Shown here one piece after another: positions 1 to 64,000 of a stretch of DNA of 64,000 nt. The stretch comes from Promethearchaeota archaeon. Lineage in GTDB: Archaea; Asgardarchaeota; Lokiarchaeia; Sigyniarchaeales; SOKP01. Under the pieces are notes generated by a model. It saw nothing but the letters and a program-made list of their open reading frames with translations. It searched no databases and had not been told where the DNA came from. A program made the translations under genes and the position numbers. How positions within the stretch are numbered: position 1 is the stretch's first letter; each line of letters begins with the position of its first letter. The stretch is from contig JBHLOI010000001.1 in assembly GCA_048940645.1 (NCBI GenBank), positions 103,636 through 167,635 of the forward strand, read 5' to 3'.

Positions 1-471
1 GATTTAGGCGCAGGAAAAAACTTTTCTAACGTAGTCTTTATTATAGGTCTGGCTTTTACAGAAATTTTTCAAATTCCATTTTATATCTCTATTGGAATGA
101 CATTAAAGCAAAAAAAAGGCAATTGGAATTTAATTAGATTTGCTTTGGGTGCTTCTATAATTTCTAGTTTATGTCTAGTTTTAATAATTCCCTTTTTGTC
201 AGATCCTAAAAACCCTATATCTTATACTATGCATGGAATTCTAGGATTTACGCATTTTGGTGCTATGGCAGTAGCATATATTTTTTACAGCATAATAGAA
301 CTTTCAAATCCTGAAATTTCAAAAGTTTTTGGTTTGGTATCAATCTATTCTGCATTATTTTACAGTTTGACCATTACTTTCTTCACTTACGGCATAATTT
401 ATTGGTTCGCTATTTCTGGAATATTTCTATGGGTATTTATGCATACAATATTCCTTATTAGAGCTAAATAA
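1..471 (+). CDS. DUF998-like multi-pass membrane protein, 5'-truncated by the window edge
   Basis: Frame is open from base 1 (DLGAGKNFSNVVFIIG...IPFYISIG) and aligns with the downstream paralog (DLGIEKY...IPFYISFG; shared MHGILGFxHF and IIELSNP). Confidence 0.7.
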   Translation, partial: DLGAGKNFSNVVFIIGLAFTEIFQIPFYISIGMTLKQKKGNWNLIRFALGASIISSLCLVLIIPFLSDPKNPISYTMHGILGFTHFGAMAVAYIFYSIIELSNPEISKVFGLVSIYSALFYSLTITFFTYGIIYWFAISGIFLWVFMHTIFLIRAK

Positions 472-619
472 TAGAATTTCTTTTACTTAAAAGCTGGTTT
501 TATAAATAAATTTTTAAATGATGATGGGTTTTTTTTTCATCACTCTATACAATTAACAGATGGTTAATAGAGGGCTCATAGAATCTATAGAATATTTTTT
601 AAAAATATCTATCAAGGCA

Positions 620-1312
620 ATGTCAAACTTAAATAAAGAATTCTATAAAATCAGCGGTTCAATATGTGGAATTATGGCATGGATTATTGGGTTGTTATCT
701 TTTACTATTGCCATAATTTTGCGGAGCAATGTTGATTCTACCTTTAGTTTAAATTCACATTATTTGTGTGATTTAGGGATAGAAAAATATGATACACATA
801 TTGTTTTTTCTATAGGATTTATTCTTAATAAGAGCTTTTTAATTCCATTCTATATCTCATTTGGATTTCTTTTACAAAAAAAAATCTATAAGAGTTATTT
901 AATTAGGGTAGCAATCGTTACATCTATTATTTCTATGCTTAGTCTAATAATTCTTCCTCCCTTTCTATTAAACCCATATAATCAATTCTTTTGTAGCATG
1001 CATGGTATTCTAGGTTTTATCCATTTTAGCTCAGCAACTTTTGCTTTTACCTTGTATGGTATAATTGAACTTTCAAATCCTAGAATTTCAAGTTTTTATG
1101 CAATAGTCTCATTTATAACAGCATTCATGCATGGCTTCTTTTTGATTTTCTCTTCTATACACCTAATTGAATGGTTTACTATCAGTAGTGATTTTATATG
1201 GGTGTTAATCCATACAATTTTTTTATTTAAAAGTGATCAAACCCAAGTACAAAATATCGTAATATTTGAGTTAGATTATCTATTAAAATATAATCGAAGA
1301 GTTGAAAAATAG
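620..1312 (+). CDS. DUF998-like multi-pass membrane protein (tandem paralog)
   Basis: Hydrophobic helices and an HYLCDLG motif; ATG at 620 preferred over 560 because a TATA-like TTTTTAAA lies ~25 nt upstream. Confidence 0.65.
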   Translation: MSNLNKEFYKISGSICGIMAWIIGLLSFTIAIILRSNVDSTFSLNSHYLCDLGIEKYDTHIVFSIGFILNKSFLIPFYISFGFLLQKKIYKSYLIRVAIVTSIISMLSLIILPPFLLNPYNQFFCSMHGILGFIHFSSATFAFTLYGIIELSNPRISSFYAIVSFITAFMHGFFLIFSSIHLIEWFTISSDFIWVLIHTIFLFKSDQTQVQNIVIFELDYLLKYNRRVEK

Positions 1313-1354
1313 ATTTTATATTGTTTTTTATCTAAAAAAATTAGTAGTTATAAT

Positions 1355-2242
1355 TTATTTAAGACTATATTTTTCTAATAAACTGGTCAACCTAGCCCGG
1401 TGAAATTTCAATCCAAGTTCATCTGGAGGATACCCAAATGCTAATGCAAATAATTCGGTCAAATAGAGAATTGGTATATCAAAAGTGTTATTAGATTGAG
1501 TTCCTGCTTTTTTTTGATTCGTATCCATTTGTTGAAAACATGCAGGACATATTACGATAAATGCTTCTGCACCAGCATTAATAGCACTATTAAATTTATT
1601 TGCTAATACTTGCATTGAAGGTTCCTCCTCAGCATTTCCCACTCCTGATCCACAGCAAAGTATTTCTTCGGTATAATCAACTGGTGTTGCTCCTGTTGCA
1701 GCTACTAGTTCTCTTAGTTTTATTGGTTCCATTGGATCGTCTGTTTGCATAATTTCAGAGGGGCGATTATAGTGGCATCCTGTATGGCAGGCTACTTTTA
1801 AACCTGAAAAATCATTTTTCACGTGCTCCTTTATTTTTTCAATACCTAAATCATGTAACACTTCTACAAAATGCTTAACATTAACACTACCCTTAAACTT
1901 TTTATTGACTGATTTTAATATTTCATTAATTTTTCCTTTTTCATGATCATCATGCTGTAATTCATGCTTGACCGCTTTTAAGGTTTGAAAGCAACCATTA
2001 CATAACGAAACAATGTCCTTTCCTTCTTCTTCGGCAATTGCAAGATTTCTTGCTCCCATTGCCAACCAGCTTGTATGATCTATAGCATGAAAACCTACTG
2101 GATCAGGACAACATGCAAAAGGAGCATCAGTAGTTTTTATTCCGAGAGTATCGAAAACTTTTCGAGCTGAAGCCTCAATAAAAGGGATTCTGTTTCCTAT
2201 GGTACAACCTTGAAACATTTTATATTCTTCAACTTTTGCCAT
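1355..2242 (-). CDS. hdrB: Heterodisulfide reductase subunit B (orphan copy)
   Basis: Two CCG domains: GC...ACCP...CNGC and GCH...CCG...CPAC. Confidence 0.9.
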   Translation of the reverse strand: MAKVEEYKMFQGCTIGNRIPFIEASARKVFDTLGIKTTDAPFACCPDPVGFHAIDHTSWLAMGARNLAIAEEEGKDIVSLCNGCFQTLKAVKHELQHDDHEKGKINEILKSVNKKFKGSVNVKHFVEVLHDLGIEKIKEHVKNDFSGLKVACHTGCHYNRPSEIMQTDDPMEPIKLRELVAATGATPVDYTEEILCCGSGVGNAEEEPSMQVLANKFNSAINAGAEAFIVICPACFQQMDTNQKKAGTQSNNTFDIPILYLTELFALAFGYPPDELGLKFHRARLTSLLEKYSLK

Positions 2243-2363
2243 GACAAAAAATTCCTCTTTATTTTTTAAGATAATTATATTTGGTTTAATACTAAATTAA
2301 TTAAAAAATTTGTTAAATCAAATAATAAGGACATTAGAATAAAATAAAAAAATAATTAATAAT

Positions 2364-2990
2364 TTAATCAAAAACTTTTCCACAATTACTACAAAAATTG
2401 GAAAAGACTGGCAGTTCTGTTCCACATTCGGGACAAAATTTCTTTTCTAAAGGCTCTGTTGTCTTAGTCTCTTCTACTTCTTCAACTTTAACCTCTTCCG
2501 CAGGTAATTCTTCCTCTTCCTCAACTTTCTTTGGTTTTACCCTTCTTACAAATGCTCGTCCTATTATAGCAATAACTACTCCAGCAAATCCTAATCCTGA
2601 ACCATACGTGAATCGATTATAAAGTTCTTCTAAATAATATAATATCGTTGGATCTGTTATCACTCCTGTAAGACGAACTATCTGAGTTGTTATCCATATA
2701 ATTAAAGCTAATGTTCCAAAAGCTAAACCAATCCAGATAATAAATTTCCCTAGCCTTACTTGCCCGATTACTACTAGAATCGCTCCAGCAATTACAGCAA
2801 CGCCTCCTAAATCTGCTATCCACCTAAAAATTACATTAACAATTACATTGAAAATCGGTTCGTATTCTGGCCATTCATTCGAAGCTAAAGTATAAAGTGT
2901 CTCAAATATTTGAATACTTCCTTCTACAGCGCTAATGATCATTAATGTTCCGCCAATAATTAATAAAATAAATCCTGTTTTATGCTTCAT
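2364..2990 (-). CDS. Membrane protein with acidic linker and C-terminal zinc ribbon
   Basis: Four hydrophobic helices, E-rich linker, CPECG...CSNCG. Confidence 0.8.
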   Translation of the reverse strand: MKHKTGFILLIIGGTLMIISAVEGSIQIFETLYTLASNEWPEYEPIFNVIVNVIFRWIADLGGVAVIAGAILVVIGQVRLGKFIIWIGLAFGTLALIIWITTQIVRLTGVITDPTILYYLEELYNRFTYGSGLGFAGVVIAIIGRAFVRRVKPKKVEEEEELPAEEVKVEEVEETKTTEPLEKKFCPECGTELPVFSNFCSNCGKVFD

Positions 2991-3129
2991 AAAATTTCTT
3001 CCTCAATTAACTTTATATCTTTAAAGTGACCTAAAACAATTATTACCTTTAATTGTTTACAATATTTTTTATAATTTACAAAATTATTTGATTAATCAAT
3101 TTGACAAAAAAATAATCGTTAGGTTAAAC

Positions 3130-3954
3130 TCAAGTTGAAGTAATTCGATTAGGATGTGTATAGATATTCATTCTTTTCCCTCTAACAAATCCTATTAAAG
3201 TAATGCCGTAAGCGAATGCTAATCTTACACCAGATTCGATAGGCGCGGATAATGAAGCAACTATTGGAATTCTTGCCCTAATTGCTTTTAAAATTGAGTC
3301 TCCTGTTAATCTACCAGTAGAAGTTAAAAAAACATTATCAAAGTCATGATTATTCATTAGCATTTCACCAATAACTTTATCTATTGCATTATGCCTCCCA
3401 ATATCCTCTTTTACACTAATCAAATTCCCATCATAATCAAAAATTGCAGCCCCATGACACCCTCCAGTTTCTTTGAATAATTTAGTTTCACTTTGCATTT
3501 TAACAATCGATGAAAAAATAATTTCAGGGGAAATTTTATTTATTTTTTTAGAGGTAATCGCTTCTTTTGACTCATCAATTTTCTCTTTAATAAATTTCCG
3601 CCATGGTGAAGGAATTCCACAGGTAGTATCAATTACTCTACTAACTGGATTCATATCAAAATCGTTTAATTTAAAGTCTAATGAATCAACTAAATCAATA
3701 TGAATATTTCCTTCTATCTCATCGACCTTAATTTGTTTAATATCCTTATGAGTATTAATAATTCCTATAGAATAAATGAAACCAACGGCTAATTCCTTTA
3801 AGCTATTAGGTAAACAAATGATATTAACTAAAGGTTCAGAGTTTATAAAAATATCTACAGGGCTTTCTATTAAGATAAAATCAATATCTTCTGAGATTTC
3901 ATTTTTTTTAATTCTTGTAATATTTACTTTTCTTTTAAACAAAATGAAAACCAA
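3130..3954 (-). CDS. fdhD: Formate dehydrogenase accessory sulfurtransferase FdhD
   Basis: TTCG, TGGCHGAA, EDIGRHNAIDK, TGRL and SAP motifs. Confidence 0.93.
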   Translation of the reverse strand: MVFILFKRKVNITRIKKNEISEDIDFILIESPVDIFINSEPLVNIICLPNSLKELAVGFIYSIGIINTHKDIKQIKVDEIEGNIHIDLVDSLDFKLNDFDMNPVSRVIDTTCGIPSPWRKFIKEKIDESKEAITSKKINKISPEIIFSSIVKMQSETKLFKETGGCHGAAIFDYDGNLISVKEDIGRHNAIDKVIGEMLMNNHDFDNVFLTSTGRLTGDSILKAIRARIPIVASLSAPIESGVRLAFAYGITLIGFVRGKRMNIYTHPNRITST

Positions 3955-4062
3955 ATAAATCTATTTAGATTACAAAATATTCAATAGGGCATATTATTTA
4001 AAGAAATTTCTATTCTAACTTATAAGCTTATAAGAGTATCAGATAAAAATTAATAATTTTAT

Positions 4063-4914
4063 CTAAGCAGCAACATATAGTCTGCCATTAGAACTTTTCG
4101 ATATTTCTCCAGTTTTTTTATCAATTTTAGAATGATTTTTTGCAACAGAGTGATCACCACTATATTCAATAAATTTTCCTGTAAGAGTTTCTCCATTTGG
4201 TAATTCTACTTCAGTTACTTCTCCGATCTTCTTATAGGAAGGAAGAATTTTCGTAACTTTGCCTTTAATTACGATTGCTCCCCTGACTTGGTCTGCTCCA
4301 GCACATCGATCGCAATCACCTTCAACAATAATAATGCCACCATGACTATGGATCCCTAAGAAAGCTCCAGCACTACCACAGATTAATTTTGGAAACCTTT
4401 TTCCGGGTTTAGAGCCATTTACCCATGCTAATGTTTCATTTCCTACTTTTCCTTTTACTTTTATTATTCCATTTTTCATTCCCTGCCAAAAGCCTCTATA
4501 TGCTGCTCCTACATAATGACCTGCATCTCCATTTATTTCTAATTCTCCTCCTTGAAGCATCGCTCCTGCCCAATCATCAGCATTTCCATTAACCGTTATT
4601 TTTCCACCCTTCATCTGGCTTCCAACATGCATTCCAACACTACCATTTATAACTATTTCGCCACCGCTCATATTCTCTCCGATGCGTTTTACGTTTGAGA
4701 AATCTCCATCAAGGATAATTTTAGTATCATTTTTATCAGTTGATTTTCCTGAAATATCAAAAAAATTCCCTAATTTAACTACTTCTTTTCCATAATATAA
4801 TTCTAATTTTTTAATGTCTGCTATAGTTTTACCAGCAAAATTGTCTGGGGTTATGATATCTGCTTCTAAGGGAAGTTCTGGTTTTTTCTTTAATTTTAAT
4901 TTGATTTCTCCCAT
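4063..4914 (-). CDS. fwdC: Formylmethanofuran dehydrogenase subunit C
   Basis: PLEADIITPD start, GXGXG beta-helix repeats (GMHVGSQMKGG, YRG..GM), adjacent to fwdB. Confidence 0.92.
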   Translation of the reverse strand: MGEIKLKLKKKPELPLEADIITPDNFAGKTIADIKKLELYYGKEVVKLGNFFDISGKSTDKNDTKIILDGDFSNVKRIGENMSGGEIVINGSVGMHVGSQMKGGKITVNGNADDWAGAMLQGGELEINGDAGHYVGAAYRGFWQGMKNGIIKVKGKVGNETLAWVNGSKPGKRFPKLICGSAGAFLGIHSHGGIIIVEGDCDRCAGADQVRGAIVIKGKVTKILPSYKKIGEVTEVELPNGETLTGKFIEYSGDHSVAKNHSKIDKKTGEISKSSNGRLYVAA

Positions 4915-4917
4915 AAT

Positions 4918-6246
4918 TTACTCACCAAGCTTTTCTTTTACTTTTTCAATTAGTTTTTCTAATATTTCTTTGTCAGAGAGAGATTCACCTGGAGCATCTT
5001 TTACTTTTCTTAGTCTCAATGGAACTTTATCCATGCGATACGCTGTACCTTCACATTCTATTCCCGCAAACGCAGCAGGTAAAACTACATCTGCAAATGC
5101 GGAAGTAGGTGTTTCATGAGGGTCAATAGAAATCAAGGGATGTTTAAATAAGTTTTTTACTGCTGCTGCGGGGAAATTACTTGCGGGATCAGAAGCTACA
5201 ATTAATGAAGAATCAACTTCATTTCTAATAAGTAAATCAACTGAGGAAAACTCTCCTGGATTATATCGAGGATATCCCCTCGAAAAATCAATTGAATAAG
5301 CATATCCAGTATTCCACGTAAATACTTGATTTGCTCCAGTAACATTATAGTGCCCTCGCATTGGTTCTAATAGAAATTTTGTATGATCATTTAATTCTCT
5401 TGTCAAACAAATTGCTGCATCAATATTTCGGTGGTGAGCTAAAGTTTGTGTTAGTCCCATTCCGAAAAATATAACTCCAAAATTGCATAATTTCAACATT
5501 TCAACTAATTCTTTTACTTTTTCGATAGGGACTCCCGAAACTTCCTTTACATCTAATTCAACACCTCTAAGCACCGCTCTTATCGCATTTATTAATTCAT
5601 AATCTTCATTAGGATTAACTTGAACAAATAGATCAGCAATTTGAGCAGTATGAGTATTCCTTGGATCCACAACTATAATAAATCTGTCATTTCTTCCATC
5701 TTTTCTAAAATATCCCCTAACAAATTCACTATATCTCCCTAAATGCCTTGGATGGGCATGTACTGGATTGCACCCCCAGAAGATTACTAAATCAGCTCGA
5801 TTCTTATACTCTCCTAGTGTAGACAAAGGAGCACCTACATCTTGTATTGCTAATAATGATGGACCATGACAAACTGAGGCAGTATTATCTAAAATAGCCC
5901 CTAAAATTTCTGCTAATTCGACTCCTTTACTCTGTGCTTCACATTCAGTTGATGAAAATCCATATAGTAGTGGTCGCTTTGCTTTTACTAAAATATCCGC
6001 TGCCACATCTAGCGCCTTATCCCATGATACTTCCTTATATTCTCCATTTACTTTTATTCTTGGTTTTAAATACCTGTGACCACCTGGATTTGAAGAGAAA
6101 AATTTTTTTGTACCAATTTGACAACCATTTCTAACTTCTATAACTGAATCTTCTTTAATATCGATATCTACTTCAAGATCGTCGCATAATGTCCCACAGA
6201 ATGGGCAAACTACATCATAAACTGTTTTTATTTTTCTTTCTACCAT
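4918..6246 (-). CDS. fwdB: Formylmethanofuran dehydrogenase subunit B (Cys form)
   Basis: CPFCGTLCDD, ASVCHGP, AHPRH, PMRGHYNV, GTAYRMD. Confidence 0.95.
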   Translation of the reverse strand: MVERKIKTVYDVVCPFCGTLCDDLEVDIDIKEDSVIEVRNGCQIGTKKFFSSNPGGHRYLKPRIKVNGEYKEVSWDKALDVAADILVKAKRPLLYGFSSTECEAQSKGVELAEILGAILDNTASVCHGPSLLAIQDVGAPLSTLGEYKNRADLVIFWGCNPVHAHPRHLGRYSEFVRGYFRKDGRNDRFIIVVDPRNTHTAQIADLFVQVNPNEDYELINAIRAVLRGVELDVKEVSGVPIEKVKELVEMLKLCNFGVIFFGMGLTQTLAHHRNIDAAICLTRELNDHTKFLLEPMRGHYNVTGANQVFTWNTGYAYSIDFSRGYPRYNPGEFSSVDLLIRNEVDSSLIVASDPASNFPAAAVKNLFKHPLISIDPHETPTSAFADVVLPAAFAGIECEGTAYRMDKVPLRLRKVKDAPGESLSDKEILEKLIEKVKEKLGE

Positions 6247-6249
6247 CTA

Positions 6250-6645
6250 TTATGCCTCTTGTAATTGTTTCATTAATTCTAATGCATCTAACACCCTTCC
6301 ACTTCTCATAACCTCAACTTTAGCCTTCATTCCCTTATAAGTGGGAGTTCCACACGCTTGAGAATCAGGATTAACTAGCTGATTTGCCCAAGGACCCATT
6401 GGAATAAAAATTATACCTGGATGTGGACCTTCTTCCGAAATAGTTGAATAAACTACTACTTCACCATGATCGGTAATAACCTTAACTGGAGTACCAACCA
6501 AACAATCTAATTTTTTAAAATCATCTTTATCAAAAGCACAAATGGCTGCAGCTCGAACATTCTCTTTTGTAGTTTTACCCCCTTCTAGAGCTACTCCTTG
6601 ATTAATAGTCCTTCCAGTTAATAAAATTAAATTATTTAAGCTCAT
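6250..6645 (-). CDS. fwdD: Formylmethanofuran dehydrogenase subunit D
   Basis: LLTGRTINQG, FIPMGPWAN, GTPTYKG. Confidence 0.93.
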   Translation of the reverse strand: MSLNNLILLTGRTINQGVALEGGKTTKENVRAAAICAFDKDDFKKLDCLVGTPVKVITDHGEVVVYSTISEEGPHPGIIFIPMGPWANQLVNPDSQACGTPTYKGMKAKVEVMRSGRVLDALELMKQLQEA

Positions 6646-7367
6646 TCTTCTTGCTCCTCTTTTTCATTCCATCTTAAAGTCTTTAACCGTTCTAATAAAG
6701 GTTCCCAAAACATTTCGCTAAATTCCCCAGATGTTTTAACATCAGTAATTTTTAATTTTATTGCTCCCGTAGGACAACCATTGTCGCATGCACCACAAAA
6801 TATGCAAGAATCTTTATCTACAACCACATTTGGGACAGTCTCCCATCCTTTATCCGACTTTTTCGGAACAGATATAGCTCCGGATGGACATACCTCATAG
6901 CAGGTTTGACACCCACCAGGACATTCTTCATCGACAATACTAATTTCTCCATCAGTGTATTGTTTAGCAACCCTTTCAATCTCATTATAACTAGTAATCT
7001 TCTTAGCTTCAAACTCTAATTTTGGGACAACATGCTCTTTTACTATTTGAATATCTTCTAACTCGATAATATTTCCATCCTTTTTAAGAGTTAGAGCACT
7101 AAAAGGGCAAAAATATACACAAGTTCCACAAAATACACATTTTTCTGGATCATATACTTCTGGGATAATATCTTCAAGTGTGGGAAATCTACGTGATGTT
7201 CCTACAGGTCCACGGGAAATAGCATCCTTCGGACACACTCTGGCACATGTTCCGCAACCAACACATTTGGTTTTATCTAAAATTAGTTCTAAACTTTCAG
7301 TTAAGAATTGAATTTTTACATGTTCAATATCTTTACTTATTGATCTTGATATTTTTGGAAAAGAAAT
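6642..7367 (-). CDS. fwdF: FwdF-like polyferredoxin with four [4Fe-4S] motifs; start extended to ATT at 7367
   Basis: The ORF-track start at 7238 cuts through CVGCGTCARVCP; the frame stays open to 7370, and a GAGGTG SD lies 6 nt before ATT-TCT-TTT-CCA (MSFPK). Confidence 0.75.
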   Translation of the reverse strand: MSFPKISRSISKDIEHVKIQFLTESLELILDKTKCVGCGTCARVCPKDAISRGPVGTSRRFPTLEDIIPEVYDPEKCVFCGTCVYFCPFSALTLKKDGNIIELEDIQIVKEHVVPKLEFEAKKITSYNEIERVAKQYTDGEISIVDEECPGGCQTCYEVCPSGAISVPKKSDKGWETVPNVVVDKDSCIFCGACDNGCPTGAIKLKITDVKTSGEFSEMFWEPLLERLKTLRWNEKEEQEE

Positions 7368-7377
7368 TTTCTACACC

Positions 7378-7635
7378 TCATTCAACTTTTAGTAATTCTA
7401 ATTTTATGGCATTTGCAGGACAAAATTTAACACAAACGCCACATCCATCACAGTTATAGGTTCTTTCACTTTTATAGATATCATAAGCCATCCCATTTTT
7501 GACTAAAATTACAGCATTTTCCTGAGTTAAATAGCCCATTTGTTTTAATTGATTAAAATTTATTGGACATGAAGTTACACAAATGTTACATCCTATACAG
7601 TCGTTATTATTTATTTTTAATCGATAAACTTGCAT
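7378..7635 (-). CDS. 2x[4Fe-4S] ferredoxin, FwdG/H-like
   Basis: CIGCNICVTSCP and CDGCGVCVKFCP; first gene of the fwd cluster. Confidence 0.85.
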   Translation of the reverse strand: MQVYRLKINNNDCIGCNICVTSCPINFNQLKQMGYLTQENAVILVKNGMAYDIYKSERTYNCDGCGVCVKFCPANAIKLELLKVE

Positions 7636-7835
7636 AATTTATGCCTCTTTTCTGATTGGTTTTGACACACCAGTTATAATATCCTATGGAAAATATGTAA
7701 TAAACTTAATTTTTAGAAAGTACTGTATTTTAAAAAATTTAGTATATCAATTATTAAGTCGTAGATTTTAAAATCACTCAATTAATTAAAAAAAATCCAA
7801 ATTATTTTAAAATCTAGGTGAAAATAAAAAAAATC

Positions 7836-8366
7836 TCAAAGCTTTATCATTTTTGGCTCTATCCACTCTTCTCTAAGTATACTGAAAAGTAAACAATTTA
7901 TCCATTCTCCTTTAACAAACATCATTTTACGGATTAATCCTTCTTTAGTAAAGCCTGTTTTTTCAAGAACTCTCTGAGTGGCAATATTTCTTTCATCTGT
8001 AATAGCTTGAATGCGTTCGATTTCTTTAGAAAGAAATAAGAAATCTAGAAATATATTGACAGCTTCTGAACAATAACCTTTCTTACGTTCAGAAGGAGTT
8101 AGAAAAAATCCAATTTCTAATAGTTCATATGGATATGCTTTCACTATAAAATTTGATATGGCTCCAATCTTAGTTCTATCTTTTTTCTCGATAATAAAAA
8201 TTTGAAGATCATCACTAAATTTACTAATTCTTTTTTGTAATTGATCATTTGAAATTTGTACTAAACGACTATACCTTCCAAAATAAGGATTATTAATCAC
8301 ATCACAATAAAATGGAACATCTTCACTTTCCATAACCCGTAAATTAATATTATTTCCTTCGAGCAT
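7836..8366 (-). CDS. RimJ/RimL-type GNAT N-acetyltransferase
   Basis: EIG...RKKGYCSEA, N.A.QRVLEK.GF.KEG; start chosen by alignment with the paralog (MLEG.NINLR). Confidence 0.88.
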   Translation of the reverse strand: MLEGNNINLRVMESEDVPFYCDVINNPYFGRYSRLVQISNDQLQKRISKFSDDLQIFIIEKKDRTKIGAISNFIVKAYPYELLEIGFFLTPSERKKGYCSEAVNIFLDFLFLSKEIERIQAITDERNIATQRVLEKTGFTKEGLIRKMMFVKGEWINCLLFSILREEWIEPKMIKL

Positions 8367-8548
8367 ATTATCTCGCATCATTATATTTTTAGATCTTTCT
8401 ATTACTAAAACTCTCAAGTATTTAAATCTTAAGAATTAAGTTAGTATAATTTTTCACTTAAAATGTTTTAAGTGTGCAACACAATTTTTTACTAAGAAAT
8501 GTTATAATTATAATTTAGAAAATAAGTTTCAAGATGCATATCAGAGGC

Positions 8549-9082
8549 TTAAATCTTTAAAAGTTTAGGCTCTTTCCAATCATCTCTAAGAATACTGAAT
8601 AGAGAAAGATCTACACGCTCTCCTTTCATGAATAACGCTTTACGCATTATACCTTCTTCTATGAATCCCGCTTTTTCAAGAACTCTCTTAGAAGCTTTAT
8701 TTCTATCATCCGTAGTTGCTTGTATTCTTTCTATTGCTTGTAAAAGAAATAAAAAATCCACGAAAAGTTTAACAGCCTCGGTACAATAACCTTTCTTACG
8801 TTCAGAAAAGATCATATAATAACCTATCTCTAACAGATTATGGGGTCCTCCCTTAACCATAAAATAAAAAATAAGTCCAATTTCACTTCCATCTTTTTTT
8901 TCTATGATAAACCTTTTTTGGTCATCAGGCATCTCAGTAAACCTTTTTTTCATTTCTTCCTTTGATCTTTGTATCATTGGAGAATATCTACCTTGGAAAT
9001 TAACATTGTTGAGCCAATCACTTAGAAGAGAAATATCTTCTGGCTCCATAGCCCGTAAATTAATATTAATTCCTTCAAGCAT
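8549..9082 (-). CDS. RimJ/RimL-type GNAT N-acetyltransferase (tandem paralog)
   Basis: EIGY...RKKGYCTEA, NKASKRVLEKAGF.EEG. Confidence 0.9.
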   Translation of the reverse strand: MLEGININLRAMEPEDISLLSDWLNNVNFQGRYSPMIQRSKEEMKKRFTEMPDDQKRFIIEKKDGSEIGLIFYFMVKGGPHNLLEIGYYMIFSERKKGYCTEAVKLFVDFLFLLQAIERIQATTDDRNKASKRVLEKAGFIEEGIMRKALFMKGERVDLSLFSILRDDWKEPKLLKI

Positions 9083-9187
9083 AATATTTAATTTTATAAT
9101 CCATATATTTAAATAATTTAGGGCAAAATCAAATATTAATCTGATAAGTAGAGATTTTATTGGGAATTGATAGAGGATTAAAGAGAA

Positions 9188-10849
9188 ATGAATTCAAATG
9201 TATTTACTTTTCTTGTTGGCGGAAAAGCTGGTGAGGGTGTAAAAAAGGCAGGTTCTGTTGCTGCACATATCTTTTCTAACCTAGGTTGTCATGTATTCCA
9301 AATGGATGATTATATGAGTTTAATAAGAGGAGGTCATAACTTTTCTGTTGTAAGTACAGCACCTAGATGGATTAGCAGTCATTATATGAAAGCGAATTTG
9401 GTAGTAAATTTTGATAAAAGGAGTTGTGAGACCCATACAAATGATATTGCAGAAAATGGGATTATTGTGTTTAATTCAGATGAACAAGAACTCGATAATG
9501 GCATTGGAATACCTTTAACTTCTGAAGCGAATAAATATCCAATGAAAAAGTTAATGTATGGCGTCGGTGCTGTTGCGATACTAGCGGCAACAATTGGATT
9601 TGAAAAAGAAGAGATGAATCAAATTATTAAAGATGAATATCCAAGAGGGATTGAAGACAATATTGCTTTTGCAGATTCAATTTATGATATCGTATATCCT
9701 GAATGTGGAAAGAAATTTACCTTGGAGAAGGGAGATAAAATAAGACCTATTATTACAGGAAATGAAGCAATTAGTTTAGGAGCTATAGCAGGAGGATTAG
9801 ATGTATATTATGGCTATCCAATGACTCCCGCATCAACAATCCTACACACTCTTGCTCGTGAAACTGAAAATTTTGGTTTAGCAGTTGTTCATGCTGAAAG
9901 TGAAATAGCAGTTATAAATATGGCAATTGGTTCGGCTTTCACCGGAGCAAAAGCTATGGTTGGTACGAGTGGAGGTGGCTTTTCTCTTATGACCGAAGGC
10001 TTCTCTTTAGCAGGTATGACGGAGACACCTGTATTAATTATATTATCACAAAGACCCGGACCAGCAACAGGAGTCCCCACATATACAGAACAAGCTGACT
10101 TAGCCTTTGCCTTAACTGCAGGTCATGGAGATTTCATAAGAATAGTCGCTTCTCCTCGAACAATTAGAGAAGCGTATTATCTTACCGCTGAAATGTTGGA
10201 TTTAGTATGGAAATTTCAAACACCAGGGATATTACTAACTGAAAAACACCTTTCAGAGAGTAGTATGACGGTTGAAATTGATTTAGAAAAATCCAAGTGG
10301 GCAGAGCCAAAAAATCACAAAGATGGTGATTATAAACGTTATTTAGATACTAACGATGGAATTTCTCCTCTGTTATTTCCACCATCAAAACAGACAATAA
10401 AATGGAATAGTTATGAACACGATGAATTTGGTATTACGACGGAAAATGCTGAAAAGATATCATTCATGCATGATAAGAGAAATAAAAAGTTAAAAACGCT
10501 TTTAGATTATTTAAAGGGACAAGATACTGTTAAAATAATTCAAGGGAAGAAATCATCTAATATTTTCACCTATGGCTCTACTTATATGAGCGTTTTAGAA
10601 GCTCTTCAATATGAGAATTTAAATCCTACTATTATTGCGCCAATATATTTAAGTCCATTACCCGTCTGGATATTAGAAGAATTTAAAAATCAGAATAATA
10701 TTGTTGTCGAACAAAACTCTACCGGACAATTTACAAAACTCTTAAAAGAAAAAGCAGGATTAAAGATTAGAAGTACCATTAAACAATATAATGGTCGGCC
10801 ATTTGACCCGATTGATTTAGCAAATAAAATAAAGGAGGTGCTTGATTAA
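9188..10849 (+). CDS. korA: 2-oxoacid:ferredoxin oxidoreductase alpha subunit (gamma-alpha fusion)
   Basis: GGKAGEGV, SLIRGGHN, GYPMTPAS, TSGGG, QRPGPATG. Confidence 0.92.
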   Translation: MNSNVFTFLVGGKAGEGVKKAGSVAAHIFSNLGCHVFQMDDYMSLIRGGHNFSVVSTAPRWISSHYMKANLVVNFDKRSCETHTNDIAENGIIVFNSDEQELDNGIGIPLTSEANKYPMKKLMYGVGAVAILAATIGFEKEEMNQIIKDEYPRGIEDNIAFADSIYDIVYPECGKKFTLEKGDKIRPIITGNEAISLGAIAGGLDVYYGYPMTPASTILHTLARETENFGLAVVHAESEIAVINMAIGSAFTGAKAMVGTSGGGFSLMTEGFSLAGMTETPVLIILSQRPGPATGVPTYTEQADLAFALTAGHGDFIRIVASPRTIREAYYLTAEMLDLVWKFQTPGILLTEKHLSESSMTVEIDLEKSKWAEPKNHKDGDYKRYLDTNDGISPLLFPPSKQTIKWNSYEHDEFGITTENAEKISFMHDKRNKKLKTLLDYLKGQDTVKIIQGKKSSNIFTYGSTYMSVLEALQYENLNPTIIAPIYLSPLPVWILEEFKNQNNIVVEQNSTGQFTKLLKEKAGLKIRSTIKQYNGRPFDPIDLANKIKEVLD

Positions 10850-10850
10850 A

Positions 10851-11690
10851 ATGGAAGATCTTAAAACTGAAGCTGAAATTACATGGTGTCCAGGTTGTGG
10901 TAATTTTGGGATATTTACAGCTATGAGAAATGCAATTCCTATACTAGAACAAAAAGGAATTTCCAGAGAAAATATAATTATGACCGCTGGAATAGGATGT
11001 CATGCTAAAATTTTTGATTATCTTAATTTAAGTGGTTTTTATGGGTTACATGGACGAAACTGTTCGAATTCTGAAGGTATAAAAATTGCAAATCCAGATT
11101 TAAAAATAATTAACTTTTCTGGAGATGCTAATGGTTTAGCGGAAGGATTGGCACATACTATGTTCGCTGCGAAAAGAAATCAAGATATAACATTTATTTT
11201 ACACAATAATAGCGTGTATGCTCTCACAACAGGTCAATTCTCTCCTTTAGCAGAAAAGGGTTGGAAAGGTCCGTCTACTCCCAGAGGAAGTTATGAGGAA
11301 CCATTTAATCCAATGTCTTTAATGATCGAAGTGGGTGCTACTTTCGTTGCAAGAGGTTTTGCTGGAGATATAAAACATCTCACTGATCTTATAGTACAAG
11401 GAGTAGAACACGAAGGTTTCGCTTTCATAGAAGTTTTGCAACCTGCTGTTCCTTACCATAAGTGGGAGGAATACAGAGAACGAGTTGAATACCTTGAAAA
11501 GGAACCAAAAACTTATTTTGAAGCTATTAATGTTGCCAAGGAAAAACATAAGTTTACATTAGGAGTATTTTATAGAACTACAAGACCAGTATATCATAAA
11601 GAGTTATATGGAGATCATAATCCAGTTACCAAAAGGATGTCGAGGGAAATACGAATAGGAAAAATCCGAATAATTCTTGGATCTAAATAA
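10851..11690 (+). CDS. korB: 2-oxoacid:ferredoxin oxidoreductase beta subunit
   Basis: WCPGCG, GIGC, LHGR, GD TPP motif, NN..Y.LT.GQ.SP; ATG at 10851 after a GGAGGTG SD. Confidence 0.92.
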   Translation: MEDLKTEAEITWCPGCGNFGIFTAMRNAIPILEQKGISRENIIMTAGIGCHAKIFDYLNLSGFYGLHGRNCSNSEGIKIANPDLKIINFSGDANGLAEGLAHTMFAAKRNQDITFILHNNSVYALTTGQFSPLAEKGWKGPSTPRGSYEEPFNPMSLMIEVGATFVARGFAGDIKHLTDLIVQGVEHEGFAFIEVLQPAVPYHKWEEYRERVEYLEKEPKTYFEAINVAKEKHKFTLGVFYRTTRPVYHKELYGDHNPVTKRMSREIRIGKIRIILGSK

Positions 11691-11967
11691 GAAATAAGTT
11701 TTATTTTTTATAATTGTTAGATATCCACATTATAAAAAACTAAAAAATCCAACTATTTTTAGTGGTATTCAGATGATTTACAATTAAGTAAATTTAGGCT
11801 AAATCAAATATTAAAGATTAAATAACTTTTATTTAAAATAATCAATATAAAGAAAAAAATCCTAAGTATTAACTAACTATTTTAAGAGAAATTTTTTCAA
11901 TCTAGCATAAAAAATTATTAATTTAATAATAACTTAGAAAATTAATTGAATTATTGGGTCGATTTGT

Positions 11968-12222
11968 ATGAAAAAGTGGACAGCATTTACTATTGGAATA
12001 ATTCTCGTTGTTATTTTTATAGTGACAATGTTTGTATTACCTCCGTTATTAGGGTGGGATTTTCCTAATATTACCAATTGGCAGGAGTTTGTAGAGGCTA
12101 TTAATACACCAGAAAAGTTTGTTATAGGAATCATCATTGAGGTGATTCCGATTATATGTGTAACAATCGGAGCTATATTTATTATATTTTTTGTGATTAA
12201 ATTAATTCGAGGCAAGGAATAA
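11968..12222 (+). CDS. Small two-helix membrane protein
   Basis: Two hydrophobic segments, basic termini. Confidence 0.6.
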   Translation: MKKWTAFTIGIILVVIFIVTMFVLPPLLGWDFPNITNWQEFVEAINTPEKFVIGIIIEVIPIICVTIGAIFIIFFVIKLIRGKE

Positions 12223-12375
12223 ATAAATAAAATTTTTTTTTAATTTCTTCTTGAAAGAAGGATATAATTACTTATATTGAATAATATATATTGTATATTA
12301 GGTATTATTACATAAGAAGATACCATTTTTTATATTCTAATATTTTAACGGTAGTATCATTTTGAGATTTTCAGC

Positions 12376-13455
12376 ATGGAAATAACTAAAAGCGAAGATT
12401 GTCTCATTTTCTATGGTTTCACACCAAAAATTTCGAAAAAAAAACTAATCCATAATGGATTATTAGAATTTATGAAAGAAAAGCAAGCAATTGATCCTTC
12501 AGATAGATTTAACTTAATAGTTTTCAATAAGGATGGCCCCAATTATTTGGAACATTTCACTTTTGATCCTTTTCTTATTTTAAAAACGTTAAAATCATTA
12601 GAACGTTCTATAGTTAAAGCAAATATAGCAAGCGGGATTTTTGTGGCTACAACATTTATCATAGAGGTATTTAAACGAATAACTGAAAAAATCTTTCGGC
12701 TGTTAATTTTAATTGATCACGATATAGAAGATGTTCCTTCCCAACTTATGCCTGTCTTAGAAAACTTAATAGAAAAAGTAAAGGATTTACCTTTCTTTAT
12801 TGATGTTATATACTTATATGAACAAGATACCAACTCAAAACCGAATTTATTGAAATTAGTTAAAAATTATCACGGTGAATTTTATCAAATAGAGAAGAAG
12901 AAGTTTTTAGAAACAATCTTAACAAAAGTTGCTAAAAAAAAATACATCAAAAATGAATTTTATGGACAAAATAATTTGGTAATAACTGAAGAAAATAAAC
13001 CATTTTTTATAAACCTCGCAGACGATCCACCTAATTTTGATAAGGTAGCGACATGTTCCATCTGTTTTCAAAGAGACAATCAAGGTTTGGTCGAATGCAC
13101 TGCCTGTGGAACGGTAACCCATAAAACTTGTTGGTCTCAATGGGCAAAAACATCAAATTTTGGAATCCCTTATGTATTTAGGTGCCACAATTGCTTTAAT
13201 ATATTGAAACTTGATAAAGATTTTGTACTTGATGTGCAAGCAGGTAGAATGCCTATATCTCCAGAAATAAAACAAGTAGAAAAGAAAAATATCGTTGAAT
13301 ACTTACGAGAAATTGAATCAAAAACTCAGCCGAAAGTCGTTCATACTGACGACCCTTTTGCCCCAAAAACAAAAATTTTGATTTGCCCTAACTGTAGTAA
13401 AATCATAAAAACTGAAAAAAGAAATTGCCCATCTTGTGGTTTTTTATTATATTAA
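12376..13455 (+). CDS. vWA-like domain + C4HC3 RING/PHD-type finger + C-terminal zinc ribbon
   Basis: DPSDRFNLIVF vWA-like strand; CSIC-x10-CTAC-x4-H-x2-C-x17-CHNC; CPNC...CPSCG. Confidence 0.7.
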   Translation: MEITKSEDCLIFYGFTPKISKKKLIHNGLLEFMKEKQAIDPSDRFNLIVFNKDGPNYLEHFTFDPFLILKTLKSLERSIVKANIASGIFVATTFIIEVFKRITEKIFRLLILIDHDIEDVPSQLMPVLENLIEKVKDLPFFIDVIYLYEQDTNSKPNLLKLVKNYHGEFYQIEKKKFLETILTKVAKKKYIKNEFYGQNNLVITEENKPFFINLADDPPNFDKVATCSICFQRDNQGLVECTACGTVTHKTCWSQWAKTSNFGIPYVFRCHNCFNILKLDKDFVLDVQAGRMPISPEIKQVEKKNIVEYLREIESKTQPKVVHTDDPFAPKTKILICPNCSKIIKTEKRNCPSCGFLLY

Positions 13456-13480
13456 GTGAATAATTTCAAGATAGTAGCGA

Positions 13481-14011
13481 TCATTCAATCAAAAAAATTG
13501 ATATGATATTTTGAAAATAAATTCCAAATCCTATTAAGAAAGTTAGTAAATTTGCTGTAATAACCATTGAAGTGGTCTTTTTTAACCCAGGGTATTCTAA
13601 ATATCTAGTATTAAAATCTTTAAATAAGTGATTTATTAGAATACATTCTACAGTAATTGGTATTATTTCTATTAAGAAATATATGATTAAAAAATAAAAT
13701 AAAGTTATGAATGTAAGAGATGTGACCATAATTTGAGTAATGGGAAAAGTGAACAAATTAACAATTAAAACCGTTTTATAAATTTTTGAATCATCAAATA
13801 TTTTTCCCCTTAAAAAAAGATACACTACCAGAAATTCAGCATTAAATGTAAAGAAAAACATAAGTGGTAATTCAAAAAAAAAGTAATATAATATACCTTT
13901 AGTATCGTAAAGAGATTCTAATACAATGGGATTAGCCTTTACATTTGGGATACTAAAAATGAAAAAAATTAGTAATAACCATACTATTGATGTATTCCTA
14001 GATTTCATCAA
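13481..14011 (-). CDS. Signal-peptide-bearing membrane protein (copy 2)
   Basis: VKA/NP signal-like N-terminus, ~4 TM helices, paralog of 16095..16631. Confidence 0.8.
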   Translation of the reverse strand: MMKSRNTSIVWLLLIFFIFSIPNVKANPIVLESLYDTKGILYYFFFELPLMFFFTFNAEFLVVYLFLRGKIFDDSKIYKTVLIVNLFTFPITQIMVTSLTFITLFYFLIIYFLIEIIPITVECILINHLFKDFNTRYLEYPGLKKTTSMVITANLLTFLIGFGIYFQNIISIFLIE

Positions 14012-14066
14012 GAACTAAATGGATAAGTAAATTTAAATATCTTTGGGATAACAATTAATCACTTTC

Positions 14067-15854
14067 TCATGATTGTTCCCAGTAACAGGGATAAAAGTAG
14101 GCAAGATCCATTACGTTGCTTGGGAATCCCCGTAAATGCTTATCCCATGCATCATAATTCTTCTCAACATAAAGCCACGCATGGGGTCGAAGGTCCTCAA
14201 CTAAATACCGTTGAATCTCATCATAGATCGCTTCTCTTGTAGGATCGGTTTCTGCAACGCCTTGTTCGAGTAAAGTTTGGAGATAGGGATCATTTACTTG
14301 TGCGGCATTATAGGTTGATATATTGGAGAATAAAGTATTGAGATAATTAGATGGATCATTTAAATCAGGTATCCACCACCAATAGTATAATTGTAAGGCA
14401 TCCCATCCGGCACTTTTTATCCTTAGATTGTATAATCTGTCTTTAAGATCATCCCACGGCATACCAGCATAACCAAGATAAATTCCAATGTGAGCTAAGT
14501 TATCTTCTAACGTAATAAATATTACATCACTGATGGTAACAGAACCTCCAACATTATAAGTTAAGTTTAAAGTTCGAAAATTTGCCGATTGCCATTGAGT
14601 TTCATGATTACCAGGGAAGGAGGGATCCCAACCTACACCAAACCCCATACTTTGCATTATTTCTCTTGCTTTAGTAATGTTGAATTTAGGATAATTAAAT
14701 GACCAGTTGGCATATAATACCCCCTCTGGAATGGGAGATTTTAATCTAGTAGTCCTAACTGGGTTTATAGTATATGTAGCAAACTCATTTTTTTGTATAC
14801 GATCAATTATAGAGCTATAATTGATAGCATAAGAGATTGCATTTCTCCAAGTTACATTAATCTGTTTGTTATTGAATCCTAAGTATTGGGTTATGGCTTT
14901 ATATTCAGCTTCATATAAAAGTACTGCCCCCTCAGCTTCCATTGCGGGGAAGTAGGAGGCGAAAGGATCTGCTATAATATCTATGGCACCAGAAAGTACT
15001 GCCATATTTCTGGCTTCATCATCTTGGATTTTGACATGTACTAAGACATCAAAACCAATTCTTGGTCGATGGTAATCTTCAAATGCGGTGAATCTCACTT
15101 CATAAGCTTCAAGCTTTTGTATTACCATAGGACCAGTTCCAACACAGATACCTGTATCAACTAAAGCAGGATTAATATAATCTAGTTGTGGTGTAGATGT
15201 AGGAGACATGATAACTGATGCAGGGAATGCTAATAGAGCGCGAAAGGGACCATAGGGCTGACTTAAAGTAAACCTCACTTGCCTTGGAGTAATTGCTTCA
15301 ACCTTTTGAATAATTGGAACTCCCTGGACATAATATAATGAATCGACAATAGTGGGGATGTTATAAAAACAGGTCTCAGGTAAAGGGCCCCAAGGATGAG
15401 GAGCTCCATTCCATGTAGTGTTCATCAAATAATGTAATCTCTGAAAACTCCATACAACAGTATCGGCATTAAAATCGGTGCCATCATGAAATTTTACCCC
15501 TTGTTTAAGGTTAAAGGTCAATTCTGTTCCTGTTGGATCGTAAGTACCCAAATCAGTTGCCAATAATGGATAAAGGGCCATTTCAGGGTGACTCAAATTA
15601 AGTGCAAGCAACCCTTCCCACGTCATAATGATAGCATCAAAGGAAGCATCATCCCAGGCGTATTGAGGGTCGATATCCTTAGCTATATTCATGCTCCCAA
15701 AATAAATTCGGGAATAAGGAGGTGGTGGTGGATAAGGATAATATCGATATTGATAAAGATAAATAAATGGTAAAACATTAAAAACAATAATATTTAGAAT
15801 AATTCCTATTGTAATCAAATTTTTTAATAAAGTATTTCCATCTTCTTCTCTCAT
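14067..15854 (-). CDS. ABC transporter family-5 (OppA/DppA-like) substrate-binding protein, N-terminal membrane anchor (copy 2)
   Basis: DPQ, P.LAT, F.LK.GVKFHDGTDFNAD.V..S, GTGP, R.AISYAIN, R.AIY.EIQ. Confidence 0.9.
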   Translation of the reverse strand: MREEDGNTLLKNLITIGIILNIIVFNVLPFIYLYQYRYYPYPPPPPYSRIYFGSMNIAKDIDPQYAWDDASFDAIIMTWEGLLALNLSHPEMALYPLLATDLGTYDPTGTELTFNLKQGVKFHDGTDFNADTVVWSFQRLHYLMNTTWNGAPHPWGPLPETCFYNIPTIVDSLYYVQGVPIIQKVEAITPRQVRFTLSQPYGPFRALLAFPASVIMSPTSTPQLDYINPALVDTGICVGTGPMVIQKLEAYEVRFTAFEDYHRPRIGFDVLVHVKIQDDEARNMAVLSGAIDIIADPFASYFPAMEAEGAVLLYEAEYKAITQYLGFNNKQINVTWRNAISYAINYSSIIDRIQKNEFATYTINPVRTTRLKSPIPEGVLYANWSFNYPKFNITKAREIMQSMGFGVGWDPSFPGNHETQWQSANFRTLNLTYNVGGSVTISDVIFITLEDNLAHIGIYLGYAGMPWDDLKDRLYNLRIKSAGWDALQLYYWWWIPDLNDPSNYLNTLFSNISTYNAAQVNDPYLQTLLEQGVAETDPTREAIYDEIQRYLVEDLRPHAWLYVEKNYDAWDKHLRGFPSNVMDLAYFYPCYWEQS

Positions 15855-16094
15855 AGCAGAGAACTTTTCTATACTTTTTTGTCTTAATATAATTGATAAT
15901 AAGTAAACTTAAAAATCTTTCATCTCAAACTTGAAATGGCTCATAATATAAGACCAATTTTAATAATTTTAATTTAATATTAGCATATAACAAATTTTAT
16001 GAGCTTAGATTATAATTAGTACAATTCTTTTACTAAATAGGTAATTTCATTAAAATAAAATATTTTTCTTCCATCTATGAGATAGTAGCACTCA

Positions 16095-16631
16095 TCAAAT
16101 CAAAATTTTTGATATAATGTTTGGAAAATAAACTCCAAACCCAATTAAGAAAGTTATTAGATTTGCTGTGATAACCATGGAGGTTGTTTTTTTTAATCCG
16201 GGGTATTCTACATATCTTTCATTGAAATTCATAAATAAATAATTTATAAGAAAACACTCTAAACTAATGGGTATAATTTCTATTAAGAAATAAATAATTA
16301 AAAAATAAAATGAAGTGACTAGTAGAAGAATTGAAGCAATAATTTGAGTAATGGGAAATGTAAAAAAATTTACTATAAAAATTAATTTATAAATTTTTGA
16401 CTCATTAAGAATTTTTTTTTTCTTCAAAAAAATATAAACAACTAAAAATTCAGCATTGAATGTAATGAAAAACATAAGCGGCATTTCAATAAAGAAGTAA
16501 TATAGACCACTAACAGTATCAAATAGAGGTATCCTTTCTACTGGAATGGGATTAGCTTTTACATTTAATATATTAAAAATGAAAAAAATTAGAAATATCC
16601 ATATAATTGATACATTCCTAGATTTCATCAA
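16095..16631 (-). CDS. Signal-peptide-bearing membrane protein (copy 1)
   Basis: Paralog of 13481..14011; VKANPIPV. Confidence 0.8.
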   Translation of the reverse strand: MMKSRNVSIIWIFLIFFIFNILNVKANPIPVERIPLFDTVSGLYYFFIEMPLMFFITFNAEFLVVYIFLKKKKILNESKIYKLIFIVNFFTFPITQIIASILLLVTSFYFLIIYFLIEIIPISLECFLINYLFMNFNERYVEYPGLKKTTSMVITANLITFLIGFGVYFPNIISKILI

Positions 16632-16686
16632 GAACTAAATGGATAAGTAAATTTAAATATTTTTGGAAATAGAATTAACCATTTTC

Positions 16687-18474
16687 TTAAGAATAATCCC
16701 AGTAACAGGGATAAAAGTAGGCACGATCCATTGCGTTGCTTGGGAATCCCCGTAAATCCTTATCCCACACGTCATAATTTTTATAAACATAAAGCCACGC
16801 ATGTGGTCTAAGTTCCTCAACTAAATACCGTTGAATCTCATCATAGATCGCTTCTCTTGTAGGATCGGTTTCTGCCATGCCTTGCTCGAGTAACTTTTGG
16901 AGATAGGGATCATTTACCTGTGCGGAATTAAAGGTTGATGTATTGTAGAACATAGGATTGAGATAATCAGATGGATCATTCAAATCCGGGATCCACGCCC
17001 TAGGGTATAATTGTAAGGCGTCCCATCCTGCACTTAATAATCTCTTATTGTATAATCTGTCCTTAAAATCATCCCATGCCATACCAGCATCACCAAGATA
17101 TATTCCAATGTAATCTAAATTATCTTCTAATATATCAAATATTACATCCCAGTATGTAACAGAACTTACGCTAAGAAATGTTAAGTTTAAAGTTCGGAAA
17201 TTTGCTGATGTCCATTGAATTTCATTACTGCCAGGGAACGTAACATCCCATCCTACACCAAAACCCATACTTTGCATTATTTTTCTTGCTTTAGTAATAT
17301 TAAACTCAGGATAATTAAATGACCAATTGGCATGAAGTACTCCTTCTGGAAGTGGTGATTTTAATCGTGTAGTCTTAGGGGGGAATATCGAATATATATC
17401 AAATTTTTTATTATCAATTATAGAGCTATAATTGATTGCATAAGAAATTGCATTTCTCCAAGTGATATTAATCTGTTTGTTATTAAATCCCAGATATTGG
17501 ACAAGATCTTTATGACCAGCCTCAATTAAAGAGATTTCCGCCTCAGCTTCCATATCATCTAGATATTTTGATGAGGGATCTACTATAATATCAACCGCAC
17601 CAGAAAGGACTGCCATGTTTCTGGCATCACCATCAATGATTTTGGCATGTACTAAAATGTCAAGATCTATTCTTGGTCGATGGTAATCTTCAAATGCGGT
17701 GAATCTTACCTCATAAGTTTCAAGTTTTAGTATTTCCATAGGACCAGTTCCAATACACGGTCCATATCCATAGGGACCTGAAACATCAACATTAGCTGGA
17801 TTAATATAATCTAATTGTGGGGTAGAGGTAGGGGACATGATGACAGACCCTGTAAATGCTAATAAAGCGCGAAAAGGACCATAGGGCTGACTTAAAGTAA
17901 ATTTTACTTGGGTTGGAGTAATGGCTTCAACATTTTGAATAATTGGATTACCTTCAATAAAATATAACGGATTAATAATAGTAGCGATGTTATAATAGAC
18001 TGTACTAGTTAGAAGGCCCCAAGGATGAGGAGCTCCATTCCAAGTAGTATTCATTAAATAATGTAATCTCATAAAACTCCATACGACCGCATCGGCATCA
18101 AAATAGGTACCATCGTGGAATCTAACCCCTGATTTAAGATTAAAGGTCAATTCTGTTCCTGTCACATCGTAAGTACCCAAATCAGTTGCCAATAATGGAT
18201 AAAGCGCCATTTCAGGGTGACTCCAGTTACTTGCAAGCAAACCCTCCCACACCATGATGATAGCATCAAAAGAAGCAGAATCCCAGGCATATTGAGGGTC
18301 AATATCTTCAGATATATACATACTCCCAAATTTTAAAATTTGCATTCCACGCCCAGTTTCGATTTTATATTGAGAAAAGTAAACAATTGGTAATATTCCA
18401 AATAAAAAAATATTAAGAATAATTCCTATTCTAATAAAATTTTTTAATAAAGTATTTCCATCTTTTTCTCTCAT
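16687..18474 (-). CDS. ABC transporter family-5 substrate-binding protein (copy 1)
   Basis: GVRFHDGT.FDADAV..S, GTGP; same length (595 aa) as 14067..15854 and collinear with it. Confidence 0.9.
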   Translation of the reverse strand: MREKDGNTLLKNFIRIGIILNIFLFGILPIVYFSQYKIETGRGMQILKFGSMYISEDIDPQYAWDSASFDAIIMVWEGLLASNWSHPEMALYPLLATDLGTYDVTGTELTFNLKSGVRFHDGTYFDADAVVWSFMRLHYLMNTTWNGAPHPWGLLTSTVYYNIATIINPLYFIEGNPIIQNVEAITPTQVKFTLSQPYGPFRALLAFTGSVIMSPTSTPQLDYINPANVDVSGPYGYGPCIGTGPMEILKLETYEVRFTAFEDYHRPRIDLDILVHAKIIDGDARNMAVLSGAVDIIVDPSSKYLDDMEAEAEISLIEAGHKDLVQYLGFNNKQINITWRNAISYAINYSSIIDNKKFDIYSIFPPKTTRLKSPLPEGVLHANWSFNYPEFNITKARKIMQSMGFGVGWDVTFPGSNEIQWTSANFRTLNLTFLSVSSVTYWDVIFDILEDNLDYIGIYLGDAGMAWDDFKDRLYNKRLLSAGWDALQLYPRAWIPDLNDPSDYLNPMFYNTSTFNSAQVNDPYLQKLLEQGMAETDPTREAIYDEIQRYLVEELRPHAWLYVYKNYDVWDKDLRGFPSNAMDRAYFYPCYWDYS

Positions 18475-18558
18475 AGTGGAGAACTTTTATAATTTTTTGT
18501 CTTGTTAAAATTGATAACAAGTAAACTTAAAAATATATCATCTAAATATTTATTAAAT

Positions 18559-19473
18559 TCATAATCGAAGACTCTTCTTTCCTTTCTTGACTTTAAAATT
18601 GACAATAAATATCATAGCTACACTGAGATTTCCGATCCCGAATAAGCCAAGGATAATTAAAAATAAATTATTTTCTGGAACTGAAGTATAGCCAATTCCT
18701 ACTAAATCATATTCAATAGTTTCATTATTCCATTCCCAACTAAAGCATTTATCATAATATTTACTAAGAAATGGTATTTTAGCATGATTTAGATCAGAAA
18801 TAATGCAATCTTCTTCATGATAACAATAATCTGGTAAATGACCATACACTTTAAATTCTACTTTTTCAGTTATATTGCCATTCCAGACCCTAGCCGTTCC
18901 TACATCATAAATAATTTCACAATATCCATAATCTTTTATAATATTTTTAACACTTATTTCTATAGATTCACACAAGAAACTAATTAACACAGAATCGTTT
19001 GCAGGAATAGTTATATTAAAGAGATAAAATATTCTACCATCATTAATATCTTCTATATATTTATTCCAGATTTCTGAAATATTACTTGCATAATTTATAA
19101 CAATTGCATCATAAATGAGAGCTGGGTTATTATCTATGGTTAGTGAATAATTATATATAGGAGCAGGGAGATTAAAAGGTATTGCTATAGAGACATTTAT
19201 TGTTTCATCTGGGTTGAATATCGTATAATTACTTTTAAAGTTCCAACTTAAATAATTCGGAAAGTTTAAAGTATTGATTTCAAATAAAACTTCAGCATTT
19301 ACTAATGAGAGAGTTAAATTTTCTTTCGGTAATATCCCACCTAATCCAGTACTCACTGGAGCGAAATTTGATTTAACAAAATCAGTATTATTTATTTGAT
19401 TTAGTTGGATCATTAATAAAATAAGAATAAATAAGTAAATTTTCCTTTTATTCAACTTCTGTCTCATATTCAA
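18559..19473 (-). CDS. Secreted, C-terminally anchored DUF4424-like protein (copy 2)
   Basis: Signal peptide, NYT..N, YDVGTARVWNGNI motif, C-terminal TM with basic tail, many NxT/S sequons. Confidence 0.6.
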   Translation of the reverse strand: MNMRQKLNKRKIYLFILILLMIQLNQINNTDFVKSNFAPVSTGLGGILPKENLTLSLVNAEVLFEINTLNFPNYLSWNFKSNYTIFNPDETINVSIAIPFNLPAPIYNYSLTIDNNPALIYDAIVINYASNISEIWNKYIEDINDGRIFYLFNITIPANDSVLISFLCESIEISVKNIIKDYGYCEIIYDVGTARVWNGNITEKVEFKVYGHLPDYCYHEEDCIISDLNHAKIPFLSKYYDKCFSWEWNNETIEYDLVGIGYTSVPENNLFLIILGLFGIGNLSVAMIFIVNFKVKKGKKSLRL

Positions 19474-19521
19474 GATACAAAAAAGTCAAAATAACTTTTA
19501 TTTTTTTCCTACAAATGTAAT

Positions 19522-20457
19522 TTATTTATTTTTCCTGTTACTAATTTTAAAGCTTATTATAATTACCATTGCTGCAATGACATTTACTAATCCGAAGAAA
19601 CTAAAACTAACCAAAACTAATTTACTTTCTGGTATAGAAGTATAGACAATTCCAACTAAATTATATTCAATTATTTCATTATTCCATTCCCAACTATAAC
19701 ATTTACTACCATATTTATCAAGAAATTTATCAATAAATGGTATTTTAACTTGATTTAAATCAGAGATAAGGCAATCTTCTTCATAATAGCAGTAATCTGG
19801 TAAGACACCATATACTTTAAATTCTACTTTTTCAGTTATATTGCCATTCCAGACCCTTGCAGTTCCCACATCATAAATAATTTCGCAAGATCCAAAATTT
19901 TCAATCATATATTTAACACTACTTTCTTTAGAATCAAATGAGAAATTGATTAAAACAGAATCGTTCGCAGGAATAGTTACATTAAAAATGTAAAACTTTC
20001 TACCATCTTCAATATTGTCTAGATATTTACTCCAGATTTCTGAAATGTTTGGATTTACCTGTCCTTGAGAAATCGTATTATAGATGAGTGCTGGATTATT
20101 ATCTATGGTTAATGAATAATTGTATATGGAAGTACCCCGCCCTAAAGGCATTCCTATAGTGATATTTATCGTCTCATCTGGGTTAAATATCGTATAATTA
20201 CTTTTACATTTCCACCTTAGACCGAAAAAGTCCCGGTTGTTTATCGGGAAATATCGAGCATTTATTTCAAATAAAACTTCAGCATTAAGTAATGAAAGAG
20301 ATGAATTTTCTTTAGGTAATATCCCACATATCGTGCTCACTGGACTAGGATTTGCTTTTACAAAATCTGTAGTATTTATTTGATTGAGCTGGATCGTCAA
20401 TAAAATAAGAATGAATAAATAAATTTTCCTTTTATTCAACTTCTGTCTCATATTCAA
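19522..20457 (-). CDS. Secreted, C-terminally anchored DUF4424-like protein (copy 1)
   Basis: Paralog of 18559..19473; identical 5' region (19441-19489 = 20425-20473). Confidence 0.6.
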   Translation of the reverse strand: MNMRQKLNKRKIYLFILILLTIQLNQINTTDFVKANPSPVSTICGILPKENSSLSLLNAEVLFEINARYFPINNRDFFGLRWKCKSNYTIFNPDETINITIGMPLGRGTSIYNYSLTIDNNPALIYNTISQGQVNPNISEIWSKYLDNIEDGRKFYIFNVTIPANDSVLINFSFDSKESSVKYMIENFGSCEIIYDVGTARVWNGNITEKVEFKVYGVLPDYCYYEEDCLISDLNQVKIPFIDKFLDKYGSKCYSWEWNNEIIEYNLVGIVYTSIPESKLVLVSFSFFGLVNVIAAMVIIISFKISNRKNK

Positions 20458-20509
20458 GATACAAAAAAGTCAAGTAAACTTTTAATTTTTTTCTATAGAT
20501 GTATGCTAT

Positions 20510-21874
20510 TTACTTTAATTCAATTCGACCAATTGCTCTAAATGGTAAATTCTTGCTAAACTCATTATAATCAAATATTCTCCTTCCATCTATTAGATTT
20601 GGTGTTTTCATAAGTCTTTTTAAATCATTTGGTTTTAATTTTCGGAACTCATCCCATTCTGTAATCAGTAAAGCACATTCAGAACCTTTTAAAGCCTCTT
20701 CGATTGAACCAGCATACTTAATTTTATCTTTCAGTTCAATTTTAGCGGTTTCGATTGCTTGAGGATCGTATCCTATAATATCTGTTATATTTCTCCTTAA
20801 TAATTCATTCACTACCCTAACACTTGCAGCTCCTCGCATGTCATCGGTACCAGGTTTAAATGCAAGGCCTAATAAAGTAATTTTTTTACCCTTTAACCCT
20901 CCAGTTAATTCTTCGGCAATTTCTACAATATGTATAGCTTGGTCATCATTAATATCAAGAACCGCTTCTAATAATTTCGATTTATATCCCTTACTCTCTG
21001 ACCATGCCTTTATTGCATTAACATCCTTATGAAAACAAGCCCCTCCGAAACCTACACCTGCGCCTAAAAATTTTGGATTTATTCTATAATCTAAGCCTAC
21101 ACCTTTCATCACTTCTACAATATCAACATTGGGAACTAATTCTGCAAAGTTAGCAAATTCATTTGCATAACTAATTTTAGTGGATAAAAGACAGTTATTT
21201 CCATACTTAACTAATTCTGCGCTTTCTAAGTTCATTCGGAGAACAGGACAATTTTTCAGATGATTACCATAAAAATATTCATAAAATTCTTGTAGCATAA
21301 CTCCGCTTTTTTCATCAAATTCTCCAATAATAATTCTATCTGGATACAATGTATCTTGAATTGAACGTCCTTCTGCTAAAAATTCTGGTTGCATGCATAA
21401 TCCATAATCCTTCCCTGGATCTTTTCCTGAAACCTTAGAGATAATCTTTCCTACTAAATTGCGTGTTGTACCAGGGACTACAGTTGATCTAACAACTACT
21501 AAATGATATTTATCTTTAGTTTTTAATGCGTCTCCAATTTCTTTTGCCGTACTTTCAATAAAACTTAAATCAATACTTTTATCCTCTCTCATTGGAGTTC
21601 CTTGGGTAATCATGGATATATCTGTCTCAGTTATTGCTTTTACTGGATCAGTTAAACACTTTAAAAGATCGGGTTTAAATTTTTTAATATTATCCATTAT
21701 TTGTTGTAAACCAGTTTCATAAAAGGGAGCTTTACCCTCATTAATCATATTTGCCTTTTTTTCATTATGGGTTGATGCTAAAACTTGTATATCTTTATTC
21801 GCAAAGCAAGCTGCTGAGCATAACCCTATAAAGCCAGTTCCTAAAATTGACACTTTATATTTGAACATTTTCAA
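20510..21874 (-). CDS. ugd: UDP-glucose/GDP-mannose 6-dehydrogenase family protein
   Basis: GTGFIG Rossmann motif, RSTVVPGTT, PEFLAEG, catalytic GFGGACF.KD, GLAFKPGTDD.R. Confidence 0.92.
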   Translation of the reverse strand: MKMFKYKVSILGTGFIGLCSAACFANKDIQVLASTHNEKKANMINEGKAPFYETGLQQIMDNIKKFKPDLLKCLTDPVKAITETDISMITQGTPMREDKSIDLSFIESTAKEIGDALKTKDKYHLVVVRSTVVPGTTRNLVGKIISKVSGKDPGKDYGLCMQPEFLAEGRSIQDTLYPDRIIIGEFDEKSGVMLQEFYEYFYGNHLKNCPVLRMNLESAELVKYGNNCLLSTKISYANEFANFAELVPNVDIVEVMKGVGLDYRINPKFLGAGVGFGGACFHKDVNAIKAWSESKGYKSKLLEAVLDINDDQAIHIVEIAEELTGGLKGKKITLLGLAFKPGTDDMRGAASVRVVNELLRRNITDIIGYDPQAIETAKIELKDKIKYAGSIEEALKGSECALLITEWDEFRKLKPNDLKRLMKTPNLIDGRRIFDYNEFSKNLPFRAIGRIELK

Positions 21875-21962
21875 GGATCTACTCTTATTATTTTTATATT
21901 TCTAAGATATTTGGAATTATAATTAAAGCTTTTGATGAGTTTTAAATAAATTTAAAATAAAG

Positions 21963-22009
21963 TGAATCTAATATTACATTTATGGTTTCTTTTTGAAATA
22001 TTAGATTCA
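21963..22009. promoter_or_regulatory. 13-bp perfect inverted repeat (hairpin or operator) upstream of the 22072 operon
   Basis: TGAATCTAATATT-N21-AATATTAGATTCA. Confidence 0.5.
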
Positions 22010-22071
22010 TGGAAATACCATGGGTAGAATATTTCTAAGTGTAATTAAAATATAGAGGTAATAATAAAAAA

Positions 22072-23358
22072 ATGAATGACTTAAGGAAAAAGCTAAAAAT
22101 TTCAGATAAGGCGTTAAAGGCAGTAAATGATTTTCTTTTAGATGGAAGTAATCCACTACTTAACAACTTATTAGAATTGGTAGATAACTATGGTGGTGTT
22201 GAGGAAATTAACAAGAAGGCTAATGAGGCTGGAAAAATTGAAAATTTAATGCAAAAATTAGAAAAGAAGAATCCTGATTACATAAAGGATCTTGAATGGT
22301 TAATAGATCAGAGAGAAAATGATGCTTTTATCAGCATACCTGAATATCGAAAGAAAATTCTTGGAGAGAAAGCATCAGAAGTAAAATTCAAGGAGAATTT
22401 TGCCGTAACTTTAGAGTTATCCGCATGTCAATATTTTCCATTTCTTATTGATATTGCTAAAGATGCCATTGATACTCAACAATTAGTTCCTGGAAGGATT
22501 ATTCGGGTTAGAAATATGAAGGAACAGGAGGAAGATGGAGATTTAATAGCAATGGCAGCAGCAATGCAAATAATTGGTTCTACGTGGGTTGAGACATTAG
22601 ATACAAAAGGAACCGCTCCAGGGCCAGATGGGCTTCCTGTAAATGTACATTTAGGAGGACCTGAAACCATAACCGGATATTTTGGGGGTGTGGGGCAACC
22701 TAATGATTTTGCTTTGAAATGGATCGATGAATTCCTTTATTACTATACTAATTATGGAATAAAGCAAGCGCTTAATGTAAATCCCGGTACTGTTTTACTT
22801 GGATATTTCATCTATAAATTGGGAATTAATAACGAATTTAAAATTAGTGTTTATATGGGTAATGACAACCCATATGCTTGTCTTTGGACTCTATTAACAG
22901 CAAAATTATTTGCACGTGAAGATGGTTCAAGTCCTCTCATTGGCTTTAATCTCGCTAACTCAGTTAATAATGAAACTATTGAACTATCGGCATATATTCG
23001 TAAAAATTTTGATTTTGAAGATGTGATTAGATTAGAACATCATATAACTGAAACTTGGAAGAGTATAGTAAGGCAACCTTATGATCGAAGAGAGGAATTA
23101 TTAGAATTAGCGGCAAAAGTTAAGAATGTAAGTGCTAAACATGAAGGAGGCGATATAGAAGTTGAAAAAAGCAGGGAACACCCTACTGATATTCTTGAAT
23201 ATTTTATGCCTAAAGAAGAATTGATAAAAGCAGGATTATGGGATTTTCTACGAATAAATCATCTAGATAGATATAGAGCAGTGAATCATACTGCTAAGGC
23301 TCTTACCGAAAAAGGTCTTAGCTTTATTGCTGCGAGTAATTTACATAAATCGATTTAA
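22072..23358 (+). CDS. Conserved hypothetical enzyme-like protein
   Basis: 428-aa soluble ORF with GAGG SD and motif-like segments LDTKGT, HLGGPETITGYFGG, LEHH, KHEGG; family not recognised. Confidence 0.8.
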   Translation: MNDLRKKLKISDKALKAVNDFLLDGSNPLLNNLLELVDNYGGVEEINKKANEAGKIENLMQKLEKKNPDYIKDLEWLIDQRENDAFISIPEYRKKILGEKASEVKFKENFAVTLELSACQYFPFLIDIAKDAIDTQQLVPGRIIRVRNMKEQEEDGDLIAMAAAMQIIGSTWVETLDTKGTAPGPDGLPVNVHLGGPETITGYFGGVGQPNDFALKWIDEFLYYYTNYGIKQALNVNPGTVLLGYFIYKLGINNEFKISVYMGNDNPYACLWTLLTAKLFAREDGSSPLIGFNLANSVNNETIELSAYIRKNFDFEDVIRLEHHITETWKSIVRQPYDRREELLELAAKVKNVSAKHEGGDIEVEKSREHPTDILEYFMPKEELIKAGLWDFLRINHLDRYRAVNHTAKALTEKGLSFIAASNLHKSI

Positions 23359-23378
23359 AATTAAGAGGTTAATATAAA

Positions 23379-24866
23379 ATGGGAATGTTTGATTTTCGTC
23401 CAACTGGAGTCATGCCAGCTATGGTTACTCCTTTCAATAAAGATGAATCAATTAACGAGGAAATGTTAAGGAATTTAGTTAATCATCTAATTGAACAAGG
23501 GGTCACAGGTTTAGTGCCTTCTGGAACAACAGGGGAATTTGTAAATATGACTTTTGAAGAAAGATTAAAAGTGATAGAGATTGTTGTGGATGAAACTAAT
23601 GGTAGGGTTCCTGTTATTGCAGGTACAGGAGAAACTGGCACTAAATTAGTAATTGATGCAACTAAATCGGCAACAGATATTGGAGCAGATGCAGTATTAA
23701 TTGTTACTCCTTATTACTTAAAACCTAAAGCTAAAGGTCTTTACGATCATTATTTTACAATAGCAGAAAAAACAGAAATTCCTATTGTTCTTTATAATAT
23801 TCCTGTTTGTACTGGAGTAGAGTTACCATGGACAGTGGTTGAAGACCTTGTAGAAATTGAGAATATCGTTGGAATTAAAGATTCTAGTGGAGATTATAAA
23901 TATTTTTCTGCCCTATTAGAAAAAGTAAGTGATATAATTTCTGTCATGATTGGATGGGATGAAAATGTCCTTGGTGCTTTAGCGGGAGGTGCCGCTGGAT
24001 GTATTTTAGGTTCTGCAAATGTATTTCCTAAAATTTGGCTTGAAATTTATAACCATATAAAAAGCAATCGTTTAGAAGAAGCACAAGTACTTCAAAAGCG
24101 AGTCCAGAAGTTAGCCAGACTTTTAATAAATTCAGGAGCATTAGGTGTTAAATCTTGTTTAAATATGATGAAGATTCCAGTAGGTAAAACCCGACAACCA
24201 CTTGTTTTAGGTGATGCTCTCTCTTATGAAATAAAAGATGAGTTGCGAGTCGAGCTTGAAAAGTTAGATTTAATTCAAAAGACAGAATTACAGTTTGAAT
24301 TTGGAGAAAAACCACTTACAAGCCGATTTTATAGTGTTGGAATTACACCCAAGAAAATTACAGATTTTGATCTAAAAGTAGGGGAATCTCTTGTGGGCAA
24401 TCGTGTTGAACTTGCACATATTGATCTTCTAATTGGTAGAAAAGATGGCCCTGTTGGGATTGCATATGCTCAAGCGTTAACTAATCCAGAAGAAGGACGG
24501 GAAGGACTTCAAGTCATACTTGAACCGAATATGCAAGTAAAACCACCTACAATTATGATTCCTACAGTTCGTCCAATTTCACTTCGTCATGCAAGTTTAA
24601 CATATGGACCTGCTCAAGCGGCAATAGCTAAAGCAATAATGCAATGCGTCGAAGATGGAATTCTTCCGAAAGAACTAGTAGATGAAATCGTAATAATTGT
24701 AAATGTGTTTGTCCATCCAAGTGCTAGTGCAAGAAAAAGAATATTTATTAACAATTATAAAGCAACCCGTAATGCGATTCGAAAATCAATGGAAGGTTTA
24801 CCGTCTATAGATGATGGTATCGAGAACGCAGAAAGTGCGCGACACCCATTTAGAAATGACCCATAA
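23379..24866 (+). CDS. dapA/fae: DapA/NAL-family class I aldolase fused to formaldehyde-activating enzyme (Fae)
   Basis: N-terminal GTTGE, PYY, YNIP, Schiff-base GIKDSSGD; C-terminal VGESLVG..ELAHIDLLIG, KP.T...TV, GPAQAAIAKA, NYKAT..AI. Confidence 0.9.
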   Translation: MGMFDFRPTGVMPAMVTPFNKDESINEEMLRNLVNHLIEQGVTGLVPSGTTGEFVNMTFEERLKVIEIVVDETNGRVPVIAGTGETGTKLVIDATKSATDIGADAVLIVTPYYLKPKAKGLYDHYFTIAEKTEIPIVLYNIPVCTGVELPWTVVEDLVEIENIVGIKDSSGDYKYFSALLEKVSDIISVMIGWDENVLGALAGGAAGCILGSANVFPKIWLEIYNHIKSNRLEEAQVLQKRVQKLARLLINSGALGVKSCLNMMKIPVGKTRQPLVLGDALSYEIKDELRVELEKLDLIQKTELQFEFGEKPLTSRFYSVGITPKKITDFDLKVGESLVGNRVELAHIDLLIGRKDGPVGIAYAQALTNPEEGREGLQVILEPNMQVKPPTIMIPTVRPISLRHASLTYGPAQAAIAKAIMQCVEDGILPKELVDEIVIIVNVFVHPSASARKRIFINNYKATRNAIRKSMEGLPSIDDGIENAESARHPFRNDP

Positions 24867-24888
24867 TTAGGAGGAGATTATTATAGAA

Positions 24889-26007
24889 TTGAAATATCTT
24901 TTTAGCCCAGGTAAAATTGGTAATATAAGCATTAAAAATCGTCTGGTTCGTTCAGCGACTTGGGAATCAAGAGCAACTGAAGATGGGTACGTGACTGATT
25001 CGCTTATCGAATTCTATGGAAATTTAGCGAAGGGAAGTATCGGATTAATAATAACTGGATATATTGCCGTAGATAAAATAGGAGCTCAAACTACTCGTAT
25101 GACAAGAATTTATGATGATTCATATATACCCGGACAAAAAAAATTAGTAAGTTCCATTCACGAGCATTCAGATGTTAAGGTAGCTGCTCAAATAGGGCAT
25201 ACAGGTAATAACGTCATTAATCGTAAATTAGAAACCGTTGGTCCATCACCAATTAGAGACCCTCTAACTAAAAAAGTCTGTCGAGAATTGAAAAAGGAAG
25301 AAATTGAAGAAATAATAGGGAAATTTGCTCAGGCAGCTTTCAGAGCTTATGAGTGTGGTTATGACATGATACAATTGCACGCAGGGCATGCTTACTTATT
25401 GAGTGACTTTATCTCTCCATTTACAAATAGGCGAAATGATCAATATGGGGGTTCTACTCTTAACCGATTAAAAATTGTTATTGATATTTACAATCAGATC
25501 AGAGATAATTTAGGAAAAAGTTTTCCAATAACAATCAAACTAATTACTCAAGATTTTCTAGGGAAGGGTAAAGGTCTAGATTTAGAAGAGGGAGTAGATA
25601 TCGCTAAACATTTAGTTGAAATAGGTTTTGATGCTATTGAACCCACCTCTGGACGTACAAGTTTAAGGATAACCAATAATAAGTCATTTCCAAGCGTAAA
25701 TTTTAGTTCACCTGATGATGGAAATTACTATTTACCAAACGCTATAGCACTCAAACCAATAATGAAAGATTGTCCATTGATCCTTATGGGCGGTATAAGA
25801 AACCCAATATCAGCAGATAATTTATTGAAAGAGAAAATTGCAGATTTTATATCACTGAGTAGACCTTTTATATATGAACCTGATTTAGCTAACCGATGGA
25901 AGAGCGGAGATCTTTCCCCTTCATTATGTACTAATTGCAATGCTTGTTTTGGAATTGGTGAGAGAAGGGAAGTATATTGTGTGATAAAGAAAAAATTAGA
26001 AAAATAA
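24889..26007 (+). CDS. NADH:flavin oxidoreductase (old yellow enzyme family)
   Basis: KNRLVRSAT, QIGHTG, QLHAGHAYLL..FISP.TN.R.D.YGGS..NR, SRP, C-terminal CTNCNAC. Confidence 0.92.
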   Translation: MKYLFSPGKIGNISIKNRLVRSATWESRATEDGYVTDSLIEFYGNLAKGSIGLIITGYIAVDKIGAQTTRMTRIYDDSYIPGQKKLVSSIHEHSDVKVAAQIGHTGNNVINRKLETVGPSPIRDPLTKKVCRELKKEEIEEIIGKFAQAAFRAYECGYDMIQLHAGHAYLLSDFISPFTNRRNDQYGGSTLNRLKIVIDIYNQIRDNLGKSFPITIKLITQDFLGKGKGLDLEEGVDIAKHLVEIGFDAIEPTSGRTSLRITNNKSFPSVNFSSPDDGNYYLPNAIALKPIMKDCPLILMGGIRNPISADNLLKEKIADFISLSRPFIYEPDLANRWKSGDLSPSLCTNCNACFGIGERREVYCVIKKKLEK

Positions 26008-26063
26008 ATCAATTATCTTGTGCAATAGGAGCTCAAATTTTAGAATCATAATTTTATATCTCT

Positions 26064-26672
26064 TTATTTTTTTATAGATATTGTTTTATTTAATCCTTGA
26101 ATAATAAGATGAATGCCAAAAATAATGAGAGTACCACCAATTAATGGTAATGAAATTAAAAAGATTACCGGTTGAGTAGGGAAATTTATTACGATAATTA
26201 TAAAAAATACAGCATTTAGCAGACCAATGAGCGTCGAAATTAAACCTAAAATCCAACTTACCCTCTTTTTTGTTGATTCCTTAGAAATTAATCTTTCAGA
26301 AAACATTAAATAAAAACCATAAATCATTAGAAAAATACTTACTAAGAATAATGGGAATAATACCAAATTTCTGACAAATGCAAAAGAGAAAAATCTTTCA
26401 TCCAATAAAATGTACATTGAAATGATTATTGAGATAATTCCATCAATAATTAAGAGTAAGCCTTTTACTTTTTGATTTAGCTTTTCTTTCAAAATAAGAT
26501 ATAATCCAAAATAAATTGTATAAATACTAAAAATTATCAATGGAATTGAGAATATCAGATAATAAATATTCGATATCCAATCTACACCCATCGCCCAGAA
26601 TGTAATGAGTGCGATTATTAGAAAAATAATTCCTAGCACTATTAAAAATAAACCTAAACTTCTTCTTTCCAT
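26064..26672 (-). CDS. Hypothetical membrane protein (~6 TM, internally repeated helix pairs)
   Basis: Very hydrophobic; three similar hairpins ending YFGLYL / IYGFYL / IFGIHL. Confidence 0.7.
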   Translation of the reverse strand: MERRSLGLFLIVLGIIFLIIALITFWAMGVDWISNIYYLIFSIPLIIFSIYTIYFGLYLILKEKLNQKVKGLLLIIDGIISIIISMYILLDERFFSFAFVRNLVLFPLFLVSIFLMIYGFYLMFSERLISKESTKKRVSWILGLISTLIGLLNAVFFIIIVINFPTQPVIFLISLPLIGGTLIIFGIHLIIQGLNKTISIKK

Positions 26673-26714
26673 AATTTTTTCAATCTCTTTCTTTATTATG
26701 TTTCTTTACTTAAG

Positions 26715-26790
26715 ATTGATTTAATTTATTATTTCATTTAATAATTTATTAAATTCTAAGTTCAATTGAACTAAAATTCTAAATGAAATG
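26715..26790. repeat. 76-bp direct repeat copy 1, containing inverted repeats
   Basis: Ungapped 65/76 match to 27566-27641; ATTTCATTTA...TAAATGAAAT inverted pair; central palindrome AGTTCAATTGAACT. Confidence 0.8.
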
Positions 26791-26854
26791 GTTCATTAAT
26801 TATAATGGATAGATAAAAATTCTGAAGTAAAAAAAAAAAATTAATTTTTAATAC

Positions 26855-27421
26855 TTATAATAATTCTTGTAGTAATAAACTTCGTGTTCTATTCCCAGTA
26901 GGTGTGCTGAGATTTAGACTATTTGCGCCAGTCGCATCTACATCAGATTTCCAATAAACTACTATGTTATATACCCCCTTGGGTAATCTTTCTGATTGAT
27001 AAATAGTATGAAGATTAACTGGAATTTCTCTTACAGCACCAAAACCCCCGGGTGTGCCTTCATAAAAATGAATACGTGAACTGCGATTAGATATACCCTC
27101 TATTACAACTGCTATATAGAAATTAACTGCACCAACGAGAGTTGAACTTATAGTTAGCGACCCTTCCGCTGTAAATGTAATTAGAATTCTTGAATTTTCC
27201 TGGATATCAATAGTAAGCTCCATATCAGGAATCTGTTGATAAGTTGTCTGAGTATCAGGAATTGAAGCTGATGAACTTGTTTCCATGTATTTTGACTGCA
27301 AAAGAATGGTCTGCATTCCTGGTAATAATATAGGCATTACAAACATCGTTAAGAGGGTCATAACCGCCACAGAGCCAATAATACTACCAATTATACTTCC
27401 GGCTACCTGTTTTCCAGACAT
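26855..27421 (-). CDS. N-terminally membrane-anchored beta-rich extracellular protein
   Basis: N-terminal TM followed by an S/T-rich beta-strand pattern. Confidence 0.7.
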   Translation of the reverse strand: MSGKQVAGSIIGSIIGSVAVMTLLTMFVMPILLPGMQTILLQSKYMETSSSASIPDTQTTYQQIPDMELTIDIQENSRILITFTAEGSLTISSTLVGAVNFYIAVVIEGISNRSSRIHFYEGTPGGFGAVREIPVNLHTIYQSERLPKGVYNIVVYWKSDVDATGANSLNLSTPTGNRTRSLLLQELL

Positions 27422-27565
27422 TTTATATACACTTAATCAAGATAATTTAGATTTCTTTTACTTATATCTAAATTTTTATAGATAAATTTAGTCTATATCT
27501 TCTATAGTAGTGTATCAAATACTTAAATAAATGGAATTTTTGAAGAACGAGAATTATTATTTAAT

Positions 27566-27641
27566 ATTGATTTGTTTTATTATTTCATTTTATAATTTAT
27601 TAAATTCTGAGATTGAATAAATAAAAATTCTAAATGAAATG
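27566..27641. repeat. 76-bp direct repeat copy 2
   Basis: Matches 26715-26790 with a divergent 12-nt centre. Confidence 0.8.
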
Positions 27642-27762
27642 ATGAAATGATTAATAGATATTAATATGAACCTTAAAATTTCTGATTTTTTGGTAATAAT
27701 TAATGAATTATATGTTTTAATAAATGAATGAAATTTTCGAAGAAATAGAAGGTTGATATAAA

Positions 27763-28254
27763 ATGGCAGATAAAAAAGTAGAATTAAAAGCCGGTGATTT
27801 AGCCCCTGAATTTTGCCTTCCAGATAAAGAAAATAAAAATGTGTGTTTGAAAGATTTTGAAGGTAAGTACAGAATAATATACTTTTATCCTAAAGATAAT
27901 ACTCCAGGATGCACAACCGAAGCTATTGGGTTCACAAATATTTTACCTGAGTTACAAGAGCTTGATGCAGAAGTAATAGGAATTAGTCCGGATAGTCCAA
28001 AATCTCATGCTAACTTTATAGCAAAGAAAAATCTGAAGCTAACATTGCTTAGTGATGAAAATAAAGATGTTCTAAAGAAATATGGCGCTTGGGGATTAAA
28101 AACATTTAGAGGAAAAACCTATATGGGAGTAATTCGGAGTACGTATCTAGTGGATCCTAATGGCAAAATTGCTCACATTTGGCCAAAAGTTAGTGTTAAA
28201 GGTCATCCTGAAGAGGTAAAAGAGATTCTAGAAGGATTATTGGCTACAGTTTAA
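27763..28254 (+). CDS. bcp: Bcp-type peroxiredoxin
   Basis: YFYPKDNTPGCTTEA, GISPD, RSTY.VD. Confidence 0.93.
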   Translation: MADKKVELKAGDLAPEFCLPDKENKNVCLKDFEGKYRIIYFYPKDNTPGCTTEAIGFTNILPELQELDAEVIGISPDSPKSHANFIAKKNLKLTLLSDENKDVLKKYGAWGLKTFRGKTYMGVIRSTYLVDPNGKIAHIWPKVSVKGHPEEVKEILEGLLATV

Positions 28255-28300
28255 ATTTTGATTAAATTTTTTTTAAATTCAAAAATTTTTTTATTAAAAA

Positions 28301-28855
28301 ATGAATGTAAAAAAAGCTATTAAAGAAAGAAGAGCATTTCGCTCTCTTGAATTAGTGAGAATTACAGACGAACTCATTTATGATTTAGCTGAAAAAGCTC
28401 AAGTTGCGCCTTCATGCGCCAATAAGCAACCCTGGAATTATATTTTTGTGCGAGAAAAAGAACAATTAAAAAAATTATTTAATACCTTGACAGATGGGAA
28501 TAAATGGGTTGAAAAAGCGTCAATGATTATTGCTGTATTTAGTAAGCCTGAGAATGATTGTATTATTGGGGAGCGTTTATATTATTTATTTGATACAGGG
28601 ATTGCTACCGCATTTATAATATTACGGGCGACTGAACTAGGATTGGTTGCTCATCCAATAGCAGGTTTCAATGAACCACAAGCTAAACAAATTCTTAAAA
28701 TTCCAGATGAAATGAGGTTAATCACACTTATAATTATTGGAAAGCATTCAAAAACAATCAATCCTGTTTTATCTGAAAAAATGAAACTGGGAGAAAAACA
28801 GAGACCACCCAGAAAAGAATTAGATAAATTTATTTTTATAAATAGTTATAAATGA
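28301..28855 (+). CDS. Nitroreductase family protein
   Basis: RRAFR, APSCANKQPW, D.GIA...L.ATELGL. Confidence 0.9.
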   Translation: MNVKKAIKERRAFRSLELVRITDELIYDLAEKAQVAPSCANKQPWNYIFVREKEQLKKLFNTLTDGNKWVEKASMIIAVFSKPENDCIIGERLYYLFDTGIATAFIILRATELGLVAHPIAGFNEPQAKQILKIPDEMRLITLIIIGKHSKTINPVLSEKMKLGEKQRPPRKELDKFIFINSYK

Positions 28856-29027
28856 GATTCAAAAAGTGCTTAAAGACCTTATATTCATTTTTTTATTAAA
28901 AGACAAACCATAGATTCTATTTTATAATTAAGCGATTATCAAAAGTTTATAGACTTAAGATAATTTTAACAAAAATTAATAGTTTATAACCGAGATTTTG
29001 ATAATTCATTCCAATATTAATAATTAT

Positions 29028-31115
29028 ATGATTATAAAAGAAAGAAAATATAATCATCTAGTTAATGAAAAGAGTCCTTATTTACTTCAACACGTTGAAA
29101 ATCCTGTAGATTGGTACCCATGGGGAGAAGGAGCTTTTAAAAAAGCAAACGACGAAAAAAAACCAATCTTTTTATCAATAGGATACTCCACTTGCCATTG
29201 GTGTCATGTTATGGCACATGAAAGCTTTGAAAGCAAAGAGGTCGCTGATTTAATGAATAAAACATTCATTTCAATCAAAGTTGACAGAGAGGAACGTCCA
29301 GATATAGATAAAATCTATATGACTGTATGCCAGATGATGACAGGTTCAGGGGGTTGGCCCTTAACAATTCTATTAACACCTGATAAGAAGCCCTTTTTTG
29401 CAGGTACATATTTTCCTAAAGAGTCAAAATTTGGAAAAATTGGCCTTATAGACTTAATTAAGAGAGTTAAAAATCTATGGATTAATAATAGGAATGAGTT
29501 ATTAGAATCAGCTGAAAAAATTACTGCTTCTCTTAAAAATTTAACTCAAGAATCTCCTGGAGATACTTTTAATAAGAGAATTTTAAAGAAAACATATAAC
29601 CAACTTTCCTCACAATTTGATTCTAAAAAAGGGGGATTTAGTGATAAACCTAAATTTCCATCACCCCATAACTTATTATATTTACTCCGTTATTGGAAAC
29701 GTACTGGGGAGCAACATGCATTAGAAATGGTTGAAAAAACTTTGCAAGAGATAAGAAAGGGTGGAATTTATGATCATATTGGATTTGGAATTCACAGATA
29801 TTCTACAGATAGAAATTGGCTTGTTCCGCATTTTGAAAAAATGCTATATGATCAAGCTTTAGTTGCTTATACTTATATTGAAGCTTTCCAAGCAACTAAG
29901 AAAGAGATTTATAAGAAAACAGCAGAAGAAATTTTCGAATATGTAATACGTGATATGACTTCTCCCGAAGGTGGTTTTTATTCTGCTGAAGATGCGGATA
30001 GTGAGGGAGAAGAAGGAAAATTTTATGTTTGGTCAAAAGCCGAAATTGAACAAGTTCTTGATAAAGAAGAAAGTGAACTAATTATAAGTACATATAATAT
30101 CACCGAAGCGGGGAACTATTTAGAAGAAGCATCTGGAATGAAAACAGGTCGAAATATTTTACACTTAAACCAAATCCAAGTAATAGAACAAGAAGAACAG
30201 TATCCTAAGCTTGTAGGTATTCGTCAAAAATTGTTTGATTATCGTGCTAAAAGAGTACGTCCACACAGGGATGATAAGATATTAACAGACTGGAATGGAT
30301 TGATGATAGCTGCTTTAGCTAAAGGGGCAAAATCTTTTTCAAAACCAAAATACCTCAAAATTGCACAAAATGCTACTAATTTTATAATTAAGAATTTAAA
30401 GAAAGAAGATGGAGAATTACTGCATCGCTATAGGGAGGGGAAAGCGGAAATTAAAGGTTTTCTTACAGATTATGCTTTTTTTATATGGGGTTTACTTGAA
30501 ATGCTTGAAGCAACATTTAATATTAAGTATTTAGAAATTGCCTTAGAATTAAATGAATATCTATTGAAGCATTTTTGGGATGATCATATAGGCGGCTTCT
30601 ACTTTACTTCTGAATATAATGAAGAACTCTTAACACGTCAAAAGGAAATATATGACGGAGCTATACCTTCAGGAAATTCGGTTTCTATGTTAAACTTATT
30701 GCGTCTAAGTTATATTACAGGAGATTATATTTTAGAAGAGAAAGCAGACATATTAAGCAGAGTATTTTCAGAAAAGTTAGAAGCATCTCCACTAGCATAT
30801 ACACAATTTATGGTTGCTGCAGATTTTGCTGTTGGTCCTACTTATTCATTAATCATAGCAGGAAAATCAAATTCAAAAGATACAATAAATATTTTAGAAG
30901 CAGTTGAAAATGAATACTTACCAAATAAAGTGCTTTTGCTTAGAAAAATGGAACAAGAAAATCCAGATATTGACAAATTTTCGAATTTCGTCCAATTTTT
31001 TGATGATAAAGACAACAAGGCTACTGCTTATGTTTGTATCAATAAAACTTGCAAACCTCCTAGCCATGAAATTGATAAGATTCTTGAATATCTAGACTCT
31101 AATTGGGAAAAGTAA
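29028..31115 (+). CDS. Thioredoxin-domain protein of the YyaL/SPATA20 family
   Basis: [47 protein letters not shown]. Confidence 0.93.
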
Positions 31116-31307
31116 TTATCGTCTTTCAGTAATTACATCAATTATATCTAATGGAATATAAATTAGATTATTGTATTTATCCTTTAATACAAGTATGTCA
31201 TCATCAGTAATGGAGTCAAGAATTCCACCAAATTCTCTATCAATATGGCGAATATAAATATAAACGTCTGTTTTAACTAATCTTTCTACAATCTTTTTAG
31301 GAATCAA
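31116..31307 (-). CDS. Small protein, possible Sm/LSm-like fold
   Basis: N-terminal helix, then V.IYI..., F.GILD, ILVL and YIP...I.VI pattern resembling Sm1/Sm2; GGTG SD. Confidence 0.5.
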   Translation of the reverse strand: MIPKKIVERLVKTDVYIYIRHIDREFGGILDSITDDDILVLKDKYNNLIYIPLDIIDVITERR

Positions 31308-31736
31308 ATAAAAAACACCATAGTTTCTTAATTCTAATAATTTTTTTTAATTATTTAAGATTTAATCTTATAAGACAGAGAAATAAAAAATCCCATTTAA
31401 TTAATTAAGAAATAGACTATAATTTCTACAATCCGAATTCTTTTAACTCTTTCTCTCCTAAATTTTTTAATTCATCGGTAGATTTTACAGCATTCATCTC
31501 ATCTTGAGAAATGAATAATTTTAATACGGCTCCAATTATCTATGTGTTTTTTTTATATTATTTCTATGTATTCATGCTTTCTCATTAAACCCATATTTGA
31601 AAAAATTAAATTGTCGTTTTTTAGTAATCTAAAAAATTTTTAACAATTCTTTTATATTACATAAAAATAAATTTATTATGAATTAAAAATAAAATTAAGT
31701 AGAAAACTCCAAATTACATAGCTAAAATGAAGATAA

Positions 31737-32984
31737 ATGCCAAAAGGGCAGAGTGAAAAAATTAAGTTAATTTCTAAGTTTTTAGATAAAACCAAAGTAA
31801 TAAATTTCGATAAATTAGATTCAATCGAAGATGTTATAAATTTTCCTATTTCTAATTTTAACTTTTTAAACGATGCTGATGTAGACTTAATAAGTAGATT
31901 ATTTAAAATTAATAGTATAGGCCAATTTGCTTCTTTGGACCCTGAAAAACCTTTCGAAGTTTTATATAAGGATAATAAAACTAAGAAAAAGATTGAGCAT
32001 ATATTGCAAACTGATTTAGAAATCGAAGATAAGGTAAAAAAAGCAGTTACTATAAGTAAAGTTATTTATAAAATAAAAGAAGAGTCAATCTCATACTTAA
32101 AAAAAGAGCAAAAAGTTATCGTTGTTGGGTTAGCAAATGCTGGTAAGACAACAATACTTAAGAAATTTGGTGGTCAAATTGGAATAAAAGATTTAGCAAA
32201 ATTAAATCCAACAAAAGGAGTTGAGCGTCAGGAAATTATTACTCCTGATTTAGTACTAATAATATGGGATTTTGGTGGCCAACAAGAATATAGAGAAATT
32301 TATCTTCAAGATCCTCAGAGATATTTTTTAAAAGTTGATTTGATAATTTACGTTATTGATCTTCAAGATCCAGAAAAATTTGATGAAAGTATTAAATATT
32401 TCGAAAAAATTATTGAGAATGTCGAAAAACTTGAAGAAAAACCTTACATATTGGTTTTTATACATAAATATGATCCTGACATAAAAGATAATCCAGAAGT
32501 ATTACTTAATATAGAACTTGTAAAAGATTTAATTAAGAATATTTTTAAAAATAGAAAAAAATTTGATTATGAGATATATCTAAGTTCTATCTATTCCTTG
32601 TTAGCAAAAGAACCAAAGTTTTCAAGATATCTTAAAGAAACTATGGAAAAAACTGCTACCTTATCAGATTATAAATTAGAAGGAATGGCATCAATTTTAG
32701 AATCAACATTGAATGGAATTATTCGATTATCAGAAGTTGTAATGGATCAATATAATGAATTAAATAATAGAATAAGATTAATTGAGGGTGAATATGCAAT
32801 TACAAATGGATTAACGTCTTCATTACCCTCTCCGGAATACTCATCACCCACAGTAACTTCTCAAAAAACAAGCACTTCATCAAAATTAGTTTCAAGTAAG
32901 GAGGCTAGAAAGGCCAAGGCGGCAGTTCTTGATGAATTAAAAGAATTGATAGAGAAGAAAAATAAAAGAACAAAGAAGAAGTAA
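31737..32984 (+). CDS. Arf/Rag-like small GTPase with N-terminal extension and C-terminal coiled coil (eukaryotic signature protein)
   Basis: G1 GLANAGKTT, G2 PTKG, G3 WDFGGQ, G4 HKYD, G5 SSI. Confidence 0.9.
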   Translation: MPKGQSEKIKLISKFLDKTKVINFDKLDSIEDVINFPISNFNFLNDADVDLISRLFKINSIGQFASLDPEKPFEVLYKDNKTKKKIEHILQTDLEIEDKVKKAVTISKVIYKIKEESISYLKKEQKVIVVGLANAGKTTILKKFGGQIGIKDLAKLNPTKGVERQEIITPDLVLIIWDFGGQQEYREIYLQDPQRYFLKVDLIIYVIDLQDPEKFDESIKYFEKIIENVEKLEEKPYILVFIHKYDPDIKDNPEVLLNIELVKDLIKNIFKNRKKFDYEIYLSSIYSLLAKEPKFSRYLKETMEKTATLSDYKLEGMASILESTLNGIIRLSEVVMDQYNELNNRIRLIEGEYAITNGLTSSLPSPEYSSPTVTSQKTSTSSKLVSSKEARKAKAAVLDELKELIEKKNKRTKKK

Positions 32985-33196
32985 ATATTATTAGTTTTAC
33001 TGCTCTTTTACAAATTATAAGCTAGTATTCTTTTTTGTTAAAATTAATAATGAGTTAATTTTTAATACTAATTCTTTTTAAAGAAAACCATAAATTAGAA
33101 AAATAGAGTAATTTTATCTTATACAGAATTTGATTTAATTAATTTCATTTTAGAAAAATAACAACGTTTAAGAAAAAGATTATTAATATCGAGCAG

Positions 33197-34405
33197 GTGA
33201 ATAACATTTCAGGGGATATAGTTAAAAAGATAAATGATATGGCTAATTATTGTTATAATTGTAATCGATGTGTTAATGTATGTCCACTTTCTCACATAGA
33301 TGTTTTTTATCCCCAAAAATTAATTGTAGATTTACTTTTTTCCCCAATAAATGAAGTTTTAGAAAAACATAATATATGGGATTGTCTTACTTGTGGTCTT
33401 TGTTCTAATTATTGTCCCATGACTCAAGAGAAAGCTGGTGTTAGATTTCCAGAATTGATATTAGAATTGAGAAAAATAGCTATCCATAACCAAAGTCAAA
33501 TGGATAGAATCATTCAGTGTGAAACTCACGATGAAATATTTCCACTTATCTCAAAAATCATGTCGGATGATAAGTTGCATCCAAATAAATTAGAATTTTT
33601 GGAAAAATCATCTTTAAAAACGACAGATTTTGGTGAAATTGCATATTATGTTGGTTGTTTACCTCTTATGGACACAATTTTTTATAAATCAGATATCAAT
33701 TATATAAGCACACCAAAAACTATAATTGGTTTATTAAACGAGGCAGGTATAGTACCAGTTGTATTAAATGAAAAGTGTTGCGGGCATGATGTTTTATGGG
33801 GTAAAGGGGATAATAATACGTTTAAAAAGCTTGCCGAATATAATGTTAAACTTTACAGAGATGCGGGTGTTAAAACAATTATCTTAGGATGTGCTGAAGG
33901 ATATAGAACCTGGAAATTTGATTATCCTAAAATCGTAAAAGATTTCAATTTTAAGATTATGCATTTTTCTGAGTTTTTTCTTAAGGAAGAAATCCTTGAA
34001 AATGTTAGATTTCCACAAGAAACTAATATTAAAGTTACCTATCACGATGCATGTCGATTAGGACGTTTGGGAGGAAAATTATATGATGCTCCGAGGGAAT
34101 TACTTAAGAAAATTCCAGGAGTTGAATTAATTGAAATGGAGAATATTAAAGATGATGCGAACTGCTGTGGAGTTTCGGCTTTTATGGGATGTAATGAATC
34201 AACTCGTACTTTTAGACAAAATCGTATAAATGAAGCAATAGAAACAGGAGCAGAATATTTAATCGTACCTTGTCCTAAGTGTTTAACACATTTCGATTGC
34301 TATCTTAATGAACCCTCCTTAGAAGAAGATCATAAAAATCTAAAAAATAAAATCAAAGTTAAAGATTTGGCAAATTTTATTGGAGAACTACTTTTCCTCG
34401 TTTAA
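33197..34405 (+). CDS. hdrD: HdrD/GlpC-like Fe-S oxidoreductase (2x[4Fe-4S] + two CCG domains)
   Basis: CYNCNRCVNVCP, CLTCGLCSNYCP, EKCCG, YHDACRLGR, CCG, CPKC. Confidence 0.85.
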   Translation: MNNISGDIVKKINDMANYCYNCNRCVNVCPLSHIDVFYPQKLIVDLLFSPINEVLEKHNIWDCLTCGLCSNYCPMTQEKAGVRFPELILELRKIAIHNQSQMDRIIQCETHDEIFPLISKIMSDDKLHPNKLEFLEKSSLKTTDFGEIAYYVGCLPLMDTIFYKSDINYISTPKTIIGLLNEAGIVPVVLNEKCCGHDVLWGKGDNNTFKKLAEYNVKLYRDAGVKTIILGCAEGYRTWKFDYPKIVKDFNFKIMHFSEFFLKEEILENVRFPQETNIKVTYHDACRLGRLGGKLYDAPRELLKKIPGVELIEMENIKDDANCCGVSAFMGCNESTRTFRQNRINEAIETGAEYLIVPCPKCLTHFDCYLNEPSLEEDHKNLKNKIKVKDLANFIGELLFLV

Positions 34406-34489
34406 GTAAGGCAAAGTGTAATAAAAATGATAAATAATCTTTTTTAAAATGTATGAATATAAGAAATTTTCAATAATGGAGGATTAAAA

Positions 34490-37400
34490 TTGAGTGAAAA
34501 GAATAAAGTTGGAGCTGTAATGATCGTTGGAGCAGGAATAGGAGGTTGTCAAGCAGCATTAGATTTAGCAGATGCTGGTCTCAAAGTTTATCTTGTTGAC
34601 AAAGAACCATCCATTGGAGGGGTAATGGCCCAATTAGATAAAACATTCCCAACAAATGACTGTTCTATGTGTATTTTAGCTCCAAAACTCGTAGCTGTAG
34701 ATAGGCATCCGGATATTGAACTGATTACATACGCAGACATCATAAATCTAGAGGGTGAAGCTGGTAATTTTAATGCAACAATTAATAAAAGAACAAGATA
34801 TATCTATGAAAATAAATGCACGGGTTGCGGAGAATGCATTCAAGAGTGCCCTGTTGAAGTTCCTGATGAATTCAATCAGAAATTGAATAATCGAAAAGCA
34901 ATATATCTTCAATTCCCTCAGGCAGTACCATTCAAAGTCCAAATAGACAAACGAGGAATTCCTCCTTGTGTTGATGCCTGCCCTGCTCATGTAAATGCCC
35001 AAGGTTATGTTGCTTTAATCTCCAAAAAAAGTTATCAAGAAGCCTTGAACTTAATTAGAGAGAGATGTCCGCTTCCATCTGTTATCGGACGGATTTGTCC
35101 TCATTTTTGTGAAGAAGTATGTAATAGAGCGGAAGTAGATGACTCTATTAATATTTGTGGTCTAAAGAGGTTTGTAGCCGATTATGTTATGGATAATCTT
35201 AAAGAAGAAATTACATTCTTAGAAGATAAAAAGGAAGAAAAAGTAGCTATTGTTGGTTCAGGTCCAGCGGGACTTACTGTTGCATATCACCTAGCAAAAC
35301 TCGGGTATTCCGTAACTATTTTTGAAAAAGAACCTGTCGCAGGTGGAATGCTTAGACTTGGTATTCCTGATTATAGATTACCCCCAGAAATTTTAGAAAG
35401 AGATATTGAATATATTAAGAAATTAGGTGTTGAAATAAAAACTAATACACCAATAGGTCCTGATTTAACTTTAGAAGATTTAAAAAATCAAGGTTATAAA
35501 GCTATTTTTATCGCCATAGGTCTTCATAATAGTCGTAAAATGGATTTTGAATGCGAAAATATTGATGATGTAATATACGGTGTTGATTTTCTGAAAGAAG
35601 TGAATTTATCAAGAAATGTACCTAATCTTAAAGATAAAGTTGTAGGAATAGTTGGTGGGGGAGATGTTGCAATGGATGCTGCAAGGTCATCCATACGATT
35701 AGGTGCTAAAAAAGTAATAATCATCTATCGAAGATCTGAACAAGAAATGCCTGCTTCAAGGGAAGAAATAGAAAGAGCAAGAGAAGAGGGTATTGAATTC
35801 AAATTTCTAACCGTACCTACTAAAGATGCCAGCGGTAAAAAAGTAAAGCTTGCTGAAATTGAATGCGTACAAATGAAACTTGGTAAGCCTGATGAATCTG
35901 GAAGGCGAAGACCTATCGCAATTGAAGGTTCTGAATTTAAGATGAAGATAGATACTCTAATAATTTCTGTAGGACAGGAACCTGATTGTTCTTTAGTGGA
36001 ATCTGCTTCTCAGAATAAATTAAATATTAATAAATGGGGCTATATTGAAGCAGATAAAACGACATTTAAAACTAATATTTCTGGTGTTTTTGCTGGAGGA
36101 GAAATCACTACTGGTGCTGGCTCTGCTATAGAAGCGATAGCAACAGGGAATAAAGCCGCTATAGTAATAGAAAAATACTTAAAGGGAGAAGAAATTTCCG
36201 AACTAAAAGAAACCATACCAGACTATAAAGTAGAGGATGTAGTTACTATTGCTGATATTGAAGATGTTGATAGTGTAGCATGTCAAGATAGAGGAGAGTT
36301 CAGTATATGTTTACCTGAAGAACGTATATACAATTTTAATGAAGTTGCAAGCACTATGGATGAAGATTCTTCTATTGAAGAAGCTCAACGTTGTCTTAAT
36401 TGTGGATCTTGCTGTGAGTGTTTCGAATGTGTGAGAACTTGTCAAGCAAATGCTGTTGATCATAACTTAACTGATGAAACTATCTCTATAAATATTGGAG
36501 CTGTAATATTAGCTCTTGGATCTGATGAATATGAACCAAAAATAGGAAATATTTATGGATATGGTGAATATCCAAATGTTATATCAAGTATAGAATTCGA
36601 ACGTATTCTCAATGCTTCGGGTCCATTTAAGGGAGAGGTTATTCGTCCTTCAGATAATATGCATCCGGAAAAAATAGCTTTTTTGCAATGTGTTGGTTCT
36701 CGAGATAAAAAAATAAATCATGAATACTGTTCTTCAGTGTGTTGCATGTATACTACAAAAGAAGCTGTTATTGCTAAAGAACATTTGAATACACTTGAGC
36801 CCACTATTTTTAGTATGGACATACGGGCATACGGAAAAGATTTTGACAAATACATTGAACGAGCTAAAAGTGATTACGGGATAAGATATATTAGAAGTAG
36901 GATTTCAACTATTAAGGAAATTACCGAATCAAATGATTTAAAAATTAGGTTCGAAACTGATGAGGGAGAAATAAAAGAAGAAATATTTAATATGGTTGTT
37001 TTGTCTGTGGGATTACAACCTAACTCAAACGCTATAGCGTTAGCAAAAAAATTAAATGTTGAATTGAATGAGTATAACTTTTGTAAAACATCTACTTTTA
37101 ATCCAATTGAGACTTCAAGACCAGGTATTTATGTATGTGGGACTTTTAAAGAACCTAAAGATATTCCAGAAACTGTTGTTGAAGCTAGTGCAGCTGCTGG
37201 AGCTGTGAATGTGCTTCTTTCTGATGTTAGAAATACATTGGTGGCTGAAAAGAAATATTATGATGAAATTGATGTCAGTGGGGAGCCACCTCGAATTGGA
37301 GTCTTCGTTTGTCATTGTGGAATTAATATTGGAGGCGTTGTTGACGTTCCTGAAGTGGTTGAATATGCTAGTAAATTACCAGATGTAGTATATACTGAAA

Positions 37401-39436
37401 GAAATTTATACACTTGCTCAGCAGATACTCAAACGATTATTAAAGAAAAGATAAAGGAGTATAACTTAAATAGAGTAATCGTTGCTTCTTGTACACCTAG
37501 AACGCATGAACCATTATTTCAAGCAACAATAAGAGAAGCAGGGTTAAACAAATATCTTTTTGATTTGGCAAATATTCGAGATCAATGTTCCTGGGTACAT
37601 ATGCATGAACCAGAAAAAGCTACAGAGAAAGCTAAGGATTTAGTTAGGATGTCTGTTGCAAAAGCAAGAAATTTAGTTCCATTACAGGAACAAAGAGTGG
37701 AAGTAGTTAATAAAGGATTGGTAATAGGTGGGGGTGTAGCTGGAATGACAGCTGCTTTAAACTTAGCAGATCAGGGATATACAACATATTTAATTGAGAA
37801 GGGTGATAAATTAGGAGGTTTTGCTAATCAGATTTATCAAACTTTAGAAAACAATGATGTCCAAATGTTAATTACTAATTTAGTGGAAAGGGTTAATAAC
37901 CATGAGTTTATTAATGTTTTTCTCGAAGCAAATATTAATTCTGTTACAGGTTATCTAGGTAATTTTACCACAGAAATAATCCTTGAAGGAGGAAATGAAG
38001 AAACGAAATTAAATCATGGAATAATTATTGTAGCAACAGGAACAGAGGAATATCTGCCTAAAGATAATGAATTCCTATATAATAAGGATGAAAGAATTAT
38101 AACTCAATCAAAACTCGAAGAAATTCTCTTTATGGATGAAAATAAAATAAAGGAATTGAAATCAATTGTAATGATCCAATGTATAGGCTCTAGAAACGAC
38201 GAACATCCTTATTGCAGCAGGATGTGTTGTGCAGAAGCAATAAAAAATGCATTAAAAGCAAAAGAAATTAATCCAGATATTAATATTACAATTTTATTCC
38301 GTGATATTAGAACTTATGGTTTTAAGGAGAAATATTATAATTTAGCAAGAGAAAAAGGTATTCTTTTCATTAGATTTGATGAAAAGCAACCCCCCGAAGT
38401 TATAAATAAAGATAATGAATTACAAGTTATATTAGACAAGTCAGATTTGGGAGAAATTAAAATTAATACTGATATGGCAGTTTTAAGCGCAGGAATTGAA
38501 GCTCCTGAGGGAAATTTTGAACTAGCTAAATTATTAAAAGTTCCTCTTAATGAGGACAATTTCTTTTTGGAAGCTCATGTTAAATTAAGACCTTCTGATT
38601 TCGCAACAGATGGAATCTTTTTATGCGGAACTGCACGAGGACCTGCAAATATCAGTGAAAGTATAGCGCAAGCGAATTCTGCAGCAGCTAGAGCAATGAC
38701 AATATTATCAAAAGAGATTTTAGAGACTGAAGGTGTAACTTCCTATGTTAATGAAGATAAATGTATAGGTTGTGGTCAATGTGCTGAAATTTGTCCCTAT
38801 AATGCTATTGAACTAGTTGAGACTACTAAACAAATGGGATTATATAGTAATGATATAAAGAAGGCTCACGTAATAAAGGCTCTTTGTAAAGGATGTGGAA
38901 CCTGTTTCGCAGAATGCCCTGTTTCTGCTATATCTATGAGCCATTTTGGAAATGAACAGATAAAACCAATGATTACTGAAGCAGTTAAATCAGAGGAAAA
39001 AGCTTGGGAACCAAGAATAGTCGCATTTCTCTGTAATTGGTGCTCTTATGCCGGTGCTGATCTGGCAGGTGTAAGTAGATATCAATATCCTCCAAATCTA
39101 AGAATTATTAGAGTCATGTGCTCAGGAGGTATGTCTAAGAGTTATATTTTAAAGGCGTTTTTGGATGGAGCGGATGGTGTATTTATAGCAGGGTGTCACC
39201 TTGGAGATTGTCATTATATAAGTGGGAATGAAAATGCCTATCTTCGCTTGGAGAACCTTCAGAAACTGTTAAAAATGGTTGGAATTGAAGAAGAAAGGAT
39301 TCAGATTCATCAGATTTCCGCCAGTGAGGGGAAACAATTCTCAGAACACATATCAGAATTTACAGAAATAATCAAAAAATTGGGAGAATCGAAAATACCA
39401 AGTAAAGTGAGTAAGGCAAAAATTGGATCTAACTAA
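34490..39436 (+). CDS. hdrA: Large HdrA-like flavoprotein fusion (HdrA + GltD/NfnB-like NAD(P)H module + second HdrA + MvhD)
   Basis: GAGIGG..LDKTFPTNDC; PCVDACP, GRICPHFCE, GSGPAG, GGGDVAMD/YRRS; two QC.GSR...CS..CC; GVFVCHCG; terminal AFLCNWCSYAGADLAG. Confidence 0.9.
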   Translation: MSEKNKVGAVMIVGAGIGGCQAALDLADAGLKVYLVDKEPSIGGVMAQLDKTFPTNDCSMCILAPKLVAVDRHPDIELITYADIINLEGEAGNFNATINKRTRYIYENKCTGCGECIQECPVEVPDEFNQKLNNRKAIYLQFPQAVPFKVQIDKRGIPPCVDACPAHVNAQGYVALISKKSYQEALNLIRERCPLPSVIGRICPHFCEEVCNRAEVDDSINICGLKRFVADYVMDNLKEEITFLEDKKEEKVAIVGSGPAGLTVAYHLAKLGYSVTIFEKEPVAGGMLRLGIPDYRLPPEILERDIEYIKKLGVEIKTNTPIGPDLTLEDLKNQGYKAIFIAIGLHNSRKMDFECENIDDVIYGVDFLKEVNLSRNVPNLKDKVVGIVGGGDVAMDAARSSIRLGAKKVIIIYRRSEQEMPASREEIERAREEGIEFKFLTVPTKDASGKKVKLAEIECVQMKLGKPDESGRRRPIAIEGSEFKMKIDTLIISVGQEPDCSLVESASQNKLNINKWGYIEADKTTFKTNISGVFAGGEITTGAGSAIEAIATGNKAAIVIEKYLKGEEISELKETIPDYKVEDVVTIADIEDVDSVACQDRGEFSICLPEERIYNFNEVASTMDEDSSIEEAQRCLNCGSCCECFECVRTCQANAVDHNLTDETISINIGAVILALGSDEYEPKIGNIYGYGEYPNVISSIEFERILNASGPFKGEVIRPSDNMHPEKIAFLQCVGSRDKKINHEYCSSVCCMYTTKEAVIAKEHLNTLEPTIFSMDIRAYGKDFDKYIERAKSDYGIRYIRSRISTIKEITESNDLKIRFETDEGEIKEEIFNMVVLSVGLQPNSNAIALAKKLNVELNEYNFCKTSTFNPIETSRPGIYVCGTFKEPKDIPETVVEASAAAGAVNVLLSDVRNTLVAEKKYYDEIDVSGEPPRIGVFVCHCGINIGGVVDVPEVVEYASKLPDVVYTERNLYTCSADTQTIIKEKIKEYNLNRVIVASCTPRTHEPLFQATIREAGLNKYLFDLANIRDQCSWVHMHEPEKATEKAKDLVRMSVAKARNLVPLQEQRVEVVNKGLVIGGGVAGMTAALNLADQGYTTYLIEKGDKLGGFANQIYQTLENNDVQMLITNLVERVNNHEFINVFLEANINSVTGYLGNFTTEIILEGGNEETKLNHGIIIVATGTEEYLPKDNEFLYNKDERIITQSKLEEILFMDENKIKELKSIVMIQCIGSRNDEHPYCSRMCCAEAIKNALKAKEINPDINITILFRDIRTYGFKEKYYNLAREKGILFIRFDEKQPPEVINKDNELQVILDKSDLGEIKINTDMAVLSAGIEAPEGNFELAKLLKVPLNEDNFFLEAHVKLRPSDFATDGIFLCGTARGPANISESIAQANSAAARAMTILSKEILETEGVTSYVNEDKCIGCGQCAEICPYNAIELVETTKQMGLYSNDIKKAHVIKALCKGCGTCFAECPVSAISMSHFGNEQIKPMITEAVKSEEKAWEPRIVAFLCNWCSYAGADLAGVSRYQYPPNLRIIRVMCSGGMSKSYILKAFLDGADGVFIAGCHLGDCHYISGNENAYLRLENLQKLLKMVGIEEERIQIHQISASEGKQFSEHISEFTEIIKKLGESKIPSKVSKAKIGSN

Positions 39437-39471
39437 TTTTTTTAAAAAAAGGATTAATAAATTATTTTAGT

Positions 39472-40311
39472 TTAATATTCACTTGGCATTTTTTTAAGTT
39501 CTGCCAACGAAAAAACTGGACCATCAACACATACGTATTTATTACCTATATTGCATCTGCCACACTTTCCTATGCCACACTTCATTCTCATTTCTAAGGA
39601 ATTTAAAATTTGCTCATCTTTAAATTTTAATTCTTCAAGTACGGTAATGGTGGTTTTAATCATGATTGGAGGGCCACACACGACAGCAATGGCATTATCA
39701 GGAGATGGTGCGACTTCCTTAACCACAGGGGCGACAAACCCTACTTTTTCAGTCCATCCTTCTTCTTCGCGATCAATAGTGAGTATAACATTAATATCAT
39801 CCCTTTTTTTCCAAGCTTCTAAGTCTTGTTGATATAATACTTCTCCTGAATCACGATTTCCATAAACAACAGTTATATTATTATAGTCTTTGCGATGCTT
39901 ATCGTCTAAAATATAAATAACAAGTGATCTTAACGTAGAAAATGCAAATCCTCCTCCTATTACAACAATATTTTTACCTTTCATTTCTTCCATTGGCCAT
40001 CCATTTCCACAAGGACCTCTTATACCAACCGTATTTCCTACCTCGCAATTATGAAATCCTGAAGTCACAATTCCCATTTTTTTTATAGTAAACTTAATAG
40101 AACCTTCTTCTGTTGGAGAGGAGGCTATTCCTATGGGACATTCTCCTTTTCCAATAAGACTTATTTCAGCAAATTGTCCTGGGATATATTGAAAGCCTTT
40201 ATAATCTTCTTCATTCTTAAAAACTAGATCCAGGGTTTTTATATCGTTTACTTTATTCTCTGAGACAATATCTTTGATTGTAGTAAGCATCGGAATATAT
40301 GGATTAGACAG
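39472..40311 (-). CDS. flxA: FlxA / AsrB-like FAD/NAD-binding [2Fe-2S] subunit; start probably CTG at 40311
   Basis: PGQF, RGP.GNG, GGG, CGPP.M, MKCGIGKCGRC...C.DGPVF; upstream in-frame LSNPYIP after a GGAG SD. Confidence 0.82.
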   Translation of the reverse strand: MSNPYIPMLTTIKDIVSENKVNDIKTLDLVFKNEEDYKGFQYIPGQFAEISLIGKGECPIGIASSPTEEGSIKFTIKKMGIVTSGFHNCEVGNTVGIRGPCGNGWPMEEMKGKNIVVIGGGFAFSTLRSLVIYILDDKHRKDYNNITVVYGNRDSGEVLYQQDLEAWKKRDDINVILTIDREEEGWTEKVGFVAPVVKEVAPSPDNAIAVVCGPPIMIKTTITVLEELKFKDEQILNSLEMRMKCGIGKCGRCNIGNKYVCVDGPVFSLAELKKMPSEY

Positions 40312-41362
40312 TTACTTTCTCCCCCTTTTGTTGTTCAATTCTATTAATTTTTTCAATTATCGATCGAAGATCATTATTAGCGGGACATAATTGAATACAT
40401 CGACCACATCCAACACATCCCAATATCCCATAATTCTTAGGATAATAACAAAATTTGTGTAATATCCTATTCCTAACCCTTTCTATGCAACTATTACGTG
40501 GATTATGACCACTAGTATGTAAAGTATAAAGACATGATTGACATGTATCCCATATTCTAACTCTTCTTCCACGATTCTCATTTGGAACGTTTTCATCAAT
40601 TACATCAAAACAAGTACAAGTTGGACATAAGAAGGAACATGTTCCACATCCTATGCAAATCTCACTAGCTTCTTTCCATACTGGATGCTCAAAATTAGGA
40701 TCTAGTATCTTATCTATATCTTTTAAATCTAATTTTGTAATAATTGCATCTTCTGCATGTTTTTTTAAATCTTGAGCCTTTTTTAGATCTGCTTCTGTCG
40801 CATTAGCAAGCCACGAGAATTTTTTAATTAATGCCTTACCTTTGTTACTTATTCCCTCAACTAGATATTTGTCCTGTAAATCAACTAAGAAGATATCCAT
40901 ATCTTCCTTTTGAAAAGGATTCCCGTCTATTGATGTGCAAAAACATGTAGTTTTTGGAGAATTACAGCCAATACCTATCAGAGTTGTATTTTCTCTCCTT
41001 TTCATAATTATTTCATCATTGAATTCCCCCTGAGAGAAAAAATTTGTTAATAGAACAAAGCTATGGGCATCGCAAGGTCTTATTCCAAAAATTATGTTTT
41101 TTTCCTCTAAGTTTTTAGGTTCTTCTATTTCTATCTCTTTACCATTAATCTTATATTCAAAGAGAATATCCGTCTGTGGAAATAATATTTCTTTTGGAGG
41201 GATTTTAGAATTATAATAGTCCAGTACTATTTCTTCTGGATTTGTTATTTTTTTAAAAGTTATGTTTCTCTTTTCTTTAATCGGTGCGTAAAAATTATAA
41301 TCTTTAACTAATTGATTATATAATTTTACAATTTGATCTTTTTTTAATATTTTTTGCTCCAT
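40304..41362 (-). CDS. flxB: FlxB / AsrA-like Fe-S subunit
   Basis: FGIRPCD, CFC, CIGCGTCSFLCPTCTCFD, WDTC, GCVGCGRCIQLCP. Confidence 0.82.
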   Translation of the reverse strand: MEQKILKKDQIVKLYNQLVKDYNFYAPIKEKRNITFKKITNPEEIVLDYYNSKIPPKEILFPQTDILFEYKINGKEIEIEEPKNLEEKNIIFGIRPCDAHSFVLLTNFFSQGEFNDEIIMKRRENTTLIGIGCNSPKTTCFCTSIDGNPFQKEDMDIFLVDLQDKYLVEGISNKGKALIKKFSWLANATEADLKKAQDLKKHAEDAIITKLDLKDIDKILDPNFEHPVWKEASEICIGCGTCSFLCPTCTCFDVIDENVPNENRGRRVRIWDTCQSCLYTLHTSGHNPRNSCIERVRNRILHKFCYYPKNYGILGCVGCGRCIQLCPANNDLRSIIEKINRIEQQKGEKVTV

Positions 41363-41378
41363 TTTTCAAATCACCTTT

Positions 41379-42389
41379 CTAATCTTCCTCCATCATAAAT
41401 TCTTGTTTATCTTCTATATCAAAAGCCATCATGGGAGGTAAGGTTTCTGGATCAATGCCAGATGTAAAATTAAATCTTTCTTTTGCAATTTTTTCTAGAG
41501 ATCTATTTATCAAATTTAAATCAATTCCTATTGGACAGACGCTACTACAAGCACCACAACCTACACATCGTCCTGCCATATGCATTGCTCGAATTAAATG
41601 AAATGTAAATATATCTGAATAAGCTGTGGTTTTGCCAAACCAGACAGGTTGATTTTGATCTACAAAACATAAATTACAATAACACATAGGACATACTTCT
41701 CTACAGGCATAGCATCGAGTGCAAGTGTCTAAAAGATTTTTTATATATTCCCATTTTTCTTCAGGTGTTTTTGAATCAAAATCTGCAATATCTGAGAAAT
41801 CATCCTCAATGATAGGATTTTCTAAACACTCACCAACACATATACCCTCTATATTCGGAGGCGATTTAACTTGACATGTTTTGCACAATTCATTCATATA
41901 TTCGTTAAAAGGTAATTTTTTCTCGAAATCTTCCCCTTTTACTATGATATTATCACCAGATACTGAGATTTCAAAGATTTCTTTCTCTCCGATTTTGTCT
42001 TCAATTTTTTTTCTATTTATAATTCCATTACATGGAATTCCAATTATCTTTATATTTTCAAGATCGATTTGATGCTCAACTGATAAGTGAATTAGAGCCC
42101 TACCGACACACCCTTTTGATACAATTCCAACTTTTAATTTTTGACCTTCTTCATTTATAAGCGTTGGTATTCGAGGGACCAAATATTTCGCTAAATTGAT
42201 ATAGCATAAATTATTCCAAATTAATTTATCAACATCCTCTACTTTATCAATAACAATTGGTAATGAACTTAAGGGAATAGTTCCTTTTGTATAACCTAAG
42301 ATAACATCAACTTCTTTTTCTTCAAGGAGCTTTTTAGCTAAATCCCTTATCAATTGCTCAATATTTTTATTTTCTTCTTCGATAACCAT
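41379..42389 (-). CDS. flxC: FlxC / FdhB-like Fe-S subunit
   Basis: KGC, GIPC.G, CTRCYACREVCPMCYC, H.AGRCVGCGAC..VCP; ATG after a GGTGA SD. Confidence 0.8.
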   Translation of the reverse strand: MVIEEENKNIEQLIRDLAKKLLEEKEVDVILGYTKGTIPLSSLPIVIDKVEDVDKLIWNNLCYINLAKYLVPRIPTLINEEGQKLKVGIVSKGCVGRALIHLSVEHQIDLENIKIIGIPCNGIINRKKIEDKIGEKEIFEISVSGDNIIVKGEDFEKKLPFNEYMNELCKTCQVKSPPNIEGICVGECLENPIIEDDFSDIADFDSKTPEEKWEYIKNLLDTCTRCYACREVCPMCYCNLCFVDQNQPVWFGKTTAYSDIFTFHLIRAMHMAGRCVGCGACSSVCPIGIDLNLINRSLEKIAKERFNFTSGIDPETLPPMMAFDIEDKQEFMMEED

Positions 42390-42394
42390 TAATA

Positions 42395-42853
42395 TCACCA
42401 CGTTGATTCAAACTTTTTGTTTGGTCCTAACCTTTTTATATTCTTTGTTACTTTTTTGATTAATGTCGCGAATCGATCACCTTCAGAAGCAGAAGACCAC
42501 ATAAATGTAACTCGATCAGGTTCTATTCCGAAAAGATTTAATAAATCTTGTAAAATTGCAAAACGTCTTCTCGCAACTAAATTTCCACTAACATAATGAC
42601 AATCACCAGGGTGACAACCCGAAACAACAACACCATCCCATCCTCTTAATAAGCTTTTAATTATAAAAAAGGGATTTACTCTTCCTGAACATGGAACCCT
42701 TACTATTCTAATATTCGAGGGATATTGAATTCGACTTACACCTGCCAGATCAGCACCGGCATAAGAGCACCAATTACATAAAAATGCAATTATTTTTGGT
42801 TCCCATTCTTTTTTATTTTCTGATTTTTCTGACTGCATTTGTACTTTACTCAT
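42395..42853 (-). CDS. mvhD: MvhD/FlxD [2Fe-2S] subunit
   Basis: AFLCNWCSYAGADLAG, VPCSGR, GCHPGDCHY, SASEG. Confidence 0.93.
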   Translation of the reverse strand: MSKVQMQSEKSENKKEWEPKIIAFLCNWCSYAGADLAGVSRIQYPSNIRIVRVPCSGRVNPFFIIKSLLRGWDGVVVSGCHPGDCHYVSGNLVARRRFAILQDLLNLFGIEPDRVTFMWSSASEGDRFATLIKKVTKNIKRLGPNKKFESTW

Positions 42854-44874
42854 TAAAGTTCACCCTCCATTATGATTGAAAATATTTGTTCCCCAGTAAA
42901 GCCAAAAATATCTATGGCAGAACATCTACAATTACCAGAACAAGCACCACAACCTTTACATAATGCTTGGTTGATAGATGCGATCCTACCGAATCGTCTA
43001 TCATCAATTAGTTCAATAGCACCATAAGCACAATTTTCAACACACATACCACATCCAATACAACGATCTGGACGAACGACTGCAAAGAATGGTTCTAACT
43101 CGACTTCTCCTTTAGCCATTAAAGTTGCTGCACTTGATGCAGCTCCTTTAGCTTGAGCAACAGAATCAGGAATATCCTTCGGACCCTGTGCTACTCCTGC
43201 TATGAAAATTCCTTCAGTCAAAGTATCTACAGGCCTTAATTTAGGATGGGCTTCCATAAAAAAACCATCAGCGGATCTTTGAACTCTAACTAAAGAGGCA
43301 ACCTCAGCTGCATCACTTCTAGACTCTAAACCACATGAAAGAATAAACATGTCGACTTCTAACTCCATCGGTTCTTGAAGTAATGTATCTTCAGCTCTGA
43401 TAATAATACTATGATCTTCACCTTCTCTTACTTCTGCAATTCTTCCTCTTATGTAATTAATTCCATAGTTCTTACCTGCTGATTCGTAAAATTCTTCGTA
43501 GCCCTTTCCAAAAGCTCGAACATCCATATAAAAAATGTATACTTCAGCATCAGGATGTTTTTCTTTATATTGTCTCGCTTGTTTTGTTGCGTACATGCAA
43601 CAAACTCTAGAACAATACTGATTACCCCCTTCTCTAAAATTTCTGCTTCCCACGCATTGGAGAAAGGCAATACTATGGGGTGCTTTTAGATCTGATGGTC
43701 TTGCGGGCTTTCCCTCTAAAGGGCCAGTAGAACTTAATAACCGTTCCATTTGAAGTCCATCAATAACGTTAGGATATCTACCATAACCATATTGTTTTAA
43801 TTGAGTAGGATCGTATAAATCCCAGCCAGTTGCAATAATAATAGTTCCTACCTTGACTTTCATATATTCGGGTTGCTCATCATACCTAATCGCATCTGGC
43901 TCACAAACATCCTCCCTAGCACAAATTCCACATTTAATACAATTATCCATATCTATAGTGTACTTTCCAGGAACTGCTTGAGGAAATGGAAGATATATTG
44001 CTTTCCTTGTAGCTAAACCAAGATCAAATTCATTACCAATTGTTATAGGACAATAATCTACACATACACCACAACCTGTGCATGCTTCCTGATCAACATA
44101 ATGAGGTTTTTTCATGATTGTTGCTTCAAAATTTCCAACATAGCCTGTTACTTCTACTACTTCTGAATAAGTTAATAACTCAATATTCTCGTTTCGTGCT
44201 ACATCTACCATCCTTGGAGTTAATATACAAGCACTACAGTCCATTGTAGGAAAAGTTTTATCTAATTGTGCCATATGACCCCCAATAGTAGGCGATTTTT
44301 CAACTAAGTAAACTTTATATCCTTCTGTGGCTAAATCTAAAGCAGAATTCATTCCTGCAATTCCACCACCAATAATTAAACAAGCAGGTTCAATACTGAC
44401 AGTTTTAACTTCTAACGGCTTTAATTCTCTAGCTTTTGCTACAGACATTTTTATAAGATCTTTTGCTGCTTCATATGCGCCTTCTGGGTCATTCATATGA
44501 ACCCATGTAGAGTGTTCTCTGATATTCGCTTGTTCAAATAAAAATTGATTCAATCCTGCTTCTTTACAAACTAATCTAAATGTAGGCTCATGCATTCTTG
44601 GAGAACATGCTGCCACAACAACCCTATTAATTAAGCCTGACTGGATATCTTCTTTAATTATATTTTGACCTGTATCAGAACAAAAAAATTTATATTCACG
44701 AGCAACAGATACATCAGGCAAGGTTTTAGCATATTCTATTAAATCTGGAACTGAAACTACACCACCTATATTCACACCACAATGACATACATATACACCA
44801 ACTTGAGGTTTTTCATTGCCTGTAACTATAATTTCTTTTTTTATTTTTTCCAATTCTTTTTTAGCTTCAGTCAT
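42853..44874 (-). CDS. hdrA: Heterodisulfide reductase subunit A
   Basis: GVYVCHCG.NI, AACSPRMHE, GGGIAG, LDKTFPTMDCSAC, QCVGSR...CSRVCC, EAHPKLRP. Confidence 0.95.
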   Translation of the reverse strand: MTEAKKELEKIKKEIIVTGNEKPQVGVYVCHCGVNIGGVVSVPDLIEYAKTLPDVSVAREYKFFCSDTGQNIIKEDIQSGLINRVVVAACSPRMHEPTFRLVCKEAGLNQFLFEQANIREHSTWVHMNDPEGAYEAAKDLIKMSVAKARELKPLEVKTVSIEPACLIIGGGIAGMNSALDLATEGYKVYLVEKSPTIGGHMAQLDKTFPTMDCSACILTPRMVDVARNENIELLTYSEVVEVTGYVGNFEATIMKKPHYVDQEACTGCGVCVDYCPITIGNEFDLGLATRKAIYLPFPQAVPGKYTIDMDNCIKCGICAREDVCEPDAIRYDEQPEYMKVKVGTIIIATGWDLYDPTQLKQYGYGRYPNVIDGLQMERLLSSTGPLEGKPARPSDLKAPHSIAFLQCVGSRNFREGGNQYCSRVCCMYATKQARQYKEKHPDAEVYIFYMDVRAFGKGYEEFYESAGKNYGINYIRGRIAEVREGEDHSIIIRAEDTLLQEPMELEVDMFILSCGLESRSDAAEVASLVRVQRSADGFFMEAHPKLRPVDTLTEGIFIAGVAQGPKDIPDSVAQAKGAASSAATLMAKGEVELEPFFAVVRPDRCIGCGMCVENCAYGAIELIDDRRFGRIASINQALCKGCGACSGNCRCSAIDIFGFTGEQIFSIIMEGEL

Positions 44875-44889
44875 TTTTTACCTTACCCA

Positions 44890-45840
44890 TTAAATTAATT
44901 GGTTTTTTATTATATTTAGAAAAGGATCTATTGAAATGAAAGGTGATACTCCTGTTAATTCATGGTTTTTGATTAACCCTAATAGATTAGGATCCATTCC
45001 AAATCCTACTCCTAAAAGTTGAGTTATATATATTACAGGAATATTAAACGGTTCCCCAATCATATCAGCATAAATACTATTTACCTCAGCCTGACCTAAA
45101 TCTAATTGAAGATGGCAAAAGGGACAGCAGTTTATTATTATGTCTGCTCCTGCTTCTCTAATATTCATCAACTTCTCACGTGTAAAATCAGCTGCAACTT
45201 CCTTAACAGCAGTTCTGACCGCTCCTCCAGCTCCACAACACATATATTTATCTTTATAATCAACACTTTTGGCTCCTGTTAATTCAACAATTTCATCAAG
45301 AAATCTAGGAACTTCATATTCACCACCCCACGGCCTTTTATCGCTTGGTTTTACAATATGACAGCCGTAATGTACGGCTATTTTTAAATCTGAAAATGTA
45401 AGTTTAATATGATCTTTTAAATGATCTAATCCCATGTCAAGATATAGAGCTTGAACAACATGTTTTGGCTCGAGATTACCTTTATATGTACGACCAATTT
45501 TAGCGAGATATTCATTAACTTCTTTCTTTAACTCATATTCATGCTCAAGTTCATACCACGCATCCCTAAGTGTTCCATAGCAACCATTACAACCTGTAAG
45601 TGGATTAACTCCGATTTCTTCGGAAATAGAAATGTTTCTTGCGGCAATTACAAGCCAAGTTGGAATATGAAATGCTCTAAAAACACCTGGAGCTGGACAA
45701 CATGATGCACCAGGCAAATCCATAATTTCAGCGCCAAGATGATCAAAAACACTTCTTATTGAAACTTCAATCATAGGATAACGATTAGGAATAACACATC
45801 CTAAAAATAGTCCATAACGCCATTTATAATCTTCTGTCAT
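44890..45840 (-). CDS. hdrB: Heterodisulfide reductase subunit B
   Basis: FLGC.IPNRYP, SCCPAPG, CNGC, HYGCH, CCGAGG, CPFCHLQ; ATG at 45840 after an AGGAGG SD. Confidence 0.95.
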   Translation of the reverse strand: MTEDYKWRYGLFLGCVIPNRYPMIEVSIRSVFDHLGAEIMDLPGASCCPAPGVFRAFHIPTWLVIAARNISISEEIGVNPLTGCNGCYGTLRDAWYELEHEYELKKEVNEYLAKIGRTYKGNLEPKHVVQALYLDMGLDHLKDHIKLTFSDLKIAVHYGCHIVKPSDKRPWGGEYEVPRFLDEIVELTGAKSVDYKDKYMCCGAGGAVRTAVKEVAADFTREKLMNIREAGADIIINCCPFCHLQLDLGQAEVNSIYADMIGEPFNIPVIYITQLLGVGFGMDPNLLGLIKNHELTGVSPFISIDPFLNIIKNQLI

Positions 45841-45841
45841 A

Positions 45842-46444
45842 TTATTCCTCCTTAACTTTTTTCTCTTCTTTTGCTCTTTCTTCTTTAAGTTTTCCTGCAT
45901 TATCCATTAATTCTCTAAATCCAACAATCTTCATCAATTCTTGACACTCCTTTACAGCCTTGGGATACGAATGAACTGTCGGCGGTAATGGTGGTAATCC
46001 ATATGATTCCCTTAAATCCCTCCATTTTTTATTATTTTCACCAGTTGCAGGAACACCATGGCCTGTAGCATAAAAAATACTATTAGCTAATCCGAAATGT
46101 GAATCTAAAATATACCCTTCTTCAACCGCAATATTCCTTAGTTTAATAATCATATCAGTTACAGGAATATTTCTTGGACAGCGTTCATAACAATAATAAC
46201 AAGTTGAACATAACCAAATATCAATATCTTTTAAAACTGATTCATCACCTGTTAATGCACGACGAATTGCAGAACGGGTTCGATATGCTGTACGTCTTCC
46301 AGAAGGGCAACTACCTGTACATGTTCCACAATTAATACATGCCCTTATCTCTTCTAACCCAGCTTCCACAAACTTCTGTGCAATTCTTGAACTAGTTTTT
46401 TTGTAGACTTTACGTTTAATATATTTATTTACATTTTCACTCAT
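45842..46444 (-). CDS. hdrC: Heterodisulfide reductase subunit C
   Basis: CINCGTCTGSCPSGR, WLCSTCYYCYERCPR, TGH.VP. Confidence 0.95.
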   Translation of the reverse strand: MSENVNKYIKRKVYKKTSSRIAQKFVEAGLEEIRACINCGTCTGSCPSGRRTAYRTRSAIRRALTGDESVLKDIDIWLCSTCYYCYERCPRNIPVTDMIIKLRNIAVEEGYILDSHFGLANSIFYATGHGVPATGENNKKWRDLRESYGLPPLPPTVHSYPKAVKECQELMKIVGFRELMDNAGKLKEERAKEEKKVKEE

Positions 46445-46752
46445 TATCTACTCAAATATCATAAATAATTCTGGAATCAATTTGCAAATATGCCAAAAAG
46501 TAAAAAATTAACTTTTTTAACGGTTTGATCAAACAATTCTATATAATAATCTTATGAAGTGAAAAGAAATTTTTAATAAAAAATTTAGCATTAAGGTTTG
46601 ATAATCAAATTATTTGTTAGAATTAATTCTCATATTTATTTTATTTATAAGGCTATTTATTTGATTTGAGAAAGTTTTGTAAATCTATGCTTTTAATAAA
46701 ATTCTACAGTGAAAAAATAGGATAATTCAAAAAAATATTGGAAAAGATTAAT

Positions 46753-46971
46753 TCATTTTTTTCTTGTTAATTCTCTTAAAAACTCTTTTTGTTTTTCTTC
46801 GGGTAAAAATGCTAATTCCTTTTTTATTTCTTTTAATTCAGTTTCAGATAATTGTAATTTTAACAACCTTTTCCGCACATCTTCAGATAAGACATTAAAT
46901 ATCCGCCCAAAGTACTTTTTTACTATTTCTAATTTTTCAAAATTGCTGTTTCCTTCTTTTATAAAAACCAC
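46753..46971 (-). CDS. Small helical hypothetical protein
   Basis: Charged amphipathic-helix ORF with host-like codon usage. Confidence 0.55.
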   Translation of the reverse strand: MVFIKEGNSNFEKLEIVKKYFGRIFNVLSEDVRKRLLKLQLSETELKEIKKELAFLPEEKQKEFLRELTRKK

Positions 46972-47043
46972 CGCATAATTTTCAGAAAATCATTTAAGAT
47001 TCATGAGATTTTTTAGAATAATTTTTCTTATATAATTAAGTGA

Positions 47044-47104
47044 ATAATGATTTCTTAAAAAATTCGGAGTCCAATTCTTAAAATATTATTTAAGAAATCA
47101 TTAT
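47044..47104. repeat. 16-bp perfect inverted repeat in a divergent intergenic region
   Basis: ATAATGATTTCTTAAA-N29-TTTAAGAAATCATTAT. Confidence 0.65.
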
Positions 47105-47378
47105 ATTGTTATTAACTAAAAATTAAATACTAATCATAACGACAAAAAAATATTTAATCCCAATATGCTATATTACCAGAGTTCTTTTTCTAAAACAAAT
47201 TTGGGTTAAAAGTTGCTTAGAAATATTGATTAAGTTTTTCAGAATGAAAGTCCTTTTTTTCAAATTACTAATTAGAAAAACCAATACTCAGAATAGGTTT
47301 AAATAGAAAAAATTTGATTATATTGTTAGCCTATTAATATGTTTTTTAATAGCCTTTCGAGGTATTCAGAGGAGACGT

Positions 47379-47636
47379 ATGGATCTAAATTTTGACGATT
47401 ACAAAAATATAAAGAGAGAGTTCAAACAGAAGTTGAGATGGTTTGAAGAAGAATTTGAATTAATTTTCAAGAATAAAACACATAACTATAGTAAAGAAGA
47501 TATTAGGCTCGCGAATGAGATTTTGGACAAACTTTCTGAAACTATTAATGAATACCGAGATGAAAAGTTGTTATATCACTTAGTTTCAACATTAAATAAT
47601 ATTGAAAGAAACCATCCTGAATTCTTTCAAGATTAA
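47379..47636 (+). CDS. Small helical hypothetical protein
   Basis: GAGGAG SD before ATG; 85 aa, helical. Confidence 0.7.
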   Translation: MDLNFDDYKNIKREFKQKLRWFEEEFELIFKNKTHNYSKEDIRLANEILDKLSETINEYRDEKLLYHLVSTLNNIERNHPEFFQD

Positions 47637-47637
47637 G

Positions 47638-48030
47638 CTAGAAAAAGGGACCAAACTTTTTATAAAGGCGAATTAAATTTTCGCGATAAAATTGTATTTT
47701 CTCATCTTCTGGGTTTAATTGACTTGCTTTCTCGAGAGTTTTCTCTGCTAAACTTCCTTCATCTTTTTCTAAATAGGTTATTGTTAATAGACCCCACGCT
47801 TCAAGTAAGGATGAATTAAGTTCGGTAGCTGTGGAAAAGCATTTTATTGCATCATTAAAAGATCCTAATCGTCGTTTAGCTATACCTAATAAGAGCCAAG
47901 CTTGATAATTTGAAGGATTTTCATCTAAAAGTTTATTAAGATATCTAATAGCTTTAATATTATCCTTTTTAAGTAATAACTCATTAACGTAGTTAATGGG
48001 GTTTTCTAATTCAGAGGTGTTAAATTGCAT
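47638..48030 (-). CDS. TPR-repeat protein
   Basis: AW.LLG.A...LG...DA..CF..A.EL and AWG.L TPR patterns. Confidence 0.85.
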   Translation of the reverse strand: MQFNTSELENPINYVNELLLKKDNIKAIRYLNKLLDENPSNYQAWLLLGIAKRRLGSFNDAIKCFSTATELNSSLLEAWGLLTITYLEKDEGSLAEKTLEKASQLNPEDEKIQFYRENLIRLYKKFGPFF

Positions 48031-48466
48031 CTTAATAGAATAATATGATTCTTTTATATTAATTATCAATGGACCTTTATTTAATTTTAACTTTTTCGAA
48101 AGATAATTTCTAGATTTAATTCTTAAATAACATTTTATTTGAACATAAAGAAGTTCAATTGATTAAGAATAATAATGGTTATTACGAAAAAAGTATTTTC
48201 CTATTTTTCAAATTAAAATTATGAAAATAAGTTAGATTTTCGGGCTTTAAATTAACATCAAAAAGAAAGTCAAATTATTAACATGGTTTCATGAAAATTC
48301 TTTTTGAACAATAAATTTTAAATACTTACAAATAGTAATCTTAACTAGTTGAAATTACAATTCTTTACTATAGTTTTGTTTGAGTAAAAAAAGATTTCAA
48401 GCATCAAGCTTAAAAAGTTTAAAAATAAAATTGTTTGTTACTAATAATTAGGAAAAGAGGATAAAT

Positions 48467-49720
48467 TTGGTATCAAATAGTATAAGTCTCAAAAAAAAAG
48501 AAATCATTAATGTTGATGAATTTCTAGAAAAATATCAATATCTCTCAAACTTAGATCTTAAACATATATTAAATCTTGATTTTGAATTAGACTTCTACTA
48601 TAAGTCTGAAAAGATATGTCCCATAGTGAAAATAGCTAAACCAGAAGATTCGGAAGAAATAGCTAATATTTTTAAAGAAATATTCAGAGGAACGTACCCT
48701 TATAAATACCTGGAAGACAATAAATCAATAAAAGATATGATTATCCATCCTAATTATGAATGGTTTATATTTAAGTCACCAGCAAATGAAATTGTAGGAT
48801 GCTTTGGCGCAGATTTGGAATTAGAAGAAAAAAGAGCATTTCTTCATGGTTTTATGATTAAAAGGAAATACCAAAAAACAATAGATGTTTTTAAAGCTTT
48901 TATTGGTTGTATTACCTATTTATGGAAAAAATATAGGGAAAAGATATTTCTCTGGTATGGGGAAATGCGTACAAATGAAGCAATTTCTCAATTTTTTACC
49001 TCTTTAATTGGTATGAAACCAATTGCATTTTTACCGAATAAAGATATCTTTTGCAATAGAGTTGAATCTGATATACTTCATGCTATATATAGCAAAATTG
49101 TGCTAAATGATTATCGATTTAAAGAAAAACCTAAAATTATCAGACAGGTATTAAATTGTTATAATTATACAAATAAAAGGTTTCAACTTGGTCTTCCAAT
49201 AGTTGAAAATCCTAAAATTATCCTTGATCAAGAAAAAATAAAAATTATAAAGACATTGGTCAGTAAAAAAGCAGAAGAAGATAAATTTGGATTTCAAAAA
49301 ATTAAATATTCTATTAAAAATACAAATTCTTATTTCCAATTCATTCTTAACCCTTATAGTAAAAACATCGAGAAAGTAGAATATTCTGTTTCTAACTTAG
49401 AAGAATTAATTGTTTTCTTAGAAAGATTAATGGAATTAGCTAAAAAACAAAATCTTAATTATATTGAATGTTTTGTTAGTTCTTATAAACCAAAAGATCA
49501 AAAAGTTTTTCTTAATGCAGGTTTTAATCCAAGAGGTTATGTGCCTTGTTGGAGATACAATAAAAGTATAAACTTTTTCGAAGATTATATTGTATTTAAC
49601 TTCTTTAAAGGAAAAATTGATCAAAACATGAAAATTATTCCTGAAACAGAACAGTTTCTTAATGATATCAACATTTTAGAAGATAAATTTAAAGGAGAAT
49701 CAGAGATCATCAGATCTTAA
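48467..49720 (+). CDS. Tandem-GNAT N-acyltransferase (N-terminal half AblB-like)
   Basis: AKPEDSEEIANIF...F.GTYPY, RKYQ motif A, second GNAT end (FLNAGFNPRGYVP). Confidence 0.65.
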   Translation: MVSNSISLKKKEIINVDEFLEKYQYLSNLDLKHILNLDFELDFYYKSEKICPIVKIAKPEDSEEIANIFKEIFRGTYPYKYLEDNKSIKDMIIHPNYEWFIFKSPANEIVGCFGADLELEEKRAFLHGFMIKRKYQKTIDVFKAFIGCITYLWKKYREKIFLWYGEMRTNEAISQFFTSLIGMKPIAFLPNKDIFCNRVESDILHAIYSKIVLNDYRFKEKPKIIRQVLNCYNYTNKRFQLGLPIVENPKIILDQEKIKIIKTLVSKKAEEDKFGFQKIKYSIKNTNSYFQFILNPYSKNIEKVEYSVSNLEELIVFLERLMELAKKQNLNYIECFVSSYKPKDQKVFLNAGFNPRGYVPCWRYNKSINFFEDYIVFNFFKGKIDQNMKIIPETEQFLNDINILEDKFKGESEIIRS

Positions 49721-49811
49721 TATTTTTATACATTTAATCTATTCTTATTCAATTATTTTTTAATTTTAAAACAAATTAAGTAGTTATTAAAACAAATGAA
49801 ATTGATTAATT

Positions 49812-50666
49812 TTGTTTGAAGATAAAAAACTAAAAGAATGGTCAAGTTCCTATTGGAATCAAATTAGTAGAAATCTTGGTCTAATAAAGATTCCAGAACA
49901 AGAAAAATTAAGAAAAACACCTATTGTAGTTTTTGGAGTAGGAGGTCTTGGTGGACCATTAGTGGAACAACTTATACGAGTTGGGTGCGAAAATCTTAAA
50001 ATCTGTGACAATGAAAAATATGAAGAATCAAATCTTAATCGCCAAATTTGCACTAGAGAGGACCTAGGTTATTATAAAGTAGACCATATTGAAAAATTTG
50101 GAATGAAAATAAATCATAATGCAAAAATTCAAAAATATTATATAGTAAACGAAAAAAATATTAATGATATTTTAAAAAATGCTAGAGTTGCAAGCTTGAC
50201 TTTAGATGACCCAATTATATCAATACTAATTTCTAGAGCATGTAAAAATAATAAAGTTCCAATGATTGAAGCTTGGGCAATTCCATATATATGTACATGG
50301 TGGTTTAACCAAGAAAGTATAGATTATGAAGCTTGTTATGGACTCAAAACAAAAGATTTGACAATAAAACAAATAATAAACTCAAAGGAAGTATCATCAA
50401 CTATTAAAAAAGCTTTATTGACTAAATTATTACAATTCCCTGGTATTAAAGAAATTTATAATAGAGAAGAAGGAACTGTAGAAAATATGCTCTCTGGAAA
50501 AATTACATCCCGATCCTTATCTCCAATAGTAAGAATTAATGCATCATTTCTTGCATTTGATATAATTTATGCTGGGATTTTAAAAATAAAACAAAAAGTT
50601 TTGGCACCTAATATTAATGGTTATGATTATTTAAGAATGAAACCAATTACATTTACATTTAAATAA
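49812..50666 (+). CDS. ThiF/E1-like adenylyltransferase lacking Zn-binding CxxC pairs
   Basis: SRNLGLI...EQEKL, GVGGLGG, D.E.YEESNLNRQ. Confidence 0.88.
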   Translation: MFEDKKLKEWSSSYWNQISRNLGLIKIPEQEKLRKTPIVVFGVGGLGGPLVEQLIRVGCENLKICDNEKYEESNLNRQICTREDLGYYKVDHIEKFGMKINHNAKIQKYYIVNEKNINDILKNARVASLTLDDPIISILISRACKNNKVPMIEAWAIPYICTWWFNQESIDYEACYGLKTKDLTIKQIINSKEVSSTIKKALLTKLLQFPGIKEIYNREEGTVENMLSGKITSRSLSPIVRINASFLAFDIIYAGILKIKQKVLAPNINGYDYLRMKPITFTFK

Positions 50667-50742
50667 TAAAAATTAATAGTTTTTTTCAAAGAATATTAAA
50701 TTATAATTAAAGAAATAGTAGAAAAATCGAACTTATTAAATA

Positions 50743-51804
50743 ATGAGAGTTGAAATTATTAATAACCCAAAAGAAATTTTAGACTTTTTACAATTGGGCA
50801 TTAATCTTCCAATTTTGCCAAAATTTCATAAATATATCCTAAAAAGTTTTGAGATCTTTAAACCAAATGCAATTCTTATTAAAAAAGAAGAAAGAAAAGA
50901 TTATAAATTATCTAAATCGCCTATAAATAATGTTTTAGGAGTTTGTTTAGTGTTTCGGCATGAGGATATCTTGTTTTTTGGTTTTTTTGGTGCTTATAAT
51001 GATGAACCAAGTTTAATAGAATTGTTAATAAATAATTTATTGAAATATGCTCGAATTAATAATTATAAATATATAAGGGGACCTATAAACGTTCCAGCGA
51101 TTATTTATGGGTACGGATTTTCGTTGGAAACAGGATTTAAAGAGATAGGAGTAAATATTAATAATTTATTTATTGCCTGTCCAAGCAGTCATCCAATCTA
51201 TAATCAAATATTTTTGAAAATGGGGTTCTATGAGAAGTATAAGGAAGATTTTTATTATATGCCAGTAATCAAATTAAATCCATTAAAGTTGAAATATGAT
51301 TATAGCGATTATGAAGTACTTTTTCCTGGAAAAGAGAATATACGGAGTTATATAAATGATATTTTAAAATTACATATTAATAATATGCCAAAGGAATCAT
51401 TAATTACACCAAATTCACCTCAATATGCTAATATTATCATTGATTTTATTTATGATTTTGGAAAACCATGGATGATTTGGTTAGTAAGGTATAGACCGAC
51501 ACAAAAGATTATTGGGACAGCTCATATTGTTCCAAATGTATTCGGCGAAAGAGATAGTAAAGGTAGATATAAAACTGCTTCATTTCAACATGTTGTTGTT
51601 GATAAGGAGCATCAAAGAAGAGGATTAGTGTTATTTCTCTATGGAATGGGATCTTTAAAGGCAACAGATAAAAAGTCTGGAAACAATTTAAAATATGGTT
51701 TGGGAATCGTTGCTTCTAATAATAAGCCCTCTATTGCGTGGGTAACTAAATTGGGAGGGCAACTATTTAAGCGTAGTATTATTTTAGAGTTTAGATTGAA
51801 ATAA
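50743..51804 (+). CDS. YghO/bCerS-like tandem-GNAT N-acyltransferase
   Basis: FFGFFG...D, IRGPIN, VVVDKEHQRRGL (motif A), N..S.....KLGG. Confidence 0.65.
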   Translation: MRVEIINNPKEILDFLQLGINLPILPKFHKYILKSFEIFKPNAILIKKEERKDYKLSKSPINNVLGVCLVFRHEDILFFGFFGAYNDEPSLIELLINNLLKYARINNYKYIRGPINVPAIIYGYGFSLETGFKEIGVNINNLFIACPSSHPIYNQIFLKMGFYEKYKEDFYYMPVIKLNPLKLKYDYSDYEVLFPGKENIRSYINDILKLHINNMPKESLITPNSPQYANIIIDFIYDFGKPWMIWLVRYRPTQKIIGTAHIVPNVFGERDSKGRYKTASFQHVVVDKEHQRRGLVLFLYGMGSLKATDKKSGNNLKYGLGIVASNNKPSIAWVTKLGGQLFKRSIILEFRLK

Positions 51805-51975
51805 TTCCCCAGTACTTTAAGAATTTAGTAAATTATTATAAATTTTAAAATAAGCTCTTAATGGTTAAATAATTTAAATTATATTTGTACAAAAAAAGAT
51901 ATATTTTAGTATAATTACTTTTAATTATATTTTTAATAGAAGAAGAAACGATTAATTAAAGATGATTTTCTAACT

Positions 51976-52695
51976 ATGGTTTTATATCAAATTGAATGGG
52001 CAAGACTCATTCCAATTTTTATTGCTCAACCTCTTTCAGCTGTTTTATTTATTTTTCTAGCCATTAAAACCTTAATAAGAAAAAAGGATCAAGTTTCATT
52101 GAGTTTAGTTGCATTTTACATAATTTCAAGTCTGAGCTTGATCATTAACCTTATTTATATAATATTAACAACATTTATGGATTTTCAAACATTGTTGTAC
52201 TTTCTTTATTTCTTGACAGCTTACCTTTTGATTTTTTCTTCTTTTTTTCTCATAAGTTTTCTAAATTTACTTCTTAATGTTGAGAGTAAATTTAACTCAA
52301 GAAAAAATTTAACGATATTGATAATTTTTGGTATTTCTTGCTTATTGGTTTTGCTCTATCCAGGAGGAATAACATTAGATCCTTCTAATAATTGGAGACC
52401 TATATATAGTTTCGAATTCCTATTAGTCATGTATACATATTTTACTTCAATTGTTTTTATTCCAACGATAGTATTTTCTGTAAAGTTGTATAGAAGATTT
52501 GTAGCAAAAGACTTAAAAAAAAAATTTAGAATGCTCATAATTGGTATCATTGAAATGGTAGCTATTCTGTATGGAACTGTACTTTTTAATACTACTATGA
52601 ACCCAATAATACGATCTATCTGGGGAATACTATCATTAATAATCATAATTAGTTCTGGTATATTAATTTACGTTGGAATTGGGCTTAATCTTTAA
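51976..52695 (+). CDS. Stand-alone 7-TM membrane protein (HisKA_7TM sensor-like)
   Basis: Seven hydrophobic segments, W.P.Y extracellular loop, basic loop before TM6. Confidence 0.65.
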   Translation: MVLYQIEWARLIPIFIAQPLSAVLFIFLAIKTLIRKKDQVSLSLVAFYIISSLSLIINLIYIILTTFMDFQTLLYFLYFLTAYLLIFSSFFLISFLNLLLNVESKFNSRKNLTILIIFGISCLLVLLYPGGITLDPSNNWRPIYSFEFLLVMYTYFTSIVFIPTIVFSVKLYRRFVAKDLKKKFRMLIIGIIEMVAILYGTVLFNTTMNPIIRSIWGILSLIIIISSGILIYVGIGLNL

Positions 52696-52795
52696 ATTTT
52701 ATGATCGAAATATTTTAATTAATTTAATATTAGATGAGAGGTTCATATTTTATTGATAAAATTTACATGATTATTAATATAGGAGAAATTGAAAA

Positions 52796-54385
52796 ATGAA
52801 TAATAATAGACTATTAATGGTTCAATCTTTTCGATCTGAAATACCATATACATATATGTACAAGGGACTCGAGAAATTTCGAAAAATATTAATTAAAGAT
52901 AATCCTGAATTGGAAAAATGGGCTAAAAAAGAATTTTTCCAAATAAAACCTATTTGGCCAGAAAAGCCACACTCTAATGCTTACCAATATGGCACAAATG
53001 TTTCTGGTACTTTTATTGCAAAAAATATTGATACACCCACAACAGTTATGGGGGGAAATTGTACTCCAAACAAAATTTTGAAAGAACTAAAAAAAGCAAA
53101 AAGACAAGGGTTTCCTTATACTCATGTAGGTTTTAGTGTTTTTATAGATTCATATAATAACTTTATGAAATCTGCAGAAGTAGTTAAGGATTTTAATAAA
53201 AAAATTATAACAATTGCAGGAAATGTAGGAGCTTTATTTGAAAAAACTAAAAATTATGTTGATTATGTATGTACTAATGATGGAGTAGCTTTCTTTAGAA
53301 AATTATTAGGAGAAGATATTCACAAACCTTACAATTATTGCTTAATACCATCTAAATTTTTTTTGGACATTTTCGAAATGAGATTAAAATCTGATTTGGT
53401 ATTTCTAACTACAAAATTAGGATGTCCGTATCAATGTGATTTTTGCGGAACATTTCAAATATTTAAAGGCAAATGTACATCACCCTTTATTTCACCTCAA
53501 GATCTTTATCAAGCATTGGTTGATTATCATAATCAACTGAAGAAAGATATAACTATAATGTTTGCAGAACCTACTGCTGTATTTCCGCATAAATGGTGGT
53601 ATGAATTATTTGATTTGTTTCGTGAAGTAGATGCTGATTTTCCTATTATTGCATCAACAACACCATCTTCATTATATAACTTCAATTTTGATAAAATTAG
53701 TAAATCCAGCTTAAGATTTCAAGTAATAAATTTAGGGATCGAAAGTTTTAATAAAAATTATACAAAAAATCCTTCAATTAATGACACAAAACCACTTATA
53801 AAAAAATTATCTGATTATGGTATTGGAACTTTAGCTACATATATTATTGGATTTGACTATCATAATCGTGAAAATATTTGGCAAGAAATTAACCGACTTA
53901 TTGATTTAGAGGCTTCAACATATTCAGTATTAAATCTTAAACCTATACCTAAAACACCAATATGGAATACTTTAAAGAGTCAAGATAGATTATTGGATAT
54001 ACCTTATGATCTATATTATTTACAGGGTTTTCAATCATACTTACATCCTAATTTTAAGCCTGGATTCGAAGATATGCTTCCACTTCTATGCCAAATACAT
54101 GCTCATATTGAAAAAGAGACAAGTTCTATTACATCTAGTTATATTAAATTATTTGAAACTTTGAGTAAAACACGTTCGAATAAAAAATTTGAAAAAAATC
54201 TAAATAAATATAAATATTTCTCTAAAGCATTATATGACTCATGGGAGAGTAATTTAATCCCTTCAGAAAAACAAAAAGAACAATATAATTCTTTTATAGC
54301 GGAAGTCAATAAAATTCCTCTTAATCTTAGATTAATTAAGAAATCTAAACTTTTTAGAAAAGTTATTCAATTATTGATCCATTGA
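52796..54385 (+). CDS. B12-binding-domain radical SAM enzyme
   Basis: HVGFS...TIAGNVGA B12-like domain; GCPYQCDFC; GIES; YIIGFD; P.P.TP.W. Confidence 0.85.
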   Translation: MNNNRLLMVQSFRSEIPYTYMYKGLEKFRKILIKDNPELEKWAKKEFFQIKPIWPEKPHSNAYQYGTNVSGTFIAKNIDTPTTVMGGNCTPNKILKELKKAKRQGFPYTHVGFSVFIDSYNNFMKSAEVVKDFNKKIITIAGNVGALFEKTKNYVDYVCTNDGVAFFRKLLGEDIHKPYNYCLIPSKFFLDIFEMRLKSDLVFLTTKLGCPYQCDFCGTFQIFKGKCTSPFISPQDLYQALVDYHNQLKKDITIMFAEPTAVFPHKWWYELFDLFREVDADFPIIASTTPSSLYNFNFDKISKSSLRFQVINLGIESFNKNYTKNPSINDTKPLIKKLSDYGIGTLATYIIGFDYHNRENIWQEINRLIDLEASTYSVLNLKPIPKTPIWNTLKSQDRLLDIPYDLYYLQGFQSYLHPNFKPGFEDMLPLLCQIHAHIEKETSSITSSYIKLFETLSKTRSNKKFEKNLNKYKYFSKALYDSWESNLIPSEKQKEQYNSFIAEVNKIPLNLRLIKKSKLFRKVIQLLIH

Positions 54386-54402
54386 AATTCAAATAACTTC
54401 TG

Positions 54403-57198
54403 TTAAATTATCGGTAATGAGAAATAAAAGGTACTTCCTTTATTTCTGCCTTCTGATTCTACCCATATTTTACCACCGTGTAATTCCACGATTTCTTTCG
54501 AAATGTATAGCCCTAAACCTGTTCCTTCGATTCCTACATCCCATCCCTGCCCATACCGTTCAATCTTACCAAATTGTGTAAACAATTTCTTCTTCTCGCT
54601 TTCTGTTATACCAATTCCATTATCACTTATAGAAATTATATAAAAACCATCTTTTTCATCAGTTTGAATTTCAATATTCCCTCCTATTGGAGTATATTTT
54701 ATAGCATTTATCAATAAATTAGAAAGAACCTCATAAATTCTCTCTTTATCAAAAATTGTTTCTAAATTTTCATCAATATTCACTTTAATTTTCTGTTTTC
54801 TCAATTTTGCTATACCTTTTAACTGAGCTACCCAATCTTTTATAAGAGCTGATAGATCTTCTTTTGAACGATTTATTTTTAATAATCCTTGATCTAGTTG
54901 GGAGCTCTCTACTATTGCATTAACATAATTTTCAAGACGTTTACTTCCTTCCTTAATTTCCTCTAAAATTGAAACTACTTCCGGATCTAGTTTACTTTTA
55001 TGAAGGTTTAACAAGAGTTCTGTAAATCCTTTAATAGAAATTAGAGGAGTCTTTAACTCATGAGAAGTCCTTGATAATAAATTTTGTTTGAATAAAACTT
55101 GTTCTTCAAGGTGCTGTAGGGCTTCCCATCTTCGCTTTTCAATTTCAATTGCATCGCTAATTAAGAATAACACTAATTTATCTTGATTAGTAAGAATAGG
55201 ATTGTTTTGATATAAAACACAGAGAGCATCATCAAATGATTCTCCCGATTTAATTAATTTTCCATAACTAGCTTTAATTTTATTTTTTTTAATAATCTCA
55301 TCAGTTTTAGCATATTCAGTTTCATCTATACTATAGTAAGTTTGAGGGAAATCATGTTTTTCCTTAAATAAATCAAGAATAAAAGAATTGCCTTTAAAAT
55401 CTCCTAAATTATATAAATATGTATCTCCTAAAGATGAAATAACTCTATATTTAATTCCTTCCGTATTTTGAATTTTCCTAAGATACAAAGCCAATTTGCC
55501 ATTGAGTAGTTTATTACTTGTTTTAAGTAATGAAATTATATTCTGTTGAATATCAGTGGAGAAACTAAGAAAATCTATATTTAGTTCATAAATTAATTTT
55601 TCATACATTTTTTTTTCTGATACATCTTCTAACCACATCCGGAAACTGATTAAATTGCCTTTTTCATCATATTGATTAGTTCTATTACCTTGTAACCATT
55701 TTATTTTTTTATCCTTAGTCTTAATTCTGAATTCTAAATCCTTATCCTCAGAGGATCTAAATAATTTCTTCACATCATCCGGATGGATTATTTTATCCAA
55801 CAAATCTTGATTTACAGTTTCAATTGTCTCATATCCTATGATCTCTAATAATTTGGGATTAATATAGGAAATATTTCGGTTTATTAAATCAATTTCTAAA
55901 ATTCCTACCGTAGAGGTTTCTAATAGATCACGATATTTTGCTTCTGTTTCTTTCTTATCTGTTATATCTTGAGCAATTGCTTGGAAATAAGTTTTTTCCC
56001 CAAATTTAATCAAGGTTAATTCTGCTTTTACCCAAGCCTTCTTTCCATCTTTTCTATAGACTTGAAGATCAGTTGGTTCAATTTCTTCTCCTTTGTATAA
56101 TTTAAGAAATTTTTTATTCATAATAGAAAAGATTTCAGGAGGATAGAGTGGAAGTTCTTCATAGGATCTTCCAATTATCTCCTCTTTTGTATATCCAAAT
56201 AGCTTTTCGGTAGTAGAATTAATATCAATGATTATTCCCTTTATATTAAAAACTAAGATTGAATAGGGTGAACTTTCAATTAGATGACGATATTTTTCTT
56301 CTGATTCTTTCAGTTTATGCTCTGCTAGAATTCTTTCCGTCACATCTTCAGATGTAACTAAAATTCCAACAACCATTCCTTCGGAATCATATAAAGGAAT
56401 TCTATTTATATCTAACCAAACTTCTTTTCCATCCTTTAAAATCCAAGAATTAACAACATGAAATTCAGGTTTTTCGGATTTTATAATCTCTTTTTCGCGA
56501 GTTTGAAGTTCTCTTATCTCTTTCGGTGTCCAAGGAAGATCCTCATCTCTTTTATTAATTATATTCTCAGGATTATCAATTCCAACCAACTTAGCATAAT
56601 TATCGTTACATCCTTGATAATTTAGATCTGTATCTTTCCAAAAAATATATTGAGGGATGTTCTCCATTACCATTTCCAGCATTTCATAGGAACTCTGGAG
56701 AGCTTCTTCATACTTTTTTGGATTAAAAAGCTTCCAAAATCTTATCTCTGGAATAGTTTCTGTGATCTTTTTGAATCGTTCCTCATTAATTCGTAATTTA
56801 TCTTCTAATGTTTTTCTTCTTGAGATATCCTTCAAAATGACAAAATATTTTTTAGAATTGTCTTCTAACTTAAACTTTTTTGACTTTATTTCGACCCATA
56901 CTGGCATTCCTTTTGAGTTTTTAACTTTAATCTCTTGAATTCGATCAGGAAATTCAACCCCTTTTTTTAAGACTCTTATAGCTTTTTTAATATCCTCTGG
57001 AGGGATAATACTGAGAAATGGTTCTCCTATTAAGTCAACAGAAGAGTATCCTAATTTATATAAAAAAGTGCAGTTATTAACATACTCTAATCTTAGTTCA
57101 TCTGATGTCTCGACAATGAATATCAAATCATCTACCGTATCCATAAAAAGCTGTAGTTGCGTTTCAAGATTTTCAATGTCTTTCTCATCAATGATCAT
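54403..57198 (-). CDS. Multi-PAS cytoplasmic sensor histidine kinase
   Basis: Four PAS/PAC repeats, H-box SHELKTPL, NLLINAIKYT, DNGIG, GTGLGL. Confidence 0.93.
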   Translation of the reverse strand: MIIDEKDIENLETQLQLFMDTVDDLIFIVETSDELRLEYVNNCTFLYKLGYSSVDLIGEPFLSIIPPEDIKKAIRVLKKGVEFPDRIQEIKVKNSKGMPVWVEIKSKKFKLEDNSKKYFVILKDISRRKTLEDKLRINEERFKKITETIPEIRFWKLFNPKKYEEALQSSYEMLEMVMENIPQYIFWKDTDLNYQGCNDNYAKLVGIDNPENIINKRDEDLPWTPKEIRELQTREKEIIKSEKPEFHVVNSWILKDGKEVWLDINRIPLYDSEGMVVGILVTSEDVTERILAEHKLKESEEKYRHLIESSPYSILVFNIKGIIIDINSTTEKLFGYTKEEIIGRSYEELPLYPPEIFSIMNKKFLKLYKGEEIEPTDLQVYRKDGKKAWVKAELTLIKFGEKTYFQAIAQDITDKKETEAKYRDLLETSTVGILEIDLINRNISYINPKLLEIIGYETIETVNQDLLDKIIHPDDVKKLFRSSEDKDLEFRIKTKDKKIKWLQGNRTNQYDEKGNLISFRMWLEDVSEKKMYEKLIYELNIDFLSFSTDIQQNIISLLKTSNKLLNGKLALYLRKIQNTEGIKYRVISSLGDTYLYNLGDFKGNSFILDLFKEKHDFPQTYYSIDETEYAKTDEIIKKNKIKASYGKLIKSGESFDDALCVLYQNNPILTNQDKLVLFLISDAIEIEKRRWEALQHLEEQVLFKQNLLSRTSHELKTPLISIKGFTELLLNLHKSKLDPEVVSILEEIKEGSKRLENYVNAIVESSQLDQGLLKINRSKEDLSALIKDWVAQLKGIAKLRKQKIKVNIDENLETIFDKERIYEVLSNLLINAIKYTPIGGNIEIQTDEKDGFYIISISDNGIGITESEKKKLFTQFGKIERYGQGWDVGIEGTGLGLYISKEIVELHGGKIWVESEGRNKGSTFYFSLPII

Positions 57199-57358
57199 GA
57201 ATAGTACCTTTGATAACGTAAGTTTTGCTATACTACTCTTCTGTAAATATGATTTTATATACCTCTATAAGTGAAGTAAAGGCACGTCTATTTATATATT
57301 AGCATAATCATTGGATTTTTCGTAATAGTTATATATGCTATTATTATAATTTAGTCTT

Positions 57359-57787
57359 ATGAAACTATTAAGTGATGATTTTCAACACAATGAGTTAATG
57401 GATAAAAAATTTTCTTATCGTGGAGGGAATGTTTCTCCGCATTTAAAATGGGAAGATATTCCAAGTGGAACAAAAAGTATTGCAATTTCGTGTAATGACC
57501 CCGATGCCCCTGTGGGGGACTGGATACATTGGTTTGTACATAGTATTCCCGCCAATACTACTGAAATTCCTCAAGGAGGCCCCATTCCTGGAACTGAAGT
57601 AAAAAATGATTATGGAAAAGTAGGATATGGTGGACCAGCTCCACCTAGCGGCACTCATAGATACTTCTTTAGAATATATGCTCTTGATATGGAAAAGTTA
57701 GAAGGTGTTACCAAAAATAATTTCATGAGTAAAGTTAAAGAGCATACACTAGAATCAGCCGAAATTATTGGCTTATATAAAGCTTAA
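57359..57787 (+). CDS. YbhB/YbcL (PEBP family) protein
   Basis: NVSPHL.W, DPDAP, HW, YGGPAPP.G.HRY.F..YALD. Confidence 0.93.
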   Translation: MKLLSDDFQHNELMDKKFSYRGGNVSPHLKWEDIPSGTKSIAISCNDPDAPVGDWIHWFVHSIPANTTEIPQGGPIPGTEVKNDYGKVGYGGPAPPSGTHRYFFRIYALDMEKLEGVTKNNFMSKVKEHTLESAEIIGLYKA

Positions 57788-57799
57788 AAGATAAAAGTA

Positions 57800-59656
57800 T
57801 TAGATTTTTACCCATTCGATGTCTAATTCTTCAAGCTTCACTTTAGTTGGTATGCCATCTTCATCCCATCCCATCATTTTGTAATATATATCTCTTGCTT
57901 TCTTAAATTTTTCTGGATTTATTGGTTTTTCTGCTAATGCACCAGTTGTATGTGGTTTAAAAAATCTTTCTGGTAACCAATCATCGTTTTTATTGAATCC
58001 TTCTCGTATATTAAAAGCTCTAGCCATAGTTGTTATTCTCTCTCCATATTTCATTAATTCCCACGTAGATGTATCCCAACCCGTAACAGTCTTCAATAAA
58101 AGATTTTCTTGGTTCATTGTATATGGGCTAAAGAAGCAGAAAAGGAGAGAATTTTCAACCATGCGCCAATTAGTAAAAATTATTACTGATTTGACTTTTT
58201 TAGCACTTAAATCATCTAAAGCAAGTGCGTCGAATATATTAAAAGAGGCGAAATTTTTTATTCGTTCTTTGTTAACTATTGCTGTATCATGTAGATTAGC
58301 CATATGTTCAGCCCCAGTTGGTGATAGAGCATAACCAATACCCATTCCTAGCTTTAAACGTGGTTCATGCATAGGTACTTCTTGACCTTTTACATGGATT
58401 GCTAACTTTTGGGAATTTTTTCCTATCTTCTCAGCAGCTCTTTTAACACCTTCAGCAAGAATATCACCTAGTCCTTCACGATTTACAATCCTTTCTAATA
58501 ATGATAGCATTCCTTGGCTATTTCCAAAATTCAGTTTCAATCCATTAGTATCTTTGTCAGTTAATATTTTATTTTCATAACATTCCATTGCAAAACTAAT
58601 AGCTACTCCTGCTGAAATCGTATCTAATGAACTTTTATTACAAATTTCGCTTGCTTTAGATATTGCTATTATATCATTTATACCGCAATTAGAGCCAAAT
58701 GCAGCGATTGTTTCATATTCTGGACCCCCATATAAAGGATCAATATTAATTGGGTCAGAAATATTCACAACTTTTTTACATCGAATGGGGCAAGCATAAC
58801 ATGTATCTCTACCTAAATTGATTTTATTACTAATAATAGCAGGATCAATTTCTTTTGCGTTTTTAAAATCTCCATCCCTAAAATTTCTCGTTGGAAGATT
58901 ACCTGATAATGCAAATTCTTCCATTCGATTTCCTCCAGTTCCAAAAGCAAAAAAATTACTATAACCTTTAATTGTTTCATAACTCTCTTTTAAAATTGCC
59001 CGTAACTTTTCTTTATTATTTACTTTTGGTTTATTATGTCCTCTAACAGCTATCGCCTTCAAATTTTTTGATCCCATAACAGCTCCCATTCCTGTTCTTC
59101 CTGCAGCATTTCTATAATCATTAATGACACAAGCATATTTTACTAAATTTTCAGCAGCAACACCAATACAAGCTACACGGAAATATTTATCATCCAGTTC
59201 TCGAATAATATCTTTTTGTGTATCTCCTGTAGTTTTTCCCCATAAGTTATTGGCATCTCTAATTTCAATTTTCTCATCTTGGATGGAGAGATATACTGGT
59301 TTATTAGCTTTTCCTTCAACTATCACCGCATCAAATCCAGCATGTTTCAACTCAGCTCCCCAATATCCACCTACTTCAGATTCTCCAAATCCGCCAGTCA
59401 ATGGCGATTTTGCACCTATACTATTTCTTCCTGTACAAGGGATACTAGTTCCAGTTAAAGGACCATTAGCAAAAATTAATTTGTTTTTATAGTCAAGGGG
59501 ATTTACGCCCTTAGGCACCTCTTTAAGAAGATAATAGGCGATAAATCCCTCTCCTCCTATATATTTCCTATAAAAGATTTCATCAGGATGTTCGATTGAG
59601 ACTTTATCATTTGAAAGATTAACCCTTAAAATATTCCCACTATAGCCTAATTCCAT
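57800..59656 (-). CDS. aor: Tungsten aldehyde:ferredoxin oxidoreductase
   Basis: KSPLTG, AGRTGMGAVMGSKNLKA, CYACPIRC, GPEYET, DTISAG. Confidence 0.93.
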   Translation of the reverse strand: MELGYSGNILRVNLSNDKVSIEHPDEIFYRKYIGGEGFIAYYLLKEVPKGVNPLDYKNKLIFANGPLTGTSIPCTGRNSIGAKSPLTGGFGESEVGGYWGAELKHAGFDAVIVEGKANKPVYLSIQDEKIEIRDANNLWGKTTGDTQKDIIRELDDKYFRVACIGVAAENLVKYACVINDYRNAAGRTGMGAVMGSKNLKAIAVRGHNKPKVNNKEKLRAILKESYETIKGYSNFFAFGTGGNRMEEFALSGNLPTRNFRDGDFKNAKEIDPAIISNKINLGRDTCYACPIRCKKVVNISDPINIDPLYGGPEYETIAAFGSNCGINDIIAISKASEICNKSSLDTISAGVAISFAMECYENKILTDKDTNGLKLNFGNSQGMLSLLERIVNREGLGDILAEGVKRAAEKIGKNSQKLAIHVKGQEVPMHEPRLKLGMGIGYALSPTGAEHMANLHDTAIVNKERIKNFASFNIFDALALDDLSAKKVKSVIIFTNWRMVENSLLFCFFSPYTMNQENLLLKTVTGWDTSTWELMKYGERITTMARAFNIREGFNKNDDWLPERFFKPHTTGALAEKPINPEKFKKARDIYYKMMGWDEDGIPTKVKLEELDIEWVKI

Positions 59657-59807
59657 ATTTTTACCACATATCTTTTTAGAAATAATATCCTTATTGGATA
59701 TTTAATATTACAATTAAAATATTTTTATTCAAATTATAGATTATAAAAATGAACTTCAAGTATAGTTCATATAAAATATGAATAACATGTTTTCTATTTT
59801 TAAATCT

Positions 59808-60977
59808 TCATATTTTTAATGTTTTGAGTATTTTAATCACTTTTTTAATATCATCTTCATTATTGTAGTAATTAAAGGCGAATCTAAGAAGAGTTTCCTT
59901 TTGTAAATCAGGATATCTCTTTAAAGTAACATATATATTGTTTTTGATAAAGGAATTGTATATTTCCTCAGCACTATCATGTTGAATAGTAATTATTCCC
60001 GATCTAAATTCAGGATTTAAAGGTGTTATAATCTTTATGTTAAATCCTTTTATCTCTTCTATGAAAATATTTGTCAAATGAATTATTCGTTCTTGAATTC
60101 TTTTAATCCCAGTTTTTATATTTCCATTTCCAATCTGAGTTTTAATTAAATCCAAACTACCTTTTAAAGATAAAAGAGCTGCAAAATTTGGACATCCCCC
60201 AAAAGTATCCATATATTTTGTTTTATTTATAATTTTAAAATTTTCATTGTTAAGAGCAAAAGGGTCTTCAACACTCAACCAACTTGAAAAAGGAATTTCT
60301 TTATCACTAAATAAGTCACTATTTATATATAAAAATCCAGCTCCATAACCACATGCTCCCCATTTTAAAGCATTACTAACAAGTATGTTTATATTTTGTT
60401 TTTTTACATCGATTTGAAATGAACAAAAGGACTGCGTAGCGTTGATTATATTCAAAAGTTTAAAATTTTTACAGAATTCTCCTAATTCTTCAAGATTTTG
60501 TCTAAAACCTGTAAGCGATTGTACATGGCTGTGTATTATATATTTAGTGTTATCTGATAAGCTACTTTTAAAATCTTCAATAACATACCGATGATTCTCA
60601 TCCTCTATTCTTTTATTAGGAAAACCTAATCGTTTGAATATATGAATAGATGCCGGAAATTCAATTGAAGGATATAAGATCTCACTTTTTTTTAAAAATC
60701 TAGCGACAATATTCATTCCTGAAGAGGTGTTTGGTAAAAAAGCTATTTCATCTGCTTTAGCATTAATATATGCTGCAATATTTTCTCTTAATTTTTCTAT
60801 TTTTTCGCAAAATGTATCAAAGTGAATATCTCCATAATATAACATATCCCTGAAATAATTTATACCATTATTATATGCTGCTTCACTTAAAGGAGATGCG
60901 GACCCAGCCATAATATATGTAAGGTTTTTCAGAGCTGGAAATTGTGTTATTCTAATGTTCTCCCAATCAATAGTCAT
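59808..60977 (-). CDS. Class-V PLP-dependent aminotransferase / cysteine-cystine lyase-like protein
   Basis: NTSSG, EFP, SHVQ..TG, NATQS, ALKW (PLP lysine), RSGI, LRF.F.YYN...D. Confidence 0.8.
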   Translation of the reverse strand: MTIDWENIRITQFPALKNLTYIMAGSASPLSEAAYNNGINYFRDMLYYGDIHFDTFCEKIEKLRENIAAYINAKADEIAFLPNTSSGMNIVARFLKKSEILYPSIEFPASIHIFKRLGFPNKRIEDENHRYVIEDFKSSLSDNTKYIIHSHVQSLTGFRQNLEELGEFCKNFKLLNIINATQSFCSFQIDVKKQNINILVSNALKWGACGYGAGFLYINSDLFSDKEIPFSSWLSVEDPFALNNENFKIINKTKYMDTFGGCPNFAALLSLKGSLDLIKTQIGNGNIKTGIKRIQERIIHLTNIFIEEIKGFNIKIITPLNPEFRSGIITIQHDSAEEIYNSFIKNNIYVTLKRYPDLQKETLLRFAFNYYNNEDDIKKVIKILKTLKI

Positions 60978-61094
60978 ATAATTAACACTTCCTATTTATT
61001 TATGAACTATAACCAAAAATTATATGATTATATAGTCCTAGTTCTTTAATAAGTATAAATAATATTTTCCAAAAAAGATTTAAAATGATCAATT

Positions 61095-61940
61095 ATGCAA
61101 ATGGATGATTTCCTTAGATGTTTAAGCTGTGGGAAAAGTATAAGCAGTAAAACTGAAGAAAGTTATAATTATTGTACAGAATGTATGTTAAAATTGGATT
61201 TTAAGACTTCAGATTTAGATCATGAAGAGATAGATAGATGTTTACAAAAAATTCTTAATTTCTTTGTTTCTGATGTAAATGCTGCTTTTACTAAAGATCC
61301 AGCAGCTCGTACTATTCTAGAAGTTCTTACTAGTTACCCTGGAATAAAAGCAGTTTTGTTATATCGAATAGCACATTTCTTCTATGAACTTAATATGCCT
61401 TTTATCCCTAGATATATTTCTGATATCGCAAGAGAAACGACTGCCATAGAGATCCATCCAGGTGCTGATATAGGAAGCGACTTTTTTATAGACCATGGGG
61501 CTGGTGTTGTAATTGGAGAAACTGCCAAAATAGGTGATAATGTAACTATTTATGCTGGAGTAGTGTTAGGGGGAACAACTTTAAATCAAAAAAAGAGACA
61601 CCCTACTATAGGGAACGATGTAGTAATAGGAACGGGAGCAAAAATTTTAGGGCCAATAATTGTGGGAAATAATGTAAAAATTGGAGCAAATTCTGTGGTT
61701 ATAGATGATGTTCCTCCTAATTCAGTTGTAGTGGGAGTACCTGGGAAAATAATCTCAAGGATAGGTGAGAAAATTGAAAAAATTGATCTTAGGCACGGGG
61801 ATTTACCAGATCCCATATCAATAGCACTTTCAAGTTTAGAAAAAAGAATAAGAGAATTAGAAAGTAAATTGTTAGTCAAGACAGAGAGCAACGAAAAGGG
61901 TATAGAAATTCATTATGGCAAATATGGTGGAGGAATTTAA
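61095..61940 (+). CDS. cysE: Serine O-acetyltransferase with N-terminal CxxC...CxxC extension
   Basis: DPAAR, YPG, IEIHPGA, FIDHG.GVVIGET, KRHPT, GANSVV, VGVPG. Confidence 0.93.
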   Translation: MQMDDFLRCLSCGKSISSKTEESYNYCTECMLKLDFKTSDLDHEEIDRCLQKILNFFVSDVNAAFTKDPAARTILEVLTSYPGIKAVLLYRIAHFFYELNMPFIPRYISDIARETTAIEIHPGADIGSDFFIDHGAGVVIGETAKIGDNVTIYAGVVLGGTTLNQKKRHPTIGNDVVIGTGAKILGPIIVGNNVKIGANSVVIDDVPPNSVVVGVPGKIISRIGEKIEKIDLRHGDLPDPISIALSSLEKRIRELESKLLVKTESNEKGIEIHYGKYGGGI

Positions 61941-61963
61941 TTGAAATTTAAGGTGGATATCAT

Positions 61964-62899
61964 ATGGGAAATACATACAATAATATAATTGAGACTATTG
62001 GAAAAACGCCTCTAGTCAAATTAAATCGAATTATGGAACATATTGAGCCTAAACCTAACATCTACGCGAAATTAGAATATTTTAACCCTGGAGGAAGTGT
62101 TAAAGATAGAATTGGAATGGCAATGATACAAACTGCTGAAGAAAAGGGACTAATTAATAACGACACAACGATAGTCGAACCAACCTCTGGAAATACTGGG
62201 ATTGGTTTGGCCCTTACGTGTGCTGCAAAGGGATATCGATTGATCTTAACTATGCCAGAAAGCGTTTCAATTGAACGTAGGAAAATATTGAAGGCTTATG
62301 GAGCACATGTAGTCCTAACCCCTAAAGAAGGGGGAATGAAAGCAGCGATTGATAAAGCTGAACTAATAGCAAAAGAAAAAGGTAAGGTTTTTATTCCACA
62401 ACAATTTAAAAATCTCGCAAATCCAGAAATTCATCGCCAAACAACTGCTAAAGAAATTTTTAATGATTTAGATGGAAGAGTCGACGCCTTTGTAGCAGGA
62501 GTAGGTACAGGAGGAACTATTACTGGGGTTGGTGAAATTCTTAAAAAGTCAGTAGGAGCTCGTCTAAAAGTGTATGCTGTTGAACCCAAAGATTCTCCTG
62601 TTTTATCCGGAGGAAATCCAGGACTACATAAAATCCAAGGAATTGGAGCCGGATTCGTTCCAGAAGTATTAAATACCCAAATTTATGACAGAATAATACA
62701 AGTTGAATACGAAGATGCAATAATCACAGCTAGAAAATTAACGAAATTGGAAGGAATATTCGCTGGAATAAGTTCAGGAGCAATCGCCTGGGCAGCTATT
62801 TACGATATATCTAAAGAGTTTAGTGCAGGAGAAAATATTGTTTTTGTAGTTTGTGATACTGGGGAACGCTATTTATCTACTGAATTATATGATATCTAA
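61964..62899 (+). CDS. cysK: Cysteine synthase A
   Basis: IG.TPLV, NPGGSVKDR, EPTSGNTGIG, GVGTGGT, HKIQGIG, DTGERYLST. Confidence 0.95.
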   Translation: MGNTYNNIIETIGKTPLVKLNRIMEHIEPKPNIYAKLEYFNPGGSVKDRIGMAMIQTAEEKGLINNDTTIVEPTSGNTGIGLALTCAAKGYRLILTMPESVSIERRKILKAYGAHVVLTPKEGGMKAAIDKAELIAKEKGKVFIPQQFKNLANPEIHRQTTAKEIFNDLDGRVDAFVAGVGTGGTITGVGEILKKSVGARLKVYAVEPKDSPVLSGGNPGLHKIQGIGAGFVPEVLNTQIYDRIIQVEYEDAIITARKLTKLEGIFAGISSGAIAWAAIYDISKEFSAGENIVFVVCDTGERYLSTELYDI

Positions 62900-62904
62900 T
62901 TGAA

Positions 62905-63804
62905 TCAAATACTTAAAGGGAGTAAACTTGTTGTTAGAATCTCAATAACTTTTTTCCAAAGTTCTTTAAAATCAGGCTTTTTTTTACCATTTATCTTTTT
63001 TGAAATTTCATGGAATAATGCTTTTATCTTTAAAGAATGAAAATAACTAATATTTGGCGCAATTATGGCTAGCATATATTGTTTTTGACCAAATCTTTCA
63101 TTTTCTGCTGGAAAAGAATCAAAATATGCATAACCAGACATTTTAATATTCTCAAGATTTAAAAGTATTCCTTCAGCGTTAGTTATTTTACCATGTCCAT
63201 ATATAAATAATGTTGCTTGAAAAAGCTGACTTCCAACGTCTTCGAAAGATATAGGGAGATTAATAGTTGAGGGGTAATGATCCTCCAGTTTTGGACCATA
63301 TTTATCATCCCAGAACATTAAGAGTAAAAATATCTTCTCTTGGTCCTCCATTGAAATTGAAGGTTGAATATTTATATCAAGAGAAGATAAGACTACTTCC
63401 ATCTTTTCTTTAATAATCTGTCTTTTTTTATTTCTAGTAATCTTTCCAGAAATAACAGCTAATAAATCATCTTCATTAAAAGGTTTTGTTAAATAATCAT
63501 CTATACCCAATAATTTACCAAAACGAATATCTTCTGGAGACGATTTTGCTGTAAGGAAAATAAAAGGAATATGATTCAGAGCTGGATTTTTAGAAATTTC
63601 AGTAAAGAATTCATATCCATCTACTTCGGGCATCATAATATCACTAATAATAACCTCGGGGAGAATTTCTGATTGCGAAATGAGATCGAGGGCTTCCTTT
63701 CCATTTTTTGCGATTAAAACCCGATATTTATTTGCCTCTAAATTCAATTTAATTGCATAAAGGAGATCCGCATTATCCTCTACAATCATAATTAGAGGTT
63801 TCAT
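62905..63804 (-). CDS. Response regulator receiver fused to a C-terminal longin/uDENN-like domain
   Basis: VEDN, SDIMMP.VDG, FLTA, YLTKPF; C-terminal LLLMFWDDKYGP.L...YP. Confidence 0.85.
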   Translation of the reverse strand: MKPLIMIVEDNADLLYAIKLNLEANKYRVLIAKNGKEALDLISQSEILPEVIISDIMMPEVDGYEFFTEISKNPALNHIPFIFLTAKSSPEDIRFGKLLGIDDYLTKPFNEDDLLAVISGKITRNKKRQIIKEKMEVVLSSLDINIQPSISMEDQEKIFLLLMFWDDKYGPKLEDHYPSTINLPISFEDVGSQLFQATLFIYGHGKITNAEGILLNLENIKMSGYAYFDSFPAENERFGQKQYMLAIIAPNISYFHSLKIKALFHEISKKINGKKKPDFKELWKKVIEILTTSLLPLSI

Positions 63805-63880
63805 TGTTATGCCCTTTAATAAAATAGATGCCTTAATTTTTATATTTATTGAATGATTATTTAAAAGTTATCAATTTTTA

Positions 63881-64000
63881 TCATGGAATTCTTGGAAAAA
63901 AAATGGAAAATGTTGTTCCATTACCATATTCGCTTTCTACATATACTTTTCCTTGATGAAGTTGGATTAATTCTTTTGCGATTGTTAATCCAAGCCCTGT
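63881..64000 (-). CDS. C-terminus of a sensor histidine kinase (runs off the window)
   Basis: Manual translation: TGLGLTIAKELIQLHQGKVYVESEYGNGTTFSIFFPRIP*. Confidence 0.9.
   Translation of the reverse strand, partial: TGLGLTIAKELIQLHQGKVYVESEYGNGTTFSIFFPRIP

Follow-up and report, generated by a model that had tools for sequence, protein, structure and literature searches.

A conserved gene pair of Asgard archaea proposed to connect methionine with pyruvate and with the methylene pool of the Wood-Ljungdahl pathway through 4-hydroxy-2-oxobutanoate

Which reaction is performed by an aldolase that is fused to a Fae domain and encoded next to an enzyme of an undescribed family? The question is raised by a locus of a sediment Asgard archaeon, lying in the stretch of 64,000 nucleotides analysed here (the window). 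A preliminary description had reported three co-oriented genes with gaps of about 20 nt and Shine-Dalgarno sites, and this arrangement is confirmed. The open reading frames of a 428-aa protein (U428; 22072..23358), of the DapA-like aldolase-Fae fusion (495 aa; 23379..24866) and of a flavin oxidoreductase of the OYE family that carries a Cys cluster at its C-terminus (372 aa; 24889..26007) all lie on the + strand with intergenic gaps of 20 and 22 nt, preceded on the same strand by the Shine-Dalgarno-like motifs GAGGT (22055..22059), GAGGT (23365..23369) and AGGAGG (24869..24874), respectively.

Mapping of the gene linkage across homologs upheld the unit of that description for the first two genes, but not for the third. 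Among 80 archaeal loci, 59 hold both U428 and the fusion (55 directly co-oriented), Bathyarchaeia included, whereas the OYE gene adjoins the pair in only 6 of these 80 loci; these locus counts, like the genome counts below, are drawn from related genomes and are not independent. Moreover, 60 of the 62 fusion-bearing Asgard genomes carry U428 or a putative remote homolog, the U32-like protein described below, and among the 26 with U428 or the homolog and no detected fusion, 21 have a homoserine dehydrogenase (Hom), mostly inside the U428 operon. The conserved unit is thus two genes, not three. The OYE protein, with its PF00724 domain and His/His/Tyr motif, scores below every named subfamily cut-off and is a lineage-restricted passenger in a local three-gene arrangement. 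A route through all three genes, in which U428 dehydrates 4-hydroxy-2-oxobutanoate (HOB) and the OYE reduces the resulting enone to 2-oxobutanoate, would be chemically coherent and in keeping with the tight spacing and ribosome sites; given the rare linkage and the unrelated inserts that other relatives hold at the same site, we regard it as highly improbable. UDP-glucose dehydrogenase, Bcp, nitroreductase and DUF255 neighbours were rejected as partners, their synteny being confined to one family.

The complete aldolase and the AHID His of Fae that were described for the middle gene are confirmed, and both of its domains are full-length: the aldolase part is a complete class I barrel of the DHDPS family (aa 8-293, E 2e-76; 23400..24257, + strand), and the Fae part covers aa 334-491 (E 5e-54; 24375..24851, + strand; TIGR03126, 183 bits versus a cut-off of 118). 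A literature search found no paper on a fusion of Fae and DHDPS. Databases label the protein 4-hydroxy-tetrahydrodipicolinate synthase, and a normal DHDPS to which the Fae tail is incidental would agree with its passing TIGR00674 (248 versus 206 bits) and with DHDPS as its best PDB matches. T50, T51, Y113, Y139, K167, G192 and D194 are kept (T44, T45, Y107, Y133, K161, G186 and D188 in E. coli), which include the Schiff-base Lys161 and the Thr44, Tyr107 and Tyr133 equivalents. Arg138 and Asn248, which served as our DHDPS test for aspartate semialdehyde binding, are lost, however: Arg138 is changed to C144 (no Arg at this position in 36 fusions) and Asn248 is replaced by Gly/Ala, while Asp187 is changed to W193. 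A separate, better DapA that keeps Arg138 lies with dapB and lysA on contig C106 of the same genome. Judged by these residue losses and by the separate dapA-dapB-lysA cluster, the fusion aldolase is not the DapA of lysine synthesis; the earlier view that it is no ordinary DHDPS holds, and the database label can hardly be right.

In the Fae domain, H347 (Fae His22), D349 (Asp24) and Q413 (Gln88) are present in each of 27 single fusions, and Lys71 is replaced by T396, with Thr at this position in 25 of the 27. We take His22 to be catalytic and the other compared positions to be pterin-site residues. The H4MPT branch is indeed present, with FwdB/FwdC-like genes at 4063-6246 of the window (the FwdC-like match lying below the Pfam cut-off) and with mch and mtd elsewhere in the genome, which also has its own separate Fae-Hps. 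The interconversion of HOB with pyruvate and methylene-H4MPT, as put forward initially, is the best-fitting reaction and is backed by the PanB-type and Hom partners of U428 described below; the fusion thus probably performs it, as far as sequence can tell. Homoserine, then named as the origin of HOB, is a possible source but would leave U428 without a role. The evidence favours instead a 2-oxobutanoate substituted at C4, for which the methionine keto acid is the likeliest candidate.

U428 itself matched no entry in Pfam, NCBIfam or the PDB sequences in single and profile searches, in agreement with its being called uncharacterised. The structure prediction and fold search suggested for it yielded a TIM barrel (~aa 107-423, preceded by N-terminal helices), but only generic barrels as matches: the list is flat (best Z 12.0 with rmsd 3.3 over 204 aligned residues, rank 50 at Z 10.2), and the first rows of the Foldseek output belong to class II FBP aldolases and transaldolases at TM ~0.33, which indicates a TIM barrel and nothing more specific. 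U428 thus represents an undescribed family of TIM-barrel proteins, in which E115, S117, K257, S259, N293, E322, H324, K356, H357 and E358 are conserved, with no conserved Cys in 70 full-length homologs. A viral scan gave one locus, and Rep_trans feature matches (0.89-0.91) were judged to be chance. Since U428 has no close solved relative, its chemistry is read from gene context, and we propose a lyase/hydratase acting at C4 of 2-oxobutanoates. Distant relatives of U428 and of the U32-like protein are located in sugar-acid clusters, so that the family has other substrates. That relatives come after sugar-acid dehydratases, together with the aldolases in the top Foldseek rows, would also suit U428 being itself a pyruvate aldolase (HOB to and from pyruvate and free formaldehyde), the pair then acting as a formaldehyde shuttle or detoxifier. 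Such an activity would be redundant with the aldolase and Fae of the fusion and with the separate Fae-Hps, and TM-scores of this size speak for the barrel only; we consider it very improbable.

The U32-like protein (~315 aa), which databases call a U32 family peptidase, takes the place of U428 beside the fusion. The two are found in 14 (U32-like) versus 72 (U428) of 131 Asgard genomes with zero overlap. These uncharacterised proteins share with U428 the position next to the fusion and resemble it in fold (TM 0.55 by query, 0.7) and in motifs over 225 columns (hhalign E 0.0013 at a probability of only 19%), and differ in that U428 is 110 aa longer; the two are probably remotely related. Neither keeps the Cys residues of the U32 Fe-S hydroxylases (UbiU/V, RlhA, TrhP), and U428 had no Pfam match to that family (PF01136). 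The viral scan for the U32-like protein gave no locus.

A second kind of partner is a PanB-like gene, which lies beside U428 in 46 of 88 other loci, in pairs flanked by FolD, Fhs and Wood-Ljungdahl genes. These PanBs form a clade of their own (38 of 40) and keep the catalytic Asp45, Ser46, Asp84, Lys112, Glu114, His136 and Glu181 in 40 of 40. Compared with PanBs from E. coli, six Asgard genomes and five PDB entries (canonical Val179, Ile202, Ile/Val212, Val214), they show V179L, I202L, I212L and V214I, with Leu, Leu, Leu and Ile in 38-40 of 40, at positions that we take to line the substrate's methyl pocket. By sequence, the U428-linked PanB has bulkier pocket residues than canonical PanB. This, together with a canonical panB in 103 of 131 Asgard genomes, most fusion carriers among them, argues against pantoate metabolism, in which the fusion would be an H4MPT version of PanB making or cleaving ketopantoate and U428 would act on ketopantoate. 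Although the U428-linked genes exceed the panB cut-offs and some fusion-bearing genomes, the host included, have PPS without panB, we find that assignment improbable, for a further partner set fits HOB alone: U428 elsewhere clusters with an aminotransferase, Hom and AOR. Families with Hom and AOR have Asd in 0 of 15 and 1 of 7 cases, and oxidative routes from homoserine to aspartate are known (PMC9533460). The partner sets of U428 hence converge on HOB.

Could the fusion stand in for Hom and feed homoserine to threonine synthesis? In the host's family, 13 fusion-bearing genomes lack Hom while 8 of 9 fusion-less genomes have it, and ThrC-like paralogs exist, one of them near U428 in Thorarchaeia. 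However, the host carries hom and thrC side by side (contig C5) in addition to the fusion, and the hom-linked thrC is absent too from 12 of the 13 Hom-less relatives, so that the whole branch is lost rather than bypassed; U428 would again have no role. We judge this substitution still less probable than an aldolase function of U428.

With respect to the substrate, an ELFV dehydrogenase is linked in 11 loci and occurs in exactly the four Loki genera with the U428-fusion pair. It shows K89 changed to M/I/L in 11 of 11 and A163 to G and S380 to A wherever the copy extends to these positions; the host's copy (G000:C80) has the same Met/Ile/Leu, Gly, Ala pattern, and the other paralogs of that genome keep Lys89. 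According to PMC5708825, and to Wang 2001 as cited in PMC12181280, glutamate dehydrogenase mutated at Lys89, Ala163 and Ser380 gains activity on Met, norleucine and norvaline. The changes may thus denote a Met-type pocket, which homoserine or norvaline would fit too. Genes for PatB C-S lyase, for Cys/Met PLP lyases and for Lrp, as well as MetE-like genes, are found repeatedly near U428 loci, and most Thorarchaeia retain the pair although they lack Asd, Hom and HcyBio. Observations that weigh against a methionine route include the Lys71 change in Fae and the MGL-like lyases in many of the same genomes, none of which, in the comparison with methionine gamma-lyase, is over the cut-off.

From the observed gene content, linkage, folds and residue changes we infer every reaction, and its direction, of a catabolic route that we put forward tentatively. 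Therein, the dehydrogenase or an aminotransferase would turn methionine into 4-methylthio-2-oxobutanoate. U428 would hold the 2-oxo group by a Schiff base on K257 or K356, or by a metal on E322/H324/H357/E358, eliminate methanethiol and add water across a 2-oxo-3-butenoate intermediate, giving HOB. The DapA-like domain would split HOB into pyruvate and formaldehyde, which the Fae domain would fix as methylene-H4MPT for the Wood-Ljungdahl methyl branch. In bacteria the PanB paralog and THF would perform this last step, and in several Heimdall/Hodarchaeal families the route would lead via homoserine and aspartate semialdehyde to aspartate. A point against this route is that replacing sulfur with oxygen at C4 would be uphill, by roughly 15-30 kJ/mol, and would require methanethiol to be kept low. 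Better leaving groups would ease the thermodynamics if U428, around the same HOB hub, removed a different group at C4 (with homocysteine, S-methylmethionine, an O4-ether like the betaine-lipid head group, or an amine as candidates), or if the dehydrogenase acted directly on homoserine. All evidence for HOB would still hold, and MttB-like methyltransferases with an atypical PLP lyase adjoin the module in one locus (L163) and are clustered in this genome too; such compounds are, however, scarcer than Met for peptide fermenters, and the dehydrogenase changes fit a Met-type pocket, which makes these substrates unlikely.

We infer the catabolic direction. In the biosynthetic one, pyruvate and methylene-H4MPT would yield HOB, to which U428 would add H2S or methanethiol to give homocysteine or Met, with neither ATP nor acyl activation required. 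Thiol addition is downhill, many carriers are without HcyBio and Asd, and U428 has MetE-like, BHMT-like, AcsE-like and RACo genes in its vicinity, in one case (L132) between it and panB, the MetE-like neighbour being identified by eye since it matched no family. On the other hand, the host and 27 of 29 of its family also possess HcyBio and Asd, and an anti-correlation of U428 with HcyBio was not seen in that family; Hom and AOR without Asd would require AOR to reduce aspartate; and a search of Thorarchaeia and f5 genomes for core MetE (PF01717) gave no match. We thus hold biosynthesis to be quite unlikely.

In conclusion, we propose, with a probability of roughly 0.45, a natural and widespread HOB-based pathway that connects methionine (and methanethiol) with pyruvate and with the methylene pool of the Wood-Ljungdahl pathway. 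It would be run by an undescribed enzyme family, which has at least 8000 members, together with three partner sets that can replace one another, and would occur in Asgard archaea, Bathyarchaeia and anaerobic bacteria. If so, a function could be assigned to one of the larger families of anaerobe enzymes that still lack a name, the systematic mislabels of the fusion as DapA and of the paralog as PanB would be corrected, amino-acid-fermenting Asgard archaea would have an extra way to supply the H4MPT branch, and sediments a candidate source (or sink) of methanethiol. C1 engineering would obtain dedicated HOB enzymes, the PanB version needing only THF, and HOB, regarded as non-native in synthetic methylotrophy, would be a natural intermediate.

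Among known systems, archaeal Fae-Hps (NF009833; H4MPT hydro-lyase/3-hexulose-6-phosphate synthase) likewise joins an aldol enzyme to Fae and passes formaldehyde to or from H4MPT, whereas the fusion has its Fae at the C-terminus and a DapA-family Schiff-base pyruvate aldolase as partner; it scores 147 bits against a cut-off of 274, with a match in the Fae part only and no Hps domain. PanB (ketopantoate hydroxymethyltransferase), a paralog of which occupies the fusion's place next to U428 in bacteria, also moves a methylene between a pterin carrier and C3 of a 2-oxo acid; its fold is unrelated, and the fusion would use H4MPT instead of THF with pyruvate, not ketoisovalerate, as predicted substrate. 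The engineered homoserine cycle (HOB aldolase RhmA/YfaU and HOB aminotransferase), in a review of which HOB is termed non-native, equally connects pyruvate and formaldehyde with HOB and homoserine (PMC8879981, PMC7918591), but is a laboratory design with promiscuous enzymes, while the module described here is dedicated, conserved and probably catabolic. In the canavanine gamma-lyase route (PMC9533460) water replaces the C4 substituent and the C4 unit is oxidised to aspartate via homoserine dehydrogenase and an aldehyde-oxidising enzyme, comparable to the clusters of U428 with aminotransferase, Hom and AOR; that lyase depends on PLP and takes the amino acid as its substrate, in contrast to the TIM barrel of U428 and its proposed keto-acid substrate. 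Finally, methionine gamma-lyase also converts Met to methanethiol, NH3 and a C4 keto acid, but yields 2-oxobutanoate and then propionate, where the proposed route would yield pyruvate, a C1 unit and NAD(P)H.

The three open reading frames, encoding the 428-aa protein U428 (22072-23358, + strand), a 495-aa DapA-like aldolase-Fae fusion (23379-24866, +) and OYE (24889-26007, +), are real as first described: each has its ribosome site, and the genes are separated by 20 and 22 nt. The closest homologs reside in Promethearchaeia (Lokiarchaeia) genomes. The preliminary description had placed all three in one unit. Neighbourhood mapping bears out a conserved linkage of U428 and the fusion in other genomes, the two being found together in 59 of 80 loci, whereas OYE adjoins the pair in 6, all from close relatives, and unrelated genes occupy its position in other relatives; the conserved unit hence comprises two genes. 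U428-fusion is a real, conserved and unstudied module, and a literature search found no publication describing it. Two contigs labelled as viral also carry U428 homologs (L084:8001-9158 and L177:243-1424), in both cases with the partner genes absent. Elsewhere in the window, two facing Hdr/Mvh-type clusters (33197-46444) hold an HdrD-like gene, an HdrA-MvhD-like fusion of 1648 aa and a run of HdrCBA-MvhD-Flx-like genes. Tandem duplications (13481-20457) comprise a pair of genes for 595-aa solute-binding-like proteins, each accompanied by a membrane gene of ~177 aa, and a pair of secreted paralogs of ~305 aa. The gene at 31737-32984 encodes an Arf/Rag-like GTPase, one of the eukaryote-like proteins of Asgard archaea, whose N-terminal extension is long.

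The fusion combines a DHDPS-family barrel with a complete Fae domain, both of which fold in the predicted model, joined by a low-confidence linker (residues 305-329). It retains the pyruvate machinery of DapA. The database label DapA is nevertheless rejected, since Arg138 (E. coli numbering; equivalent present in 0/36 fusion homologs) is replaced by Cys and Asp187 by Trp, Asn248 is absent, and a canonical dapA adjoins dapB and lysA elsewhere in the genome. The Fae domain retains equivalents of His22, Asp24 and Gln88 and carries Thr for Lys71, positions with functional roles in Fae. The genome additionally encodes a separate Fae-Hps, mch and mtd. Tandem fusions resembling Thorarchaeia pairs lie directly behind U428 on high-GC metagenome contigs (L112, L118, L124, L131); in tandem fusions the two Fae copies have lost complementary Fae residues. 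At L198:6085-8417, from a genome without Fae, a divergent stand-alone DapA-like gene directly precedes U428.

The U428 family, which includes Anaerolineae and Bacillota, is large and tight: clustering at 90% leaves at least 8000 homologs, clustering at 50% only 92 representatives with E < 1e-30. For this protein, initially described as uncharacterised, structure prediction yields a TIM barrel (pLDDT 93.7); in the fold search no solved relative stands out, and the best shape matches in the structure atlas are clusters labelled 'U32 peptidase'. In lineages without U428, a ~315-aa protein of that label neighbours the fusion. Of 131 Asgard genomes, 72 have U428 and 14 the ~315-aa protein, and none has both; one or the other occurs in 60 of 62 fusion carriers, which as related genomes are not independent. 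The two proteins have strand-end motifs including two lysines in common, with weak match probability. An Fe-S U32 hydroxylase was rejected, as U428 homologs have no conserved Cys. U428 also lacks a nucleotide-binding domain and would therefore catalyse a lyase, hydratase or aldolase step. Distant family members occur in sugar-acid and dmpFG clusters, contexts which fit general 4-hydroxy-2-oxo acid chemistry and are compatible with aldolase or lyase alike. On a Mycobacterium plasmid (L211:9121-11542), a U32-like gene fragment directly precedes dmpF-dmpG (4-hydroxy-2-oxovalerate aldolase), and in many Thorarchaeia a Zn-ribbon, ThrC-like PLP domain and PadR protein (L197:4715-6193) lies divergent from U428.

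U428 has three partner sets: the fusion, a PanB-like gene, or an aminotransferase with homoserine dehydrogenase (Hom) and AOR. Among 88 further loci, 46 have the PanB-like gene with U428, in most cases immediately upstream of it; folD, fhs or Wood-Ljungdahl genes are present at some of them as well. The PanBs concerned group in a separate clade, with catalytic residues retained and bulkier residues at 179, 202, 212 and 214 (E. coli numbering), which presumably line the pocket for the methyls of ketoisovalerate, and may take a smaller substrate such as pyruvate. Ketopantoate metabolism, to which four fusion carriers with PPS and without panB would point, is improbable given canonical panB in 103 of 131 genomes. 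The third set, sometimes with PatB, adjoins U428 in Heimdall/Hodarchaeal families without any Fae; Hom and AOR also accompany U428 in a metagenome locus (L100). Because Asd is missing from almost all searched genomes of those families, their Hom probably oxidises homoserine towards aspartate. Hom occurs in 21 of 26 carriers of U428 or its homolog without detected fusion, related genomes whose counts are not independent. That the fusion substitutes for Hom is highly improbable: the source genome has hom-thrC besides the fusion, and Hom-less relatives have lost the linked thrC too. 4-Hydroxy-2-oxobutanoate (HOB) appears to be the only metabolite on which all three sets could act, the first having a pyruvate aldolase-Fae, the second a small-pocket PanB and the third a transaminase plus Hom.

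In 11 loci U428 is flanked by a dehydrogenase of the ELFV family that contains CBS domains. This enzyme has an ortholog (57%) in the source genome; in the family of that genome it occurs in exactly the four genera with the U428-fusion pair. Its catalytic lysines are retained, and glutamate-dehydrogenase positions 89/163/380 are Met/Ile/Leu, Gly and Ala, the latter two being readable only in longer copies; K89M/A163G/S380A occurs naturally in the source genome (C80:8896-10761) and at L163:3040-4905. Substitutions at the same three positions converted a glutamate dehydrogenase into an enzyme for Met, norleucine and norvaline (PMC5708825; earlier work cited in PMC12181280). Judged by its residues, the enzyme is a candidate natural methionine dehydrogenase. 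Sulfur-amino-acid genes recur near U428 loci. HOB and the keto acid of Met are alike except at C4, where the latter bears SMe in place of OH; this substituent lies beta to the ketone and can be exchanged by elimination and addition. Because of the pocket changes, this likeness and the sulfur-amino-acid neighbours, we tentatively propose, at a probability of about one in three, that Met would be converted to its keto acid, this to HOB and methanethiol, and HOB to pyruvate and a methylene carrier. A cluster of MttB-like, corrinoid, MttB-like and atypical Cys/Met PLP lyase genes lies at C15:1177-6331 of the source genome, and in L163 the module is likewise preceded by an MttB gene paired with such a lyase.

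A catabolic direction is suggested by Hom and AOR without Asd, by folD/fhs beside U428 and by retention of the module in lineages poor in amino-acid synthesis; synthesis would moreover be redundant with HcyBio and Asd of the source genome. Two HcyBio (PF01837) paralogs are present there (C54:54424-55437 and C117:22442-23632), as in most of the family, although a PF01717 methionine synthase was not found. Running the same enzymes biosynthetically, as MetE-like genes in some U428 operons and the downhill addition of a thiol would suggest, seems less likely. If the methionine link holds, the pathway would be new. The fusion itself is a new variation on Fae-Hps, and the proposed use of Hom beside U428 resembles the canavanine route, in which homoserine is likewise oxidised towards aspartate (PMC9533460).

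Follow-up and report, generated by a model that had tools for sequence, protein, structure and literature searches.

The locus raises the question of what is made by five adjacent genes of a Promethearchaeota archaeon, which encode two GNAT-type proteins (GNAT1 and GNAT2), a ThiF-family adenylase, a seven-helix membrane protein (TM7) and a radical SAM enzyme within the 64,000-nucleotide stretch of DNA analysed (the window). Our tentative answer, given a probability of about 40%, is a modular, membrane-associated and lineage-specific N-acyl-amide pathway. The cassette matters because it probably builds an N-acylated compound at the membrane in a Loki-type Asgard archaeon; to our knowledge, no comparable chemistry has been described in the archaea closest to eukaryotes. 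The features of the region are as follows.

48467–49720, forward strand: GNAT1, a tandem-GNAT protein (417 aa), core component
49812–50666, forward strand: ThiF-family adenylase (284 aa), frequent but replaceable partner
50743–51804, forward strand: GNAT2, a tandem-GNAT protein (353 aa), core component inside the swapped segment
51976–52695, forward strand: TM7, a stand-alone seven-helix membrane protein (239 aa), inside the swapped segment
52796–54385, forward strand: class-B-like (cobalamin) radical SAM enzyme (529 aa; PF04055), optional recurrent accessory
50677–54405, no strand: replaceable segment, where blastn similarity to the nearest relatives stops and resumes at gene borders
54403–57198, reverse strand: soluble PAS x4-HisKA-HATPase kinase (Pfam), conserved neighbour
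47379–48069, both strands: conserved left flank (synteny), an 85-aa helical protein (forward) and a TPR protein (reverse; TPR by Pfam)

The five co-oriented genes of the preliminary description are real: the same-strand open reading frames were confirmed at precisely these coordinates, with intergenic gaps of 76–171 nt, and are under purifying selection (omega 0.11–0.29), which counts for the N-acyl-amide reading. The convergent PAS histidine kinase was also confirmed, 17 nt downstream of the cluster. The grouping of the genes far exceeds chance, since the same genes recur jointly in dozens of genomes; they are co-conserved as a module in the synteny comparison, so that the cluster cannot be dismissed for want of co-conservation. 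GNAT1, ThiF, GNAT2 and TM7 are grouped, in shuffled order, in 22 loci, a further point for the N-acyl-amide reading. Cassette relatives were found almost exclusively within one order of Promethearchaeota; those of GNAT1 occur in 58 of the 68 genomes of the family, in 6 of 7 from the sister family and, beyond both, in 2 of about 225 genomes from 28 other families of the phylum. The left-flank genes adjoin the cassette in 12–13 genus-mates and in other genera, with identities to their relatives of 76–99% (85-aa protein) and 52–92% (TPR protein).

The GNAT pair is the invariant core of the cassette. Although both proteins score below the Pfam GNAT cut-off (17–18 against 20.7 bits), each AlphaFold model (pLDDT 90) is a tandem GNAT, which upholds the initial assignment of two GNATs. 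The domains of GNAT1 span approximately residues 50–210 and 255–380, and its fold matches include VipF, RimI, N-acetylglutamate synthase and tandem GNATs (Z 12–14). This protein lacks the usual R/Q-x-x-G-x-G/A loop and may be non-catalytic. The divergent loop, together with the sub-threshold Pfam scores, was counted against the N-acyl-amide reading. The GNAT1 family comprises 288 relatives, all from Promethearchaeota among those listed, and its descent is roughly vertical; omega is 0.18–0.23. In GNAT2 the C-terminal domain has a canonical CoA motif (HQRRGL); the protein was recovered from 31 of the 39 loci examined first and has same-site homologues at 33 to 87% identity. Foldseek retrieved the clavulanate-pathway protein 2wpw (E 6e-14), glucosamine N-acetyltransferase 5kf1, MshD, Eis and the N-myristoyl-histidine enzyme 9emp; these small-molecule tandem GNATs count for the N-acyl-amide reading. 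With MshD, 2wpw, 5kf1 and Eis the cassette shares a high-confidence predicted tandem-GNAT fold, GNAT2 aligning over both domains (TM 0.6–0.7), and with MshC/MshD the pairing of a tandem GNAT with an ATP-dependent activating enzyme, whereas sequence identity is only 8–15% and the pathway context is not shared. A kinship of GNAT2 with bCerS/YghO was not borne out: the best 150 profile relatives listed bear either no name or generic ones (hypothetical protein or GNAT family N-acetyltransferase), and the few with an organism given are Asgard. Natural GNAT1-GNAT2 fusions of 748 aa in some metagenomes (P0361) reveal that the two can form a single polypeptide and, like the fusions in a sister genus that join GNAT1 to a membrane domain (DUF998), were counted for the N-acyl-amide reading.

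The GNAT matches also bear on a highly improbable alternative, in which the target of acylation or adenylation is a macromolecule, either a protein (such as the membrane protein of the cassette) or a tRNA, in the manner of N-terminal acetyl- and myristoyl-transferases, E1 enzymes, TcdA, TilS or Elp3. RimI, Naa10 and Naa60 are among the fold matches of GNAT1, the GNAT2 profile matches N-myristoyltransferase (E 7e-6), tRNA-modifying members are known in each of the ThiF, PP-loop and radical SAM+GNAT families, and the C-termini of TM7 and of another family, f27, are conserved. However, the myristoyltransferase match spans only the generic CoA motif and that enzyme is missing from the GNAT2 fold matches, ThiF has no ubiquitin-like partner and scores far below the TcdA cut-off (see below), and one-order, hypervariable, multi-copy and swappable cassettes are unlike housekeeping enzymes.

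The adenylase is clearly a ThiF protein (PF00899, 103 bits). Residues R20, G42xGGxG47, D66, N76-R77 and K89 are invariant across 38 homologues and D132 is nearly so; the invariance of these catalytic residues was counted for the N-acyl-amide reading. As first described, the sequence contains no CxxC pair and no ubiquitin- or ThiS-like gene is adjacent. Every NCBIfam equivalog score lies far under its cut-off: identity as TcdA (26 against 304 bits), as UbaA/MoeB (UbaA, 58 against 450) or as an OxzB type (Rv1355c-family model, 14 against 476) was rejected, and so was the RRE-bearing RiPP type, given that the adenylation domain begins at about residue 19 and an RRE domain is absent. The protein stands apart from TcdA and UbaA as a carrier-less, zinc-less adenylase, and the genome encodes separate MoeB/UbaA/E1 paralogues. 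Among solved structures its best relative is the unnamed stand-alone ThiF 9egb/9egc (E 1.5e-13), followed by PaaA, MccB and Uba4 (E about 1e-7). The family has 185 relatives, all Promethearchaeota among those listed, and is represented in 27 of 36 genus-mates. Four cassettes (L068, L072, L078, L085) have no ThiF, which counts against the N-acyl-amide reading and means that the adenylation step is not universal; ThiF is a frequent yet replaceable partner outside the invariant core.

Pairs of an N-acyltransferase and a ThiF-type cyclase are known to produce acyl-oxazolones (PMC12596934, PMC12856293). According to a review this is the only known small-molecule ThiF chemistry (PMC12596934), and hence the sole precedent for the acyltransferase-ThiF pairing. 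The systems compared were OxzA/OxzB of Pseudoalteromonas rubra and TyzACB and TrzA/TrzS of Mycobacterium tuberculosis. The proposed OxzAB/Tyz analogy failed at its defining features: the cassette has no flavin oxidase/nitroreductase domain or gene, its acyltransferases are two tandem GNATs instead of PF13444-type synthases, and the Rv1355c model score is low. Furthermore, its invariant core is the acyltransferases and not ThiF, it adds a 7TM protein and a B12 radical SAM enzyme, and it is archaeal and hypervariable. The mismatch with OxzAB/Tyz/Trz, the nearest known pathway, was counted against the N-acyl-amide reading.

Microcin C offers a second comparison, its layout being ThiF, GNAT and exporter (MccB, MccE, MccC; PMC8323819). 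An antimicrobial and immunity locus, in which ThiF makes a toxic adenylate or acyl compound (microcin-C-like or otherwise), a GNAT and the membrane protein serve self-protection and export, and an arms race drives allele turnover, is very unlikely. The shared layout, the MFS exporter found beside three cassettes, the hypervariable locus and the place of MccB and PaaA among the nearer solved relatives of ThiF are consistent with it. RiPP enzymes with a ThiF adenylation domain also include GrcB and IndF, of which GrcB partners with radical SAM enzymes (PMC12596934). Against this, the cassette enzyme has no N-terminal RRE (peptide-clamp) domain, no precursor peptide was found, upstream of GNAT1 there are just three small ORFs (20–23 aa), PADLOC and toxin matches are none, and the invariant core is the GNAT pair, ThiF being dispensable in some cassettes. 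The MFS exporter, and an M20 aminoacylase-type peptidase beside one cassette, were counted for the N-acyl-amide reading.

In the N-acyl-amide pathway, GNAT1 and GNAT2 would jointly acylate or acetylate an amine-bearing substrate once or twice, the acyl-CoA site being canonical in GNAT2 and divergent in GNAT1. The preferred substrate class would be amino acids or other small amines, with an N-acyl-amide lipid or small molecule as the product; amino sugars or lipid head groups are the main alternative. By analogy with ThiF-family chemistry, ThiF and ATP would adenylate the product carboxylate, leading to cyclisation or joining to a nucleophile; in related cassettes the ThiF slot is filled, or ThiF supplemented, by a WbuX-like PP-loop enzyme. 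TM7, the DUF998 fusion or another membrane protein would bring the chemistry to the membrane, TM7 acting as anchor, exporter, acceptor or receptor, and the B12 radical SAM enzyme would be an optional tailoring enzyme, most likely a methylase. An acyl-amide product, as originally proposed, is judged the most economical prediction. The cassette contains no obvious substrate-supplying gene and has no linked fatty-acid or acyl-CoA gene, both counted against the reading.

Species exchange whole genes of the cassette at one fixed chromosomal position, with breakpoints at gene borders. The flanks are conserved at 85–95% identity and the swapped alleles between them are only 33–45% identical. In blastn, genome G013 matches at 88% up to position 50676 and then not before 54406, G019 at 84% up to 51835 and again from 54413, and G022 and G030 at 85% up to 49648, while in G018 GNAT2-TM7 (79%) exceeds its flanks (71–78%). 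The dS values of GNAT2 and TM7 are about half those of GNAT1, ThiF and the kinase. As tailoring and membrane genes are exchanged whole, the cassette product probably varies from species to species. These border-precise swaps were also counted for the N-acyl-amide reading.

Mosaic replacement amid conserved flanks typifies surface-structure loci, and an unlikely but substantial alternative is envelope or glycan tailoring: amino sugars or lipid head groups would be N-acetylated by the GNATs, amidinated or amidated by the WbuX-like enzyme or ThiF and methylated by the radical SAM enzyme, and allele swaps would diversify the cell surface, e.g. as a defence against viruses, like those of O-antigen or flagellin-glycan islands. 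In cassettes of the sister genus, a PP-loop enzyme bearing an SGGKDS motif sits between both GNATs in place of ThiF and aligns end to end with TIGR03573 (WbuX, N-acetyl sugar amidotransferase), recalling the WbuX/PseA/WbpG loci with their acetyltransferases. The folds of GNAT2 resemble glucosamine N-acetyltransferases and MshD, those of GNAT1 aminoglycoside acetyltransferases and a glucosamine N-acetyltransferase region, and the variable slot holds membrane or surface proteins (TM7, the DUF998 fusion, f22 or the surface-anchored f47). Unlike those loci, however, the roughly 70 inspected contain or adjoin no glycosyltransferase, sugar-nucleotide enzyme, flippase or oligosaccharyltransferase, the PP-loop enzyme scores 107–115 bits against a cut-off of 203, and the window cassette carries ThiF, no WbuX-like gene being found in its genome. 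The WbuX family is annotated as converting an N-acetyl to an acetamidino group. Such a partner suggests acetamido sugars over amino acids, which was counted against the N-acyl-amide reading; the SGGKDS motif and full-length match were counted for it.

TM7 had been described as a 7TM receptor. Its seven hydrophobic segments stand (N-out/C-in by the positive-inside rule); it is at most a candidate receptor. This is a stand-alone, multi-copy family fused to a kinase or other output in none of about 150 matches listed. The window copy has no Pfam match, 4 of 21 homologues weakly match 7TMR-DISM_7TM (E at least 0.009), and an atlas neighbour cluster carries the automatic name HisKA 7TM region. TM7 proteins are encoded in 75 of 81 family genomes, with 1–11 copies each, often in tandem pairs distant from cassettes (every open frame listed spans 194–282 aa).

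A polymorphic acyl-amide signal, its specificity set by GNAT2 and perceived by TM7 as a receptor talking to the PAS kinase, with GNAT2-TM7 alleles as 'pherotypes' as in agr and comQXP, is distinctly unlikely. The GPCR-like topology and weak 7TMR-DISM and HisKA_7TM affinities of TM7 agree with it, as do the soluble multi-PAS kinase adjoining the cassette at this site in four genera (g1, g18, g20, g22) and the identities of GNAT2 and TM7, which show the strongest co-variation of all gene pairs (Pearson 0.70; seven pairs both at least 70%, three discordant) and joint transfer between lineages. However, the two genes are usually physically adjacent, so linkage alone can explain the co-variation, and G019 is discordant (GNAT2 87%, TM7 41%). 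TM7 has no cytoplasmic domain, its conservation peaks in one outer and one inner loop and not in a variable pocket, and unrelated membrane proteins replace it in some cassettes. The kinase is missing from cassettes at other sites (L025, L027, L028, L033, L040 and type-B loci); it is a conserved neighbour by synteny only. With a stand-alone TM7 and a merely syntenic kinase, the suggested 'synthesis plus sensing' system remains a minority hypothesis. A variable enzyme/membrane-protein segment between conserved flanks, a histidine kinase alongside and an allele distribution in conflict with the species tree recall agrBDCA and comQXP, but the separation of membrane protein from kinase makes this, as an analogy, a likeness of pattern only.

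The radical SAM enzyme is clear (PF04055, 44 bits; CxxxCxxC at C210/C214/C217). Its B12 domain is weak in the window copy (14.5 bits), reaches 27 bits in one orthologue and is backed by a 12-orthologue profile that matches the TokK cobalamin domain (E 4.5e-8), so that the B12 assignment holds. The enzyme does belong to the module, although it is found in a minority of loci, and is an optional, recurring accessory: in 10 of the 13 loci with context, an orthologue of at least 35% identity adjoins GNAT1, GNAT2, TM7 or the PP-loop gene. This adjacency was counted for the N-acyl-amide reading.

ORF calls and Pfam searches in the window recovered five co-oriented genes with exactly the borders given in the preliminary description, and its two GNATs could be refined to tandem GNATs. 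The genes, together with the convergent kinase, are the following.

Cassette genes and neighbouring kinase (window coordinates)
48467-49720, co-oriented with the other four: GNAT1, tandem-GNAT protein
49812-50666, co-oriented: ThiF, PF00899, 284 aa
50743-51804, co-oriented: GNAT2, tandem-GNAT protein
51976-52695, co-oriented: TM7, 239-aa membrane protein with seven hydrophobic segments
52796-54385, co-oriented: radical SAM protein, 529 aa, with CxxxCxxC
54403-57198, minus strand, convergent: PAS kinase, four-PAS HisKA-HATPase protein

The kinase gene lies 17 nt 3' of the radical SAM gene. Pfam matches were clear for ThiF (103 bits) and radical SAM (44 bits) and stayed below threshold for GNAT (17-18 bits) and B12-binding (14.5 bits in the window copy and 27 bits in one orthologue, with a cut-off of 32), and the Pfam search of the window copy of TM7 gave no match. 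A promoter and terminator scan returned 62 sites versus 55 expected; relying on bacterial signals in AT-rich archaeal DNA, it is uninformative. Between the kinase gene and an aldehyde:ferredoxin oxidoreductase gene lies a PEBP/YbhB family gene (57359-57787); homology of o142 to f27, a protein family of cassette neighbourhoods, was ruled out, o142 being the PEBP protein. A literature search found no paper on the cassette.

Mapping of about 70 loci from related genomes by ORF calls on genome stretches revealed GNAT1, ThiF, GNAT2 and TM7 as neighbours in 22 loci, where the last three occur in shuffled order, so that the possibility raised beforehand of genes that are not co-conserved found no support. 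Relatives of ThiF occur in 27 of 36 genus-mates, and in the sister family three genomes that consist of a single contig gave no ThiF match at E <= 1e-20. GNAT1 relatives are present in 58 of the 68 genomes of the family and in six of seven of the sister family, and in the rest of the phylum in 2 of about 225 genomes from 28 other families. Database searches returned 288 GNAT1, 185 ThiF and 265 GNAT2 relatives; among those listed with a source name, all come from Promethearchaeota MAGs. The GNAT pair is the invariant part of the cassette. ThiF is missing from four cassettes (L068, L072, L078 and L085), its slot is taken in the sister genus by a PP-loop (WbuX-like) enzyme, and two loci hold both. 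The membrane slot is occupied by TM7, a DUF998 fusion, a 4-5-TM protein, a surface-anchored protein or a beta-propeller, and the inspected cassettes also include one M20 peptidase and three MFS exporters. Natural GNAT1-GNAT2 fusion proteins of 748 aa and, in the sister genus, a fusion of GNAT1 to the DUF998 membrane domain tie the parts of the cassette together. Kinship of TM7 with this DUF998 domain was ruled out (hhalign probability 0.2%). At a second conserved site, beside a 1260-aa protein, paralogues of GNAT1, ThiF and GNAT2 form a set that has a variable slot of its own.

The flanks at the window's site are 76-99% identical among genus-mates; the left flank comprises Hdr/Flx-like iron-sulfur genes and the genes for an 85-aa and a TPR protein, the right flank those for the PAS kinase, the PEBP protein and the aldehyde:ferredoxin oxidoreductase. 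The cassette genes in between are deeply divergent alleles whose pattern differs gene by gene, and DNA similarity to relatives breaks off and resumes at gene borders. In the related genome G013 it extends at 88% to base 50676, 10 nt past ThiF, and nothing follows until 54406; in G019 it ends at 51835, the end of GNAT2 (84%), and in G022 and G030 at 49648, the end of GNAT1 (85%). G018 shows 79% over GNAT2-TM7 and just 71-78% in its flanks, with dS values of 0.77-0.89 for GNAT2 and TM7 versus 1.37-1.49 for GNAT1, ThiF and the kinase. These breakpoints are recombination borders, and the dS values are evidence for transfer. Purifying selection acts on all cassette genes (omega 0.11-0.29, versus 0.08-0.12 for the kinase). 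The cassette is shown to be constrained, co-inherited and modular, with the tandem-GNAT pair as its core.

AlphaFold models of GNAT1 and GNAT2, built on homologue alignments (both pLDDT 90), contain two GNAT folds per chain. The GNAT2 model matches solved tandem GNATs across both domains, namely the clavulanate-pathway protein, a glucosamine N-acetyltransferase, MshD and Eis. The GNAT1 model matches acyl-CoA GNATs with Z values of 12-14, and aligns over 230-250 residues with the tandem GNATs 7q3a and 2wpx (Z 12). On these models both proteins belong to the GNAT superfamily and have tandem-GNAT architecture. The C-domain of GNAT2 carries the acyl-CoA motif A (HQRRGL); the corresponding GNAT1 loop is atypical (YQKxxD), and its activity is uncertain for this reason. 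GNAT1 is unlikely to be an aminoacyl-tRNA transferase of FemX/MprF type, as these were absent among its Foldseek and VIA re-aligned matches, all of them acyl-CoA GNATs. Models of N-acyl amino acid synthases were not matched by the cassette GNATs in a Pfam search at E < 0.1. The GNAT2 relatives listed by word-index and exhaustive profile searches are unnamed or bear generic names (hypothetical protein, GNAT family N-acetyltransferase), and the few with an organism name are all Asgard. Bacterial GNAT clusters of similar length resemble GNAT2 at 0.95 in the atlas; a bCerS/YghO-type identity of GNAT2 stays putative.

A single domain, PF00899, covers residues 19-277 of the 284 of ThiF. In 38 homologues R20, G42-G47, D66, N76, R77 and K89 are invariant and D132 shows at least 90% conservation, so that all catalytic residues of a ThiF/E1 superfamily adenylase are kept (Arg finger, GxGxxG, ribose-binding Asp, NxxRQ, Lys and catalytic Asp). 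The nearest solved relative is an unnamed stand-alone ThiF of 264 aa (9egb/9egc, E 1.5e-13); a literature search for 9egb, 9egc and 9egd found no paper. The sequence contains no CxxC pair, and neither ORF calls nor Pfam found a sulfur carrier or ubiquitin-like gene nearby, both as initially described. NCBIfam equivalog scores are 58 bits for UbaA (cut-off 450), 55 for MoeB (266) and 69-74 for ThiF (69 versus a cut-off of 275). Carrier activation of the E1/MoeB/ThiF/UbaA type was therefore rejected on the lack of CxxC zinc pairs and of an adjacent beta-grasp GG carrier and on the sub-equivalog scores. Identity with the ct6A synthase TcdA was likewise discarded, the score to NF011696 (26 bits) falling far short of the cut-off of 304; the grouping with TcdA or UbaA that had been considered as a counter-indication is thus not seen. 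Other ThiF paralogues of the same genome reach 52-63 bits to the TcdA model, and elsewhere the genome encodes separate paralogues that resemble MoeB/UbaA (234-301 bits), as well as two longer ones of the Ube1-like E1 kind (about 140 bits). That the cassette modifies a macromolecule is the least probable of the readings weighed. An antimicrobial or immunity locus is also very unlikely; PADLOC matched generic E1 domains alone in the cassette, and an anti-phage defence reading was dropped on that result. A radical SAM paralogue (29% identity) lies about 6 kb from a 293-aa ThiF-like gene on another contig of the same genome (L089; contig C60, 5000-24000), and may represent a different ThiF/radical SAM pairing.

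What defines the OxzAB, Tyz and Trz pathways is a ThiF-like cyclase that has a flavin-dependent oxidase of nitroreductase fold fused to it or encoded next to it, together with an amino-acid N-acyltransferase (PMC12596934; PMC12856293). The cassette has no such oxidase, Pfam detecting no nitroreductase/FDO domain in the five genes or the flanks. Candidates for the adjacent amino-acid N-acyltransferase are the neighbouring GNAT-fold proteins. Against NF005901, the Rv1355c (TrzS) family, taken as a proxy for the OxzB/TyzB/TrzS cluster, the cassette ThiF scores 14 bits (cut-off 476), below the 54 bits of the genome's MoeB-like paralogue. The OxzAB/Tyz-like pair proposed at first reading does not survive as a matter of membership, because no oxidase is present and the ThiF belongs to the wrong clade; OxzAB is retained as a mechanistic analogy. 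The RiPP adenylases MccB, PaaA, GrcB and IndF possess an N-terminal RRE or peptide clamp and a precursor gene, whereas the cassette ThiF lacks an RRE, its alignment to MccB beginning at MccB residue 103. The gap upstream of GNAT1 holds just three ORFs of 20-23 aa, and a RiPP cluster was rejected with no RRE and no precursor peptide found there. The sister-genus PP-loop enzyme (380-390 aa, SGGKDS in 11 of 11 members) aligns end-to-end with TIGR03573, the WbuX N-acetyl sugar amidotransferase, at 107-115 bits versus a cut-off of 203. Modification of an amino sugar or a head group is the main rival to an acyl-amide product, and is rather unlikely.

C210, C214 and C217 of the CxxxCxxC motif are invariant among the radical SAM orthologues, and a profile of 12 of them matches the TokK cobalamin domain (E 4.5e-8). 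Both features mark it as a cobalamin-dependent (class B) enzyme, in line with the B12 radical SAM of the preliminary description; the PhpK, BchE and HpnJ models gave 21-29 bits and no subfamily assignment. The gene is present in three of the first 39 loci. A family-wide search gave 13 loci with usable context; in 10 of them, from several genera, an orthologue (at least 35% identity) adjoins GNAT1, GNAT2, TM7 or the PP-loop gene, and the radical SAM gene is a genuine, optional accessory of the cassette. A second, different B12 radical SAM of 558 aa is encoded in the cassette at L085 (10913-12586); its top NCBIfam models are a radical SAM of ladderane-type lipid biosynthesis, at 81 bits, and a C-methyltransferase of RiPPs, at 78 bits.

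In the mechanism that we propose, the tandem-GNAT pair would N-acylate an amine-bearing substrate and ThiF would adenylate a carboxylate on the product so that it can be cyclised or ligated. The WbuX-like enzyme of other cassettes may activate the acyl-amide carbonyl. Tailoring of the product by the B12 radical SAM would probably be a methylation, the membrane partner would localise, export or receive the product, and allele swapping would alter it between species. Within this mechanism a small acyl-amide product is preferred, and the mechanism as a whole is given a probability of about 40%.

The membrane partner bears on whether the product is sensed. The seven hydrophobic segments of TM7 are oriented N-out/C-in by charge distribution, and the protein ends directly past helix 7. 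The 7TMR-DISM family PF07695 was matched by 4 of 21 homologues at E >= 0.009, and HisKA 7TM (PF16927) by one auto-named atlas neighbour, which is a lead only. A signal/receptor system, quite unlikely in our estimate, would draw on this weak affinity, on the co-variation of GNAT2 and TM7 identities (r 0.70, the strongest of all gene pairs) and on the PAS kinase that stands beside the cassette at the window's site in four genera. However, among about 150 listed TM7 matches from 81 genomes, all open frames of 194-282 aa, none is fused to an output domain; GNAT2 and TM7 are mostly adjacent and discordant pairs exist; and the kinase is missing from cassettes at other sites. The TM7 family, in 75 of the 81 family genomes, numbers 1-11 copies per genome, often in tandem pairs away from GNAT cassettes (e.g. 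G026:C43:24666-26229 and G033:C62:8981-10536). The embedded sensor and neighbouring kinase of the preliminary description thus stand as a seven-segment protein of weak receptor affinity and a convergent kinase conserved at this site; the missing output domain and the absence of the kinase elsewhere leave synthesis-plus-sensing possible but weak. A slimmer chance is given to a polymorphic chemical-communication or self-recognition system of Loki-type Asgard archaea, in which the structure of a membrane-active acyl-amide signal would depend on the swappable GNAT2, alone or along with the radical SAM, and the co-transferred, GPCR-shaped TM7 would be the cognate receptor feeding the soluble PAS kinase. 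If true, the lineage nearest eukaryotes would have an archaeal counterpart to the pherotype loci of bacteria.

To our knowledge, almost nothing is known of how the archaea nearest eukaryotes signal chemically or vary their envelope, or of their specialised metabolism. In one Lokiarchaeial family most genomes carry the cassette, and often more than one or two copies of it; its enzyme folds have no characterised close relative, and it ranks among the fastest-changing loci, beside highly conserved core genes. Its prevalence and fast change next to this core imply that its product is ecologically important and differs between species. We know of oxazolone pathways as the one case so far of carrier-less ThiF chemistry on non-peptide substrates; the cassette would be a second, independent context, with alternation between ThiF and a PP-loop amidotransferase-like enzyme. 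Since the kit comprises four or five genes, the product should be directly accessible by heterologous expression and mass spectrometry.

Further observations concern cassettes and gene copies at other sites. A small soluble protein of 105-129 aa with a conserved C-terminal ...IYEIKVEGD...LIKGK...NFPF is encoded inside cassettes (L025:7710-8045, L067:11052-11435, L070, L071 and L076) and, in other genera, between the 85-aa gene and the kinase; it has no Pfam match, and no homologue was noticed in the window. On contig C104 of the window's own genome a second GNAT2 (28336-29379) and a second GNAT1 (43519-44712) lie 14 kb apart with no ThiF, and look like a dispersed or decayed second set. A conserved gene block borders the second variable slot at L032:7762-16053 and at L062-L066, L079, L081 and L086; it encodes proteins of about 1260, 284 and 250 aa (no Pfam match) followed by a helix-hairpin-helix protein of ~620 aa, and the slot is filled either by the paralogues of GNAT1, ThiF and GNAT2 or by other genes. 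The GNAT1-GNAT2 slot at this second site differs by species (L044:6405-7739; L046:6297-7649; L045:6434-7372; L032:4795-5370), its occupants being an M20 peptidase of aminoacylase type, a beta-propeller, or a surface-anchored or 4-5-TM protein.
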